The notes under the pieces: generated by a model
Told to the model about the DNA's origin: nothing
The model's database searches: none
The model's input: only the letters and a program-made list of their open reading frames with translations
Made by a program: the position numbers and the translations under genes
Shown: one piece after another, positions 1 to 64,000 of the stretch
Layout of the letters: each line of letters opens with the position of its first letter
Numbering within the stretch: the first letter of the stretch is position 1
Assembly (NCBI GenBank): GCA_033442325.1
Contig: JAWQFM010000004.1
Coordinates: 552,979 to 616,978 of the forward strand
DNA from: Salpingoeca rosetta
Lineage: Eukaryota; Protista; Choanoflagellata
Direction of reading: 5' to 3'
DNA: 64,000 nucleotides

Positions 1-333
1 CGCCTCAGGCTCAGCAAAGTCGTCACACATCTTCACCAAAAAGAACGGCTTGCTGCGGTTGACAATGTATCGCAGCTCCTCAAACGTGCTGAACTTCGTG
101 GCCGTCCGCTTGCCATATGTTCGCGTGCCCAGAATCACAGCCATCCGACACCCATGCAGTGCCCGAATCACCGCGCTCGCAATGTCATCGCCAGGCGCAA
201 CGTCGCACAAAAACGTCTTGATACCGCGCTCCTCAAGTGCCCGCTCAAGCGCACGCCCCGCGTTCCTCGCCTCGCTGAAGCGAAGCGAAATAAACACATC
301 AAACACCCCGTCTGTGCTCACAACACCAGCCAT
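1..333 (-). CDS. TIR-domain protein (TIR_2/prokaryote-like), N-terminal part; runs off the window edge
   Basis: Manual translation from ATG at 333: MAGVVSTDGVFDVFISLRFSEARNAGRALERALEERGIKTFLCDVAPGDDIASAVIRALHGCRMAVILGTRTYGKRTATKFSTFEELRYIVNRSKPFFLVKM. Shows the FDVFIS box, GIKTF, PGDDI and EEL at the position of the TIR catalytic Glu. No stop in 111 codons, which probably explains its absence from the ORF track. Confidence 0.85.
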   Translation of the reverse strand, partial: MAGVVSTDGVFDVFISLRFSEARNAGRALERALEERGIKTFLCDVAPGDDIASAVIRALHGCRMAVILGTRTYGKRTATKFSTFEELRYIVNRSKPFFLVKMCDDFAEPEA

Positions 334-739
334 CGTGAGATCGTGGTTGCTGTCCTCGCTCACTAAATTCGAGTCTTCACAGACGAACGTAAATGCACGC
401 CACACACACGCACAACAAGACAGCAAATCACCGGAACCACATTTTCCTGTCTCCAGCCATTTCCCCACAAAATTCATGACACAGCGCAACCACGCCCACT
501 TCACCATTAAATAATTTCAGCATTTCGCGATGATACCCGTAGTCGACCAATGTAGGAGATGTGTATTGGAGTGGACTTGAGGACTTGATACAGCAATGGG
601 CAATGAACACAGACAGTAGGCAAGTGCAAGTGCAGGTGCAAGAGCAAGCGTGGTTGGTGTTGTGTGTATGTGTGTAGTGTGGTGTAGAGTAGTGGTGGTT
701 CGGAAGCAGGGAGTGCTGGAGTGGAACCACTACAATACC

Positions 740-1290
740 GCTCGCCGTAGCCGGCAAACGACCTGCCCGTCCCTACACAGGGCTTGGTCGAAACTCACAC
801 ATGCCAGCGCAAACACATTGAATGTGTTTGCGCGCGTACTCTGCTTTGCCACACAACCTTTACTGTCGTCATCGATCCACTGGCAGGATGCATTTTGTTT
901 CTTGTTGATTTTCATTCAATTCTGTCTCTTCGTGTGAGATCACCTGATCATGTACAGCGACAATTACACGGATCTCGTGCGTGTGGAGCACGGCATCGAC
1001 GCGGACGTCGATTGGCTGCACCGGCTCACACGCTGTTCCAAGGAGGATGACTGAGGAGGATTAGGAGGACTGATAGCAGTTGCACTGCTTTGCCCACCAG
1101 TTTGCCTAGTCATCCAGAGAGACCGCCGCGTATCCTATCGCGAGAAGAGGAGAAGGCGCGAGTACGACACGACAAGGCGATTGCTCACATGGAGAAGGCG
1201 AAGGAGATCTTCATAGCGACGCTGGGAAGCAGCAACCCAACCACAGCGGCCGTTTACATGAACCTGGGCGTCGCCTACACCGACAGCGGT
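740..1290 (+). pseudogene. Degraded TPR-protein remnant
   Basis: HDKAIAHMEKAKEIFIATLGSSNPTTAAVYMNLGVAY is a kinesin-light-chain-type TPR unit. Upstream fragments are interrupted by stops and frameshifts. Confidence 0.55.
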
Positions 1291-2415
1291 GTGCCCATCC
1301 CACAGTCCCTCAAAGACACGCTGTCCCGCATCCAGCCGTTTGCCAACACCCGCATGGCTGAACAAGAACAAGAACAAGAGCAAGGAGAACAGCAGCAGCA
1401 GGGTGGAGGTGACGACGAGGCACACGGTGTTGCTGCCAAGCCCACGGCTGTGCACGACCCTCATCAGTACAAGAAAGACGGCGATGCTGGCAGTGACTAC
1501 AACAAGAGCAGCGACGCGTCCTCCGAGACCACGCTGCAGCGCGTGTTTGTGCTGGAGACGACAGACACGCGTGCGGCGCATGCGTGCGTGCGCAAGATGC
1601 CTCTGTCTCGCACAAGTTTGTGGCGCGGCTGTGCTACCCAAACGACGTGCATGTGGCGGTGCTCGACCCCAAGCTGGGCGGCCTCCTGTCGGACCTCGTC
1701 GACGCATTCACCAAGAGCAGCGTGGCCAAGGACCTCGATGTGCTTGCGGCTGCAAGCATGGGTAACCGCATCTGCTTCACGGGCAGCAACGCCGTGCCGG
1801 TGTGGTCGCAAGCCAAGCTGTTTGCAAGCTTCCTCGCGCCCGCCTTCCACCCGTTTGCCCGCAGCGACCGCGTGCTGGGCGACGACAAGATCATGGAGCA
1901 TGTCCTGAACGACTACGGCCTCAGGCTCGTGCGCTACCCGACGCCTGGCCTGCTGCCCCACGCCGACACGGCACACGGGGCCATGCGGGATGTGTGAAGT
2001 TTGTGCTGCCGCCGCCCGTCACCAGCACCCCGCCCATCGCATCGCCCGTGGCACCCCAGCAGGCGCTGATACACACGTGCGACCTGGACGGCGCCGCGTC
2101 ATGCTGCTGGAGGACTCGCTGGACTACTACCTGGATCAGGACAGGGAGCGCGGGCTCAGCTATATCAACAGCACCATCGGCGCCCACATCAAGTCGCAGA
2201 TGAAGATCAGCGTCACGGGCATGCAGTACCGCTTCCTCGACTCGCAGCTGCTGGAGCTGGCCCGCAAGTTCCGTGTGTATGTGCGCAAGCCCAGCGCAGA
2301 GGACAGGGACGCGTGCGCCTCAAGCGTGCCCGTGACCGTGGAGGGCATGCAGCGGCAGCTGACGGCGTTTGACAACGCGGTGCAGGACACGCTCAAGGAG
2401 CACCTGTGCCACGTG

Positions 2416-3649
2416 CTCGGGCTGCCGGTCATTGACACGTCGCACGTGCCGGAGATGTCCGAGGCGGACGTCACCTTCCTGAAGCGCAAGCTGTTCAATT
2501 ACCTGACCAAGGCCAGCCGCACGCTGTGCCGCAGCAAGGACGGCGTGGTGAGCTATGTTGCGCCGCAGGACGTGATTGGCACGCCCTCTGAGCGCAACGT
2601 GTGGATGGATGGTGGCTGGCCGCCGAGATCTAATGCAAACGGTCATCCCAACGACGGAGTCGACGTTCCACACCATCGCCCACATCCAGCCCACGCGCTG
2701 CGTGTGCCGGGTGCCGGTGTCCGTGACCAAGGAGCTGGTTGCTGGACAGCAAGCTGAAGCGGCTGCGCAAGAAGGCGTTGGTGCTGATATTGGTTATACC
2801 GCAAGCACGGGCGCTGCTTCGGCAACTGCAAATGCTTCTGCTGCCACTGCTTCTTCTGCTTCTTCTGCTGCTGGCGACGATGGGGTTGGCTTGAGTGAGC
2901 AAGCAGCGCACGCAGGAGTGACATCACAACAGCGAGCACAGGGCACGTACGCCTCTGGCAGGGGTGACAGCCTGTCGACCTCAGTGCCCACGCAGTGCTC
3001 GAAGGCCCGCGCAAGGAAGTGGTAAGAGTGTGTTGATGATGTCTCGGGCTGCCGGTCATTGACACGTCGCACGTGCCGGAGATGTCCGAGGCGGACGTCA
3101 CCTTCCTGAAGCGCAAGCTGTTCAATTACCTGACCAAGGCCAGCCGCACGCTGTGCCGCAGCAAGGACGGCGTGGTGAGCTATGTTGCGCCGCAGGACGT
3201 GATTGGCACGCCCTCTGAGCGCAACGTGTGGATGGATGGTGGCTGGCCGCCGAGATCTAATGCAAACGGTCATCCCAACGACGGAGTCGACGTTCCACAC
3301 CATCGCCCACATCCAGCCCACGCGCTGCGTGTGCCGGGTGCCGGTGTCCGTGACCAAGGAGCTGGTTGCTGGACAGCAAGCTGAAGCGGCTGCGCAAGAA
3401 GGCGTTGGTGCTGATATTGGTTATACCGCAAGCACGGGCGCTGCTTCGGCAACTGCAAATGCTTCTGCTGCCACTGCTTCTTCTGCTTCTTCTGCTGCTG
3501 GCGACGATGGGGTTGGCTTGAGTGAGCAAGCAGCGCACGCAGGAGTGACATCACAACAGCGAGCACAGGGCACGTACGCCTCTGGCAGGGGTGACAGCCT
3601 GTCGACCTCAGTGCCCACGCAGTGCTCGAAGGCCCGCGCAAGGAAGTGG
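2416..3649 (+). repeat. Direct tandem duplication: 607 bp (2416-3022 and 3043-3649) with a 20-bp spacer
   Basis: Apparently identical sequence at offset 627; ORFs 2576/3203 and 2630/3257 are duplicated. Confidence 0.95.
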
Positions 3650-4476
3650 CGGCGGCGTCGAAGGTGCTGTTGCTGACCACGTGTGTGAAGCTGTTCCCAG
3701 CCAAGGTGAAGCAGGCCGTGTGGGAGGTGGAGCCATACCAGTACCACACCACCAGCGAGACGCTGCCGGCTGTGCAGCTGCGCGCGGAGATTCGCGAGGG
3801 AAGCATCATCAACGACCGCGACATGAATGCCGAGAGGAGCGGTCCCCTTGCGATAAAACGAGGCGCGCGTGACCACGTCCGGTCCGCTGGCCCTTCCGCC
3901 CAACATTGAGCACGTGCTGCACGTGGTTGCGCCAAACTTTGCACCCGAGTTTGGCAGCACGGTGACGCAGACGGCTGCGGATCTGACGACGGCGTACCGC
4001 GCGCTGCTGACGACGGCGCGGGACAACAACATCCGCTCGCTCGCCACGTGCGCGCTCGGCTGCGGCGCCTTCCGCTGCTCCCCATACGCATCTGCATGCA
4101 CGCTGTTTGAGGTGATTGACGAGGTGGGCCGCGACGGCACGCTCTTCGACACCATCCGCGTGACCATCCTTGCACGCTGTCGGCGTTTAAGCAGACGTTT
4201 GAGAAGTACTATGGCGAGAAGGTGGGCAGCGGGCTGTATGAGGACCTGCAGCGCAGCGCACTGGATGGGTTGGTCCATGCGCCGGCCAGCTGATCCCATC
4301 CACACGTGGCTGTACACGGGCCCAACGTACACGGAGCCGCCCTCCAAGGCGGAGCTGGATAACGAGGCCGCGTGGAACGAGGTTTTCGCACCACGCGACG
4401 CTGCTGATTGACAGCGCCTTCACCAAGTACCGGGCTGCCATCGCTGCCAAGCACAAGCGCAGCAATGCTGACAACG

Positions 4477-4495
4477 ATGATGATAACGATGGTGG

Positions 4496-4548
<53 letters not shown>

Positions 4549-4625
4549 GTGGTGATGGTGGTGATGGTGGTGATGGCAATGGTGGTGGTGATAATGATGG
4601 TGTTGGTGGTGGTGGTCACGATGGC
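4477..4625 (+). repeat. (GAT)n/(GGT)n trinucleotide tract
   Basis: Directly visible; encodes Asp/Gly in the pseudogene tail frame. Confidence 0.9.
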
Positions 4626-5734
4626 GATCAATCACAACGACCCCTGCCACCCCAAAACGATGTTCCCGGTGATGGTGCTGTCGCTGAGAACAACGACTAC
4701 GGGGTCAACGGAATCAGAGGCAGCCCCCAAGACAACAACAATAACCCCAACAATAACAACAACAACCACAACATTCTTGGCAATGCCAGCTAACTTGTCT
4801 GTCTCAGCCTTGGCTAGAGTCAGGTCGCTGCTGGTGCCTTCTTGAAGGACTTAGCCAGGCTAGTGACAGTTGGGTTGGTTTGGTACGCCAGTTTGGTTGT
4901 CTTGCGTTATCGAGGGTTGCGGAATGGTTTGTTCGGTGGTCGTTTGGGCCATTGTTGTTTCGTAGCAGGTGTTGTTTGAAGTGGGTGGTGTTGGCCTGTT
5001 TTGTGTTTGTTCTGCTCCCCCCTTTCAAGTTTTGTCTGCTTCTTTGGTGGTGGTGTTGTGCAAGACTGCACAACGCCGTTTGTCATTCACACATTCCTTG
5101 CAGCTACCCAAGCTCACGTTTGGATGAATGAAGCCTTACTTGCGTGCGGGATTGCGCACGTCTGCTGATTTGCCTGTGTGTTTGATCGTTGAACCATCTT
5201 AACTTTTCCTTGGTAGAGTCTTGTGTGAGGGAATACATGCTCGCACTCAGCACGCTCGTTCTTGGTTGAGAGTGCGCGTTGCTGACAAGCTTAACCGTGG
5301 TAGTTATTGTGAACGGAAATGAAACACGTGCGTGAACCGAACAATGAAAGTCGAGAGAGAGAGAGTGTGTGTGGGGGGGGGGTGTAAATGTGCGGTTGAA
5401 CCCGTGTTGAACCCCATGTTGATGTCATGTGGATGGAAGTTCATTTGCTTGCGGGCTGATGGCTCGAAGAAGTGTGGTTGCCTTGTTGTCCTGGAAGAGT
5501 TGCCTCTACCCCAGCATGAACACGACGCGCTACACAGTTGTGGAACAGCTTCTTCCACTATCACAATGCATGTACTCGGTTGAGGGTTTGAGTCGTTTCA
5601 ATTGGAAATCAAAGAGCGGTGAGCAGCGTCAGGTGCACAGAAGGCTGTCACAGGTATGAGGGAAGGAAGCAGAAAGATGTAGAAAGGCCACAAGCGCACA
5701 CGCACATGCACGACATGTGCAAGCATCAAGCACA

Positions 5735-6982
5735 TCAGCACCCAGGGTCGATAACGAGGATGCCCTCGGCGTAAGATGGGATGCCGTAGATGAGGCCGTT
5801 CGGAGCAAGCACGCCATCAAACCACTTAGCAGATCCATCAAGAGCATTAATGGTTGTTGTGTCGGTGGCGTTGGTGGTTGGATCGAAGATGAGCACGGAA
5901 GGCGAGTTGTGTGGGATGCCGATGATGTTGCCGTTGGGTGCGAGCACGCCACCAACCCACTTGCCAAAGCTTGTTGCCTCCGCAACTTCGAGCTCGTTGG
6001 TGGCGTTGGTGGCTGGGTTGACGACGAGCATCGTCGCAGTGCCGTGTGGGATGGTGTAGATGAGGTCGTGGCCTACAAGCACGCCGCCATACCACTTGAC
6101 GTTTGTGCCGAGGTCGCTGATGGCTGTGAGGTCCATGGTGAGAGACTCTGGATTGATGATGAGAACGGAGGAAGCCCTCAAGGGAATGCAGTAGATAAGG
6201 CCGTTGTCTACCTGTACGCCTCCGTACCATTTAAACGTTTGGGTTGACAAACCAGACAGAGTGGTGATGTCAGCTGTGTTGGTCTTGGGGTCAATAATCA
6301 GCACAGAGGTGGCATGAATTGGGATGCCGAAGATGAGGCCGTTGCTAGCCACAACGCCACTGCGCCACTTGTAGCTGCCAGTACCAAGGGACTGGATGCT
6401 TGTCGTGTCAGCCGTGTTAGTGTCTGGGTCGATGATGAGCATCGTCTCCCTGTTTGAAGGGAACATGTAGACGAGGCCGTTGTGTGCCAACACAGCACCA
6501 GACCACTTTGCACCACCCGAAAGTAATCCGGAGATTGTGGTTGTGTCGACGGTGTTGCTGCTGGGGTCGACGATGAGGACGGAAGGAGAGTTGTGTGGCG
6601 CAGCGTAGATCAAACCGTTGTTCGCCGTCACGCCTCCAATCCACTTTCCACTTTGTGAACCGAGCTGCCCAAGCGTCGTGGCACTTGGGGTACACACTTT
6701 GCCACGGACACGGTCAATCGCCCTCTGCTGTGTTGACACGGTACTCATCAGCGTGTTGAGCGTCTCGTGCACATTCACCCCATTCACAAACACGGGCTGG
6801 CTCATAGGATCGCTGGTGTTGATGTGAAGCGCACCCGCATCATCCTCCACCAGCGTCACCTCTCCAACAACGCTGCTGAGGAGCGGCATCCAGCACACTG
6901 CCGCCGCCACCACCAGTAGCACGGGGAGCAGCACCAACCCACGTGCCTGCAGGCACCCCATCGTTCTCATCAGCGCCATCAT
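5735..6982 (-). CDS. Secreted ~7-bladed beta-propeller repeat protein, intronless
   Basis: Signal peptide, then an N-terminal GALHINTS..QPVFVNGVNV module and coiled coil, then 7 repeats of KWxGGVLAxNGLIYxIPxxxxSVLIIDPxTxT. Confidence 0.85.
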   Translation of the reverse strand: MMALMRTMGCLQARGLVLLPVLLVVAAAVCWMPLLSSVVGEVTLVEDDAGALHINTSDPMSQPVFVNGVNVHETLNTLMSTVSTQQRAIDRVRGKVCTPSATTLGQLGSQSGKWIGGVTANNGLIYAAPHNSPSVLIVDPSSNTVDTTTISGLLSGGAKWSGAVLAHNGLVYMFPSNRETMLIIDPDTNTADTTSIQSLGTGSYKWRSGVVASNGLIFGIPIHATSVLIIDPKTNTADITTLSGLSTQTFKWYGGVQVDNGLIYCIPLRASSVLIINPESLTMDLTAISDLGTNVKWYGGVLVGHDLIYTIPHGTATMLVVNPATNATNELEVAEATSFGKWVGGVLAPNGNIIGIPHNSPSVLIFDPTTNATDTTTINALDGSAKWFDGVLAPNGLIYGIPSYAEGILVIDPGC

Positions 6983-7979
6983 ACTCCGAGTGGGTGAAGA
7001 AGAAGAGAGAAGAGTGGAAGAAGGAAAGAACAGAAGTAGGAGTTAAGTGTGCCTCCCTCCTTCCTCGTTCGCGTGTCTGTTCGCAGGACAGACGCAGCAC
7101 CAAGAGAAGAGAAGAGAAGACAGGATTGGTTGTTTGTTGTTTGTTTGTGGCGTTTTGGCTGGTTGTGGTTGTGGACGATTGTTGGGAATTGTGCATTGGA
7201 TTTCCAGCCACACACAAGCAAGTTCACTGTTTTGTTTGTTGTTGTGTGTGTTGTGTTGTTGAGAGAAAGGAGGCACGTTGAAACGCATCCATCCATCCTT
7301 CCTTCCCTCAGCCATCCTTCCTTCATCAGCTCATCACTGGACCAACAAGGACAGAGCACACACGGCACACGATGTCGGTGTCTTGCTGTGTGGTACACCA
7401 TAGCTTCACCACGAAGTGCAGAGAGTGGTGTGAATTCAACTCATGTCAAGGAGGCAAACATCGTGACCAAACACGACGTGTTCATCCAAAGGTGTGCGTG
7501 TGTGTGTGAGTGTGAGGTCATGTCACTCCATTGCATTGCATTGCATTGCTCAGCCTTATCTGCGCAACACGCGCAAACGCATACGCACACATACATCACA
7601 CGTTGTTCCAATGACACGTGCTCACACCCATCTTCCTCTCTTCCATTACCTCAGCTTGTGCTGGTGCACCTTTCCTCCTCTCGCGTCTTGCGTCGTGTCT
7701 GACGTCGTGACGCTCTCGTCCTCCCCCCTCCACCACCTTCTCCACGCTGCCTCGTGCCTCTATGTGAACATAGTGTCCACACAGCCAAGGACGCGCATAC
7801 GTGCGCCTGATGTACGCACGTGATGCAGCTGTCCCTCTCTGTCCAAGACACTCCCCAGCCACTGCTGCCGATATCATGAGGAGTGTGTGCCTTTCCTCCC
7901 TCCGTCTGGTTGGCACCAGCATGCATGCGTGCAGCGCCAAATCCTCCCCACCAACACGGCGTGCTCCTCGCCAAGACAG

Positions 7980-8550
7980 GTGAAAATATGCGCGATGTCC
8001 AGTGTGGGCCAGCTGTCCTTGCCAGGTCGTGGATGGACGAGCAGAAGAACAACGTGGACCTGCTGCTGCTGCTGCATGTGGCCACTTGACTCCACTACCA
8101 CCACAACAACAACAGCCATGGCGTCTCCGCAGGCAAAGCTCACTGTGACATGTGGATTGTGTGCCCAGAGCATTGCGGCCATCGTATGCGACAGCAGCAG
8201 TGTGTCAGGCCAACGGTGATCAAGACCACACTCATGATCGAACACAAGGCGGTTGCTGTCGAACATCTTGCAGAGGTGTCATCAGGCGAGCTGGCAGACA
8301 TTGAACGCGAGGGCGAGCACTCCATTGAAATCGTCTCACCGCCACAGCAGCGTGAGCAGGAGCAGGCTGTTCATGGGGTGCTCACGTCCTCTTCAGCTAC
8401 GAGCACACCTGAGAAGAAAGAACCGGCGCCTTCCGACAAGCGCCAAGACGCTGTTGCCGACACTCTTCGGAAAGCCATCACCCCACCCCAGCACAACATC
8501 AGCTCCCCACGCCTCTGACAACACCGACACCAAGGTGCAGGTGCGTGCAC

Positions 8551-8622
<72 letters not shown>

Positions 8623-9695
8623 TGTGTGTGGGTGTGTGCCGTTGGGTGCTCCCTCACTTTGGTACTTCCTCACTTCCACACATAATTCTCGCTGGTACAC
8701 ACTGCATGTACCGCTGCGCTGCATTACAGGCATGGCTTGCGCTTCGTGCGTGCCCAACATTGAGGGCGTATGCGCGGCATGCACAGCAATGTGTCGTGTG
8801 GGCCTGCTCACTGGCACCGCGACGGTGAAGCCCTGCAGCCATCATCGCCAGCATTGGCGAGATCGGATACAAAGGCCCGCGAGGAAATGCAAACACCAGC
8901 ACAAGGCATGACGTACCTCAGCATAAGGCATGCAATATGCGCGGCACTGCATCTCTGCTTGTTCTGTTTTGTTTGCATGCACGCGTGGTTGCTTGCATGC
9001 ACGCATGCCTGCTTTCCACTTCAACCTCTCATCCTGCTGCCGCTGCTGCTGTTGTTGGGCACGCACGACAGGCGATGCTGCGGGCCCTGCCCGATGTTCA
9101 AATGGTGCAGGTTGATGATGCGTTGGGCCGTATGCAAGTCAAACACGAGACCTATGCAACGGGACCACGCGACATGATCACGTGCGCATGTGTATGGGTG
9201 TGTGTGTGTATGTGTGTGCGTGTTTGCACTTGTACGTGTCGCTTCGTCTTGCTTCTTCTCTGCTCCCCTCCAACCGAATCCCTCCAACTGACTCTGTGTC
9301 TGTCCTTGCTGCAACACCTTCTTGCTACCCATCACCACTTACTAAAGAATGCCTTGTGTCATGCACTTCACACAACACCCATTCGTGACTGCAGCGCGCT
9401 GAAGGATGCTGGGGCACGCGTCGGAGCTGGACCACGAAGCACCACCACCCACCCACAGGAGCGAGATCCGCTTCTGCCCCATCACCTTCATCGTATGCAT
9501 CACCGTGTTTCTTCGTCGCGTCCATCATCGTGGCTGCGTGCGGCCGGACTCCTGGGATGCGCGCATGATCGACGGCATGTCGCGACGCTTCACCTCATCC
9601 TCATGCTGCTGGGTCTGATCTCCTTCGTTTCCCGGTCAGCCGTTTCTCCTCTCCGCGGCGCAGTCCACCATGCACGGTGCTGCCAACATGAATGT

Positions 9696-9756
<61 letters not shown>

Positions 9757-10826
9757 TGTGTTGCGACCACTTCCGCATGTTCTTGTCACGTCCGCCACTG
9801 CAGTGAATGAGAGAGCGTTACACGTGCCTTCTTTGCTAGCGTGTCGCGTGCACACGTGTCGCTGATCCACGTGCACTTGCCCTTGCGTTGTTACAAATCC
9901 ACCTCAGGGCTGCGTACCTGTGCTCCCTGGTGGTGCTCATTGTTGTGGCTGCCTCCCACGAGTACTCTGACTGGTGGTGGTGGTGGCGACCTCTTCTTGG
10001 GGACCGGCATTCTCCCTCTTCACCTTTGTGTCGCTCGGGCGTACATCGAACACCTCGCCAAAGGCAACATCTCCAGCCGGATGAAGGAAGGTACAGTCAA
10101 AGGCAATCGCATGGAGGAGCGAATTGACACCGAGCTCGTGCAGCGCGGCGCCAACCTGAAGGTGCGTGAGAGTGTCGGTGATGAGGGGTGGGTGTTGGAG
10201 TTGGTGGTGCTTACATGTGATGGCGGGTGGTTGGTTGTAGCTGCAGCAGCAATGTGGCAGTTGTTGCAACCTCAGCTGTGGTTGTAGCAGCCGCCTGATA
10301 TGCACTGTCGTCACATCTCGCTCACCCTTCCTCCCGTTCTTGTTGGCAGATGGTGGCTGGTGACAAAGTGCCTGTGGATTGGATGCACGCGTGCTGGAGG
10401 ATGCCGGTGAAATGGACGAGGCCATGATCACGGGGCGAATCAATTCCTGTCTCGTCTCCAAAGGCGTTATTGTCGTATGGGCGGCACCATGGTGCATGGT
10501 CTTCGAGGCCACGCATGTTGGCAGTGTGTCAAGGGCGCCCATCCAGCAGGTGTGTGTACTGGATACGACACGCTAAAACCCCCTTTCACACGTTCCTGTC
10601 AATGTTTCTGCAGACATTCCCACTCACACACACACACACACACACAACCTCTCCTTTCCTTTCCCTCCTTGTTCTTTCCCAGACAAGCTGGCGGGGCGCT
10701 TTGTGTCAAGCATCATGTTGCTGTTGGTGTGTGGGTTGCGCTGCTGACCTCGGGTGCCGCTGACACATTCGTCCGACGAAGGTGGCGTTCAACTGGTGTG
10801 TCTATGTGTGTGTGTGTGTGTGTGTC

Positions 10827-10867
<41 letters not shown>

Positions 10868-11760
10868 TCGTACTGGTGCTCGCGAGTCGTGGTTAGAGAA
10901 CACTCACACACTCACTCACTCACACCTCCATGCCCACACTCACCTTCACGCACTCACACGCACATACACACACGATCTCTCACACACTCTCAACTCTGCC
11001 TCCTCACAGGCCGTGCTTGACAAGACGGGCACGCTGATGGTTGGATCGCCAAAACTCGCGCGCGTGCTCGGCGATGATGACACGTGGACGGAGGACGCCC
11101 TGTTGAAGCTGGTGGCGGCTGCAGAGGGCAAACAGCGAGCATGCCCCTGGGCCAGGCGATTGTGGCACACGTCGGCGCTGTCTCTTGCAACGGACTTCAA
11201 GACGGTCTCTGGTCGGAGCACCTCAGCAATCGTAGACAGCAAGCCCATTGTCATTGGCATGCACATCGTGGTATTGGCAATCCAACGCCATCAGCGGCAA
11301 ATAGCGGCAGACAATGCACGAAGGCGACGAGACGCGTGGCTACACGGTTGGTGGGTGCTCGGCAGACGGCAAGCTTTTGCCTGGGCTACTTTGGTCTCGC
11401 TGACACGTGCAAGCCCTCGAGGCGAAGAGAGCGGTGCGCCTGCTGCATCAGCTCGGCTTGCGCCTGGTCATGCTCACACGGGCGACAACAAGGGCACTGC
11501 GCGGTCCATTGGGGGCAGAGGTTGGCATCGACAACGTGTTCGCAGCAGCGTGCAGGAGATGGAGGCGAAAGGGCGACGTGGTGGCGATGGTTGGCGACGG
11601 CATCAACATCGAGTCAGCGGACGTCGTTATAATGATCAAGGACAACCTGCTTGCTGGAGGTGTTTTCTGGCCATGCACCTATCGCGCGCGACCGTGCGCC
11701 TCCTCCACTACAAGGTTCATCTGGGCCGTGTGGTCTACAACGCTGCCAGCGTGTGCAGGT
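7980..11760 (+). pseudogene. P1B-type heavy-metal (Cu) ATPase pseudogene (ATP7/CopA-like), spliced, with frameshifts and deletions
   Basis: Motifs in order: ITGMACASCV (HMA), TGPRDMI, YIEHLAKG, ELVQRG, DEAMITG, ATHVG, APIQQ, DKTGT, TGDN, VAMVGDGIN, HLSRATV. They lie in different frames, and the CPC transmembrane segment is not seen. Confidence 0.85.
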
Positions 11761-11764
11761 GGTG

Positions 11765-14095
11765 AATACTGCGACGGGTGCGCTGCTGTTGCATCCTTGA
11801 ACGACTCCGCTGACGTTTGTGGCTTCTCAGCAGCAGCCATCCACTGGTCGTGGCAAGTGGCCACCTGTCCAGCAACCCCAACGATGAGTGCACACGATCC
11901 GCCAAAGTCACCAGCGTCCACGTCTCGGAGATCCAATCCATTGCAACAGCCACCACTTCGTCACCTTATCTTGTGGTCCTGTGGCATCATTTTGGCGAGG
12001 GCCATGGCTTCATCGGCACCATCAGCGTGTCTGCGAGCGGAGACCAGCACCTGCTTGTGAGGGAGGCCTGTGTTTTGGGCTGTGTACAGCCTGACCTCCT
12101 CCTTCTCCTACTCGTCGCGCGTGTCCCTGATCCACAGCCTCTTGCAGCAGGACACTCGTGCTCGCTGCCGGTTACGGTGGTGCACAGTGTTTGGGACTTG
12201 GACAAGCCCTTGTCGTGCGGCCTTGAAGTCCCCGTTTGGTGGCCAGCACAATCGATCAGAGGCAACAGCGGGGGTGTGTACCAGCCCTGCGATGGTGAGC
12301 GCGTCCTGACCACGTACACCCTGGAGCAGTGGAACATGACAAGTGTTGCCATTGTGCTGTGGAGCATGCGAGGCTGGCAGCCCATCATTCAGCACCACGC
12401 CGGCCAGTGCAAGCTTCGAGTCAGCCGCATCAACACGCGACGCAAAGCACGTTCTCCTGTATGGCCGAGCTTCGCGGTGCCGGCTGCGTATTGTGTGCTC
12501 AGCTTCAACAAGGTCAACACAACGGCCGTCGCAATTTGCCCTGTTGGCCATCTAGGTTGATCCAAGGCGCGATGCTTGGTGCCGTTGCCTTTGTCACCCA
12601 CCACGTCGAGGCTGTGCCCTGAGCTGCCAATCACCTCCCGTCGAATTGACGTGGGCAGCGTTGCTAAGCTGCAGCGAGCCCTGTGCGCATATTCCCTGCC
12701 ACCGTGATATGCCACCCGTCGAGGACGCACGGACAGCCACGCCGCTGTCTCTGTTGTCGCTTGCGGCCAGCAAAACCAGCCACGCGCCCGCACTCCGTGC
12801 CATCTGCACCTCCACCAGTGTGCCCTAGCTTGACTGCAACACAGAGCAGTTCATCGTGGACGAGGTGTGTGAGGCCATCAGGGCCTTCTTCAACCTCGGA
12901 GGGTAACAAGCCCAGGCAGTGAAGCCCTGGTCACTGCGCGCGTCGTTCCTGACGCACACACTCGTGGCAGACGTCATTCTGCTTGTGTGCACGTTTCCAA
13001 GTGGGCTTGAGCTTGCAACGTTCACCGCCGACAAGCAGTACAACCGCCAGCAGCGAGCATCATCGTCTCACCGGTGCAGACAGGACATTCATCAGCGAGA
13101 TGAGCAGCCGCGCGTTTTGGCACAACCTGGTGAAGTTGTCTGGTGAGCTGGCCAAGCTTGAGGACGCTGGGGCGCGTGTGGTGCCACTTGGCGCGTGCAG
13201 CTGGTTTTGTGAATGACGGTTTTCAGTCAACGGGCGATACAGAGCTGTTTGGCTGCTTCATTGTTTGCGTGAGCGCCAGTTCCCGTTGGAGGCGGCGTGG
13301 TACATGCTCACCGTCGCCCTTATCACAGCCCCTCACCTTCGTCAGTGGCAACGACGTGGCCCAGTTGCTGCTGGGAGTTGGTGACAACAAGTCGGTGGTG
13401 ACCATGCTGGCGCTTGGCGTGCTGGCTGATTGTGGACATGGTGCAGGAGGTGCGGCAGTCACGGCTGGTTGGAAGTGATGGATGTGGTGTTGGTGTTTGC
13501 GGTGCGTGGCACGTGCTCTTCCCACCACGCACCCTTCCCAACACGCACTCTTCCCAGCACGCACCCTTTCCCAGCACGCTCCCACGTTCCTTTCCACTGC
13601 GGTGCTGCCTGCAGCCGCTCCAGCCAGCGCATGATCCTGGTCCATCTGCTTCGACATGCGCCACTTCCCTGCTCTGCTCGTCCTCGGCATCAGCATCGTG
13701 GCTGGGTGTACGTCGTTCCGGTTGATTCTGCTGCTCAACGACAACACGTTGTCGGCCAACGGGGTGCTGCTCGTGTTCAACAACATGCTGCTGCTGCTGC
13801 TGGCATTTGAGCTATGGATACCTTTGACGGCGGCTACAGTGGTGGTGGTGGCTGCTGCGCGTCCTGTGTGTCATCTCCATGATGCTGAACCTGCTGCTTG
13901 CACTCATGTTGGACCGCGCAGATGTTGAGTTCCAGCTGCTATGTGGCTGACGCAGGAGGAGGTGGTGGAGGTGGATGTGCGACGCTTCCTCAAGTGGTGG
14001 CTGCAACGTGCAGTGGCAGGGTGTGCTGTATGCGCTGAAGAAGGAGATGCAGCGCAGCACGTGCAGAACGACGTTGCCGACCATCATAGAATGAA
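11765..14095 (+). pseudogene. Decayed C-terminal fragment of a paralogue of the giant 34.3-48.5 kb membrane protein
   Basis: Colinear weak matches (relic vs giant): DGCAAVA vs GGCLLVL; AIHWSWQ vs ALAWAQ; HVSEIQS vs PISNVES; HLLVRE vs HVLLHE; AAGHSCSLPVTVVHSVWD vs PAGADCSRSPQTLFETLYD; W..LVADVILLVCTF vs W..VLASHMVFVCRF. Hydrophobic segments follow; many stops. Confidence 0.5.
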
Positions 14096-14274
14096 ATGTG
14101 ACATGCCTTGAAGTTGATGGCGTTGTGTTGGTTTGTCTTTGCGTTGGTGTTGGTTCATTGCTTGCACTTTGCGTCGTTCCAAACCCCGCAATACATGCAT
14201 GCTGACGACAAATTCACTCATACGTACACAAAACGAGCAAGCGAGTGCACATGCACGCACACACGCACGTGCAA

Positions 14275-14969
14275 TCAAGCAAAGTGGTGGTCCTTGAGTT
14301 CTCCAAACGATGGTCGTTCACGCGGGTTCTGCGCCATGCACTTGTACGTCAGCGACTGGAACCACTCGGGGATGGCTAAGGAGAGAGTGGTGTGCATGTG
14401 TGTGTGAGTGAGAAGAGAGGACGTGCAAGCAATCCAAGGACACACACATGCACACACACACATACACACACACAACTCACCATCTTCTTCACCATCCTCG
14501 AATCGCAACCGCTTCCCATCCTTCATCAGGTTGCTGATGGTGGCGAGGATTGGTCCCCGATACCCACTCCCCTTCTCCTGCTCGATCAGATCAGGTTGTC
14601 GCTGCGTCCCCACCTCCCACATCAGCACGCCAAAGCTAAACACGTCTGCCTCGAAGCTGTACTTGTCGCCCGTCAGTGCCTCTGGTGCCATGTACAGTGG
14701 CGTACCCACACCAGCCGTCAGCGTTATGCTGGTCATCGTCTGCAGCCCAGCCTGCTGGCTGTACTGAGGGTAATCATCATGGCTGGAAGAGAGACTTGTG
14801 CGCTGCTGGTGCTGGTTTTTGTGTCGTGTGAAGCACTGGCGAATGGACCCAAAGTCCGTAATCTTGGCGCGAAGCGAAGCTGACACCAGCACGTTGCCGC
14901 TCTTCGAGTCCTTGTATAGTGGGTGGTGGATGGGTGGGTGGAGATGAAGGGTGAGCAGCAAACACGCGC

Positions 14970-15061
<92 letters not shown>

Positions 15062-16039
15062 TCACAAATATCCCACTCACCGGTGCAGCTGTTCGAGGCT
15101 GTGGATAAAGGCCATGTCACTCAGGCCACTCACAACATCAGAACATCGCGCAGCAATCGCTGCTTCAGATCCCACACAGTCATTGTCTCAACGCTTCTGT
15201 CGCGTCATGTGCTGACCAACATCAACTCCTCGCCCACGTGCCTCGTGGCCAGAAACCGTGAGGAACAGTACACCATTGATGTCAGCTCCATGGCTCCAGG
15301 GCACGAGCCATCAATGATGCTTTGCAGGGTGCACTGGCCAGCACGTTGTTCGTCGCTATCAGCGCGGCGCACGCGTGTGCATGAGGGGTGTGGTTGCGCG
15401 CTCCTGAGGATGGCAGCGCATGCCGTGTCTGGTTGAGATGGTCTGCCGTTGATGGGAGCTGGTTTCCCTTCAACACCGTTGCTGTTGCATCCAAAGGCGT
15501 TCATCATGCGTTGATCGATGACAGATCAATCGTGGTGGAAGGAGTGTTTCGTGGACGCAACTGCGCTGTGGCGAACGGCACGCGATGCTCCTTGAGCGCT
15601 GTTACCAGGTGTTTCAAAGTTGCGTCCACGGAGGGGACAGCGTGCGTTCCTTGGTGCTGTGAAACGGACGTGGAGAGGTGGAGAGAGGTGGGAATGTGGA
15701 GGTGTGAGTCGGTGGCAGCTGCAAGTGCAACCGTGAACAGAGCAGAAGGCACGTTGTGGCAAAGAACCAAAACACAAGGACAACAAGAGCAAGAAGCTAG
15801 ACACAGACACACAGACACACACACACACACTCACTCACTCACTCACTCACACACACTCACACACACACTCTCTCACTCACAGCATCCTTCAAGCAGCCGC
15901 TGCCATGGACACGAGTCACCGACTAGCCTGCCAATAACAACAGCAACAGTGGTGGCAACAGCGAGAACAGCGCCCAGCGATGATGAGGGCGAACAGCAGC
16001 AGCAGCAGCAGCAGCAGCTGGGAGAGGAGAAGGTCGCAT
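14275..16039 (-). pseudogene. Receptor-type TKL protein kinase pseudogene (signal peptide, ectodomain fragments, C-lobe)
   Basis: MAFIHSLEQLHR|DSKSGNVL..KITDFG..GTPLYMAPE..DVFSFGVLMWE..RPSF. Intron at 14376-14480. The N-lobe and most of the ectodomain are missing, and there are in-frame stops upstream. Confidence 0.8.
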
Positions 16040-17082
16040 GTTGACACGGAAGGAAGGACAGTGAGGAAGGAAGTGAAAGAAAGAAAAAGCACACAAGAGA
16101 ATAACAACACAATACACCAGGGAAGGAAAGGATTCCCAGTTTTGCTGGCTTTGTTTCCTTCTGCGCAAACACTTTCCTTCCTCGCTTGGAATAATTTAAT
16201 TGCCCTGCGATGATTTGCTTTGCAAGAGAAGGGGTTTTAAAAAATATTACCGGTGACCATTGCTAAACTACGGTTGCGAAGTGAGCATTGCCGGTTCGTG
16301 ACCACGCGCAAAAGCTCGAGGCGTGTCCACTAACCCTCAAATCGCATGCTGTGAAGCCCTACCCCCGCTAACCGCTACGCTCGCTCCCGCATCGCTGCGC
16401 TACCCGAACCAGATTTGTCGCACAGGGTTTTCCCTAACCGGCGGCTGCGCCGCCTTTGCGCTGCCTTGACACATGCAAATTCCGAAACGGTAGAAACAAA
16501 AAACATTGAGAATTTAGCGAGCGCCTGCGGTAAAGTTGCAATAATCCCCAAGAGGGTGAAAAACCTGGCACTTTTGGCAACACACACGCGAGTGGATTTG
16601 GCCAGACTGCAGAATAGAAAACATGAAGTGGGGTTTGTTTGTTGTGCTTTGTGCTGTCGCGCACGTTGGCTTGGTTTGGTTGTGGATCGACGACGACAAC
16701 AGCACTGTCGCTTCCACACTGCACACAGCATCAGTTGCTGCTCCCATCACCATCACCCGCACAGACAGCGAACCACTGCGTGCTTCCGAATGTGTGCTGC
16801 AGCTGCTACCTTCTTCCACCTCATCGTTTACTTCCAAACGATGATAACCACTGGCAGAGCCCATTTTGCCCACTCACAACCCATCACACCTGCACTCAAT
16901 TGAACGCCCCCTGTACCGCCATCAGCCCTTCAGCTTTTGCGGGCGCACCCCTCCCCACTTGGCACCAAACAGCGCGATGATCTCATACCGAGTGCGTGAA
17001 GCAAAAAAGGCGACTCGCTCAGTGTATTGATTGCAGCAAGCGACAAGGACAGCAAGTGACGTGATGCCGATACATTTGCATG

Positions 17083-17604
17083 TTACAGAAGGCACATGGC
17101 AAGGCTTCTCCATATGCCGTTGCTGGAAAAGAAGAAAACGCTCGTCTGCAAGTTACCTCGTCTGCACTCGCAAGTATGTGCTTCGTTTTCGAACATCGAG
17201 CCCAGCAAGTTGCCACAGCCAGACTGCGTGCGAATACCTGTACCGACGATCATCATGTGGGGTGGGACCTGTTCTGACTTGAGCTGACGAACGTCCTTGT
17301 CAAGTTCGTTGACGTTCAAGTCGTTAATGAAAACGTTCTGATTTGGGGGGGGGGAGGTGTTGATGCGCAAGTCACCATTGGTTTCCGTGAAATGATGCTG
17401 GATAAACGTTTTGAGGGTCTGGATATCACGGGCCATTTGCTTCACGCTGACGCCATTCACAAGCACATCTTGGTGTGGCTGACTTGTGTTGAGATGAAGG
17501 TTTCCACTCGAGTCAACAGCCAAATATGGATCACTGGCCACGTTGGCCGTGAGCATCGTGGTCACAACCACGAGCAAAAGCAAAGACAAGCACAAGGCGG
17601 GCAT
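17083..17604 (-). CDS. Small secreted protein with two copies of the G(N/D)L(H/R)xNTS..Q.V.(V/I)N + coiled-coil module
   Basis: Signal peptide MPALCLSLLLLVVVTTMLTA, an internal duplicated module and a Cys-containing tail; intronless. Confidence 0.7.
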   Translation of the reverse strand: MPALCLSLLLLVVVTTMLTANVASDPYLAVDSSGNLHLNTSQPHQDVLVNGVSVKQMARDIQTLKTFIQHHFTETNGDLRINTSPPPNQNVFINDLNVNELDKDVRQLKSEQVPPHMMIVGTGIRTQSGCGNLLGSMFENEAHTCECRRGNLQTSVFFFSSNGIWRSLAMCLL

Positions 17605-18458
17605 TTGTGCGGTTGGTTCTGGTTCCCGTTAGCGTCTGACCGAGGAATGTGTGATGTTGATTACCAGCCAGCCCCAGGCAGACTTTCTTTCGTGGAATTC
17701 CGACATGACAATTTGGTCACCATTCTTGCCTTTCTTGCTTGTGTCGGGAACTTATTCAATTTTTAAAATTGTTGATGTGACGAAAGTTAGAGGCAAAAGA
17801 AAATTTACTGGTTCGAATGAGAAAGAATCACACCCTGCAACGGTGCACCGAATCTGGTCACGAACACGGGCGAGTTCCGCAGGTGGTGGTAGAAAACATC
17901 AAGAATTTAGCAAGCGCCTGCGGTAATAAATCCCTCAGACAAGCAAGGGGAAAGTTTCAATACCTTGGCAATTGCCCTCCCCCCCAGCTTCAGGGAAACT
18001 CGAGTCGCAGTTGTTGCCAAAGTGGTAGGAGTTACTTTGCTCTTGCACTCAATTTTGCCAACGACAGTCACACGCACATGTACACCGAACATTGTTGTTG
18101 CTCGCCCCATTCTAAGTTTGGCAGGACAACGCGAGATTTCGTTCGCGTGTGCAATCCTCCTTTTTTGAAAAACTTCCTGCCGTGTCGACGAAAAATTCTG
18201 CACTTCGTGCCCCCTCGGTGTCAGAGTCGACCTCCGAAGGTTTTGGTTGGAAGTGTTGGTGTTGGTCACGACGACACAGTCACAGTGATGAGCACAGTCA
18301 CATCATGTCATGTCACACTCCCACACTCTAACAGTGCGCCACACCGTGTTTTGGGTTTGAAGTCGGAGTGGACTTGACGATTCCATCATGCATGCATCAT
18401 TCATGCTTTGTCAAACAACAGCACTGCAAAATTGCTTGCTGTTTTGACAACACCAGCC

Positions 18459-21400
18459 ATGACCACCACAGCGACTGTGACGCGAGTGACAGTGGACGAC
18501 CTGCAGCAGGCTGTGTCGACGTTTGGCCTGATGCGGGACGGCGAGCGACACGTGGTCACATTCTGCCATCAAGGTACACCACTGCTTGCTACGCCAACGC
18601 CTCCACCGACCCATGTCTGTTTGTATCCCTTGTGTCCGCGCACTCACGTACTCCCTCCCTCCCTCAACCCTGTTCACGGTGCTGGCTCGCGCACTGGCTT
18701 TGGTAGGCTCAAGGCTGTTTGAAGAAGGCGTGCGGTGTGGCCATGTGCTCACAAGAGTTGAGGCAGGAGATCCTGTGAAGGCAAATGAAGCATCTTTAGG
18801 TGTGGATGTCGCCGTAATACGTTTCGTGAGCGCAGAGCCAGTGACTCCCGCCCGTCTCATGGACCAAACCTTTGCGCAGAGGCGTAAGTCAATTGTTGCT
18901 CATCTCATGCTTGCTGACGCCTCATCGTGCTGCCTCTCCCCCCAATAACCCACAGTATGAACTGTCATCGACACCTCCCTACCACCAGCCCATGCACGCT
19001 ATGAACATCGTCTTGACGCGCTCACAATGACGTTGCTTGTACACCTGTGTGGTTAGTCCGAGGCCATCCTGCGACGCTTGTGTTCCAACACGTGCCCAGG
19101 CTACCTCCAGATGTCATACGCCGTCGAGACACCGACATGTGTCTCCTGTTGGCGCAATGCCTGAGCAACGGGGGCAGCAATCAAGAAGTGGCAATTCAAC
19201 GGCATTTCAACCAAAATCTCGACAAGCGCGACGGATACCACCAATTGAAGGAGGTTGCCTTCACACGCAATGCCGCTGAAAGTCACCACTTTACCGTCGC
19301 GTTTGGCAGCGACGATCCACTCAACGGCGAAGACACAACCCCAGTGTACATCTGCTTCCAGAGCACGCAGACGCTGCAACACGCCATGACGGACATGACG
19401 GCGTTTGCCCTTCCTCCGATGAGCGGGGCCATCGAGGGCCGTGTGCATGTGGGGTTTCTTCACGTGGCTGAGAAGATCCCCGTCGAGCCATTTGTGCGGT
19501 TGCTCCATGGCAGTCCAGGTGACAAAAAGAAGTACCGCTTGGTGTTTTGCGGCCACTCGCTCGGCGGTGCGCTGGCACAGCTGGTGGCGTTGCGCGTGCT
19601 GCTTGAGTGCCACCAGCGTGACGACCGCAGAAACGTGCACGTGGTGACGTTTGGCGCACCTCTTGTCGGAGACAGGGCTTTCGCGCAGCAGTTCGAGCGG
19701 GAGATTGGTGGTGCTGACGTGGCTCACAGCAACTGCCGGTTCCACGTGTACAACAACGACATTGTCCCACGCGTGCTGACGTTGCTCACCCGTGCATTCA
19801 GCTCCCAAGCAGATGCTCGTACGCGGTCGTCACTTGTCACGGAAGTTCTGAACAAGGCTTTCAACCAACCAGAGACCCACAGCTCGTTCTTCGATGGCAT
19901 CATGTCCGTCTTCTCGCGAAATGCGACAGGGAGTCTTTGGGTGACACTTGCAAGCTGTCTTCATTCCCTTGTGAAGCAATGTGTGGAGTGCGACTATTCG
20001 CCCTTTGGCACGTACCTGATTTATGAGGACTCACAATGGAAGCCATACAACAACCCAAATGAGATCCACGCCGCTTTGTTCAAGAACGACACACTTCCGC
20101 AGCTGAAGGCAGAGCTCCTCAAACATCACTTTCTGGACCACTATTGCCAGGGCCACCACTTCAATCGACACGCATGGTATCCGCAACAAACGTCCAAAGT
20201 CCCAACGTTCACCCAGCATCCCGACTTCTCCGCCCCTCGGAAGTTGATGTTCCAGTCAGACCACTCGAGCACGACGTCGACAGCCAACAGCCAACAGCAC
20301 CATCTCACATTCACTGGCGACGGGTTTGCGTTTGTCACGCACGTGACAAGCTCCCTTGATGGACATAGTTGCGAGTTCACGCCAGTGATTCTTGACGGAG
20401 GCAAGCGGCTGGAGGTGACGATTTCATGCACGACACAACAGGCAAAGGCCGTGTTTGATGTGCGACTTTACACCGTATTCACAGCGCCTGCGAGCACAGT
20501 GCCTGTCGATGTCACTCAACTCTCAAAGTTGCCCTTGTTTGGCAAGCTGGCGCAGGCCGCAAAGCTCTCACGTCACGACGTCATCAACCAAGTATGGTGC
20601 AGTTTGTGTGTGTGTGTGTCTGTGTGTGTGTGTGTGTCTGTCTGTGTGTGTGTGGAGGCGTGTGTGGTGCATTGATGTGTGCTCCACTGATCTGTGAGAT
20701 TTACCAAACCTCCAACGCTGACAGGCGTTTCGGCCATCACCTATACTCGCATGTGGCTTCTGCAGGCTTTTCTGCTCACCCTGTTCTCAGACGACAAGGA
20801 AAAACAAGAAAAGGTGCTTAGAATTCTGACTGAGCTGGAGGAAGGCGAAGTAACACCGGCTGCGAAGCGGTGGCACGAGAGTGACCAGGACGAGGCTGCA
20901 GCGGCCCTGCGCGAAGTCGTTGGCTCCACAATTTCGATCGAAGAACTCAAGTACCAGGACGAGCGCACAAAGCCACTGCAGAAGGCGATTCAAGTCATGG
21001 CCGAACAAGAGGGTGGAGGCCGAGGTTTCGGTGCTTTGACAGACGCAAGCAAGGAGGTGCTTGGGCGGGACGCCACCAACGCGAAGGCTTTTGCGGATAA
21101 AATGAGGGATGCAGGTGAGGATGTGTGTGTTTGTGTGTGTTTGTTTGTGCGAGTATGTGTGGTTGCGTTGTTGCCGTGGGTTTGGTGTGGGCGTTTCATC
21201 GGAACAAGGCCTGCGCAGGAATTGTTCCTGTGTAGATGCTTGGGTTCTTCCTGTGGAACGCTTCTATGTGAATTCACATCAGTTGCTGGTCCACGTGCGA
21301 TTTTGTACGTGGTTCATGGTGTTCCTGAAAGTGCGCAAGTATCAAGTGTATGATCCACCCGCTGGAGAAACATATGCAGACAGGCACGAACAACGGTTGC

Positions 21401-23417
21401 CGTACAAACGCGCCTCAGAATGGTTCCGGAGTGACAAGAGCACGTGTGCACAGGATGCGCTGCGGGCAGTTTCGTGGTCAACACTGGACGTGCTCGCGCG
21501 TACGGGGTATCCAGACATTGCCGTGAAGAAGGGGCCTGGCATTATCGCGCTAACCACTGCCATCACTATCGTCATGGCTGGCCTCGCCGTCTTTTCACTT
21601 CTTGGGATTGTTGCGGGCATCTATGACCTGAGTTTGGAGGTTGGCGGCCTTACCATGCTGACAGGCAGCGTCAGTGCTTTTCTGCTTGCTGGCGTACTTG
21701 GCAAAGTTCTCGCAAAACTCAACGAGAATCAGGCGGAATACCAGAAGAATCTTCAGGTGTGGTGTTGTGGGCATGCTTGTGTGCGTGTGTTGATGTGCTT
21801 GTGTGTGTGTGTGTGTGTGTGTGTGCGTGCGTGCGTGCGTGTTTGCTCGTTGGTGTTTGCATGCGTGCGTGTGCAACAAAGTATGTGTGCACGTGCATGC
21901 ATGGACGCCATTGCATTTTCATTCGCAGCATGTCAGCACACAGCTCACAACACGTGTACTGCACATGCACCAACGTACACACGCACACGCAAATCACCCA
22001 CTGCTATGGTACCAAAACAGTTAATGCTTCAACTACTTGGACTAGATGAGGAAAAGGATTTGCCGCTGGACCCAACGTACTTTGCTGAGAAGGCCATTGT
22101 GCAAAAGGGGATTGCGCAGAAGATGAAAGTGATTGTGGGCCACAGCATCGACCCAGCCGCCCTCATGTCTGCGGAATTCCGGGCCAAGTATTTCTCCAAG
22201 CTCAAGCAAGGCGATCCCCTGTACAACGTAACAGACGACGACACAGCGCGCAAGCGGGCGCTGCTGTTCCTCCGCGACGTGTGGCTCATCTTCCGCCTGC
22301 GAAAAGTGCTCGCCGGCACGTTTATGTTTGGCGTTGTCGGAACCACCAAGACGGGCAAGGTGTGTGCTTGTGTGTACGTGCGCGTGTGTGCATGAGCTTG
22401 CATGGGAGGCGCTTCCAATGCGTCTGCGAACTCCTGCAAACACTCATTTGTTCACTCCACCCTGGCGTCATGCGTGACATGCGTTCTTCACTTCAGAGCA
22501 CGTTCCTCTCTCGGCTCAAATTCAAGTCCAACCCCGATTCTGCCGTCAACTCGACGCGCATTGAGTTCTACAAGTGGCCCGCCGCCCGGCACTTTGTCTT
22601 TGTTGATTTTCCGGGCAGCGACGACGCAACCAAGAAGGTGTGGCATGCCTGTAGTTACTGCTGCTGATGCTGCTGCTGCTGCTGCTGCTGTTGTTGTTGT
22701 TGTTGCTGATGATGTTGTTGAAAGGGGCGAATAGCGTTTGACGTGTTGCGGTGTATGTATTGGCTCCCTCACATGTCTCGACATCTCGGTTGTTTTGCAT
22801 ATCCATCCAATTACAGGTCGAGGAGGCGTTTGCTGCGCACTATTCGATCGTCGATGCCTGCATCTTCGTCGTTGAGGCAGACAAGCCAAACACCGCACGT
22901 GTCAAGGACGCACTCCTGGCAGCTCTCCGACGAGAGGTACGAACTGTTTTGTGAATGTGTGTGTGAATGTGTGCATGTGTGTGTGTGTGTGCGCGTGCAT
23001 GTGTGTGTGTGTGTGTACGTGTGGTTTTGTGTGTGAATGTGTGTGCAACTCAAATATCTCAAGGCCACTTTGAGACCTGCATTGATGTTTCGTCACCCAC
23101 CACCCGTGACATGGATGCAGGTGCCCATTTTGCTGTGTTTGAACAAGGCGGACTTGCTGCTCCCGCGCCCTCTTCAGCAACAACAGGATGAACTGCCGAT
23201 TGCTCAGTCACCAGACTCTGCTGCAGCCGAGGTGACCTCTCCAGTGGACGATGGCGACGATGATGATGATGATGACGGATATGATGATTTCGAGGAGCTT
23301 GGCCCTTTGGTACGAGTCGTGTCATTGACTGGGTGCACGCACGCACACACAAGCACACGTCAACATGCATGCACGCACACGCGTGTGCGTGAGGCTAGCC
23401 AGAGAGCGAGTGCCGCT

Positions 23418-23475
<58 letters not shown>

Positions 23476-23890
23476 ACACGTACGACAGTATCTTCTGACG
23501 CTTCTCACTGCATGGGTCTGTTTTGTGTTCTGGGTTGTCGTGGTGCAGACACCGTTGCGTACACAGGAAGAGCTGCACGATATCCTGCGGAAGAAGATAC
23601 AGCTGACCCTAGGAGGCGCCAATCCACACGTGACCATCGACAAGGAGTCTGGCCTCCACACTGTCGAAGTGCAACGCGCGTCTGAAGACAAGCAGGCGTT
23701 CTCAACATGCCTGACGTGTTTTGCACCGCACCTTGGTCCAGTAGTGAAGCCTTCGGACCTCCAAGAACGCGCCATCTTCACGCCAAAGGTCGTCTTGGAG
23801 CAGTGGCTCTTCCCCACGCTCAAGGCGTGCGAGATTCCCGTGGAGGAACCAGAGTACAAGGAAATCCTCGCCTACCTCAGGCGACGATAG
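18459..23890 (+). CDS. Class-3 lipase - TM hairpin - P-loop GTPase fusion protein (~10 exons, ~1,240 aa), possible PDZ-like N-terminus
   Basis: Lipase motifs [32 protein letters not shown]. Hydrophobic stretch at 21540-21715. GTPase motifs G1 GTTKTGK|S, G3 DFPG, G4 NKAD. GT-AG introns join the exons in frame up to TAG at 23888-23890. Confidence 0.85.
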
Positions 23891-23952
23891 TGGTGTGTGT
23901 GTGTGTGTCTGTGTGTGTGTCTGTGTGTGTGTGTGTGTGTGTGTCTGTGTGT

Positions 23953-24029
<77 letters not shown>

Positions 24030-24266
24030 GGTTGCATGGCCCAACTCATTTCGCAAACGCACTGGAGCTTGTGTTTGGGCGTTGTTTATTGCTTCCCACT
24101 ATCGCCTTCGTTGCACCTCGCACTGTTTTGCACCGCGTTACTTGCTTGGTGATACATGTTTTCTTGCTTTGTTTCTCCAGCCAGCAAGCAAGAAGGCTGG
24201 TGACAATGTCGCGAAGCGGGTGAAAAGATCAGCGTGTGCAGGTGCAAGCACACAAAGACAAGACAG

Positions 24267-24313
<47 letters not shown>

Positions 24314-24393
24314 GAAGAGCACGTGAACACCAGCGGAAGCTTACGCTTCATCCTCTCCCTCATCATCATCGTCGTCGTCATCCTCGTCATCAA

Positions 24394-24637
24394 CAGCAGC
24401 GGTCGCAGCACCATCGGCAAACACTGCTGCACCACCAGTATCACTCTCAGCGTATGCAGCGCTTGCAGACAGGCAGCTTGGGACGGACGAGATTCACATG
24501 CTCGGCTGTCGGTAAGCGACTGCTATGCACATCACCATCAGTGTTTCAGTGTGCTGTGGTTAGGGTATGTTCAGCGCATGCTCGATGACGTGACGTCCTA
24601 TCTGCTCACTCACCCCTGTGTGTGCGTGCGTGTGTGT

Positions 24638-24673
<36 letters not shown>

Positions 24674-25022
24674 ATGCGTGTGTGTGTGCACGTCTTAGGC
24701 TGTGGCATCGAGGGTTGGGCGGGCTTTTGAATCCAAGCGCGCTTCAGGGCAATGACGACGATGCTCGCAACCACCGCCGGTTCAAGGTAGCAGACAGAAG
24801 GCTGTTTACTGCCCAGGTGTGTGCATATCTGCGTGTATGCACATGTGTATGCATGGGTGTGCGTGCATGTGTGTAGTTGTGTACATGAGTGCGTGTCTGT
24901 GCGTGTGTATGCGTGCGTACGTGTGTCCTGTGTCTGTGTCTGTGTCTGCGTGCCTGTGTACGTGTCTGCGTGCCTGTGTACGTGCCTGTGTCTGTCTGTG
25001 TCTGTGTCTGTGTGCCTGTGCC

Positions 25023-25057
<35 letters not shown>

Positions 25058-25560
25058 GAATCGCCGCGCATGTGTACGCATGCAGTTCGCCTTCTTTACT
25101 CTGTGACTCCCTCACTCCCTCACGTCCTCACGTCCTCTCCCGCGACGCACGCGCCTTCACTTGCTCGCAGATACATCACGTTCCGGGCCACTGGGTGCTG
25201 TCTGCGTCATACGACGGCACGGTGTACGTGGCAGACTCATCAACGCAGTCTTCCACCGAGGACAGACAGCGGTGCCTGGGCCACCAGCTGCGCAAGCTGT
25301 ACAACATCGAGGCAGACCACGTCGTGCACCTCAGGGATGTGCCACAGCAGCAAGACAGTGTGTCGTGTGGCCTGTTTGCGCTGGCTTACGCCACACTGCT
25401 GGCTGCTGGCCTGCATCCACTCGACTTGAACAGCGTCAGCATGACGGTACACCAGCTGCGCACGTGGTACTTGCAGTGCGTGGCTGATCGGGAGCCAGAT
25501 GTTGTGGAGGCGCTGCTCATGAAGCTGCTACAAGAGGCACAACTCGACGACAACAACAAC
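24394..25560 (+). pseudogene. Ulp1/SENP-like C48 cysteine protease gene, copy A (spliced; upstream exons appear damaged)
   Basis: Exon from 25171: IHHVPGHWVLS..VYVADSS..VPQQQDSVSCGLFALAYA, containing the His, Asp, Gln and Cys catalytic residues. Confidence 0.75.
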
Positions 25561-25886
25561 AACGACGACGACAACGACGACGACGACAATGACGACGACG
25601 ACAACGGCCTTGAGTCGCCACTCCACCAGCGACGCTGCCTTTTTGTCTTGCAGAGGCAACGGTCCCTCCACTTGCAGCCGACAAGAGAAGAGGATCGAAT
25701 GGCCTTCTCTGCCACAAGCGGCGAGGTGGTTGTGGTGCATGACAGGAGCGATGGTGTGGAGGGGGAAGAGGAGGTGGTGGTGATTGAAGGTGCTGCGTTC
25801 GAAGAGGGTTTCGATGGCGGTGATGTGATCGACGTGGGCGGAGACAATTGTGATGACACGGGCGAGCCGCAGCAGCCACACTGGCC

Positions 25887-25887
<1 letters not shown>

Positions 25888-25964
<77 letters not shown>

Positions 25965-26020
25965 GCAACAACAACAACAACAGCAACAACAACAACAACA
26001 GCAACAACAACAACAACAGC

Positions 26021-26058
<38 letters not shown>
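25888..26058 (+). repeat. (CAA/CAG)57 poly-Gln microsatellite
   Basis: Directly visible. Confidence 0.95.
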
Positions 26059-26092
26059 CTACAACACCAACTTCTGCAACAACAGCAACAAC

Positions 26093-27570
26093 TCTGCAGC
26101 TTCAGCAAGAGCCCCCACCACCCTTTCCAAGCATACACCACGCCGGGCGCCGAGTTGGAGACGGAGATAGCACAAGCCATCGCGGATCTGCACCTCGGCG
26201 ACGACGGTCCCCGTGACACGAGGGACGTTCTAAACCACGACGCTCGCAGCTTGCAGCAGTTCCTGGCCCAGATCATGGACAGGAAGGCGGGCTGGGACGA
26301 GAACCCACGCAACCGAGCCATTCAACGAGGAGCCAGCCTGCACGGCGGCTACGAGTGGCTCCTGGCCCTGCCCAGCTGCAAGGACCTGCGGATGTCGGAC
26401 AAGGTGTTTCGGTTTGCTCTTAGCCAGCGGATTCGGACACCTTGTTCCGAGTCGCGCGCATCAGGCAGCTGCTACTGCTGCGGGCGTGAGATGAAGCTGG
26501 ACCACGCAGAAGTCTGCGACTCCACAAGAACGGGCCGGCACGACTACATGCAGAGCGCCATCTCCCGGGCCTTCATGCAGCTCAACCGCCGCGCGACACA
26601 AGAGCCCTCCGGCTTCCCAGGCGCAGGCGGCAAGCGCGGTGACATCCTCAGCTTCGACAAGTCTGGCGATTACACCGTGTTTGACCTCGTGTTTGCCCCC
26701 CCCCCCCCCGCGGGCAGGTCGTACCAACCACAGGCCGCCAAAGTCAACCTCTACGCGGCGTCGCAGGCGGAAACAACGCAAGATCAAGAAGTACCCAGGC
26801 CCATCCTACGCCGACCAGGGCGACTTCACATTTGTGCCGATTGCGATCGAGGCTGGCTCGGGCGCCTGGGGCTCGAAGTTCCGGAAGTTCTTCAGCAGCG
26901 ACCTTATGTCCACGACGGACCCACAAACACCACCACACGTGCGCACTTGTACCTCCATGCACAGCAGCACGTACTGGCGGCAAGTGTTGTCCATCGCGAG
27001 ATGCAAGGCTGAGTGCTACGCGAACCTCCGGTGCATCGGCCAGATGCCTCACGACAAGCGGGGCAAAAAACCAGCCGGGCTCGGTCCGGGAGAGAGACAC
27101 ACGCACTCCCCGCCAGAGCACCCAGACGGTACAGCGGACGCGCGCTCAAGCCCAGCGCAACCACCAACAGGACAAGCGCACCCGCAAGCGCAAGCATCCG
27201 CAGACCACACCCCCCGACCACAGCGGCCAACGCAGCAATGACAGCAACAACGACAACAACGACACCGCTGCCACCACCACCGACAACGATGAGGGACAGC
27301 CACACAGCGCCGCAGTGACCTCACGTAGCCCCAACAGAGCCCCCTGCAACTGTCTAAGCGACAGTCGCAGCACTACACATGAGCCTCGCACCGAGGCACT
27401 TGGTTTCTATCTATCTATCTATCTATTGATTTACTTTTCTTTCTATCTATGCGGCGCCTGCTCTCACACACATTTGCCCATGCACACCGTTGCCCTTTGT
27501 TTGCTGCAATTGCTTTCCCCATCTCTGAGCGCTGGGAGCAGTGTAAGATTTCAGCGAGTTTTCCCCAATA
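26093..27570 (+). mobile_element. 5'-truncated copy (~1.5 kb) of the RLE non-LTR retrotransposon at 48.6-53.1 kb
   Basis: Highly similar to the reverse complement of 48631-50110, including the 3' UTR. Small indels frameshift the endonuclease near 26773. Confidence 0.95.
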
Positions 27571-27662
27571 CAATATCACCACACAAACACACACTTTTTT
27601 GTTTTGGTGTGTCATCATCGCCAATAACTCGACGAGAGCTGTCAGTGCGACACACACCAACC

Positions 27663-28247
27663 ATGGATCGGCAAGTGCCCGCGCTGCGCAGGCGGCAAGC
27701 CGTCGTGCAAGACCGAGAGCAACGAGAGAGAGGAGAACAGGAGCGTGCGCCACTGGATCCCGATGACCTGGCTCAGGCAGCTCGTGATCCCGAGCAACGA
27801 GAAAGAGCAGAGCAAGATGCAGCACCTGCACGTGTACCGGAAGGGTTGAATGACAACTTTGTGGATGCAATTGTTGACATTCTCAACAGCTTCCGAAGCA
27901 ACAATCCGGCTTACTGGGATGCGTGCTGGGACTGGATTCTCGACCAACTTCCCCATTGTATGCGAAGCCACTTGCCCACCAAGGCTAGGGATGCGTGGAT
28001 TGCAGAACTGGCGCGCCTTCTTGGTGCAAAAGCTTTCTCTACATTGGTGTGGAAGTTCATTGTGACGTTCATTCCAAGTTGCCGTTGTGCTGTGCTTTGT
28101 GCAAACGTAGCGTTTGTGGTTGGAGGGGTTGCTTGGGCAGGGTTGGACGCCCGGTTGTCCGAGGGTTGGTGGTTGGAAAAGTTCATCTCGTCACTTTCAT
28201 CTCCCTTGGTTGTGATGAAGAGTGCGCTGCAGGCACTGTTTGCTTGA
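27663..28247 (+). CDS. Orphan 194-aa protein, charged N-terminus and hydrophobic C-terminus, intronless
   Basis: ATG in accATGg context, open to TGA; protein-like composition; no family recognised. Confidence 0.5.
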   Translation: MDRQVPALRRRQAVVQDREQRERGEQERAPLDPDDLAQAARDPEQRERAEQDAAPARVPEGLNDNFVDAIVDILNSFRSNNPAYWDACWDWILDQLPHCMRSHLPTKARDAWIAELARLLGAKAFSTLVWKFIVTFIPSCRCAVLCANVAFVVGGVAWAGLDARLSEGWWLEKFISSLSSPLVVMKSALQALFA

Positions 28248-28360
28248 TTGACTCTGCCCAGCTTGGGTGTGGTACGAGTGCTCTTGTATTCTTTTTCGTG
28301 TACTCAAAGAATAAGACGAGCGAAACCAACGCCAACATTGAAGAGGAACAAGACCGCACA

Positions 28361-28452
<92 letters not shown>

Positions 28453-28552
28453 GCATGAAACAAAGCGAGCAAGATATTGTGAAACGGGCGCGGGTGACTT
28501 ATGCTGAGGGCTCCACAGCACTTCTGGCTCGCTCGGCCTCCAGTGCAGTCCA

Positions 28553-29143
28553 TTAGACGCGCAGGGCGAGGGGACGGCGCTGATCACCAATGGCCTGCTG
28601 AAGGGCAGATACGAGTTGGGGTAGGGCATCCCTCACAAACAACACAAAGTGTTGCACGCAGTCCTGCAGCACCGGGGAAATGACGATGACGGCCGCCCAC
28701 ACTGCACTGGCACACAGCCAAGCACCAGTTTGCACGAGATGCAAGGCCTTGCGCGCCAGCGACATGTTGGGATCCTGCCAGATGTTCTGCATTCGCACAA
28801 AGGCGGTGAACCACCGGTTTGCCTCTGGGGGTCCGCGGAAGTCTTGGACCACAACAACACCGAGCGCAAGCACGAGCGCAAACATGGCCATGTGAATCAT
28901 GCACAGGCGGGGAAGTTGAAAGAGGCGAAGCCATATGTTCTGTGCGAGCTTCGTGGCAGCCGCCTTGAAGGCCTTGGGTGTGGCTGCGGAAAACAGGTTT
29001 GCCACAAGGTCGGCCAATTCGTGTGGTCGACAACACAATGTGTCTGCCAGAAACGACAGCACAACAATCGCTCGGGCGCGCGCGATATTCCCCTCTTTCT
29101 GATCCCCTGAAGTCAGGGCTGGTCGCTGCAGCTGGTTTCCCAT
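28553..29143 (-). CDS. Orphan 196-aa membrane protein, possible N-myristoylation (MGNQ), intronless
   Basis: Open frame with 2-3 hydrophobic segments; convergent with 27663-28247. Confidence 0.5.
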   Translation of the reverse strand: MGNQLQRPALTSGDQKEGNIARARAIVVLSFLADTLCCRPHELADLVANLFSAATPKAFKAAATKLAQNIWLRLFQLPRLCMIHMAMFALVLALGVVVVQDFRGPPEANRWFTAFVRMQNIWQDPNMSLARKALHLVQTGAWLCASAVWAAVIVISPVLQDCVQHFVLFVRDALPQLVSALQQAIGDQRRPLALRV

Positions 29144-29732
29144 GCTCGAACTTGAAGGCTGGGTTGGTGATAGGGCGGTCGGGTGGTGGGGCCACGGACG
29201 AATGAAAAAATGCAAACAAACAAGAAAAGGCTTCGCGACCAATTTCCAGGTCACATCACAACGGTTCTCCAATGCCGGGTTTCATGTTGTTGTTCTTGTT
29301 GTGTGATGGGGTTGATTCGACACACACACACACGAGTGATGGCATGACAGTGTGTGCCACGCGCACACCGCATCGAAACAATAACGATAGACACAAAGAA
29401 TACTAGCCGCAGTGAAGCGGGGCACACCCACACACACACACACACACACAGACACAGACACAGACACACACACAGACACACACACACACACACACACGCA
29501 CACACACAGACACATACACACACACACACATCACACACACACACACCACACACACACATTTGGCGACCCGTGCCAAGGATTGCCCGGTCAACGCGCACAA
29601 GGGTCTGGGATGTGACTGTCCGCTTGCTGCTGCTGCACGTATGCATGCCGAGCTGATTCACTCTTAACCTTGCGCAAGGTTGTATCGTGCTGGTTCCGCA
29701 GTGGTGACACCCAAGTGGGGGTGGGTGGCTTG

Positions 29733-30520
<788 letters not shown>

Positions 30521-31487
30521 TCAGTCGTTGCTGCTTCAGTCGTTGTCGTTGATAACGGTGATGGGGTGAAGAGGACGATGATTAGGATGCTGGTGATGCC
30601 ATCAAGCAAGTCCGCGACAGAAGTGGTGCCCCTGAACGGCCATGTGGCTGTAGCCGTCGTCGCAGACATGAGGAAACGGCGGCACCGTGTTCGGAAAGGA
30701 GGGTGGACAAGCCCTACTGCCGCCGCTGCTTCTGCTGCCATCACAGCTGTTGTTGCTGTCGTTGCCGGTGCTGCAGATGAGGTCGACATGTTCTGGCGTC
30801 TGCACTGCAACCCCGCAGCAGCGGCCGCAATGTGCTTGTGATGGTTGGTGTCGTTGACAATGTCGGCATCATGGCATGCGTCAGAGATGGTGAATATGCT
30901 GGCCCGTGTGCAGGCGCAGGCAGTGCTGGTGGGAATGGGCCTGATGCCGCTCCCAAACACTGGTTGCAGGAGTGGTGCCGCGTTGTTCATTGTGGTGACG
31001 CTGTTGTGATTGCTGTGAATGCACACCCTCTCTACCACGTCCTCTGCTCCGTGCACGACCTCTTTGTCCTCCTCGTCCGCTCCCACCACGTTCATCCCCA
31101 GTCTGCTCTCCTGCGGTCGCCCACGCTGTATGACTGCAGGTAGTGGTGGCGTTGTCACATGAGTGCGTTTGTGTGCGTGTGCATGAGTGTGCGCATGCGT
31201 GTGATCGAGGAGGAATAAAAGTGATGAACAGGCACGTGACTGCAGCCGGCTTACATTGTGAGTACTTTGGGGTCGAGCCTTGAGCAGGTGCTTGCATGGG
31301 AGTCGGGGGTGAGGTTGGTTCTTGTGGCAGACGCTTCCTGATCGCAGCAGGGGGTGGTGGGAGAGGTGGTAGGATTGGATTGGAAGGTTGTGGTGGGTGG
31401 GAGCAGTCAGTGGAGTGAGTAGAGTGTATTGCATACATACTGTCTTTCTACAACAAACACAAACACACACACACACCACTTGCTGTT

Positions 31488-31790
31488 ACCTTTGCCTGCC
31501 TGCTTCTTCTTCATGTGCAAACTCTCAAAGCAACAGCAGCACGCTGAACACGTTCAGCACGTGTGTCATCTTCTTGAACCGCCATGTGTGCGACACAAAG
31601 AGCACGGTCGCATTGCCCACTGCATCGTGGAGTGGCTACCACTGCTTGTGTAGCAGATCAATAATACACGCGCAGCAGCTGTAGAGCTGTCCCTCTTGTT
31701 GCACCACAACGACGAGGTGCTTGCTTGCTTGCTGGCTTGCGTGAACGCGAGGAAGGCCTTCTTTGTGATCGCGTCCACAAACCATCCAAC
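31488..31790 (-). pseudogene. Remnant of an FVSH(A/T)W-motif N-terminal domain of a TPR-associated family
   Basis: IDLLHKQW*PLHDAVGNATVLFVSHTWRFK, with stops; splice donor near 31488. Confidence 0.45.
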
Positions 31791-32259
31791 CACGCAATGG
31801 TGCTTGCTTGGTTTCTGTCCTTTTTTCTGTCCTTTGCTTCTTGTTGGCGAAAAGTGGCGCTCACACCAACAAAACGCACCGCGCTGTTTGCTTCCTTCTT
31901 TTGCTTGCCATGTTGACAGAGAAGGAAAATCCTTGCGTTTCTGGCAACACCTGCCATCAGATTTGGAAGCACTTTCCCGCCCTGCAGCACAAAGAAAAAG
32001 AAAAAACCACAACAATACACCACAGCAGTTATTGTTGTGTTGTCGCACACACTCTCCACTGCCGCAACAAGCCAGCCAGTGCTTGCTCGCTCTGTTGCTC
32101 TCTTGCTTGCGACGCATGTGGACGCCATTTGTGCTCTTGTTCGCCTTCTTCCTCGTTTGCGTCACTGATGGCTCTTGCCACAGACACAGACAAGCATACA
32201 AGGTGCACCATGGTGGTGGCGGGATCATGTGTCGTGCAAGAGAAAACGAGCGAAGCGGT

Positions 32260-32573
32260 TGATGGGCAGGATCACAGTTGTGGTTGACACAAGAAGGTCG
32301 GCACCTTCCCTTCCACATCAACGCATCAACACCAGTCATCCATCCCACTGATGGACGCAAGTCAGCCAACGGGCATGGTGGACGTGAACGGTGTGCTTGC
32401 ACCACTGCAGCAGAGAATGGAGCACAGTGCTGCAGGAGCACCAATTAGCCAATGGCGAGGAGGCCTCTTAAACACAACGCACCATCATGTGACACACTCA
32501 AGTGGCAAGCCAAGTGCATGACCTAATCCAACCACACGCGATACGGCAACATGGCATGGGTGGTGTCGTGCCC

Positions 32574-32604
<31 letters not shown>

Positions 32605-33163
32605 GCTTGACCTGTGCGCAGAGACGTGCATCTGTGCTCATCGTCGATCCCTGACATCCACCCCTGTTCGACGCAGCGACCACAATTCCAGCGATAAACG
32701 GCCTCATCTACATGCTGACTATCATCCCTTGCTGTAGACAAAGACAAGGCCCCTTATCAGCGACTGCAACACTCTATCCACTATCCTCGATTGATTCAAG
32801 AACCACCAACACAGCTGTCTGATGAAGCATGCCAGCTGAAAATGGCGTCATCCACAACGGCTGCATCCCACGAAGCGTGGTGCGGGAGGCGACCTCACAT
32901 GCATTCAACGACCTCATCTACAATGTTCCAGCCAGCAGATCACTCGACGACGCCGACGATGCTTGCCATCGACACAGCTCCACACGCAGCGAGTAGCGTG
33001 ACCGGCTGCAGTGCAGTGGGCTGGCGGCGTGCTTGCGTCAAACGGCAACATCAACGACCAGCATCAGGAGGCGTGCTTGCTTGCTGTGGATGGCCTTGTC
33101 CACTGCATTCCTCCCACCAACACGGAGTTTGTGCTCGTCATCGACCCAGAAGAAATGTTGTAG
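32260..33163 (+). pseudogene. Decayed paralogue of the beta-propeller gene at 5735-6982
   Basis: Fragments HINAS/INTS..VDVNG, ASVLIVDP, INGLIYM, FNDLIYNVP, QWAGGVLASNG and DGLVHCIP..VLVIDP..* in shifting frames. Confidence 0.75.
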
Positions 33164-33424
33164 ACGTGCATTCGTGCATGCTGACTTCTCCGCTTGTGTG
33201 TCTGCTTCCCTGCTCGTCTTGGATCTTGTTCGTGGGCTGTGTTTCAGCGCCTTTCTGTTTCTTCTTCCACCACTTTGTTCTGTCTCCCTTCCCTCCTCCC
33301 TACTAGCCTCCCTGGAGCCACTTTGTGCGCACCCACTGCTGCTGTTGCTTCACCCATTCTTGCTTCTGTCCCATGTCATCCTTTCCCTTCTCCTTTTCAC
33401 CTTGTACGTTCCTTACTGGTGCGC

Positions 33425-33960
33425 TCACCACCCTTGCCGCGTGCACTCCTTCCATGTTGCCGTGGCTCGAACCAACACAGTGAACGCGCAGCGTCTGCGA
33501 TCATGTTGTGCACTTGCTCCTCATCGTGTGATGCAATCCACGACATCTTGTGCAACCACTACCTCAGCACATGCCCCTCATCGTGAAGATCCCTTGCGTT
33601 TGGTGCTTAGCACTCACAGTGTCGCACTGCACTTACGAAGACGCGCACACAACGCACACAGCGTGAAGAAGGAGATGATTTCTCTTCTCGTCTTCTTGCG
33701 GCTGGCCTCCATGATGAGCACGAGCAAGAGCAAGAGAGCAAGTTACCTCAACCCCAACTGGATCGACGCAGCTGCTCCATCGATCAACGCCCATGCGAGC
33801 TGTTGCTGTTGTTGTGTATTGCTGCCGTCTTGTGAACAGCGCACGAAAAGACGGAACGGAACAACAGGGCCACTGTAGAGAATCAATGTGAAGCATTCAA
33901 GACGGAAGGCAAGACATGCGCAATACGAGCACTTGAACACACACTCCTGCACTCACAACC
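33425..33960 (-). pseudogene. Spliced gene fragment of unknown product
   Basis: Series of minus-strand GT(A/G)A donors and AG acceptors with short exons; in-frame stop. Confidence 0.3.
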
Positions 33961-34280
33961 ACTGAAGGAAACTCAGAGGCGCCTCGGCGCGTCGCGTTTG
34001 TTGACCCAACCCTGACTTTAGGGGTGCGAAGTTCACTGAGGTTTTGTTTTTTTCTTCGAATGCACCGCTCGTTTCGTCATTTCATTTCACAAAACAGAAG
34101 ACACCACAACAACGTGTGTGTCATTGTCTCGTCACAAGCACAACACACCACACAACCACAAGAGCTTTTCTTGTTTGTGGCTGAAGCGACAACCCAAAAC
34201 ACATTCTCGCCTCAGCGCCTCGTTTTGTTCCCCAACAAAACTTGTCGACCATTCTTTCTGGAGTGGTTTGCTCTGCGACG

Positions 34281-37200
34281 ATGGGGAACCGCAAACGTAC
34301 TGACATGCGCACGGCTGCATGGCTTCGAGTCATTGCAGCAGCCATCGCTGTGTTCGCGATGCTGCAGCAAACACCACCAGCAGTATCATCCTCCGCAGGC
34401 TCTCCGTCTCCATTGCAGCGCGTGTGTCACGCCATAACGACACATTTGTCAAGCCAAGTCGAGCGTCTTGATGGCGTTTCCGGTGGCAGCCTCTCCAACT
34501 TCCAGTTTGTGACTGACGCGTGTCAGTCAGCAACGACATTCCCCATCTTCAGCGACTCCGGCTTCGTGGGTTCGCCTGTGGTGACCACTGACTTCTTGGA
34601 AAACGTTGCGGACGATAACAATGTTTCGTACGCGACGACCAAGGCTCAGCAGGTGTTCTCTCTCACGTGGGACGCGGCAACATCCACTGCCCGCGTCAAC
34701 ATCACGATCGTGCAGCAGCAGTTCCTCCGTGCCACCGTTCGGGAAGTGCTGGTCCCCGAGGACACGCCCATGATCATCGTGAGTACTCGACTAGCTGTCG
34801 TCCGCCCTGGGGCGCCCTTTGCCCCGCTGCACCTCGCGCACCTCAAGTGGCCACTGAGCGATGCCACAGCCTCGGGGTCAGGCGGCAGCGTCGTCATCGC
34901 GCGAGACCCTGATCTCCTCGACAACCAGCTGCCGACCGTGTTCATCCCCACGCCTCAGGACCCGGGCTCGCTGCCGGCAGAGACGCTCAATATCGTCCAT
35001 TCGCTGCTCGGACAACCGCACCTGCGTGTCTCATCCATGGCAGCAAGCGCGGCTGCATTCCGGGCCACTGCTCGCCGGGTCTGGCAGGCGCTGGACTTGC
35101 TGTCGCAGAAGGAGCTCAACACTGTCACGCAGAGAATCACGCGGCGAACCGTGGCCAACACCCCAACGCAGGGGCCACTTGGTGTTCTGCTGCAGCGGAC
35201 CCGCGTCTGCGCCGGTGGCACATGGCAGCCGTTCGGGGCCCAGTACGCAAAGTGCGACGACCACATCATGGAAGCGGTCAAGGGGTTTGTCTCCAAGGCT
35301 GCAGATGGGACGCCTTGCGATGGTGCTTTCGAGGTGATTGAAGACTCTGTACTGTCACACATTGCGGTGGACCTCTTTTCCTCCCAAGATGCCGTCATTG
35401 CCCAGGGCTTTCGCGCACAGACGGTTGCAACAATCAAATGCACAAGCGATGTGATTCGCCCAGGCAGCAGCGACTCCATCGTTGCATCTTTCACAATGTC
35501 CTCCAGCAACCCAACAAACAGTGCCTGGCTACTCGACTACTTCACCGACATCTCAAATCGGCTTGTCCCACTGGAAATGGTGCAGGCGTGGATGCCCACC
35601 GTTGAAGCTCAGGTGATGGGTCATCTACTCTACAAACCTGACGCGACAATGCCTGAATCAAAAGCACCGACGACAGTACACACATTCCTGCCAGGAAACG
35701 CAATCACCTCCATGTTTCCGGTTGGCGTCGCACTGGGCGACCTCGAGCTTGAGTCTTCGCAAGCAGCTGTTGCGCACGTCACGCTAGTTCTGGAGACCCT
35801 GATGACGCAACTTCAGACTGGGGTGCCAGATGTCAACACGGCTGTGCACGAGGCGCTCAAGGCTGACAAGATTGCCGACGTCGTTCAAGATTATGTTGAC
35901 CATGCCGATCACGCCACAGTGCTTGGATTTTGGTCATGGTTTCAGTCGCAGCTATCGCCTCGCACCCTCCAGCTTCAGCCATTGCTACCACCAGTGAATG
36001 ACGAGAACAACTTGGCTGCGTTTGGATTGAGCGTGAGGGTGAGCAGAACCCTCGCCATCAACAGCATCAGCTCCTCATCTCTAGCCGGCTTGTTGGCTGA
36101 TGCAAATGCTATCCTCGACTCGTTTCGGCCCCGTGCAGGCATCATATGTGGGCCGCTCGCAGCCAACTTGATCAACTGGTCGACCAACCACGTCGATGAT
36201 GCTGAATTTCAATTCAGTGCGCAGGCAACGGCCTGGGTCGGCCTCCCAGTGAACGACGACACAATCACTGTCAAAGCACTGCGAGAACACGTTGCTGGTT
36301 TCTTGCGCGTCAGTGGTTCCAGCTCCGATGACAACGAGCCGCACAAGTTTTCATTTGTTCATGACTTGAGCACTGGTGACATTGGTGGCAGGTTTATCAC
36401 TGGAAGCTACAGCGTCTCTGTCGATCCTGGACCACTAACCGACATCCAGGCCGCAAAATTGTCTTGCAGGAGCATCGCCACGGCCAGCACCATGCCGGAC
36501 GCAACCACTATGGAGCAGGCCGTAGACCTTCTCGCACAGAAGGCCACCGCGGTGGCAACTGCGCCAGTGCAGCTGAGCAACTGGCCACCAGGAGCGCTGC
36601 TCCGGCCCATCTTCGACGCCATATCGTCAGCGGTCGCCGGGCAGCATTTGCAGGAGCACAAAGCTGCGGAGCGTGTGGAGCTGGCTGCGCAGAGCACATC
36701 TAGTCCAGTGCAAGGAGTCACGGTTGTGCCCACGGCTCTTGTGAAAGACGGCAAAATCCGCCTGACTCTCAGCATCGAGCAGTTGAACACAGCCATCATC
36801 CCCGTGGACGGGAGCGCGTGGCGCGGCATCGTGGGGACAGACCGGTTCGAGACAACGGTTGTTTTGTCCTACAACATCATCGTCAGCATGCACGGCTTCA
36901 CGGCCGAGGTCCTCAGCTTTGCCGCCACTGGGGCCACGAATCTGGGCGGGTTTGTCCTTCCGACGCAACTGGGCATGCAGTTCAACAAACCCGTCACAAC
37001 GTCGCTCACCCTGAACGCTGACATGCCCAAGTCTTTCTCGGTCAACTTGCAGTTGGATGTGGCGAGTGAGTTTGGCCACCCGTTTTCCTTCCATCTCTCC
37101 AGCAGCAACCTTCCATCCAACGACGACAGTGATCAACAGCAGCAGCAGCAGCGACAGCAGCAGCAGCAGCAGCAGCGACAGCAGCCAGTGATGTTTCGCA

Positions 37201-40200
37201 TCCGCAACAGGCCTGCGTCTCAGCATGTGTCGCCTGCATCTGTGCTGGATACGATCAAGTCTGGCATCCTCAACATGGTGCCACGGGCGCTGTCAAACTC
37301 GCTCGCGTTTCTCCTTCCCCCGTATGAGAATTGGGCTGGTGATGTGTCTGAGCTGACGCGAACCATCGACATCATTACCTCGCCATTGTCCATCCTGCCC
37401 AACCCCAAACCAACTATTGCCTCCACTTTCTCATGTCTGGACAAGATCAAGGCCCAGCCTCCAACGGGCCTCAACGTCACCTTGCACTCGCCTCAGAACG
37501 AGCGCGTGTATGTCCCCCTCAACAACCTCCGCTACTCCAGCCTGACTGCCTTCACAGCCTCCATCAACAGCAACCTGCATCAGCGAACGGAAATGCGCAA
37601 GTGGCTCAAGATCGAGCTCGACCCAGACTCGCTTGTCACGCAAGGCACTGACAACTCGGACTGCGCTGTGTTTCGTGCGGTTCCTGTCACCCCAGGCGCC
37701 CTCACCTACGTTGCCATTGCCTCGACGCCTGACTCTATCCAGCAGAACTTCACGCTTCGTGGCAATTTAAACCCTGCACCAAGGCCACTTTTTGCTCACT
37801 GGGATGACCTCTTGTCCGTGATCCAGGCAGTGCTCATTCCCGACAGTGACCTGCCCAAGCTGCAACGTCTGCAAGTACCGGCCGCCGATGTGGGCGTGCC
37901 TGCCGACCTCGACCATGTGTACCCCGGCATGTTTGACGCCATTGGATTTCGGTTCGATGCCAGCTACGCATACCAGACCGCTGTAGACTCGCCCGTGAAT
38001 GACACCGTGTCTGCGCTCGGTGGCTTGCTGACAGCCTCGCTGGAGGGCGGTCGGGCATTGGCGCACCTTAACGCAACCATCTCAGCCGGCCTCTCCTTTG
38101 TTTTTGACTGCCCGCCACCAAGAGGCGGCGAGAACATCACCGTGTACTCCTCATTCTCCGACGAGGACACGCCAACAACCACAAAAGTGCGGGCCGGTGC
38201 GAACACGTTCACCCTTGACATTCAGGGTCAAATGAGGACGATGCGTGCTGGTGAAGAAGGCACCGACGCCCAAGGTCCGAGCAGTGTCCGCATTGGCCGA
38301 AGGCAGTGGACAGTTGCAGTTACGTTGGAGCCTGGAACGGTCGCGCAGGAAGCAGTGCAATCGGCGCTTGCGCAAAGTCTTCCCGAGTTTCTGCAGCCGT
38401 TTGTGCAGGTATTGCTTGGCAGGCGCACGCGACGCAGCCAGAGGGACCAGATTGCCATCCAAGTGAACCGCGCCTTCCTCGACAACGGCACCGTGTGGGT
38501 TCCAGATCTGGTGGCCATCTCTAGCAGCGAGGTGCCTTGGCTGAAAACATCGGCCTTTGGCCTGCCGCTGGTGCAAGCAATGATGAGCGATGCCAGGCTT
38601 CGTGCAACGGGCGCCCTCAGGGCCAGTGCAGATAGGGCTGAGGTGGAGGCGGGCATCCTGGCCGTTGCATCGGACAAGATTGAGGGAACCACGGACATTG
38701 ACATTGACATTGGCCTCCTCAGTCCGCCTGGCTCGCTTATCCAGCGCACTCCAAGGAGCAATCGAGACAGGAGCAACCCCACCGTCATTGGCTGGGACAC
38801 ACAATCCAACAACACAAGCAACCACATCCCGTATGAAGCGGCGCCCGATCTTGTCGATGACAGGCACTTCGCGCCACATCGCCGGAAGCGGCGTATGGTA
38901 CAGCCCTTTTCCTCGTTCACGAGCGTGACCAGGGCAAACAGCGCCCTGCGAAACGAGCACATGTTTTTCACACACTTTGATGCGAGGGTCTCGCTGAACA
39001 CGACGTTTGAGCTCTCAAATATTACCGTTGGTCTTCGACAGGTCAACGTGCAGACGACGGACGCCGCGCTGGTGCTTCAACTTACCGGTTCGTTCCACCT
39101 GAGCACAGACTTCAACGTGACGGACATGACCAGGCGCTTTGAGTTTGACGTTGACGTGCGCGGCGAGGAGGATTTTGTACAGGCAATACGGAATGTTTTG
39201 CTGGTCAACAGGTCCAGCCTGTGCCAGTTTGCACAGCGGCTGTTGGAGCCCGGAGACGGCGTTGGTGCCCAAGCGGCTGGTGTCCGGCCCCTGCCATTCT
39301 TGACAAAGTCAGTCAGCGACTGGCTTGGCCCGTATCAGCTGGCAGCGGCGCAGGCGGTTGAGGCGCTCTGCGACGGTGGCTTCAACGGCGACCTGCAAGT
39401 GCTCTGCACCGTTCTCAACGAAGCGTTTGACCAGGACGTGTGCGTCAACTCTGAACTCAGGAAGCACGAGGTTGTCATCGATCTGTACATTGTGCTTGAG
39501 GAGCAGTCCGACTCTGAGCAGTTTATCTTTGATGCAAAACTGTTTGAGCCGGTGCAGTCCTTGGAGGAGTTTTCTGTGGGTCAGGCGACAGAGGGCTCAC
39601 TGGCAGTGCAGACTCTGATTGCGTCCAACGCAACCCTCGTTATTGACATCAGCGCACCATTTCCCACGCTGTACATACGGCGTGGCAATCTGCAGCTCAC
39701 CCTCGATGTCAAGGCCATGGGCAACATAGAAGTGTATTTTGGGTCCATGTCTGTGCCGTTGTCAAGTCTGAACTTGGACATTGGCACACCAGTGAACCTC
39801 ACCATCGCCTATGGTGAGCACGAAGATGACCAGCGTATGATTCGTGCGATCCGCAGCATGGAACCAAAGCCACCACAACCAGCAGCAGCAACAGCGGCAG
39901 ACGATGAAGGCCAGCAGGGCGAGGAAGACGACCAAGCAGAAGGCCAGTGCTGGATATGGAGCACAGCGTCCATGCCGGAAGCAGACCCTGTAAATGAGTT
40001 TGAGAGACGAAGGAGGTCCACACATACGTTTCCTCTGGATGCAGGGGTGATGGCACGGCGCCCTCACCCGAGCCATCAGCTACTGCGCCGTCTGCGACGC
40101 ACACAAGCGTCTGCAGACGACGCCGGTAGTGAAGCAGGCCACCGAGAGTTTGGCATTTGTCTCAAGGGACACGCATTCCTGAATGCAAAGGTTCATGTGC

Positions 40201-43200
40201 CTTTTTCTGCGACCTGTGAGGTCGATATCAAGATTCCAGCCCTGACCAGGTTCCTACTTCAGCCAGGCCCGGACACCTTTGCCTTCAAGGCTGATGGTTG
40301 CCCACGCGGGCTGTGGCCGACCATTAGTGGCATCCTCAAGGCAGTGTTTGGGTTTCAGAACGCACTAGCAGACTTCGGGGGCATATCGCTTGCCCTCCGT
40401 TTGGCGTGGGAGCAGTTTTTGGACTTTGTGTTCTCACTTGGAGGTCTCTTGGATGGCCTGAAGCTTCCTGTGCTCGGAGACTGGTGGAAAGACATCCTGC
40501 GCATCAACTTGGGCGAGTTGTTCGACTTTACCTTTCTCAGAAAAATGTGGGACTTCATTGAGATTGGCCTCAGGGATCTCAAGTTCAGTGGCATTAGCTT
40601 CAGCTTTGCTGAGTTTGAGTTTGAGGTGCTCAAGCTCTTCACAGACGCGCTTTCGTTCCTGCTGGGGCCGTGGGCCATTGAGTTTCCAGATATCCCGTCC
40701 ATCACTCTCAAAGAGAAGCGCTGGCCCCTCAACCTCAAGCGAAGCTTCACAGCAAAGCCGGATGAGATTGGTTTTGACTTTGGTGACCATGGGGTGCTCA
40801 GCGCCGACTTTGAGTGCACACAGAAGGTCAAATTCACGTGGCACATCCAAGTTGACCTCGTGTTTTCGGGCGGAATCCGATTTGAGTTTCTGCACAACCC
40901 AGCGGTCCACGTGACGGTGCAGATGGACACGAAAGACTGCTCCCTCTCAGGCGCGTTCCTCCTTGGCGGTTTTGACATGATGGCCACTGCGTTCGTTCGC
41001 CTTGGGCTCACGGTGATCCCACCTGCGCGTACAGAGGACAAGATGTGGGACTTTGAAGCGGCTATCGAAGCAAGGTTTCGTGGCGACATGGTTGCGGGCT
41101 TTGCGGGGGTGTTTGCAGACCTGCTCGACAAGAGCAACGACGAAGCAATTCGAGCACTGCCGAACGTGCGAGCGGACTTGGACTGCGCCTTCGAGTGCGG
41201 TAGCAAGGGTTGCAGCAAGGGCCCGACGTGTCAACTGACCAGCCCTAGACTTTGTGTCGGAAGCCTGCTTCGAACAACGCTGCACCGCGCCCTGAGCTGG
41301 GTCGACAACAAGTTCTTCAAAACCGTCATTGAGGTTGTCGAGTTCCTCCAACAGGAGGTGGACCTGTCGCCCGTTCTCGACGAAATGCCTCTCGTGGATG
41401 TGCTGTACGTGATTGTGCAGAACCTGTGCACGGACAACTGCGATTTTTCCGAGGTGTATGAGATGATTGCCCAGGTAACTTACGTGGTGGACCTCATTTC
41501 CACACTTCGGGACATCGAGGACCTGCTTGAGGATGGTTCGTGCAATGCCATCACCCAGGAGCTTCCCGATATGCTGCTTGACTTCCGGGACGACATCCTT
41601 GAGCCCAAGGTGATGGGACCCCCGCCCGTGAAGCAGCTCAACTTCAAGAGCGGCGACCGCTTGCCCCGGGCCAAGCAGGAGGTCGTGCGGAAGGTCTGGT
41701 CTGACATGACAACGCAGGGCTCTTTTGGTGTCAGGCTTTCGTTTCTCGACAACCCCGTGCTGAACGTGGTCAAGATGTTACTTGGCCAGGTCGTCGATCT
41801 CGTGGAGTTTACCTTCCCGCGACTGGTGATTGGCATTGGCGTTTCCTGGACCATCCCCATCTGGTCTGTCCCGTTGGTTGAGATTGAGCCCACGTTCTCG
41901 TTTGAGATCCAGGCGCAGCCGCCACCGCTCATCATCACAACGGAAACGGCAGTCACACTGCTTCAGACCGGCGACATTGGGTCCACCTTGGGCACGGTTG
42001 CGATTCGAACGGTTGACCGCGCAACCCACAAGCCAATTAACTTCCTTGTTGCGCGGGGTTCCATCGGCGCCTACGTCCGCGTGTCAATTGGCGTGTACTT
42101 TGCATATGTTCAAGGGTCCTTCTACTTGGGGCTCACACTGGAGGCGGCGGTGGCCATTCCCGACATTTACCACACCGGGCGCATCACCATCGGTGACATG
42201 TATCAGTTGGTCAAGTACAACGACGGTAACGTCTTCAAGTCACTGGATCGCCGTTACACGCTGTTTTTGGACGCGGGATTCAGTCTTCGAGCCTGCATTA
42301 ACCTGCTGTTTTACCGCAAGTGCTGGACCATTGTCGCGTGGTCTCATTCGTTCACGCTCTGGGAACGGCTTGACAGGGCGCGCGTGTTTCCCATCCCAAC
42401 CAGCGGTACGGGAAACATCAACATTGGATCGTCGTTCTCACAGCCATATCGCCGTCGGTCCGTGGTCAGGCGGTGCGCGGGCGCTTGCGTGTCCATGGCG
42501 CAGTTCACGCTCTCGCAGGCCAGGGACACGGTCACAGTGGCGGTGAAGACGCCCGATGACGGTGTGAACGAGGCGCCGCGCACAGGGTCGCTTCCCGCCG
42601 ACGGTAGCTGCATCCGGTTCACAGGCAGCTCACACAATAGCGCGCTCAAGGTCCGAGTGGTGGGTGTGTTCAGGTGCGTCCATGTCCCGGCGCTACCTGG
42701 CTCCCACATTGAGATTTCACAGCAGTCGTATGGCGTGTCTTCCAGCCAAGCTGCGCACGGAGCTTCAACCACACACATCTCAGACTCAACGACGCACACC
42801 CTGGTTCGCAGGCGCCGTCAAGCATTGGCCGACACGGTGTTTCCGCGATCTGTGAATGCGACAAGGCGAGCGCCCGTGCAAGTGTTTCGGATCACTCGCA
42901 GCGCAGTCCTGCCCTTGTTTGCAGCCGGGATCGTTTTTAGTGACGAGGGCATGGACCTGCCAAACCGGCGCCGCAGTGTGCGCATGGCCGGGGGCAGACG
43001 GGAGAGTGCAGTGCTGAGCTGCACGTCCTTGCAGCTCACCGACCCACTTCCCCAGGCTCATTTCATCGTGACGGGGACGCCATGCCAAACGGAAGCCCTG
43101 GTCTCTGGCACCCAGACTGTGGGCTTGTACGGGCATCCAGGGCAGATCAATCTGCGGGTCATTGGACAAACCAAGCGGTTCATCATGAATCTCAAGGCAT

Positions 43201-46200
43201 CGCGAATTGTGCTGTCGAGCCAGTACGTTATGGCGGACGGGTATGAGACCCCTTTCACGAAACCGCCTGCGGAGTTGATGGTGAAAGGTCAGGCGTCGAA
43301 TGACGGGTCTGTGGAAGTTTTGGATGTGCCACAAGGCATGTCCATGACGTTTCAGGGCAGTCGAGGCATCCTGGATGTCTTTGTCCCGGACATTCAGCGT
43401 GTGAATGGACTGCTCGTGATTCGCGGTGCAGCCACAGGCTCCGTGAACCGGCTTCGGATTGCGGCCCGCGCCCGGCGTGGGGAGACCCCCTACATAACGG
43501 TGACTTCTGGCCTCTTCAGCCAGAACACAAGCACAGGTTTGCGCCAAGTGGAGCACGCGAACATTAACGACAAGACCTTGGACCTGCATGTTGAAGACGG
43601 CGCGACGGCGGAGACTTCGCTTTTGTCCTCAGAACGGTTTGCGTTTGCGGCTGTGCGTTCGGTAGCAGAGCTTGGGGCAACAGCAACGCATCGCGTCACG
43701 GGCTGCCAGGACCCAACATCTGCACATCGGTACACACTGGAAGGACCGGGCAATCAGCAGCTCATCATCGGCTCTGGCGATCTGGAAAGGTTCAATTGCT
43801 ACATTGATGTGCAAGGAGTTCAGGACTCACCATCTACGGACCAGAACTACACAATCATAGTGGACGCCGGGTATGACACACGGGACTTGTCGTGGTCATT
43901 CTTCAATGGCGGACTTCGGGTTGCGTCCAGGGAATCCCTGGCAAGCCAGCAGCTGCACATTGCCATGCAGAACATCGACCACGTGTACGTCCGCTTTGGA
44001 AACAAGAGCAACGCGGTTCTGTTCACCGAAGCTGACAACACGGCCGACTATGTGCTCAACTTTGAGAGCTCTGGTCCAGTGAATCGAAACACGATCAGCT
44101 TTGCCACCCTCTCACGTGGCGTGCTCGTGCTTGGCACGGTGTCTTTGCGCATCGAGAAGCAGGGCTCTTTAGACCATGCACCGTTCTCACGCATTCAGGC
44201 GTCGATTGTAAGCCTGCGAGACAGGTCACACGAGTCGCTGGAGGGGCGTGTGGTTGTGACGGCTGGAGTTGACGCGGCAAGCCAGCACATTGTGCTGCAC
44301 ACGGACCGCTGTATCTCTCCGGCTGCTGTTGGAGGCGAGGCTGGCACGCCCGCCGAAATCAATGCTGGCCTGACAGAGTGGGTGCTCATGCATGCTGTGG
44401 CACGCGGCTTTGACCCTGGCTTTGACATGAGCCACTGTCATGTGTACCAAGGAGGCCGAGCTCGGGTCGACGTGACGCTGACTCGTGGCGAGGACAGCTT
44501 GTACGTGCACCGGTTTGGCCTGCCCGTGCAGGCTGAGCTGCTGGATGGTGAGGACACGTTTGTTTATGCCAACGCCAACAGCAGCACTTCCTTCGACGTC
44601 AACACCGGGCGTGGGAACGACCATGTGATGGTTGAGTGTGAGTTCGCGTCATCTCGGCTGGACTTTGGGTCCAATGACGACTTGGATTCTTTTTGGCTGT
44701 TTGCGAATGGGGTGACACCGGAGCTACTGTCCTCGGCGGAGGTGCGACCAGTGAGGAGTGAGGATGCGACATCGGCGCTTTCGTTTGTGCACCAGAATGG
44801 CGCGGTGCTCCACTTTTATCCGTGGGGACGAGAAGACAGCGGTCAGCGGAAGACCCGATCGCTGGCAACGCACAGAGCAGCACGCAGCACTCTGGCAGCC
44901 TCCTCAGTGGGTTCTGCAATGGCATGGTTTCCCGGAAACAACACGGTGATCCGGGTCTCGTTTCCAGACGAGAACCGCGTCGTGTTCATCGAGCCACAGA
45001 GCCGCTGCTCGTATGTGGTGGAGAACCTTGGGGCCGGATCTATACTGCGTGTCGGTGAGCAACCCAACGCACAGCGGAGATTCTCCCGTGATTCTTCGCA
45101 GAAGGCCGCCACACGGGAGGGCCGATCTAGCGGCGTATTCACAGACGACAGCCAAGGGACGCCGAAAGACTGGCAAGTCATTTCCGCACTTCAGGACCTG
45201 AGTGCGCCCGCAACCATTCAGGTCATAGGACAAGAGAAGAGCAACCTCACAGTGTGCATGATTGTGCCACGACAACGCGACCTGCGAAACGTGCGCACAC
45301 TTCGCTTCGATGAGCTTGACTCGGGAGCAGCGCGTCTGTCGCTGGGGTCGAACGCGATGCAGGTGGTCAACGCGAGGCACGTTGCGTTGCTTGCTGAAGG
45401 CAATGCCCGCTTCGAGCTGCAGTCCTCCATCTCGGGCGTGGACCTTGTTGTTGCGGCCAGGGAGCCCTCGAACCTTATAGCTCAGCCTGACACGGTACTG
45501 CAGAATCCAATTCAGCTGTACAACGTGACGGCTAGCCTGCCAACGGCGGCGCTTCTGGGCGCAGGTCGTGTGATTGTCAGTGGTGATGAAACTGGGTTGG
45601 TCACCGCCCTGCCCAGCAACAACGTCACTGTGGAAGGGGGCTGCCTCTTGGTGTTGCACCCCGCTGATGGGCAGCCACTCGTGCCTTCCCCGCTTTCACC
45701 TTGGGCTCTCGCATGGGCACAGATGCTTCTGCCTCCCTCCACGTTTGAGCGCATTGCGGATGACCCATGCTTTGGCTTGTTTCCCGACTCAAATCATCAT
45801 CTCCCCATCAGCAATGTCGAGTCTACCCGCATCACGGACGTGCGAAGGCACTTCACGACCATGGCATTCTCGCCGGCGGCTACGGTTGAACTACGTGACA
45901 CGACTCCACTGTCACACGTTCTGCTGCACGAAGACCACGTCAGTATTGACAATGGCGCGTACACGGTGCAATTTGGGAGTGAGCCGTCACGCTCGGCAGC
46001 CCAGCGGCAAGTGCGGCTCATGAGCCCAGTGCTCCGAAATGAGAGTGCTGTTGTTCAACTGCCCGCAGGTGCAGATTGTTCTCGCTCGCCGCAGACGCTC
46101 TTTGAAACATTGTATGACAGCGAACACGACTTGTTGCACAGGCATCACATTGGGTTGCGAACGGCCACAGGGGGTATGTTGTCAAGTTCTCTCACGTTCC

Positions 46201-48491
46201 CAAGCTCCACACAGCGCCTTGAGCTTGACCTGTCGCTGCTGTCGATGTCAGGCTGCCTGTCGAGCGCAAACGTGTCGCTTTCTGGGCCGTTCCTGACTGA
46301 AACGAGCGGAGCAGCGCGTGTAAGCGACACGGCACGCAGCAAGGTGTCGACAGAGAGTCAATCAGTTCAACGCCCTTCTGCAAGAAGTACCAAAGAACAA
46401 ACAACTACCGTGCCTGCCGTGCCTGCCGCTGCTGCAGGCTCATCCACGCTGCAAGGCGCATTGTTGGTCACTGTTGGGGCTGACCGTGTGCGGTTTGATA
46501 ACTCCACAACCAACCACAACTTCACCGTGAACCTGGGACCAGCACATGACATGCTCCAGTTGGGAGTTGTTATTGAACAAGGTGCGGTACAGGTGGACTT
46601 TATGTCCGCGCCTGTGGCTCAGTGGACCGAGCCTTTGCAGCTGCGGGTGTCAGATACTGCGCAGGCGGAGCTGATGTTGCCACTGAACGCGACCCTACGT
46701 CTGTCGCAGCAGGAGGTATGCTGGCACAAAAACATGTCGTTCGTGTCGCATGGCGAGGCGGTTGGCACTGGCTGGACAGACGGAGCGCTGGTGAACCTTG
46801 CTAAGGACTGCAGCCGGCTTGCGCTGGAGAGGTTGAGTTTGCTGGATCACATGAGCTGCGTGTCCCCCAGCGACAGCGATAGCAAGATCACAGCCATGGT
46901 TCGCCTCTCCACAGCCCACAAGCTGTACTGTAGCATCGAGGGCGACATGGTGCGCGTGGGCGTTGGTTGCCAAGTGAGCACCGCGAGCTCACACAGTAGC
47001 GCGCAGGCTTGGAATACCACCTGGACTGTCTTGTTTTGGGTGGTGTTGGCTTCGCACATGGTGTTTGTGTGCCGATTTGCGCTCACTTTCCTAAGGAACG
47101 TGGCCGACGGGGTGGTGAACGCTGAATTAGGAGATAACACGCTGTCCCACCGTAGCGCACTTGCCAGCGGTACGTCTGTGTTGTACTTTGGCCTCATCTT
47201 TGCGGGATGCCTTCTGCCGATTGTTGAGGAGGGGAGCTCTGAGCAGACACGCGGGTTTGTTCTCGGGGTGGCTGAGGCTGTTCGCTCTGCAGGCGGCATT
47301 GCAGACTCGTACGTGGGAAACGAGCGTGCAAGCACAGCAAATGACATGGCCAACGCTGGAGTGGGCCTGGTGGGAGGAGGGTTTGTCTTGGCTGCTGTTT
47401 TGCAGCTGAGGGCTGTGACACAACTGAGGTACCGTGTTGTGGCGGTTGCCTGCGTCAGTGAGCTGCTGTGCGCTGTGTTCCTGCCATGGGCTGTGCTGAA
47501 CAGCGCAGGCAACACAGTTGGCGTTTCCTGCGTGCTTGGTGTACTATTGATTGTAACTAAGACGAGGTTGTATGCACGGCGAGCGGTGTGTGCACGGCAA
47601 GCGGATGGGCGTAGAGCACATGCAAATAACAGTTGTAAGAGCATGGTCACTCTCGCTTGTTGGCCTCTAATGGATGGACTCTCAAAGATCCTGCTGCTGA
47701 TTGCTTGCGCTGCAGCCAGGCCTGCGTCAAATGTCACAAGCAGCGGCATGCTCGGCGGCGCTGAAGTTCTGCTCCTGTTGTATCATATCAGCATCATGGG
47801 GGGAATCGTACTCTGCATGCGCTCTTCAACGCAACGTGGCTGCTGGGGACTGATGTTGACAACGGCTATGGCCTACGCGCTTGGTGTGAGCGCCTTGGCT
47901 GTCATGCCCGGCCCCACCAGCATGGTCGTGTTGTATTTCTGGTGGATGGGGCTGACTGCAGTAGCTGTCATGGTTGTCTGCGCTTTGCTGTGGCCGTTTC
48001 AAGATTTTAGACAGAACGGCGCAGACGGGTATGTGTGGGACGACGAAGAGCCCACTGGGGACCACGACAATGGTAACCAAAGGCACCATCAACACAACAA
48101 CATGCCAAATCAGGGCCCGGTTGTGGAACACGCGGACGTGGAGGACGATGATGACCATGAAGAGGAGGACACACAGGTTGAGAACGTGTTTGTTGAACCA
48201 GATCAGCAGCTGAGCCAACGCAGAAGCGGAACTGAGTTGCAACTATTCAGACATGAGACAGAAGGAACCCCCCAAACAGGTAGTAGTCGTCACGACAGCA
48301 GTGGCCACGCTGCTGGTGACAGCAGAACCTCCTCCAACTCGAATCCTGTGAGCCCAGCTGGTGACCAGACAAGCAACGCAAGCTCCGACGACCAGCCAAG
48401 CGACGCAATCTCCGAACACCAGCCAAGTGACACACTCCGAAGACACCAGAAACTCCCCCTCGATTCCACTCCAACCAACACTGATGTCTGA
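34281..48491 (+). CDS. Giant (~4,740 aa) intronless membrane protein: signal peptide, huge beta-rich ectodomain, ~9 C-terminal TM helices, acidic cytoplasmic tail
   Basis: 14.2-kb uninterrupted ORF with first ATG at 34281. Hydrophobic N-terminus WLRVIAAAIAVFAML; TM cluster at ~47010-48000. Confidence 0.9.
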   Translation: MGNRKRTDMRTAAWLRVIAAAIAVFAMLQQTPPAVSSSAGSPSPLQRVCHAITTHLSSQVERLDGVSGGSLSNFQFVTDACQSATTFPIFSDSGFVGSPVVTTDFLENVADDNNVSYATTKAQQVFSLTWDAATSTARVNITIVQQQFLRATVREVLVPEDTPMIIVSTRLAVVRPGAPFAPLHLAHLKWPLSDATASGSGGSVVIARDPDLLDNQLPTVFIPTPQDPGSLPAETLNIVHSLLGQPHLRVSSMAASAAAFRATARRVWQALDLLSQKELNTVTQRITRRTVANTPTQGPLGVLLQRTRVCAGGTWQPFGAQYAKCDDHIMEAVKGFVSKAADGTPCDGAFEVIEDSVLSHIAVDLFSSQDAVIAQGFRAQTVATIKCTSDVIRPGSSDSIVASFTMSSSNPTNSAWLLDYFTDISNRLVPLEMVQAWMPTVEAQVMGHLLYKPDATMPESKAPTTVHTFLPGNAITSMFPVGVALGDLELESSQAAVAHVTLVLETLMTQLQTGVPDVNTAVHEALKADKIADVVQDYVDHADHATVLGFWSWFQSQLSPRTLQLQPLLPPVNDENNLAAFGLSVRVSRTLAINSISSSSLAGLLADANAILDSFRPRAGIICGPLAANLINWSTNHVDDAEFQFSAQATAWVGLPVNDDTITVKALREHVAGFLRVSGSSSDDNEPHKFSFVHDLSTGDIGGRFITGSYSVSVDPGPLTDIQAAKLSCRSIATASTMPDATTMEQAVDLLAQKATAVATAPVQLSNWPPGALLRPIFDAISSAVAGQHLQEHKAAERVELAAQSTSSPVQGVTVVPTALVKDGKIRLTLSIEQLNTAIIPVDGSAWRGIVGTDRFETTVVLSYNIIVSMHGFTAEVLSFAATGATNLGGFVLPTQLGMQFNKPVTTSLTLNADMPKSFSVNLQLDVASEFGHPFSFHLSSSNLPSNDDSDQQQQQQRQQQQQQQRQQPVMFRIRNRPASQHVSPASVLDTIKSGILNMVPRALSNSLAFLLPPYENWAGDVSELTRTIDIITSPLSILPNPKPTIASTFSCLDKIKAQPPTGLNVTLHSPQNERVYVPLNNLRYSSLTAFTASINSNLHQRTEMRKWLKIELDPDSLVTQGTDNSDCAVFRAVPVTPGALTYVAIASTPDSIQQNFTLRGNLNPAPRPLFAHWDDLLSVIQAVLIPDSDLPKLQRLQVPAADVGVPADLDHVYPGMFDAIGFRFDASYAYQTAVDSPVNDTVSALGGLLTASLEGGRALAHLNATISAGLSFVFDCPPPRGGENITVYSSFSDEDTPTTTKVRAGANTFTLDIQGQMRTMRAGEEGTDAQGPSSVRIGRRQWTVAVTLEPGTVAQEAVQSALAQSLPEFLQPFVQVLLGRRTRRSQRDQIAIQVNRAFLDNGTVWVPDLVAISSSEVPWLKTSAFGLPLVQAMMSDARLRATGALRASADRAEVEAGILAVASDKIEGTTDIDIDIGLLSPPGSLIQRTPRSNRDRSNPTVIGWDTQSNNTSNHIPYEAAPDLVDDRHFAPHRRKRRMVQPFSSFTSVTRANSALRNEHMFFTHFDARVSLNTTFELSNITVGLRQVNVQTTDAALVLQLTGSFHLSTDFNVTDMTRRFEFDVDVRGEEDFVQAIRNVLLVNRSSLCQFAQRLLEPGDGVGAQAAGVRPLPFLTKSVSDWLGPYQLAAAQAVEALCDGGFNGDLQVLCTVLNEAFDQDVCVNSELRKHEVVIDLYIVLEEQSDSEQFIFDAKLFEPVQSLEEFSVGQATEGSLAVQTLIASNATLVIDISAPFPTLYIRRGNLQLTLDVKAMGNIEVYFGSMSVPLSSLNLDIGTPVNLTIAYGEHEDDQRMIRAIRSMEPKPPQPAAATAADDEGQQGEEDDQAEGQCWIWSTASMPEADPVNEFERRRRSTHTFPLDAGVMARRPHPSHQLLRRLRRTQASADDAGSEAGHREFGICLKGHAFLNAKVHVPFSATCEVDIKIPALTRFLLQPGPDTFAFKADGCPRGLWPTISGILKAVFGFQNALADFGGISLALRLAWEQFLDFVFSLGGLLDGLKLPVLGDWWKDILRINLGELFDFTFLRKMWDFIEIGLRDLKFSGISFSFAEFEFEVLKLFTDALSFLLGPWAIEFPDIPSITLKEKRWPLNLKRSFTAKPDEIGFDFGDHGVLSADFECTQKVKFTWHIQVDLVFSGGIRFEFLHNPAVHVTVQMDTKDCSLSGAFLLGGFDMMATAFVRLGLTVIPPARTEDKMWDFEAAIEARFRGDMVAGFAGVFADLLDKSNDEAIRALPNVRADLDCAFECGSKGCSKGPTCQLTSPRLCVGSLLRTTLHRALSWVDNKFFKTVIEVVEFLQQEVDLSPVLDEMPLVDVLYVIVQNLCTDNCDFSEVYEMIAQVTYVVDLISTLRDIEDLLEDGSCNAITQELPDMLLDFRDDILEPKVMGPPPVKQLNFKSGDRLPRAKQEVVRKVWSDMTTQGSFGVRLSFLDNPVLNVVKMLLGQVVDLVEFTFPRLVIGIGVSWTIPIWSVPLVEIEPTFSFEIQAQPPPLIITTETAVTLLQTGDIGSTLGTVAIRTVDRATHKPINFLVARGSIGAYVRVSIGVYFAYVQGSFYLGLTLEAAVAIPDIYHTGRITIGDMYQLVKYNDGNVFKSLDRRYTLFLDAGFSLRACINLLFYRKCWTIVAWSHSFTLWERLDRARVFPIPTSGTGNINIGSSFSQPYRRRSVVRRCAGACVSMAQFTLSQARDTVTVAVKTPDDGVNEAPRTGSLPADGSCIRFTGSSHNSALKVRVVGVFRCVHVPALPGSHIEISQQSYGVSSSQAAHGASTTHISDSTTHTLVRRRRQALADTVFPRSVNATRRAPVQVFRITRSAVLPLFAAGIVFSDEGMDLPNRRRSVRMAGGRRESAVLSCTSLQLTDPLPQAHFIVTGTPCQTEALVSGTQTVGLYGHPGQINLRVIGQTKRFIMNLKASRIVLSSQYVMADGYETPFTKPPAELMVKGQASNDGSVEVLDVPQGMSMTFQGSRGILDVFVPDIQRVNGLLVIRGAATGSVNRLRIAARARRGETPYITVTSGLFSQNTSTGLRQVEHANINDKTLDLHVEDGATAETSLLSSERFAFAAVRSVAELGATATHRVTGCQDPTSAHRYTLEGPGNQQLIIGSGDLERFNCYIDVQGVQDSPSTDQNYTIIVDAGYDTRDLSWSFFNGGLRVASRESLASQQLHIAMQNIDHVYVRFGNKSNAVLFTEADNTADYVLNFESSGPVNRNTISFATLSRGVLVLGTVSLRIEKQGSLDHAPFSRIQASIVSLRDRSHESLEGRVVVTAGVDAASQHIVLHTDRCISPAAVGGEAGTPAEINAGLTEWVLMHAVARGFDPGFDMSHCHVYQGGRARVDVTLTRGEDSLYVHRFGLPVQAELLDGEDTFVYANANSSTSFDVNTGRGNDHVMVECEFASSRLDFGSNDDLDSFWLFANGVTPELLSSAEVRPVRSEDATSALSFVHQNGAVLHFYPWGREDSGQRKTRSLATHRAARSTLAASSVGSAMAWFPGNNTVIRVSFPDENRVVFIEPQSRCSYVVENLGAGSILRVGEQPNAQRRFSRDSSQKAATREGRSSGVFTDDSQGTPKDWQVISALQDLSAPATIQVIGQEKSNLTVCMIVPRQRDLRNVRTLRFDELDSGAARLSLGSNAMQVVNARHVALLAEGNARFELQSSISGVDLVVAAREPSNLIAQPDTVLQNPIQLYNVTASLPTAALLGAGRVIVSGDETGLVTALPSNNVTVEGGCLLVLHPADGQPLVPSPLSPWALAWAQMLLPPSTFERIADDPCFGLFPDSNHHLPISNVESTRITDVRRHFTTMAFSPAATVELRDTTPLSHVLLHEDHVSIDNGAYTVQFGSEPSRSAAQRQVRLMSPVLRNESAVVQLPAGADCSRSPQTLFETLYDSEHDLLHRHHIGLRTATGGMLSSSLTFPSSTQRLELDLSLLSMSGCLSSANVSLSGPFLTETSGAARVSDTARSKVSTESQSVQRPSARSTKEQTTTVPAVPAAAAGSSTLQGALLVTVGADRVRFDNSTTNHNFTVNLGPAHDMLQLGVVIEQGAVQVDFMSAPVAQWTEPLQLRVSDTAQAELMLPLNATLRLSQQEVCWHKNMSFVSHGEAVGTGWTDGALVNLAKDCSRLALERLSLLDHMSCVSPSDSDSKITAMVRLSTAHKLYCSIEGDMVRVGVGCQVSTASSHSSAQAWNTTWTVLFWVVLASHMVFVCRFALTFLRNVADGVVNAELGDNTLSHRSALASGTSVLYFGLIFAGCLLPIVEEGSSEQTRGFVLGVAEAVRSAGGIADSYVGNERASTANDMANAGVGLVGGGFVLAAVLQLRAVTQLRYRVVAVACVSELLCAVFLPWAVLNSAGNTVGVSCVLGVLLIVTKTRLYARRAVCARQADGRRAHANNSCKSMVTLACWPLMDGLSKILLLIACAAARPASNVTSSGMLGGAEVLLLLYHISIMGGIVLCMRSSTQRGCWGLMLTTAMAYALGVSALAVMPGPTSMVVLYFWWMGLTAVAVMVVCALLWPFQDFRQNGADGYVWDDEEPTGDHDNGNQRHHQHNNMPNQGPVVEHADVEDDDDHEEEDTQVENVFVEPDQQLSQRRSGTELQLFRHETEGTPQTGSSRHDSSGHAAGDSRTSSNSNPVSPAGDQTSNASSDDQPSDAISEHQPSDTLRRHQKLPLDSTPTNTDV

Positions 48492-48510
48492 CTGCGGTTG
48501 ACATGCCGAG

Positions 48511-48511
<1 letters not shown>

Positions 48512-48578
<67 letters not shown>
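48512..48578. repeat. (GT)n microsatellite next to the retrotransposon 3' end
   Basis: Directly visible. Confidence 0.95.
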
Positions 48579-48581
<3 letters not shown>

Positions 48582-48624
48582 CGTAGTGCATGCGTGATTA
48601 TGTGTGTTTTGTGTTTGTATTCGA

Positions 48625-51600
48625 TTGGTTTATTGGGGAAAACTCGCTGAAATCTTACACTGCTCCCAGCGCTCAGAGATGGGGAAAGCAATTGCGGCAA
48701 AACAAGGGGCAGCGGTGTGCATGGGCGAATGTGTGTGAGAGCACGCGCCTCATAGACAGAAAGAAAAGTGAATCAATAGATAGATAGAAACCAAGTGCCT
48801 CGGTGCGAGGCTCATGTGTAGTGCTGCGACTGTCGCTTAGACAGTCGCAGGGGGCTCTGTTGCGGCCGGGCCACCGGGGCTTCGTGAGGTCGCGGGGGCG
48901 CTGCGTGGCTGTCCCTCATCGTTGTCGGTGGTGGCGGTGGCAGCGGCGGTGGCAGCAGTGCCGTTGTTGCTGTCATTGCTGCGCTGGCCGTTGTGGCCGG
49001 GGGGTGTGGTCTGCGGATGCTTGCGCTTGCGGGTGCGCTTGCCCTGTTGGTGGTTGCGCTGGGCTTGAGCGCGCGCTCGTTGTACCGTCTGGGTGCTCTG
49101 GCGGGGAGTGTGTGTGTCTCCCGCCCGGACCGAGCCCGGCTGATTTTTGCCCCGCTTGTCGTGAGGCATCTGGCCGATGCACCGGAGGTTCGCGTAGCAC
49201 TCAGCCTTGCATCTCGCGATGGACAACACTTGCCGCCAGTACGTGCTGCTGTGCATGGAGGTAAAGGTGCGCACGTGTGGTGGTGTTTGTGGGTCCGTCG
49301 TGGACATAAGGTCGCTGCTGAAGAACTTCCGGAACTTCGAGCCCCAGGCGCCCGAGCCAGCCTCGATCGCAATCGGCACAAATTTGAAGTCGCCCTGATC
49401 GCGTAGGATGGCCTGGTACTTCTTGATCTTGCGTTGTTCCGCCTGCGACGCCGCGTAGAGGTTGACTTTGGCGGCCTGTGGTTGGTACGAGCTGGCCGCG
49501 GGGGCGGCGAACACGAGGTCAAACACGGTGTAATCGCCAGACTTGTCGAAGCTGAGGATGTCACCGCGCTTGCCGCCTGCGCCTGGGAAGCCGGAGGGCT
49601 CTTGTGTCGCGCGGCGGTTGAGCTGCATGAAGGCCCGGGAGATGGCGTTCTGCATGTAGTCGTGCCGGCCCGTCTTCGTGGAGTCGCAGACTTCGGCGTG
49701 GTCCAGCTTCATCTCGCGCCCGCAGCAGTAGCAGCTGCCTGATGCACGCGACTCGGAGCAAGGTGTCCGAATCCGCTGGCTCAGAGCAAACCGAAACACC
49801 TTGTCCGACATCCGCAGGTCCTTGCAGCTGGGCAGGGCCAGGAGCCACTCGTAGCCGCCGTGCAGGCTGGCTCCTCGTTGAATGGCTCGGTTGCGTGGGT
49901 TCTCGTCCCAGCCCGTCTTCCTGTCCATGATCTGGGTCAGGAACTGCTGCAAGCTGCGAGCGTCGTGGTTTAGAACGTCCCTCGTGTCGCGGGGGCCGTC
50001 GTCGCCGAGGTGCAGATCCGCGATGGCTTGTGCTATCTCCGCCTCCAACTCGGCGCCCGGCGTGGTGTATGCTTGGAAAGGGTGGTGGGGGCTCTTGCTG
50101 AAGCTGCAGACGGAGCCGAGGAAGGCGGCGGGGGCGACGCTTGTCTGCCTCCGTAGCCCAAGGCCTCCTTGTTTGATGGGTCGTCGTGCCCGCGTCAGGG
50201 CCCGCGATGACAGGGGCTTGAAGGCGCCCATCATGCGCCGAAGCTGCTCCGCGATAATGTCGTCGAGCGCTTCGCAGTACTCCTTCGACCGACGGGTCGT
50301 GCGCATGAAGTAGCCGGAATTGGTCGTGATGCAGTACCGAAGGAACTGGAAGACCAGTTGCGCCGGCAAGTGGGCGCTCGCCAGGTCGAGAGCCCTCCGT
50401 GTCTCGTCGAGGTGGGATGCCTCGTATGGCCCGAAGAGGGGGACGCCCAGCACTTTCGCGGTCTGGTCGCCGTAGGGGATGACGACCGTCTTGTCTTCAT
50501 TGATCTTCAGCCCCGTCCGGCGGATCTCCGTGTCGAGCCGCTCCGCGGCCGCCTTGACGTCATCGCGCGGGCCAACGATGTAGGTGTCATCGAGGTACGC
50601 GACGACGGTGACCGTGGGGTGGGCCTTGTCGGTTTCCTTCAGCGCGTGGATCGTGGCAAGGGCAAAATACGCCGGTGAGAGCGGACCGCCCTGCGCGATG
50701 CCATCGCGCATGTGGAGGGTGTCGCCACCCGGTGTGACGACGACCGGTGCCTGGCCGTACGTCGCCAGGAAGCAATGTGCGAGGCTCGGGAAGCGGCGGC
50801 TGATGGCGTCGTAGATTGAGCGTCGCGTCACCGCCCCAAAGGCGTTGGAGATGTCGAGCGCCTGCGCCACGTGGTCCCGGTGGGCCCGCAGGTACTCACG
50901 CAGGCCATGCACGATGCACTCTGTGCCGGCGGGGATGCCGACGCCGAGTTGGTGCGGGCATAGGGCGTCGGCGATCTCGGCCTTGTGCGCGCTGAAGACC
51001 GTCTTCTCCAGGAGCTTGGCGATGCTGTCCATGGGGACCACAGGTCGGATGCCGCCATTGCTCTTCGTCAGCGGCACCACGCGTCCACCCATGAGGAGTG
51101 GCATGCGCTTCCGAAACTTGCCATGATACAGCGCGTTGACCAGCTTCGGCAGGGATGCTCCGTGCTCGTGCAGCTGCGCCAGGGTCGCGGGCGTGAGCCC
51201 GGTGGCGCCCGCCGCCGCCTGCCTGTCCAGCGTGTACAGCGCATCCGTGATCTTTTCTGCCGGGAGATCGTCGATGGTGGTTCTGGCGAGTGGCCCGTCG
51301 CCGCCAGCGTCGCCGCCGCTGTTGTCGTCGCCCCTGCTGGGCAGGCCTGCGCTGCCTGTCGTGATGATCTTCTGCTTCACCTGCTCCTTGATGTCGTCGC
51401 TCCACTCCGCGACGGAGGCGGTGTCGCGGAGGATCGAGTGGCCTTTGGACATTTGCCCAGCTCGAAACCGCTTCGCCGCCGCCCGTGCTTTCGCCCGGTC
51501 TCCTGTGGCCGGGCGTCCGCTGGGCTTCCGCGTCACACTCTCCTCCAGCTCGTCCCACTCCCGTGCGGCTAGCATCCGCATTCGTGCCAGCGTCGTGTTC

Positions 51601-53120
51601 TGGGAGAGGAAGTGCTGGGGCGTGCGGGCGAAAACGCGTTGGAGGAGGTAGACGCCGGCGTCAAGGTAGGTGTACTGGTCGTCGTTGTCGGGGTCGTCCG
51701 CGAGGGCACACGCCTGTCCGATCAGGGAGTCCGCAATCAGGACTGCGCGTCGTTCTGTCGGGGAGCGAACTCTGACGTCGACGGCCGTCTTGACGCCGTG
51801 ATACACGTCCACGTTGGCCACCCTGGACACCAGATCTTGCTCGAAAGTAGCGAACTTGGCGTTCCACCACGACTCCGGCTTGTAGTGGGTTTCGGGCGGG
51901 TCCTCCGGAACTGCCTCCGCGTGCTTGCACTTGTGCCGCGGAGAGCACACGTACGCGCACTTCGTGCAGAAGCCGAGCCCGAGGGCTGCCGCGAGGCCGG
52001 GTATGGCATGTTCTGGGTGAGCCGTACGTATGTGAGTGGCGAGCGCGGTGAGGTTCTTGTGGCCATCTGCCGCGTTGTGCGAGTGCACGCTGCAGTTGCC
52101 GAAGGGGCAGGGGAGCTTCGGCAAGGGCCCTGCGAACGATCCGTCGTGGGCATACGGGGTGTGGTCCTTCACCCAGCAGTTGGCGTCGTCGCAGCATTGC
52201 ATAAGGTCGAACACGTCCGCTAGCGGTGTGTCCGGGATGCTCTGCTCCTCACCACCAGGATCCGCAGGGGTCCGGGGTTCGGGAGTAGCAGCCTGGGCTG
52301 GCTCGTGTGCAGCGGACGCGGCCGTGGACAATGCTGCGGTGGTGTTCGCCGCCGTCGGCTGTTGGTGCTGGGCCTCGGCGGCCCCGTGGGGAGGCGCACG
52401 CGCTGTGGCGTGGTCTCCATGTTGGTGTGAGGCTGGGCCTCCTTGGTGCCCGCTTTGCGCGGGCGTGAGCGCATTAGGGCCATGAGCGTCAGTCGCCTCT
52501 GTGTCGGAGGGTGGTTCGGGGCCGTAGACGCTTTGGAGGGCGTCCACCAACTCGCCCGACGAAACCAACTCGCTGTCGTCGAGCGCGTCGAACGTGTCAC
52601 TTACGTCGAGCGCGTCGAGCGTGTCGGTTACGTTGAGCGCGTCGAGCGTGTCGCTCATGGCTGTGCTGGAATGTTGGGAGTGTGTCGACCGTCCGTCATC
52701 GACGGGCTGGAGGTGGTCGTCACTCCCTTCGTGCCGGGCGGGGCTGGAGGTGCACAGCGGCTCCTCTCTGTTTGCCTCTGCCGCGACAGCATAGTCGTCG
52801 TCGTCGTCAACGTCGTCGTTGCCGTTGTCGTTGTGCTCGGGTCCTCGGTCGTCTGCGCGGGTTGAGCCCTGTGGAAGGCCACGGCTAGGTGTACTCGCGC
52901 GTCTGGTAAGAGCGCGCGGGTTGGCGACCTCTCGGTAGTGGCCCGGGGCCCTTTGCGCTGCGACGCGCTGGGACCGGCGGAGCCCTTGCCGTGTAGGCGC
53001 CACGCCCTTGTGGGCCATGTTCAGCCGGCCGCCGCCGTTATCGACCGTTGCAACCACCGGGTTGCGACGGCACATGTGCCAGCAATCAACGTACTGCTGT
53101 AAGGCGTGTTGGACATGTTG
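48625..53120 (-). mobile_element. Full-length RLE-type non-LTR retrotransposon, CRE-clade-like
   Basis: Single ORF plus a 3' UTR ending at AATAAA (48629-48634). The 3' boundary is confirmed by the second copy. No LTRs; the 5' boundary is approximate. Confidence 0.9.
48837..53018 (-). CDS. Retrotransposon ORF (~1,393 aa): zinc fingers, reverse transcriptase, CCHC, restriction-like endonuclease
   Basis: C2H2 finger CPFGNC..HIRTAH. RT motifs GGIRPV, QLGVG, LDISNAF, GIAQGGPLSP, YLDD. Then GGLG, CYCC..DHAEVC, RHD, RGD..FD..KIKKY and FVPIAIE. Confidence 0.92.
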   Translation of the reverse strand: MAHKGVAPTRQGLRRSQRVAAQRAPGHYREVANPRALTRRASTPSRGLPQGSTRADDRGPEHNDNGNDDVDDDDDYAVAAEANREEPLCTSSPARHEGSDDHLQPVDDGRSTHSQHSSTAMSDTLDALNVTDTLDALDVSDTFDALDDSELVSSGELVDALQSVYGPEPPSDTEATDAHGPNALTPAQSGHQGGPASHQHGDHATARAPPHGAAEAQHQQPTAANTTAALSTAASAAHEPAQAATPEPRTPADPGGEEQSIPDTPLADVFDLMQCCDDANCWVKDHTPYAHDGSFAGPLPKLPCPFGNCSVHSHNAADGHKNLTALATHIRTAHPEHAIPGLAAALGLGFCTKCAYVCSPRHKCKHAEAVPEDPPETHYKPESWWNAKFATFEQDLVSRVANVDVYHGVKTAVDVRVRSPTERRAVLIADSLIGQACALADDPDNDDQYTYLDAGVYLLQRVFARTPQHFLSQNTTLARMRMLAAREWDELEESVTRKPSGRPATGDRAKARAAAKRFRAGQMSKGHSILRDTASVAEWSDDIKEQVKQKIITTGSAGLPSRGDDNSGGDAGGDGPLARTTIDDLPAEKITDALYTLDRQAAAGATGLTPATLAQLHEHGASLPKLVNALYHGKFRKRMPLLMGGRVVPLTKSNGGIRPVVPMDSIAKLLEKTVFSAHKAEIADALCPHQLGVGIPAGTECIVHGLREYLRAHRDHVAQALDISNAFGAVTRRSIYDAISRRFPSLAHCFLATYGQAPVVVTPGGDTLHMRDGIAQGGPLSPAYFALATIHALKETDKAHPTVTVVAYLDDTYIVGPRDDVKAAAERLDTEIRRTGLKINEDKTVVIPYGDQTAKVLGVPLFGPYEASHLDETRRALDLASAHLPAQLVFQFLRYCITTNSGYFMRTTRRSKEYCEALDDIIAEQLRRMMGAFKPLSSRALTRARRPIKQGGLGLRRQTSVAPAAFLGSVCSFSKSPHHPFQAYTTPGAELEAEIAQAIADLHLGDDGPRDTRDVLNHDARSLQQFLTQIMDRKTGWDENPRNRAIQRGASLHGGYEWLLALPSCKDLRMSDKVFRFALSQRIRTPCSESRASGSCYCCGREMKLDHAEVCDSTKTGRHDYMQNAISRAFMQLNRRATQEPSGFPGAGGKRGDILSFDKSGDYTVFDLVFAAPAASSYQPQAAKVNLYAASQAEQRKIKKYQAILRDQGDFKFVPIAIEAGSGAWGSKFRKFFSSDLMSTTDPQTPPHVRTFTSMHSSTYWRQVLSIARCKAECYANLRCIGQMPHDKRGKNQPGSVRAGDTHTPRQSTQTVQRARAQAQRNHQQGKRTRKRKHPQTTPPGHNGQRSNDSNNGTAATAAATATTDNDEGQPRSAPATSRSPGGPAATEPPATV

Positions 53121-53521
53121 AGTGAGTGAGTGAGTGAGTGAGTGTGTGTGTGTGTGTTGTGTTGTGTGCTGTGTATCCACATGGCACAAGAGCAACTGAA
53201 TTCAGTCACACTCGTATTTCATGTATGTAGTCAACACTTTTCATTTCAAAAACTTTTCCTTTTCGCTCGAGGTCGCATCTCCCAACACATCCAGTGACCC
53301 ACGCACCTCAGATCATAGCAGCATCGCAACAAGGTCAGGTCACTACTGCCTGCACGTGTGTTTCTCTGTCTCCTTTGTCCCATGTGAGGTTGAGCACCCA
53401 CACTCCCAACTAAAGCCCCTCTTCTCTCTCTCTCTCTCTCCAGGTCATCCTTGAAGCCAGATCGCACTTTCGAGGCTCCGGGCGCTTACACACACACACC
53501 AACACACCACCAGCACCAACC

Positions 53522-54529
53522 ATGCCACCGAAGAAGACGCCATCCGCAGCAGACAAGGCAGACAAGGCAGACAAGGCAGACAAGGCAGATAAGCCTGCGT
53601 CGAAGCCTGCACCGAAGCCTGCTGCAAGCGCCTCGCCTGCTCTGGATGCGGATGGCAAGCCCAAGCGCAGGAAGCGCACAGAGAACATGCTCATTCGCGT
53701 CCACGTCTGCCGCAAGAAGTTCAAGGTGCGAATGACGCCATGTCTCGGTTGGGTGTGTGCGTGCGTGTGTGTGTGTGTGCGTGTATGTGTGCGTCCGTGT
53801 GCGTGCATACTGGACTGGAAGGACGTCACTGTGAGTAAACGTACAAGTTCACACACACACACAACTTCCCACTCGTCTTCATACCTTCAGTTCCCGGCCA
53901 AGCCCACGGAGCGGCTGACGACTGTCGCCAAGCACATGGCCCAGTTCTACCAGGACATCTTCGAGTACGATCATCATTGTGTGGTGCCCATGCGTGCGCG
54001 TCACACCTGTGCAGGCGATCGCACGGATCATGGTGCTCGTGCCTCCTGATTCTCCCTCCATCCCCCGCCTCCTTCCTCATCTCTCTAGCATTCTCACCAA
54101 CACACTCCTTTTCGTTCGACCTGGTCATGCGACAGAGAGCCCATGCCTGAGCGGTTTGTCTCGTTCACAGACGAGGATGGATACTACGTGAGCCTCAAGC
54201 TCACAATCGGCGATGTCTGTGAACACAACGGCGTCCTGCGCGCTCTGACCAAGAAAGGTGCGGCTGGTGTGCTCGTGGACGTGTTGCGCTGTCAGGCGTG
54301 TTGTTGTGTCTTATGTACTCAGCTGCCTTGGGCAGGCGTGTTGTTGTGTCTCTTGCTTGTGTCACGGAACAACCGCGCGTGCTCACCTACCTTTCGCGTG
54401 CCTTGCCCCACCGTCAAAATCAGGTGCTGACACACACAAGCGCGCAAGTAAGTGCAGTTGATGTTGAAGGAACTGCTCCGTGCGTGACACTGCCCGCATT
54501 TCCACGTAACACCTCAATCCCACCCAACG

Positions 54530-54601
<72 letters not shown>

Positions 54602-55825
54602 TCCGCAGGCGCCAGCAGCACCACGAGTGCGAGCAAGAAGGCCAAGACAACGACAGCAACAACAGCGACAGCAAGTGCTGCGTCGAGCACCGCTGTCAAG
54701 GCTCCAGCATCCCCAAAGAGGGCATCCAAGGACAAGCCTTCCACCACTACGACTACCACGACGACCACGCGGGTGAAACGTAAGTGAACATGCGCAAAGA
54801 GAAGCGGCTCACAATTTTGGAAGGAAAGAGCGCGGAAGCGAAAAGACAACAGATTGATTAGCAACCATCAGCATGTCGTGGTGTCCGCTCTCTCATTCAC
54901 CACCTTGAACCCTTTCATTCCATGTGTGCGTGACAGCCGCATCCCAGGCGCCCACACCCTCGACGTCCTCCAGCAAGGACACGGATGGCAAGGGCTCAAA
55001 ACGCAAAGGTGGCAGGAGTCGGTTGTGTGCGCGCGTGTGTATGCACGTGTGTGCGTGTGCGTGCGTGTGTGGTAGGATGTTGTTTCATAGCCACGCTTGC
55101 ACTCGAGTGCCATGAATGTCGTCTTGTGCTCACACAAGCATCCCCTGTACTCACCACTGTTTTCCAACCACGCCACACCGCCACATAATGCAAAATCCAT
55201 ATGACCCGGGGCAGACGCCAAGAAGGCTGAGGCAGCAGCTGCTGTGACGCCTACGTCACCGAAGAAGAAGAAGACAGCAACAACAACGACGGCAACCGCA
55301 GCAGCAAAGAAGAGTGATGCGGAAGAGAAGAAGAAGAAGAAGGAGAAGAGGGAAGAGGCAGCAAGGAAGAAGAAGGAAGCAGAGGAGAAGAAGAAGAAGG
55401 AAGCAGAGGAAGCAGCACGGAAGAAGAAGGAAGAGGAGGAAGCGGCAGCAAAGGTGATGGACGAAGAAGAAGACGAGGATGAGGATGAGGGTGAGGTTGA
55501 CAGCGAGGCGGAAGACAACAACGAAGAGGATGAAGCAGTTGAGGAGGAGGAGGAAGACGCTGACGAGGGTGAAGCCGAAGACAACGACGATGACGATGAT
55601 GAGGACGATGAGGATGAGGATGACAGCGAGGCTGATTCCGAGACACAGGGGGAATCGGCGTCCCCTGTTGCTGCCAATGGAACCGCCGACAGTGAGGGTG
55701 ATGATGACAGCGAAGACGACGACGACGACGATGATGATGATGATGATGACAGTGAGGATGACGGTTAGTTTGCAGCCGTACGTGTGCGCGTGTGTGTCTT
55801 GTTGTTGTTGTTGTTGTGGTTGTGG

Positions 55826-55899
<74 letters not shown>

Positions 55900-56127
55900 G
55901 GTGGTGTTGTTGTTGTTGTTGTTGGTTGTTGCTGCTGCTGGTTGTTGCTGTTGATGTTGTTGTTGCTGTTGCTGTTGTTGTTGTTGTTTGTTGTTAGTTG
56001 GTTGTTGATGATGTGGTGGCTGGTAGTNNNNNNNNNNNNNNNNNNNNNNNNNNNNNNNNNNNNNNNNNNNNNNNNNNNNNNNNNNNNNNNNNNNNNNNNN
56101 NNNNNNNNNNNNNNNNNNNNNNNNNNN

Positions 56128-56226
<99 letters not shown>

Positions 56227-56573
56227 CATCTCTGCAGCACGGGCGGCAGCTCTACGCCGGCGACGCCAAAGCCAAAGGTCCCGTCGAGTCTCGGGCAGCG
56301 CAACATCGGCCGCGGCAAGCACTCAAAGGGTGAGCACTCGTCGTGTGTGTGTGTGTGTCCTTGCAGCATGTGGGAGCAGGTGCTGTGTTTGCTTGCTGCC
56401 GTGTTGGCCACTTCGGCTTCCGTTCACTTCCGTTTTCGTCACTTCCGTGTCGTTCACGTGTACCCTCCAATCCTCCAATCACGTCTCTTCTGTTCTTTGT
56501 CGCCCATGGTTCAGCCGCCACTCCCAAGAGCGCTCGCAAGACGCGCAGCAAGACAAAGAAGGCCGCAGCCTGA
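53522..56573 (+). CDS. Spliced K/E/D-rich nuclear or nucleolar protein with a small N-terminal ubiquitin-like (Net1/Dnt1-type) domain
   Basis: NLS-like KPKRRKR; globular segment RKKFK|FPAKPTERL..FYQDIFE..FTDEDGYYVSLKLTIGDVC..VLRAL; long basic and acidic tracts. Spans an assembly gap. Confidence 0.6.
56028..56127. other. Assembly gap (100 N) between (GTT)n and (CA)n tracts
   Basis: Run of N. Confidence 1.
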
Positions 56574-57018
56574 TTCCTCCCTACAACCACCACCACCACC
56601 ACCACAGCCGACCACAATTGAAACGCCATTTCTTCCATGCAATCACGTCACATCACATTACAACGCCTTTCTTTCGTCATTTTCGCCCGTGTTCTCTCGT
56701 TGCACTCTCACACATTCGTTCGCCGCTTCCTGTTCGTTCATTGTTCCATCTGTGCACACTGGCCCCCTGCTTTCTCCGTCTGTTTTGCTTTCTCGAACGT
56801 GTCATCAAGCTGCATGCAAGAAGTACACTAAGCTGCATGCAAGAAGTACACTCAAATCACCGCCAAGTGCACAAGTTGGTTTGTTTACTTCGTGGCCCAG
56901 CCACTACCAGAGGGTCGCACACACATCGCACACGAGGTCAGCAGACACATGTACAAACGAGCACAAGAAAGAAGAAGAAGAAGTGCACAAAAATATCTCT
57001 CGCTGCATCACGCATTCT

Positions 57019-57072
<54 letters not shown>

Positions 57073-57104
57073 CACACACACACATCACACACACATCACG
57101 ATAT

Positions 57105-57925
57105 CTACACAATGTTGCCTGGATCCTCTGCCATCCACGCGTCCAAGCGCTTCTGCTGCTGCTTCAGTTCATCCCGCATCGACGCACGACGCGACACGCC
57201 GCCACGCGCAGGGGTCAGGGTGATGGCAGCAGCAGCAGCGGCAGTGGTGGTAGTGGTGGTATGGTTGCTGCTGTTGTTGCTTCCGTCAGCGTTGCTGTTG
57301 CTCTTGTTGTTGCGGTTGCTCTTGTTGTTGTTGTCGTGGTGCTGGTGGTGATGATGGGTTGTTGGCTTTGGCAGCACAGCCGTTGGTTTGTGTATTGCTG
57401 CAAGCGCTGCTGCCCCCTTGCGCACGTCACCATACCCACCACCACTGCCAGCATCGGCTGTCGCTGCACCGTGCATGCTTCCACCGCTACTCGTGCCGCT
57501 ATCACCACGACTCCCATCATCGCCACCATGACCACCATGACCACCATGACCATGACCATCGTTGTGGTGCAGTGTCGTGTCATGCTCGAGCACGTCTGTA
57601 TCCGTGCCACCGGTGTGGTGCCCGGGAAGGAGAACAACGAATCGCGATGACGCCCTCCGCACGAATTCGAGCGAGGACACACGCGCACCGGCAGGCGCGG
57701 TCGGGCTGCAAGTGATGATGATGATGATGATGATGATGATGGCAAGGTGGAGGTTGAGGTGGTGGTGATGATGATGGTGGTGGTGCAGTGCAGTGGTGGT
57801 GTAGTGTGAAGGTGGTGGTGGTGTGCACCTGAGGAGAGAGGTGCGCATTGTCCAGCAAAGACACACACATGCACACATACCTACAGACACACACACACAC
57901 ACACAGACACACACACACACACACA

Positions 57926-58004
<79 letters not shown>

Positions 58005-58311
58005 GCACACGTACGTCTGCGTGGTCGGTCGGCCGCGGCGAAGCGTCGCTGGTGGGCGGGGCGTCACTGTGGACGGACGTGAGTGGTGGTGGTGGTGGTG
58101 GTGGTGGTGTCCGCCTCCAAATGAAGAAACAGGAACTGTCCGGATTGGTCGGAACATTTCGCCACCGGGTGCCGCGTCCTGTTGTTTGGAGGGAAGAACA
58201 GGAAAGGTGAGGTGTCGAGGGGATGGGGCACAAGTGTGAGCAAGTGGACGTGAACACAGCACAGGACACTGGTTCATGCAACGCACACACAAGCATCAAC
58301 TACGCTTTCCC

Positions 58312-58369
<58 letters not shown>

Positions 58370-59324
58370 TGCACCTTGTTGAGAGCGCGTTCAGTGCGGA
58401 CGTGCGGATGTGCATTCCGGAACACATCCATGCGGCGTTGGTGACGTGGTCGGTGGTGATTGCCATTATGGCTGTGATCGTGACCCTTGTGACCCTTCTG
58501 CACCTTCTGCTGCTGTTGCTGCCCCCGTTGCTGTGGCTGTTCATCACCACCATGCGCGTGCGCGTGCGTGTGTTTGCGTGGTGAGAGAGGGACGTCTGCC
58601 AGCGAGACGATGCGACGCCGCGGCGAAGGCAAACCAACGCCGACAGCACGAGGGCGCAGTGGACTCGCATGCTGCTGCTGCTCATGTTGTTGTGACTGCT
58701 GTTGTTGTTCGCTGTCAAGCAGCACGAGTCCTGGAAACGGAATCCCCATCGTCGGGCTCTCCAGCAGTCGCGCTGCAGCGCGTGTGGCCTGTCCACGCGT
58801 CGTAGCGCTGCTGCCACGTGTCGTCGTGTACGCGGTGGTTGAAAACGCTGCTGACGGTGGTGACGACGTGCGACCCTTCGCGTGACCCTTCGTACGACCC
58901 TTGGATGGCGTCTTCGATAGCGGTTTGGACGGCGAAGTCGTGCTGCTGCTGATGCTGCTGCTGTCCATCTTCAGCAGCTGCTTCTTCGCCGAGTCCATTC
59001 TGCTCATGCGCTTCGTGCTCGCGCGCGTGTGCAGTGGGCGTGTCGGCGGTGGCGGTGCTGTCCGGTGCGGAGTCGGTCGAAGAGGACTTGATGTTGGGGC
59101 GGACGCCAGGTCCGCGCGCACTCGGCGTGCTGATAACGCAAGAGCCACCGTTTGTTGTTGTCGCTGCGGCTGCTGCTGCTGCTGCTTTTGTTGCCTGGAT
59201 TGGCTCTGTTTCTCCTGCCCAATGAAATGACGCATTGATGAAGTAGTGAGCAGCAGCGTGTGCGTCCAGCTTGCAGGAGACGATCCAAAACACACACACA
59301 CACCCGCACACACCCGCACACACC

Positions 59325-59365
<41 letters not shown>

Positions 59366-60135
59366 CCACACACATAACCCCCGCCCCAAAACACCCCCAC
59401 ACCGCACCTCAAGTTGGGTGAGGACGCCCATTGCCTGGTTGAGCAGCCGCTCGGCGCGCGCGTATTCGCCGTTGGTCAGAAGTTCAGACGCCAGCGCCTG
59501 CATCCTGTTGTGGTCGAAGGGTGATGGCGGCGGTTGGAAGGGAGGGGGTGGGGAGGCAGTTGGAAATTGAGTGAGATTGAGCGCATGTCGTATGGAATCG
59601 CATCTTCTCGTTCACACACACACACTCACATACTCACACACACTCACACATACTCACACATACTCACATACACATACTCACGTATACATACTCACTCACT
59701 CACACACACACACACACACACACGTACACACACACACAGACAGACAGACAGACAGACACACGCACACACACAGACACACAGACACACACACACACACACA
59801 GACACACACACACGCACTCTCTCGCTCGTACTCGAATGCGCGGGTGTGCAAGTTAGTGACATCTGTTCGCTTCGGCAGCGCCTTTACCCACTCCTGCGTC
59901 TGCTCATCAACCGGTGCACCACCACTGCGACCACGACCGCGATGGGTGGTGTTGGTGGTGGTGTCATCAACATCTGGGCAGCAAAGTAGGGAGGATGAGG
60001 ACCAGGAGGATGAGGAGGAGAAAAAGACGCAAATGGAACAGCGGAGGCAAGTGGCGGCCCACCACATGCACGCACGTGCAAACATACACACACACATGCA
60101 CACACAAGTCCAAACACACATACACACATGCACGT

Positions 60136-60187
<52 letters not shown>

Positions 60188-60414
60188 CATCGAGTTGCAG
60201 GTCGATGTCCATGTCAATTTCCTCAATGTCGTCCGTATCGTTCACCGTCACCGTTCGCATGAGATTCAGCTCTGCGCTCGAGTGCGGCGATGGTGACGGT
60301 GGCAGTGAGGCGAGGGTACGAATAGCAATGAACGTGCACGCGCGTGACAACACAACAACACTCCAGCAAACGCCGTATCTTACGCACAGGCACACACATA
60401 CACACAGGTATACA

Positions 60415-60453
<39 letters not shown>

Positions 60454-60989
60454 CTCCTGTCCTCTTTCCGCAAACACACCGTCTGCCATCAGCTGGACGA
60501 CGCGCTGGTGCGGAAGATCGAGACACGGTTGTCCGTTGATCTGACGGCAATTGCAAAGACGGAAAGGACATACACGTGACACATGTGAGCTGACAACGCA
60601 GTGGATACAGGGCAACGCAGTGGTACAGGGAGAGGACACGAAACATTGCGCGAAAGCTGACCCGCGTTCGCACTCACACACTGCACAACAACTGCACAAC
60701 GATCGCGCACGCGCGCACACACACACATGCACACCTGCAAGATGCAGTCGCCGACGATGGCGCCGCCGAGCTCCGCCGGACTCTCTGTGACATACACGCG
60801 CGCACACATGTGCGTGAGTTACATCCAACACGCGCAGGAGCGTGAATACACGACAACAGAGTAAACGCAAACACCCATACACACACACACACCCATACAC
60901 ACACACGCACACACGCACACACAGACACACACAGACACACAGACACACAGACACACAGACACACACGCACGCACACACACACACACACA

Positions 60990-61084
<95 letters not shown>

Positions 61085-62109
61085 ACAGACACACACAGAC
61101 ACACACACACACACACACGCACAGAGCACCTCCTCCTTTACCTGGGTCGACGGTCATGATGCGGACCGGTTTGGCGCCGGCGAGGGAGATGCCGAGACCG
61201 TCAAATCCGGGCACTGCCGGGAACGTCAGCACACGCGGCTCTGTCATGTGTGTGCAGTGGTCAGGGTGTCGTGGATGATGCAGATGATGCAGATGCGTAA
61301 TAAGCCCACAACACAAAAGCACACACACAAACACACACACACACACAGACACAAACAGACACACACACACACGCGCATACACAGTCACACACGCATACAC
61401 AGTCACACACGCACCTCCTCCTCCCCCCTCTCCACTCTCCTTCAAACGCACGTGCGACGAGGAGGCCCGGCTCGGCTTGGACGACGACGAGGAAGAACTC
61501 GTCCTGGGGCGCGTCCAGCGCTGCAATGGACCGCAACAACTGCGGTGTGAACAGCTCATCGTCAATCTCGGGCATCGGCGGACGTTCGTGGCGGTGCAGC
61601 GTGCTAGGTCGCGATGGCCTGGGTTGCACCGCAGGCGTCGCTGGCGCATCCCACTCGCGCGGAACAGGGCTGCTACCAAAGGCCTCGCTGCCTTGTCCCA
61701 TCCACGCTTCCTCGGCCCACGCCTGCCCTTTCAGCTTGCGCAAGTTGTCGTCCTCGCTGCTCCACCCAGAGGTCGGCGGAGCGGCGTCAGCGGCGTCAGC
61801 GGTGCCGCCATCGCCAGCGCGCAGAGCTGCTCGCGCGTAGAAGTGTGCGGCGTGGGATGGCCCGAACGCGAAGCTGCTGTCGCGGCCCGCCTCCAGTGCC
61901 TCCGGGTCGTGGATCGAGTCGTCGCCAAGCTCCGTGGTGAAGCTGACCTCCTGCGTCGACTGGTTGAACGGGTCGAGCACGCCCACCTGGCCCGATGAGC
62001 CCGAACGCTTCTTCAGGAAGCGCAGGAGGAAGCACAGCAGCAGCGCCGCAACCAGGGCCACCGCACCCAGCGCAATGGCCACAATCACCTGCACAGACAG
62101 CAGCGCCAT
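57105..62109 (-). CDS. Single-pass membrane protein with a PDZ domain and long low-complexity tail (multi-exon)
   Basis: N-terminal [24 protein letters not shown]. Spliced [22 protein letters not shown]|[16 protein letters not shown]|[18 protein letters not shown]. Ends in DPGNIV*. Confidence 0.75.
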
Positions 62110-62367
62110 CCCCTCCAACACAAATTGAAATTGCTTCCACCAGCCACACACACACACACACACACACTCACACACGGCAAGGCCAAGCCAAAGTCAGCTA
62201 GCTTGCTTGCTCGCTTGCTTGGCGAGTGGGTGCGTGGTGTTGTTGTTGGGGTCGTGTTGTTTGCCCGCACTCTCGCACCTTTTGGCACTGCAAACAATTC
62301 GCGAAGATTTCAGTAAACTTTCCGCAACCACGGAGGACAGCACAACGCAAGGGCAGTGGCGTTGAGG

Positions 62368-63861
62368 ATGATGATGATGTGCTTGGGAAGTTGGGTGGCG
62401 GTGGTGGTGTGTTGTTGTTGTTGTTTGTTGATGGGTGGTGTTGACGGCAGCGCTGTGAGAGGAGGAGGAACAACAACAACAGCCAACTACTATGTGGACG
62501 TGCGTGGATCGGATGATGGCGATGGGTCGCAAGCACACCCCTTCCGCACCGTGCAGCGTGCTCAGGTGTGGTTGAGTGTGGTTGAGTGTGAGTGCTGGTT
62601 TGCGTTGTATCTGCGTGTGTGTGTATCTGTGTGTGTATCTGTGTGTGTATTTGTGCGCTGGTGTGTGTTTACATGTGTGCTTTTGCACACCGTGTTTCTC
62701 CTCACGTTCTCTTCCCCCTCTTCCCCCAACACGCACGCCTGTTTGACAGGCTGCCGCGCGATCTGCGGCCAAGAGCGGCGGCGTCAACGTGTACTTGAAC
62801 AACGGCACGTTCTTCCTCAACTCCACGCTCGTCTTCACACCGCAGGATTCCGGCCTCTCCGCCTCGCAACCAATCGTCTACCAGAGCACATCCAAAACCA
62901 ATCCCGCGGTGGGTCAGTGCGAGTGAGTGTGTGTGTATGTGAGTGAGCGTGTGAGTGTGTGTATGTATGTGAGTGTGTGTGTGTGTGTAAAATAAATGGA
63001 TGTACTCTCGTGTGTCGCCTTGCACGCTCCTTGTCAGCCCAATGGTTTCCCCTCACTTCTCATTCCCCCTCCCCTTTTCCACTTCCCCCCTCTACCCCGT
63101 TTCTGGTTGCCTGCAGCAACTGACAAGCGCAGTGGAGATCACGGGCTGGAAGAAAGTTGGCAACACGACCCTGGGTCACATCTGGGAAGCGCCGTTGCCT
63201 GCCGGCGTGGACTTCTTCCACCAGCTGTGGATCAACGGCCGCCGCCAGCACGTTGCCCGCCAGCCCACGCGCGCATATGAGAAGGCGACACCCAACAGCG
63301 TCATCTTCAAGCCGGGCCAGCTCACGGCCGTGCCGCACAACCTCGACGACGCATATGTGGTGCTGTACGAATCGTGGACTGCGAGCCTGCACCAGATTGC
63401 CAGTATCGATATGGACACACGCAACATCACACTCAAGACTACTTACAACAACAAGGTGTGTGTGTGTGTGTATGTGTGTGTGTATGCGTGTGTGTATGCG
63501 TGTGTGTGCGTGTAAGTATGTATGCGTGTGTATGCGTGTATGCGTGTGAGTATGCGTGCGTGTGTGCGTGTGTAAGTGTGTAAGTATGTATGTGTGTATG
63601 TATGCGTGTATGCGTATGTGTGTGCATGTGTGTGTGTGTTGTCTGTTCTTGCTCGAATCACTCTACGCCTCCCACTTCTCCCCTGTCTCTCGCCATTCCC
63701 CTTACCTCCCCAACCACCCCCACTATCACCACCCAATAGTGGTCTGGTTCGGCTGCGGGTTCGCGGTACTATCTTGCTTCCATCGTCGAAGCGCTTCCGA
63801 CCCCGGGCTACTTTTACGTCGACAGACACGCACGCACCGTCTCGTGAGTATTACGTGTTGA

Positions 63862-63927
<66 letters not shown>

Positions 63928-64000
63928 ATGTGTGTACATGTGTGTGTGTGTGCGTTGATGTGTGTTTTTGCACGTGCGTGTCTGCTTGCGTCGTCCTGCA
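62368..64000 (+). CDS. Secreted right-handed beta-helix glycoside hydrolase, GH141-like (5' part, spliced)
   Basis: YYVDVRGSDDGDGSQAHPFRTVQRAQ, VYLNNGTFFL..LVFTPQDSG, ITGW, QLWINGRRQHVAR, RYYL..EALPTPGYFYVD. Confidence 0.75.

What the first reader, a model, noticed from the sequence alone, without database searches (positions are those of the whole stretch)
18459..23890. Intact lipase-TM-GTPase fusion: a candidate GTP-switched membrane-attacking effector
Seen: a complete class-3 lipase motif set (GHSLGG Ser, DIVP Asp, candidate His), a two-helix hydrophobic hairpin and a GTPase with G1, G3 and G4. A possible PDZ-like start is present, and the splice phases are consistent even though neighbours are ruined. 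Established: lipase_3 folds act in immunity (plant EDS1/PAD4), and GTPases such as IRG, GBP and GIMAP attack pathogen membranes. Inference: a phagosome or defence phospholipase regulated by its own GTPase. A similar architecture may exist in uncharacterised plant or oomycete proteins.
Basis: partly seen in the sequence, partly recalled or inferred. Interest (0 to 1): 0.75.

Follow-up and report, generated by a model that had tools for sequence, protein, structure and literature searches.

The report
Hairpin-anchored lipase–GTPase fusion gene
This is an intact, expressed choanoflagellate gene (Salpingoeca rosetta PTSG_02605) that joins an apparently active lipid-cleaving enzyme, a membrane anchor and a GTP switch in one protein, and it belongs to a family found across eukaryotes, including some animals, for which I found no functional study.

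Summary
Window 18459-23890 (+) is a 10-exon gene, identical exon by exon to the public S. rosetta protein PTSG_02605 (1243 aa, "hypothetical"). In order, it encodes:
- a small N-terminal domain
- a class-3 lipase with Ser265/Asp332/His455
- an Ig-like beta-sandwich
- an acidic linker
- a two-helix hydrophobic hairpin (aa 793-853)
- a helical stalk
- a TRAFAC GTPase with G1-G5 (GTTKTGKS, DFPG, NKAD, TCF)

The fusion is not a gene-model artefact. Relatives from Hydra, amphioxus, an annelid, rotifers, amoebae, a fungus, Paulinella and Willaertia carry lipase and GTPase in one protein. The triad and P-loop are invariant in 26 members, and about 20 have the hydrophobic segment.

S. rosetta has two recent copies (dN/dS about 0.29), a third at about 50% identity, and a distant single-exon version. 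Published RNA-seq shows low expression, higher in attached cells.

The GTPase is a generic Era/EngB-like domain, not specifically IRG, GBP or GIMAP. The lipase's nearest solved structures are plant EDS1/PAD4, narrowly ahead of fungal lipases. The immune "membrane-attack" role is untested.

This scan has already flagged lipase-GTPase fusions elsewhere in this genome. I found no functional paper.

The parts
18459..18573 (+). Exon 1 (aa 1-38 plus 1 base). Start codon at 18459. No signal-peptide-like hydrophobic stretch.
   Evidence: Conserved in the paralogues L007 and L008 (81-92% aa).
18707..18883 (+). Exon 2 (aa 40-97). With exon 1 it forms a small N-terminal domain found only in the close S. 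rosetta paralogues. PDZ-like status is unresolved.
   Evidence: (N-terminal region hits only P0169).
19057..20591 (+). Exon 3 (aa 99-609): class-3 lipase domain followed by a beta-sandwich.
   Evidence: Pfam Lipase_3 E 1.2e-22. AlphaFold model pLDDT 78.9, pTM 0.82. Best structural match EDS1 4nfu_A, Z 21.8.
19350..19781 (+). Pfam Lipase_3 match (aa 196-339). Includes nucleophile Ser265 in GHSLGG (19557-19559) and Asp332 in NNDIVP (19758-19760).
   Evidence: (S265 and D332 invariant in 26 family members).
20127..20129 (+). Catalytic His455 in KHHFLDHY (HxxxxY motif).
   Evidence: H455 and Y460 are invariant in alignment A1. The residue lies inside the stretch aligned to EDS1.
20220..20525 (+). 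Ig-like / E-set-like beta-sandwich (aa 486-587). Specific to the S. rosetta clade and its nearest relative P0001.
   Evidence: Strands in the model at exon-3 residues 394-484. VIA Z 7-7.8 to E-set/IPT-type domains, which is within the noise band. The middle region hits only P0169 and P0001 strongly, plus one weak hit to P0041 (E 1.4e-4).
20766..21114 (+). Exon 4 (aa 610-725): charged, probably helical linker. The least conserved exon among the paralogues (74-75% aa).
21347..21756 (+). Exon 5 (aa 732-867). The annotation uses an acceptor 15 nt upstream (21332).
21532..21714 (+). Hydrophobic two-helix hairpin (aa 793-853), rich in Gly/Ala/Ser/Thr, with a short DLSLE turn.
   Evidence: Kyte-Doolittle 19-aa maximum 2.48. 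An equivalent hydrophobic segment sits about 100 aa before the G domain in about 20 of 26 family members.
22021..22359 (+). Exon 6 (aa 868-980): helical stalk with conserved Glu890 and invariant Arg961, then the P-loop G974-K980 (22339-22359).
   Evidence: In the proxy model the stalk forms four helices packed before strand 1.
22497..22637 (+). Exon 7 (aa 981-1027): P-loop Ser981, switch-I Thr, and G3 DFPG (22605-22616).
   Evidence: (98% identical in the paralogues).
22817..22936 (+). Exon 8 (aa 1028-1067): G-domain core between G3 and G4.
   Evidence: (100% identical to L007).
23121..23309 (+). Exon 9 (aa 1068-1130): G4 NKAD (23142-23153), then a poly-acidic insertion (about 23163-23309) that varies between the paralogues.
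23549..23890 (+). Exon 10 (aa 1131-1243 plus stop): G5 TCF (23714-23722) and C-terminal helices.

Best explanation
The locus is the real, transcribed S. rosetta gene PTSG_02605.

Shown:
- It is one gene.
- It has an intact class-3 lipase triad and an intact five-motif GTPase.
- A hydrophobic hairpin lies between the two domains.
- It belongs to an old, widespread and uncharacterised eukaryotic family in which these features are conserved together.

Inferred:
- There is no signal peptide and there are two adjacent membrane helices. The hairpin therefore most likely anchors the protein in an intracellular membrane with both the lipase and the GTPase in the cytosol.
- The lipase is an active serine acyl-hydrolase working on lipids of that membrane or of one closely apposed to it.
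- The GTPase has no catalytic Gln after DxxG and carries Lys/Arg/Asn at P-loop position 4. In GBP1 and atlastin the Arg at that position acts as a cis finger; in K+-dependent GTPases the Asn there holds the cation. The domain therefore most likely cycles by nucleotide-dependent dimerisation rather than through an external GAP.
- That cycle would switch or position the lipase. This would be a built-in version of what Arf does for phospholipase D or Rab5 for Legionella VipD.

The cellular role (food-vacuole or defence, organelle lipid remodelling, or attached-cell biology) is open.
For: One gene:
- Ten GT..AG exons in consistent phase.
- All ten exon translations are found in order in the public model P0023.
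- The same ten exons are colinear in two paralogues, and exons 3-10 in a third.
- A relative from another species ends its open frame at the same exon-3 boundary.
- Lipase and GTPase lie in single uninterrupted ORFs in L010 (1116 aa) and L011 (1138 aa), and in complete transcriptome ORFs of Cavostelium, Paulinella and Stygamoeba.

Expression:
- 0.4-18 FPKM.
- Attached against colony log2 ratio 2.85, P 2e-8 (Fairclough 2013 supplements).

Selection:
- dN/dS 0.29 against both close paralogues.
- The GTPase core exons are 98-100% identical.

Catalytic integrity:
- S265, D332, H455, G974, G979 and K980 are invariant.
- S981 and D1017 are present in at least 90% of 26 members.
- NKAD and TCF are present.

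Fold:
- Lipase Z 21.8 to EDS1 and 17-19.5 to fungal lipases and esterases.
- Proxy G domain Z 16.2 to EngB.

Hairpin conserved across the family.

P-loop position 4 is K or R in 13 of 26 members and N in 9 of 26.
Against: - No biochemical, localisation or genetic data exist for any family member, and eight literature searches found none (one search gave only expression tables).
- The membrane hairpin rests on hydropathy alone. It could be a monotopic or lipid-droplet hairpin, or a buried core.
- Coupling between GTPase and lipase is inferred only from the conserved fusion.
- The G-domain structure was modelled on a proxy (P0024, about 28% identical over 302 aa), not on this protein.
- The Lys-finger idea comes from memory of GBP1 and atlastin and is untested.
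- Expression is low.
- Animal members have degenerate G4 motifs (xQCG, SHCG). In part of the family the domain may therefore not be a guanine-specific switch.
Confidence: 0.55

Rival explanations
1. One reading: a cell-autonomous defence effector. The protein sits in or is delivered to the phagosome or a pathogen-containing vacuole, and GTP binding unleashes the lipase to destroy that membrane, in analogy to IRG/GBP/GIMAP.
For: - The family is patchy and expanded in particular lineages: at least 5 loci in S. rosetta, two clusters in amphioxus, and several in rotifers.
- The nearest solved lipase structures are the plant immune proteins EDS1 and PAD4.
- Irga6/IIGP1 is among the top Foldseek hits for the stalk plus G domain, and Irgb6 is hit by the family profile at 4e-9.
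- The organism is a bacterivore.
- Some relatives carry SAM domains.
Against: - There is no specific IRG, GBP or GIMAP signature: no Pfam IIGP, GBP or AIG1 hit. EngA/EngB/Era score as well or better.
- dN/dS of 0.29 gives no sign of an arms race.
- No infection or prey-response expression data were found.
- An earlier scan note (s1-442058, not tested here) judged the lipase-GTPase to be only an occasional neighbour of immune-like genes.
- The margin of EDS1 over fungal lipases is small (Z 21.8 against 19.5; profile E 1.9e-26 against 1.9e-24).
Confidence: 0.2
2. An organelle-membrane remodelling or tethering machine. Like atlastin, Sey1 or mitofusin, the hairpin plus dimerising GTPase would tether or shape ER, mitochondrial or lipid-droplet membranes. 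The lipase would locally edit lipids. This would be a housekeeping or cell-state function, not immunity.
For: - A hairpin next to a helical bundle and a G domain recalls fusion GTPases.
- Mitofusin 2 aligns over 248 residues including the stalk (Z 14.2).
- Mitofusin 1 aligns over 337 columns in Foldseek, and bacterial dynamin-like LeoA over 221 residues.
- The paralogues are under purifying selection.
- The gene is up-regulated in attached, theca-building cells.
Against: - The domain order is reversed: the hairpin comes before the GTPase.
- The G domain is small (Era-sized), not dynamin-sized, and Dynamin_N scores 16.9 bits, below its cut-off of 27.
- The rmsd of the mitofusin and LeoA alignments is 5.5-6.2 A.
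- The family is absent from the standard model organisms, which argues against a core housekeeping role.
Confidence: 0.2
3. The lipase-like domain is a non-catalytic scaffold or ligand sensor, as in EDS1/PAD4/SAG101, and the GTPase is the only enzymatic part.
For: - EDS1 and PAD4 are the best structural and profile matches.
- EDS1 keeps a triad that is dispensable for its signalling (from my own knowledge of the EDS1 literature).
Against: - Ser, Asp, His and the GxSxG glycines are invariant across 26 very divergent members with 18% mean column identity. That is hard to explain without catalysis.
- There is no EP domain.
Confidence: 0.05
4. Gene-model artefact: two adjacent genes (a lipase and a TM-GTPase) wrongly read as one.
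For: - I had no junction-level RNA-seq.
- The lipase and GTPase parts are separated by three introns and a poorly conserved linker exon.
Against: - Single-ORF and single-transcript relatives carry both domains.
- The exons are colinear in three paralogues.
- No in-frame stop or alternative start fits a split.
- The RNA-seq-informed public annotation has one gene.
Confidence: 0.03

Closest known systems
Plant EDS1/PAD4/SAG101 lipase-like domains (for example PDB 4nfu, 8b28, 8zf0)
   Same: - Class-3 alpha/beta-hydrolase fold with a long helical insertion between the catalytic Asp and His.
- Best structural match (Z 21.8, rmsd 3.4 A, 264 aa).
- The top 15 Foldseek hits.
- Best family-profile hits (PAD4 1.9e-26, EDS1 9.5e-25).
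   Different: - No EP domain, and no evidence of heterodimers or nucleotide-ligand sensing.
- The triad is strictly conserved here.
- A beta-sandwich, a hairpin and a GTPase follow the lipase.
- The lead over fungal lipases is small.
Fungal class-3 lipases and feruloyl esterase A (Rhizomucor miehei lipase 3tgl/4tgl, Rhizopus 6a0w, Aspergillus FaeA 1uwc)
   Same: - Pfam Lipase_3.
- GxSxG nucleophile elbow and Ser-Asp-His order.
- Z 17-19.5 and E 2e-10 to 4e-8 for the single sequence.
   Different: - Those are small secreted single-domain enzymes.
- This one is a 1243-aa cytosol-facing multidomain protein with about 120 aa between Asp and His.
Era / EngA (Der) / EngB (YihA) / IF2-type TRAFAC GTPases (Pfam MMR_HSR1, GTP_EFTU)
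   Same: - Both Pfam models score above their gathering cut-offs.
- Best PDB sequence hits are EngA, Der, EngB and Era.
- Best structural match of the proxy G domain is EngB, Z 16.2.
- No catalytic Gln after DxxG.
   Different: - Those are ribosome-associated soluble factors.
- This domain is preceded by a membrane hairpin and a conserved helical stalk, and carries Lys at P-loop position 4 and an acidic insertion between G4 and G5.
Membrane-anchored fusion GTPases (atlastin, Sey1, mitofusin/Fzo1) and bacterial dynamin-like proteins
   Same: - A two-helix hairpin anchor next to a helical bundle and a G domain.
- MFN2, MFN1, Fzo1, LeoA, IniA and SynDLP appear among the structural matches.
- Atlastin has a basic residue at P-loop position 4 (from memory).
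   Different: - The order is reversed: the hairpin is N-terminal to the GTPase.
- The G domain is small, and Dynamin_N falls below its Pfam cut-off.
- A lipase is attached.
Immune GTPases IRG (Irga6/Irgb6), GBP and GIMAP
   Same: - Helical N-terminal extension plus G domain.
- Irga6 is at Foldseek ranks 2, 8 and 13.
- Irgb6 is hit by the family profile at 4.3e-9, including part of the stalk.
   Different: - No Pfam IIGP, GBP or AIG1 match.
- The scores do not stand out from generic GTPases.
- Permanently anchored by a hairpin and fused to a hydrolase.
Phospholipases regulated by GTPases in trans (Arf/Rho-PLD1, G-alpha-q-PLC-beta, Rab5-Legionella VipD), cited from general knowledge
   Same: The principle that a GTP-bound switch turns on a lipid hydrolase at a membrane.
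   Different: - Here the switch and the hydrolase are one polypeptide.
- The hydrolase is of a different fold family (class-3 lipase, not PLD, PLC or patatin).
- The coupling is only inferred.
Other S. rosetta lipase-GTPase genes flagged earlier by this scan (MORN-lipase-GTPase giants; the C25 pair)
   Same: - Same genome and same Lipase_3 plus C-terminal MMR_HSR1-type GTPase theme.
- L010 groups with the window gene in the quick tree (SH-aLRT 90).
   Different: - The window gene and its three closest paralogues add the N-terminal small domain (the two closest copies only), the Ig-like sandwich and a clear hairpin.
- The MORN proteins were described as soluble (earlier notes, not tested here).

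Membership tests
Class-3 lipase (Pfam PF01764 Lipase_3) | Profile match above the curated cut-off | tested here: met
   79.5-80.8 bits against a cut-off of 22; E 1e-22.
Class-3 lipase (Pfam PF01764 Lipase_3) | GxSxG nucleophile plus Asp and His of the triad | tested here: met
   GHSLG with Ser265, Asp332 and His455, all invariant in 26 relatives.
Class-3 lipase (Pfam PF01764 Lipase_3) | Alpha/beta-hydrolase fold of the lipase-3 type | tested here: met
   Exon-3 model pLDDT 78.9. Z 21.8 to EDS1 and 17-19.5 to fungal lipases and FaeA.
Class-3 lipase (Pfam PF01764 Lipase_3) | Lipid ester hydrolysis | not testable with these tools
   Needs an enzyme assay.
TRAFAC GTPase, Era/EngA-like (Pfam MMR_HSR1, GTP_EFTU) | Profile match above the curated cut-off | tested here: met
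   MMR_HSR1 35.2 bits (cut-off 21.9) and GTP_EFTU 41.6 bits (cut-off 26.5) on P0023.
TRAFAC GTPase, Era/EngA-like (Pfam MMR_HSR1, GTP_EFTU) | G1-G5 motifs | tested here: met
   GTTKTGKS, switch-I Thr, DFPG, NKAD and TCF.
TRAFAC GTPase, Era/EngA-like (Pfam MMR_HSR1, GTP_EFTU) | G-domain fold | tested here: inconclusive
   Met for the proxy P0024 (pLDDT 84.5; EngB Z 16.2). This protein's own G domain is split over five exons and the whole protein exceeds the fold tool's size limit, so it was not modelled.
Dynamin superfamily | Dynamin_N profile above cut-off and a large (about 300 aa) G domain | tested here: not met
   16.9 bits against a cut-off of 27. The G domain is of Era size.
IRG / p47 GTPases (Pfam IIGP) | IIGP profile match | tested here: not met
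   No IIGP hit even at E 10. The structural and profile hits to Irga6 and Irgb6 are no better than those to generic GTPases.
GBP and GIMAP/AIG1 | GBP or AIG1 profile match | tested here: not met
   No hit in Pfam at E 10.
EDS1 family | C-terminal EP domain (PF18117) after the lipase-like domain | tested here: not met
   No EP-domain hit. A beta-sandwich follows instead.
Atlastin/mitofusin-type fusion GTPases | N-terminal large GTPase followed by a helical bundle and then a TM hairpin | tested here: not met
   The order here is lipase, hairpin, stalk, small GTPase.
PDZ domain (N-terminus) | PDZ profile match or fold | tested here: inconclusive
   No Pfam PDZ hit at E 10. The language-model look-up lists PDZ clusters at 0.88-0.93 with fewer than 150 shared features. 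Not folded.
Unnamed eukaryotic lipase-hairpin-GTPase family (defined here) | Lipase_3 with an intact triad, plus a homologous stalk and G domain at the C-terminus of one polypeptide | tested here: met
   25 other proteins from the searches share the C-terminal module at E 1e-247 to 1e-4. BLASTP against P0024 and P0027 aligns both halves.
Unnamed eukaryotic lipase-hairpin-GTPase family (defined here) | Hydrophobic hairpin about 100 aa upstream of the P-loop | tested here: met
   aa 793-853 here. Present in about 20 of 26 members by hydropathy.

The most novel reading that the evidence does not exclude
These proteins are an ancient, unstudied class of self-contained GTP-gated membrane lipases. 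They would be a cis-fused counterpart of Arf-PLD or Rab5-VipD, kept in choanoflagellates, cnidarians, amphioxus, annelids, rotifers, amoebae and others but lost from the standard model organisms. In phagotrophs they would act at the food vacuole or in cell-autonomous defence. Their lipase domain would be the nearest non-plant relative of the EDS1/PAD4 lipase-like domain.
Probability: 0.2. Interest if true: 0.75.

Novelty: new variant of a known kind. Interest (0 to 1): 0.55.

Why it matters
Lipases switched by GTPases are a recurring theme in signalling and infection, but always as two proteins. Here the two are one polypeptide with its own membrane anchor, and catalytic residues of both halves are conserved from amoebae to amphioxus. 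That points to a real, selected coupling that nobody seems to have tested.

S. rosetta is genetically tractable and has only a handful of copies, so the question 'what does a built-in GTPase do for a lipase?' can be tested directly.

The closeness of the lipase fold to plant EDS1/PAD4 may also help trace where that immune scaffold came from.

The gene itself is not new: it has been annotated since 2013 with both InterPro domains. What is missing is any function.

Tried and rejected
- **Word search with exon 3**: only one close fragment (P0001) and distant lipases. The length window excludes the 1243-aa relatives, so I used the one big representative search.
- **Word search with P0023 aa 610-1243**: only itself and PTSG_09189, so the C-terminal half is too divergent for shared words.
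- **BLASTP of exon 6 against the L010 ORF**: no significant similarity. Homology of the G modules showed only through P0024 and the family alignment.
- **Literature**: eight searches found no functional paper. The mSphere 2025 supplements do not list the gene.
- **PDZ**: not found by Pfam.
- **Structure of the whole protein**: not attempted, because 1243 aa is over the stated 1200-aa limit. I folded exon 3 by reference and a single-ORF relative's C-terminal module (L011) as a proxy.
- **Alignment A3**: it misaligned the proxy's Gly-rich hairpin to the lipase GHSLGG, so I discarded it for A4.
- **Careful phylogeny**: did not finish in 300 s, so only the quick tree is cited.
- **Joined exon model**: I did not build or search one. 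Exons were searched by reference, and whole-protein work used the public record P0023 returned by the search.
- **Dynamin, IRG, GBP, GIMAP, atlastin and EDS1-family membership**: considered and rejected on the tests listed in the membership table.

Full report
**Source and gene model**

The window is G000:C4:552979-616978 of a 55.4-Mb, 68-contig assembly. The gene's protein is identical to a Salpingoeca rosetta record, so the organism is the choanoflagellate S. rosetta.

On the + strand between 18459 and 23890 I read ten exons, all with GT donors and AG acceptors and consistent phases:

| Exon | Coordinates |
|---|---|
| E1 | 18459-18573 |
| E2 | 18707-18883 |
| E3 | 19057-20591 |
| E4 | 20766-21114 |
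| E5 | 21347-21756 |
| E6 | 22021-22359 |
| E7 | 22497-22637 |
| E8 | 22817-22936 |
| E9 | 23121-23309 |
| E10 | 23549-23890 |

The big representative search with exon 3 returned the public protein P0023. This is PTSG_02605 / XP_004996102.1 / UniProt F2U2S5, 1243 aa, named 'hypothetical protein' or 'Fungal lipase-like domain-containing protein'. Every one of my ten exon translations is found verbatim and in order in it. The only difference is that the annotation uses an exon-5 acceptor 15 nt upstream (21332), adding VRKYQ. All whole-protein analyses below use that public record by its id.

**Domain anatomy**

- **Lipase.** Pfam places Lipase_3 at aa 196-339 (79.5 bits, cut-off 22).
- **GTPase.** MMR_HSR1 is at 971-1076 (35.2 bits, cut-off 21.9) and GTP_EFTU at 998-1089 (41.6 bits, cut-off 26.5).
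- **Hairpin.** Hydropathy finds exactly one hydrophobic region. It consists of two adjacent helices at aa 793-829 and 829-853 (maximum 2.48), separated by DLSLE and rich in small residues.
- **N-terminus.** It has no signal-peptide-like stretch.
- **Exon-3 model.** The AlphaFold model of exon 3 (pLDDT 78.9, pTM 0.82) shows the lipase fold followed by a beta-sandwich at aa 486-587. The sandwich matches only Ig/E-set-type domains, at Z 7-7.8, which is within the tool's noise band.
- **G motifs.** G1 is GTTKTGKS (974-981). A switch-I Thr is present. G3 is DFPG (1017-1020), G4 is NKAD (1075-1078) and G5 is TCF (1186-1188).
- **Acidic insertion.** A poly-acidic stretch lies between G4 and G5.

The 'candidate His' is His455 in KHHFLDHY.

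**The N-terminal 'PDZ-like start' stays open**

Pfam finds no PDZ even at E 10. The ESM-Atlas feature look-up of aa 1-110 returns PDZ clusters at 0.93, 0.92 and 0.88, but with fewer than 150 shared features. By the tool's own calibration that is only a lead. This N-terminal piece occurs only in the close S. rosetta paralogues.

**The fusion is real**

- Two paralogues on contig C25 (L007 = PTSG_09189, and L008) carry all ten exons colinearly at 64-100% amino-acid identity. A third (L009) carries exons 3-10 at 36-79% identity.
- The two close copies are recent segmental duplicates. The whole gene including introns is 84-88% identical at the nucleotide level. Summed over exons, dS is about 0.19 and dN/dS about 0.29. 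Both halves are therefore under purifying selection. The GTPase core exons 7 and 8 are the most conserved, at 98-100%.
- P0001, an ORF from a different organism and 48% identical, breaks off at exactly the same exon-3 boundary.
- Lipase_3 and an MMR_HSR1-type GTPase lie in one uninterrupted ORF in a distant S. rosetta paralogue (L010, 1116 aa) and in a metagenomic relative (L011/P0024, 1138 aa). They also lie together in complete transcriptome ORFs of Cavostelium, Paulinella and Stygamoeba.
- Fairclough et al. 2013 (PMC4054682) list PTSG_02605 in their supplements with both InterPro domains. FPKM values are 18.2, 3.7 and 2.9 in the three attached-cell samples, 1.7 in swimmers and 0.4-3.7 in colonies or chains. 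The attached/colony log2 ratio is 2.85 (P 2e-8).

The gene is expressed, at a low level, and more strongly in attached cells. I could not see junction reads.

**The family**

The search of 1.84 billion representatives gave only two hits below 1e-30: the gene itself and P0001. It also gave many 900-1250-aa proteins that match the lipase at 1e-27 to 1e-8. A local phmmer search with aa 851-1243 shows that 25 other proteins from the searches, besides the query itself, share the stalk-plus-GTPase module (E down to 6e-31 outside S. rosetta). BLASTP against P0024 and P0027 aligns both the lipase and the GTPase halves separately.

Named members are:

- Cavostelium apophysatum and Stygamoeba regulata (Amoebozoa)
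- Basidiobolus ranarum (Fungi)
- Paulinella chromatophora (Rhizaria)
- Willaertia magna (Heterolobosea)
- Among animals: Hydra vulgaris, Owenia fusiformis, Branchiostoma (two clusters), Didymodactylos, Adineta and Brachionus

No plant or oomycete was among the named ones.

In a 26-sequence alignment with only 18% mean column identity:

- Invariant residues are H228, G230, G263, S265, G267, P299, D332, G415, H455, Y460, R961, G974, G979 and K980.
- S981, D1017, P1019 and E890 are present in at least 90%.

About 20 of the 26 have a strongly hydrophobic, Gly-rich segment roughly 100 residues before the P-loop. The hairpin is therefore a family feature, not a peculiarity of this gene.

The motifs split the family:

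- The window gene's group has canonical DFPG and NKxD.
- A second group has DFPH.
- The animal group has degenerate G4 (xQCG or SHCG).

A quick tree with long branches, used because the careful search did not finish, puts the window gene with P0024, P0034/P0051, P0025 and L010 (SH-aLRT 90-92).

S. rosetta has about a dozen Lipase_3 loci. Five belong to this group: the window gene and four on C25.

**What kind of lipase**

| Comparison | EDS1 / PAD4 | Fungal lipases and feruloyl esterase |
|---|---|---|
| Single sequence against PDB | EDS1 4e-10 | Rhizopus lipase 2e-10 |
| Family profile against PDB | PAD4 1.9e-26, EDS1 9.5e-25 | Rhizopus lipase 1.9e-24 |
| VIA-align on the exon-3 model | EDS1 Z 21.8 and 20.9 (264 aa, rmsd 3.4-3.8) | Z 17-19.5 |

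The top 15 Foldseek hits are all EDS1 chains.

The shared extra is the long helical insertion between Asp and His: about 120 aa here, against about 55 in fungal lipases. The latter figure is from my knowledge of Rhizomucor lipase.

The lead of EDS1 is modest. There is no EP domain and the triad is invariant. This is therefore an EDS1-like class-3 lipase fold, not an EDS1-family member.

**What kind of GTPase**

This protein's own G domain is split over five exons and the whole protein exceeds the fold tool's size limit. I therefore modelled the homologous module of P0024 by reference (L011:2361-3422; about 28% identical to P0023 over 302 aa). The model has pLDDT 84.5. It shows a four-helix stalk, a compact G domain and C-terminal helices.

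- **VIA-align:** EngB Z 16.2, then IF2, Era and EngA at 14.5-15.6. EHD4 scores 14.8. Mitofusin 2 scores 14.2 over 248 residues including the stalk. LeoA scores 12.9.
- **Foldseek:** cannot discriminate. G-alpha, Irga6/IIGP1 and mitofusin 1 all fall between 2e-7 and 1.4e-6.
- **Family profile:** EngA/Der 3e-17 (two stretches), EngB, Era, and Irgb6 4e-9.
- **ESM-Atlas:** lists bacterial dynamin/MMR_HSR1/IIGP-type clusters at 0.92-0.93, a lead only.
- **Pfam:** gives no IIGP, GBP or AIG1 hit, and Dynamin_N is below its cut-off.

The verdict is a generic Era/EngB-like TRAFAC G domain with a family-specific stalk. A relation to IRG or mitofusin is neither shown nor excluded.

Two details bear on the mechanism:

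- There is no Gln after DxxG (DFPGS here, variable in the family).
- P-loop position 4 is Lys or Arg in 13 of 26 members and Asn in 9 of 26.

From my knowledge of the field, that position holds the cis arginine finger of GBP1 and atlastin, and the cation-binding Asn of K+-dependent GTPases such as MnmE and FeoB. All of these are activated by nucleotide-dependent dimerisation. This is an inference, not a test.

**How it most likely works**

Shown:

- One polypeptide.
- A lipase triad and GTPase motifs that are intact and co-conserved across very distant eukaryotes.
- A hydrophobic hairpin between them.
- No signal peptide.

Inferred:

- The hairpin anchors the protein in an intracellular membrane with both enzymes on the cytosolic face.
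- The GTPase cycle, probably through dimerisation, switches or positions the lipase on that membrane or on one apposed to it.
- This is the cis-fused form of a principle known in trans (Arf-PLD, G-alpha-q-PLC-beta, Rab5-VipD; from general knowledge).

The biological role is open. In its favour are the patchy, expanded family, the bacterivorous host and the EDS1-like fold. It has no direct support, and dN/dS of 0.29 together with the non-specific GTPase type weakens the IRG/GBP analogy. An organelle tethering or lipid-remodelling role, like atlastin or mitofusin but in reversed order, is about equally likely. A purely scaffolding lipase is unlikely given the invariant triad. A two-gene artefact is very unlikely.

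**Novelty**

The gene and its two InterPro domains have been in public annotation since 2013. This scan has already flagged lipase-GTPase fusions on other pieces of the same genome. What is absent is any functional description. Eight full-text searches found none, nor any paper naming PTSG_02605 (one search returned only expression tables). I rate it a new variant of known kinds: a class-3 lipase and an Era-like GTPase in a conserved, uncharacterised, hairpin-anchored fusion. It is moderately interesting and readily testable in S. rosetta.

**Limits**

- Membrane insertion rests on hydropathy only.
- The G-domain fold comes from a proxy.
- Many family members are unnamed metagenomic proteins.
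- The tree is a quick one with long branches.
- No junction-level RNA evidence could be examined.

Noticed in passing
L008 (G000:C25:223800-230800, minus strand), exon-8 equivalent at about L008:1860-1975: This close paralogue has three single-base insertions relative to the window gene within or at the end of exon 8. They shift the frame for about 14 codons between G3 and G4 without creating a stop. This may be a decaying copy or homopolymer errors in the assembly. No 1243-aa protein for this copy came back from the searches.
   Followed up: partly
L010:2695-6045 (-) = G000:C25, about 214195-217545: A single-exon 1116-aa ORF with Lipase_3 (aa 110-240) and an MMR_HSR1-like GTPase (aa 901-1005). 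It lies about 11 kb from the L008 copy. It is a distant family member without introns and without a clear hairpin by hydropathy.
   Followed up: partly
window 20605-20654, 21122-21149, 21774-21873, 22950-23045, 23420-23472, 23893-24028: Five of the nine introns, and the 3' flank, carry (TG)n-type microsatellites on the coding strand. In several introns these start right at or near the GT donor. Intron 7 instead has a CTG/TGT trinucleotide run (22658-22720).
   Followed up: no
P0023 aa 961 and 974-981 (window 22300-22302, 22339-22359 and 22497-22499): An invariant Arg sits 13 residues before the P-loop at the end of the stalk helix. P-loop position 4 is K/R (13 of 26) or N (9 of 26) across the family. 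Both may bear on how GTP hydrolysis is activated. No explanation was tested.
   Followed up: no
window 23163-23309 (aa 1082-1130): A poly-acidic insertion ([17 protein letters not shown]) lies between G4 and G5. It is not conserved even in the 90%-identical paralogues: only the first 42 of 63 residues of exon 9 align.
   Followed up: no
window 17083-17604 (-): A 173-aa ORF just upstream on the other strand. It has a signal-peptide-like start and two internal repeats (…LHLNTSQPHQDVLVNGVSVKQMARDIQTLK / …LRINTSPPPNQNVFINDLNVNELDKDVRQLK). It has no Pfam match.
   Followed up: no
window 14275-15120 (-) and 5735-6982 (-): The first ORF carries a protein kinase domain fragment (Pkinase E 1.7e-18) and is probably an exon of PTSG_02604. 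The second carries a DUF6923 repeat (E 3.5e-7).
   Followed up: no
P0036 and P0094 (metagenomic or other eukaryotic proteins): Lipases related to this one also occur as LRR + C2 + Lipase_3 giants of 1900-2300 aa. Other hits combine Lipase_3 with TPR (Symbiochloris), with a caspase-like peptidase C14, or with SAM domains. The lipase is a frequently shuffled module.
   Followed up: partly

Follow-up and report, generated by a model that had tools for sequence, protein, structure and literature searches.

The window, the whole 64,000-nucleotide stretch of DNA analysed here, contains PTSG_02609, an intact single-exon gene of 14.2 kb on the forward strand (34281-48491) of the choanoflagellate Salpingoeca rosetta. 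The open frame spans positions 34242-48491 (+), with its first ATG at 34281, from which 4,736 codons and a stop follow. At the mean of 0.0215 stops per codon on the + strand of the window, about 102 stops are expected across the length of PTSG_02609, and ln P of finding none is about -103. The second-longest frame in the window, of 1,452 aa, lies in a retrotransposon. The public model of PTSG_02609 has 4,667 aa, as two in-frame, stop-free pieces of 30 nt and 177 nt are removed from it. The residues of both annotated introns are present in homologues, including a transcript-derived sequence from S. infusionum. Because both encode residues that are retained in this way, we think that the two introns are probably annotation artefacts. 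The description of the gene as intronless in the first-pass annotation holds for the DNA, which is one stop-free frame of 4,736 codons within an intron-dense host genome.

The predicted product consists of a signal peptide, an ectodomain of ~4,200 aa, nine hydrophobic helices and an acidic tail (Table 1). A signal peptide and about nine transmembrane helices had been proposed before, and our hydropathy scan agrees, with a hydrophobic segment at the N-terminus and nine hydrophobic peaks towards the C-terminus. Four motifs that had been singled out as bacterial-like are correctly placed, at aa 1670, 2057, 2486 and 3440. Pfam and NCBIfam searches with six overlapping pieces of the protein gave no hit, and neither did a sequence search of the PDB. 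Comparison by hhalign revealed that module F occurs twice, as F and G (96.9% probability, E = 1.3e-10, 244 columns), and found no internal repeat among blocks A, B and D.

Table 1. Features of PTSG_02609 and its predicted product, in window coordinates.
Feature	Position	Strand	Basis or remark
Complete coding sequence as one exon, 4,736 aa + stop	34281..48491	+	Frame; N-terminus aligns with homologue N-termini
Probable signal peptide, aa 1-37; hydrophobic core aa 11-29 after basic residues	34281..34391	+	Hydropathy scan
N-terminal region, aa 40-800	34398..36680	+	Weakly conserved, eukaryotic homologues only; no Pfam hit
Conserved blocks A (aa 800-1500) and B (aa 1530-1860)	36678..39860	+	Collinear across eukaryotic family
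Gln-rich low-complexity run, aa 952-968	37134..37184	+	Sequence
Eukaryote-specific helical sub-domain, aa 1950-2139	40128..40697	+	AlphaFold helices at model residues 62-179; no bacterial match
30-nt 'intron' of public model	40191..40220	+	In frame, stop-free; encodes a Cys kept in most homologues
Domain D, aa ~2140-2750: long beta-hairpins with helices	40698..42530	+	Common to giant bacterial RTX proteins; not in Pfam
Motif aa 2486-2515 of first-pass annotation, best-conserved eukaryote/bacteria stretch of domain D	41736..41825	+	Column-by-column alignment
Degenerate EF-hand-type calcium loop in domain D, aa 2628-2639	42162..42197	+	Alignment
Module F, aa 2900-3510: Cys-containing, flanked by GGxGxD-type motifs	42978..44810	+	Family consensus
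RTX-like motif block, aa 3383-3455, including aa 3440 motif of first-pass annotation	44427..44645	+	Weak profile hits to bacterial RTX regions
Membrane-proximal ectodomain, aa 3511-4246, with second F-module copy (G)	44811..47018	+	hhalign
Membrane module, aa 4247-4576, nine hydrophobic helices	47019..48008	+	Hydropathy, alignment, AlphaFold
177-nt 'intron' of public model	47538..47714	+	In frame, stop-free; encodes parts of two membrane helices kept in homologues
Acidic, His-/Ser-rich tail, aa 4577-4736, probably cytoplasmic	48009..48488	+	Sequence; no Pfam hit

PTSG_02609 is one of an unnamed family of protist genes that match it in size and likewise have no introns. An exhaustive HMMER search returned 77 relatives, and all ten that were named among the 30 looked up are protists; aa 1641-2740 gave 30 matches below E = 1e-30. 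The relatives come from other choanoflagellates (S. infusionum, Choanoeca perplexa and Monosiga, A9VCF2), Capsaspora (CAOG_08011), Thecamonas (AMSG_10070), Balamuthia (QOT17_000772), Naegleria (NAEGRDRAFT_52947) and uncultured protists, and besides choanoflagellates they span Amoebozoa, Apusomonadida, Filasterea and Heterolobosea. Two of the loci were recovered from gut metagenomes and carry protist genes; of these, the gene tables and a single protein entered the analysis. The giant proteins have the signal peptide and blocks A, B, D and F in common with PTSG_02609, at 20-33% identity; in whole-protein phmmer comparisons these blocks are collinear over aa ~800-3500, and the architecture as a whole is collinear in Amorphea and Naegleria. 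A C-terminal cluster of seven to nine helices recurs in most relatives and aligns with that of PTSG_02609 (hydropathy scans and alignment), whereas a crude scan of the Naegleria models found at most one C-terminal helix. On four other contigs the relatives are single exons with eukaryotic neighbour genes. All invariant residues of the family are retained in PTSG_02609. No characterised eukaryotic family matches the protein, and no account of the unnamed family came up in literature searches by locus tag or DUF4347. Word-indexed protein searches, run with the core or the core alignment, returned the query only or nothing; as they missed even the 40%-identical paralogue, these blanks are uninformative.

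This paralogue, PTSG_11386 (XP_004987623.1), lies on a separate contig and its public model is partial. It is ~39-40% identical to PTSG_02609 across the core, collinear over aa 248-4362, has the same membrane module and is, like PTSG_02609, almost intron-free and specific to attached cells. In published data (Fairclough et al. 2013, PMC4054682, supplement), PTSG_02609 has 956, 56 and 21 reads in three attached-cell samples, the sample with 956 reads being SRX042052, compared with 1, 0, 35, 1 and 0 in swimmers and colonies; the Attach/Colony log2 fold is 5.4 (P = 1.8e-21), with a modest peak of 12.7 FPKM in one sample. The expression of PTSG_11386 is likewise attached-cell-specific (PMC4054682). 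Expression of PTSG_02609 peaks in a culture with Algoriphagus only and that of PTSG_11386 in attached cells with mixed prey, each condition being represented by one sample (PMC4054682). Transcripts of PTSG_02609 are nearly absent from swimmers and colonies, and the gene is turned on in thecate cells, which are attached to the substrate; transcription, on which the first-pass annotation had made its proposal depend, is established by these 2013 data. Three RNA-seq runs from 2026 had zero reads on positions 42700-48499.

The first-pass annotation had likened parts of the ectodomain to giant RTX/calcium-binding proteins of Cyanobacteria and Planctomycetes, and this likeness proved to be genuine homology. 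We built a profile from the eukaryotic core and searched it in sets of 401 or 251 genomes per bacterial phylum. Domain D was matched in 34 of 401 genomes of Cyanobacteriota, 17 of 401 of Pseudomonadota, 4 of 401 of Planctomycetota, 2 of 251 of Chloroflexota and 1 of 251 in a fifth phylum, with best E-values of 1e-35 for cyanobacterial and 7e-17 for planctomycete open frames. The matches always lay in frames of 2,000-15,000 aa, which carry 4-17 HemolysinCabind repeats, DUF4347, FG-GAP and Calx-beta (Pfam). These bacterial giants, such as WP_010999685.1 from plasmid alpha of Nostoc sp. PCC 7120 and other cyanobacterial genes annotated as DUF4347 or 'calcium-binding protein', share with PTSG_02609 domain D (~520-600 aa), downstream GGxGxD motifs and very large size. 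In the bacterial proteins, true PF00353 repeats are numerous and accompanied by other adhesin domains, but a membrane module is missing; members of the eukaryotic family are anchored by nine helices of their own, start with a signal peptide and remain below threshold for the RTX Pfam model. RTX proteins carry a C-terminal type I secretion signal and are exported by an ABC/MFP/TolC system; in the eukaryotic protein PTSG_02609, the C-terminus is the membrane module with its tail.

Bacterial hits fall within the region of residues ~1600-3500 where they had been predicted, and the strong match is confined to aa ~2140-2750, some 600 residues of an ectodomain of ~4,200, with weak GGxGxD likeness near 3383-3455. 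Among ten bacterial open frames, none matched the N-terminal 800 aa, aa 1950-2140, aa 3500-4240 or the membrane module, and blocks A and B were matched weakly, at best by a 3,969-aa cyanobacterial frame (E = 3.6e-9 and 2.2e-7). Alignment with bacterial sequences is residue by residue for the motif at aa 2486-2515; the motif at aa 2057 lies outside the shared part.

In most relatives, domain D carries an EF-hand calcium loop. The loop is canonical (DxNGDGKxxxxE) in bacterial and several eukaryotic relatives but not in PTSG_02609, where it reads DIYHTGRITIGD, with non-ligands for calcium at positions 3 and 5. PF00353 (HemolysinCabind) had no hit at E <= 1 in PTSG_02609 or 25 family members, and none at E <= 0.01 genome-wide, so that the RTX likeness of the family is at the level of GGxGxD motifs, below the Pfam model. 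Profile hits at aa 3383-3455 to RTX regions of bacterial frames were weak (iE = 2e-5), and a search for module F in five bacterial genomes that carry domain D gave weak RTX-like hits only (E = 1.5e-4, collinear with domain D). Given the degenerate loop, and the failure of every family member to attain the Pfam RTX threshold, calcium binding in the S. rosetta copy may be weak or lost.

Structural models were compared for the core and the membrane module. For the core (pLDDT 82), nothing convincing was found in the PDB: the best Foldseek E-value was 0.011 and the best VIA-align match was to outer-membrane barrels (Z 7.2), from which we do not claim a barrel fold. An Atlas search with the core model returned unnamed clusters only. 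The membrane module was modelled by AlphaFold as ten helices at low confidence (pLDDT 66), as against nine hydropathy peaks at aa 4247-4576. A fold search with this model yielded nothing above noise, whether GPCR, TRP or any other fold, the low confidence of the model making this a weak test; the best match was a soluble helical protein (Z 9.8), and membrane proteins had Z 6-8. The idea that the protein is a receptor found no backing here, as there is also no signalling domain in the tail. The overall plan of a signal peptide, a huge ectodomain and a C-terminal multipass block is shared with polycystin-1 and ADGRV1, but the GAIN/GPS, PKD, REJ, Calx-beta, 7TM and PKD-channel domains of these proteins have no Pfam hit in PTSG_02609. 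The protein lacks the hallmarks of a GPCR or adhesion GPCR: 7TM and GAIN/GPS hits are missing, there are nine to ten helices rather than seven, and GPCR and rhodopsin folds reach Z 6-7. Those of a polycystin or TRP-like channel are missing as well, with no PKD_channel, ion-transport, REJ or PKD hit in Pfam and no such chain among the fold matches.

In each of two trees, one well-supported branch (SH-aLRT 99) separates the whole set of 30 eukaryotic rows from the bacterial ones; the trees are unrooted and give no direction of transfer. PTSG_02609 adjoins its paralogue PTSG_11386 and then S. infusionum, deep within a choanoflagellate group, and bacterial phyla are intermixed in the tree. Because the eukaryotic rows all fall on one side of a branch, any transfer of the bacterial-type part would have been single and ancient, and would not have taken place in S. 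rosetta itself. The clean split in unrooted trees, together with the age and diversity of the eukaryotic family, could also be read as movement of domain D from protists to bacteria, or as descent from a very old common stock. We consider this unlikely, as the bacteria with domain D belong to five phyla or more, which are intermixed in the tree, and their architectures vary, whereas the eukaryotes that have it are scattered phagotrophs with a single, unchanging architecture; the family-wide absence of introns also agrees with a bacterial source.

The first-pass annotation had proposed a bacterial body grafted onto a eukaryotic membrane module. The homology of the core is real, but it covers ~600 aa only, and the whole layout, membrane module included, is shared by protists. 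A graft that is recent or specific to the lineage is contradicted by the occurrence of the full architecture in several eukaryotic supergroups and by the grouping of eukaryotes in both trees. Its stronger form, a recent bacterial acquisition that was fused to a multipass module to give a new sensing or prey-capture receptor in the S. rosetta lineage, could draw on the genuine bacterial homology of the core, on a gene without introns in an intron-dense genome and on the different responses of the two paralogues to the bacterial make-up of the culture. It is nevertheless improbable, and its 'recent' part is already largely refuted, as the full architecture is found in Amoebozoa, Apusomonadida, Filasterea and Heterolobosea and PTSG_02609 sits deep among choanoflagellates on the eukaryotic side of one branch. 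Bacterial sequences match only a minor part of the ectodomain, and neither a signalling domain nor a GPCR or TRP fold was found.

Our preferred reading, which we hold to be probable, is that PTSG_02609 encodes a stage-specific, calcium-dependent surface adhesin; stage specificity follows the observed expression, and adhesion and calcium dependence are the parts that we infer. The signal peptide would export ~4,200 residues, and the nine-helix module would hold a giant cell-surface glycoprotein in the membrane. Domain D, of bacterial type, would have entered eukaryotes, or been shared with them, once and long ago. The protein may work like the bacterial giants, as a long, probably calcium-stiffened surface fibre that attaches the cell to substrate, theca or bacteria; this role is suggested because expression is attached-cell-specific and because of the likeness to the bacterial giants. 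Type-I-secreted giant adhesins such as LapA or SiiE offer a functional analogy. A wider and rather speculative extension of the adhesin reading is that the giant intronless family, built round a domain acquired a single time from RTX-type giants of bacteria, forms the attachment apparatus of sessile and amoeboid phagotrophs across protists, with the S. rosetta paralogues as alternative versions, attachment or recognition molecules chosen by the bacteria present.

As every named holder of the gene is phagotrophic, the protein might instead be mainly endolysosomal or phagosomal, with the giant domain luminal and meeting ingested bacteria rather than facing the outside. A Tyr-x-x-hydrophobic motif is found, aligned, 10-20 residues after the last helix in 8 of 23 relatives, but at that position the S. 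rosetta tail has the non-canonical GYVWD; feeding takes place in swimmers and colonies too, whereas expression is attached-cell-specific, and we regard such a location as quite unlikely. An anchor would not require as many as nine helices, and their number hints at an additional role. This conserved module and the polycystin-1-like combination of a giant ectodomain with a C-terminal multipass block might suggest a channel or transporter gated mechanically or by calcium through the ectodomain. With no Pfam channel or transporter family, fold matches at noise (Z 9.8 to a soluble protein, Z 6-8 to membrane proteins) and sequence conservation of the module of only 16%, this seems slightly less likely still. 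That the gene is a decaying or functionless relic, as the zero reads in the recent runs and the degenerate EF-hand loop could suggest, is already very unlikely given 14.2 kb free of the ~102 expected stops, the retention of all invariant family residues and transcription that is regulated by cell type.

The ~600-residue domain D, for which there is no Pfam model, connects the membrane giants of protists, a family that likewise has no Pfam or NCBIfam model, with giant proteins secreted by bacteria of at least five phyla. The lack of any intron in 14 kb, repeated family-wide in intron-rich genomes, offers a clean case for studying resistance to intron gain. S. rosetta is a genetically tractable relative of animals and, to our knowledge, little is known of the molecules of its thecate cell type. 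PTSG_02609 and PTSG_11386 are two strong candidates for holding the thecate cell to its substrate.

PTSG_02609 (XP_004996106.1) of Salpingoeca rosetta was described in the first-pass annotation as a giant intronless gene, and its reading is indeed one uninterrupted frame, of a length at which chance alone would give about 102 stops on the forward strand. The four motifs cited from it were all found in place. The next-longest frame in the window is that of a retrotransposon lying immediately downstream. Relative to the open frame, the public model lacks 69 residues because two pieces (30 nt and 177 nt) are cut out. Both are in frame and stop-free. The shorter encodes a Cys retained by most homologues, and the longer encodes parts of two membrane helices and is retained by homologues, including a transcript-derived sequence from S. 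infusionum. We read both annotated introns as probable annotation artefacts, judging from sequence conservation. PTSG_02609 is a real, constrained gene.

Positions of PTSG_02609 and adjoining features in the window (aa numbers in the text refer to the 4,736-residue reading)
Feature	Position	Strand	Remark
PTSG_02609 open frame	34242-48491	+	single frame
PTSG_02609 coding sequence	34281-48491	+	first ATG at 34281; 4,736 residues
Membrane-proximal ectodomain	44811-47018	+	aa 3511-4246
Tail segment with GYVWD	48027-48053	+	aa 4583-4591
Microsatellites (GTT)n and (GT)n, end of a repeat	48500-48699		directly past the PTSG_02609 stop
Retrotransposon frame, 1,452 aa	48837-53195	minus	downstream of PTSG_02609

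To place the gene, an exhaustive HMMER search was run with its core (aa 1641-2740) against 1.84 billion representatives. This gave 77 matches, 30 of them below E 1e-30; among the 30 of 77 that were examined, the relatives with a named organism were protists in 10 of 10 cases. They include the S. rosetta paralogue PTSG_11386 (G000:C6:2233355-2236414), S. infusionum, Choanoeca perplexa and Monosiga brevicollis among choanoflagellates, and Capsaspora, Thecamonas, Balamuthia and two Naegleria species beyond them. The short matches are fragments on short contigs. PTSG_02609 belongs to a widespread protist family. Its members are collinear over about aa 800-3500, and the majority of the full-length ones carry 7-9 clustered hydrophobic helices at the C-terminus. 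Other relatives lie on contigs whose neighbouring genes are eukaryotic (RabGAP, eIF4E, filamin, protein kinase); on four of these contigs the gene length is three times the protein length, which shows that these relatives are single exons too. Collinearity, the recurrent helix cluster and single-exon genes beside eukaryotic neighbours together indicate that the architecture is old and was inherited as a whole. Gut-metagenome contigs (L007, L008) encode a 4,277-aa member whose neighbours are RabGAP, eIF4E and ELAPOR-like genes, and an intestinal protist therefore carries the family too.

Comparison of the core by language model and by structure pointed to unnamed clusters labelled cyanobacterial and planctomycete. 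We gathered bacterial genomes via a 16S pattern and scanned phylum samples with a profile built from the eukaryote-only core alignment. Matches were found in Cyanobacteriota (34/401 genomes, best E 1e-35), Pseudomonadota (17/401, 1e-28), Planctomycetota (4/401, 7e-17), Chloroflexota (2/251, 4e-30) and the phylum of a 'Deltaproteobacteria' MAG (1/251, 3.5e-31), all within open frames of 2,000-15,000 aa. This bears out the earlier remark that segments of the protein resemble giant bacterial RTX and calcium-binding proteins. The five frames examined with Pfam carried 4-17 RTX (HemolysinCabind) repeats each, as well as DUF4347, FG-GAP, Calx-beta, laminin-G or PA14 domains; no Pfam model covered the matched stretch itself. 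When segment profiles were tested against ten bacterial frames, the strong match (100-112 bits) was limited to aa ~2140-2750, here called domain D. Two upstream blocks (aa 800-1500 and 1530-1860) matched weakly, and an RTX-like match at aa 3383-3455 lay downstream of domain D in one proteobacterial frame, the same order as in PTSG_02609. These ten frames gave no match to the first 800 aa, to the helical part (aa 1950-2140), to aa 3500-4240 or to the membrane module. Eukaryotic and bacterial domains share motifs in the alignment, including a stretch singled out in the first-pass annotation (aa 2486-2515). An EF-hand loop is canonical in bacteria, Balamuthia, Naegleria and Capsaspora, and degenerate in PTSG_02609. 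The central domain is truly homologous to giant bacterial RTX-type proteins. Domain D is also plasmid-borne, in Nostoc PCC 7120 WP_010999685.1 and in genes annotated merely 'calcium-binding protein' or 'DUF4347 domain-containing protein'; on Nostoc sp. PCC 7120 plasmid alpha (115305-135368) the giant adjoins an NB-ARC gene and a large P-loop NTPase gene.

Domain D was analysed in two maximum-likelihood trees, one of 60 rows by 535 columns (omitting rows with <50% of columns filled) and one of 59 rows by 394 columns that included five bacterial phyla (omitting rows <55% filled and ten near-identical cyanobacterial rows). In both, a branch with SH-aLRT 99 separated all 30 eukaryotic rows from the bacterial ones, among which the phyla were intermixed. 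PTSG_02609 was joined first by its paralogue, next by S. infusionum and after that by other choanoflagellate-like rows. The eukaryotic group thus had one ancient origin, and the graft of a bacterial body proposed at first pass finds no support, as a recent event, in these trees or in the old architecture. As the trees are unrooted, they give a single event without direction. Transfer from bacteria to a eukaryote is favoured by the spread of the domain over bacterial phyla in varied architectures and by the lack of introns in the eukaryotic genes.

The protein begins with a basic and then a hydrophobic stretch typical of a signal peptide, has nine hydrophobic peaks at aa 4247-4576 and ends in an acidic, His- and Ser-rich tail of 160 residues. 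No part of it matched Pfam, NCBIfam or PDB sequences. The family consensus of aa 2900-3510 contains several GGxGxD motifs; whereas the bacterial giants have RTX repeats at Pfam level, no family member reaches the Pfam RTX model (PF00353), which has no match in the S. rosetta genome. The Cys-containing module at aa ~3130-3420 is repeated in the membrane-proximal ectodomain (hhalign 96.9%, E 1.3e-10). AlphaFold, run on aa 1950-2740 with a 30-row alignment, gave a confident model (pLDDT 82) in which a helical bundle precedes sheets built of very long hairpins interleaved with helices, with no convincing match among solved structures. R-x-K/R-R motifs number seven against 1.4 expected, mostly in poorly conserved linkers (listed sites: aa 1382, 1534, 1909, 1937, 2843, 3063), and occur at matching linkers near aa 1909 in two relatives and near aa 2830 in S. 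infusionum. Such motifs may allow convertase-type cleavage that releases a fragment containing domain D.

Expression of PTSG_02609 is specific to thecate (substrate-attached) cells, as follows from published values (Fairclough et al. 2013, PMC4054682), with log2 fold changes of 5.4 for Attach/Colony (P 1.8e-21) and 8.4 for Attach/Swim (P 4.3e-23). These come from supplementary file 11, which is labelled 'upregulated in colonial cells'; as its Attach/Colony and Attach/Swim fold changes are all positive, it lists the thecate genes, and files 11 and 12 seem to have exchanged legends. In attached cells the two paralogues were reciprocal, with one sample per condition.

Expression of PTSG_02609 and its paralogue by cell type (PMC4054682)
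Sample	PTSG_02609 reads	PTSG_02609 FPKM	PTSG_11386 FPKM
Attached, Algoriphagus only (AtA)	956	12.7	0.10
Attached, mixed prey (AtB)	56	0.96	3.5
Attached, mixed prey + Algoriphagus (AtAB)	21	0.36	10.2
Swimmers (SwB)	1	0.017	0.22
Rosettes (CoA1)	0	0	0.038
Rosettes (CoA2)	35	0.52	0.018
Rosettes (CoAB)	1	0.013	0.08
Chains (ChB)	0	0	0

About a quarter of each of three 2026 RNA-seq runs gave zero reads on 42700-48499, which would be explained by cell type if those runs came from other cells. Just one run covers the stretch from end to end, and it resembles DNA. Many RNA reads originating elsewhere in the genome pile up on the microsatellites past the stop.

The first-pass annotation had also suggested a receptor arising from the graft, which is likewise not supported. 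The model of the membrane module was poor (pLDDT 66, ten helices), with fold matches no better than noise for helical bundles, so that fold lends no support to reading it as a GPCR, a TRP or another channel. A Tyr-x-x-hydrophobic sorting-type motif lies 10-20 residues past the last helix in 8 of 23 relatives, in two at the very C-terminus; S. rosetta has GYVWD instead. We infer that the nine-helix module would serve mainly as an anchor, and that the protein would form a long fibre on the cell surface that serves in attachment, with calcium probably stiffening it as in its bacterial relatives.
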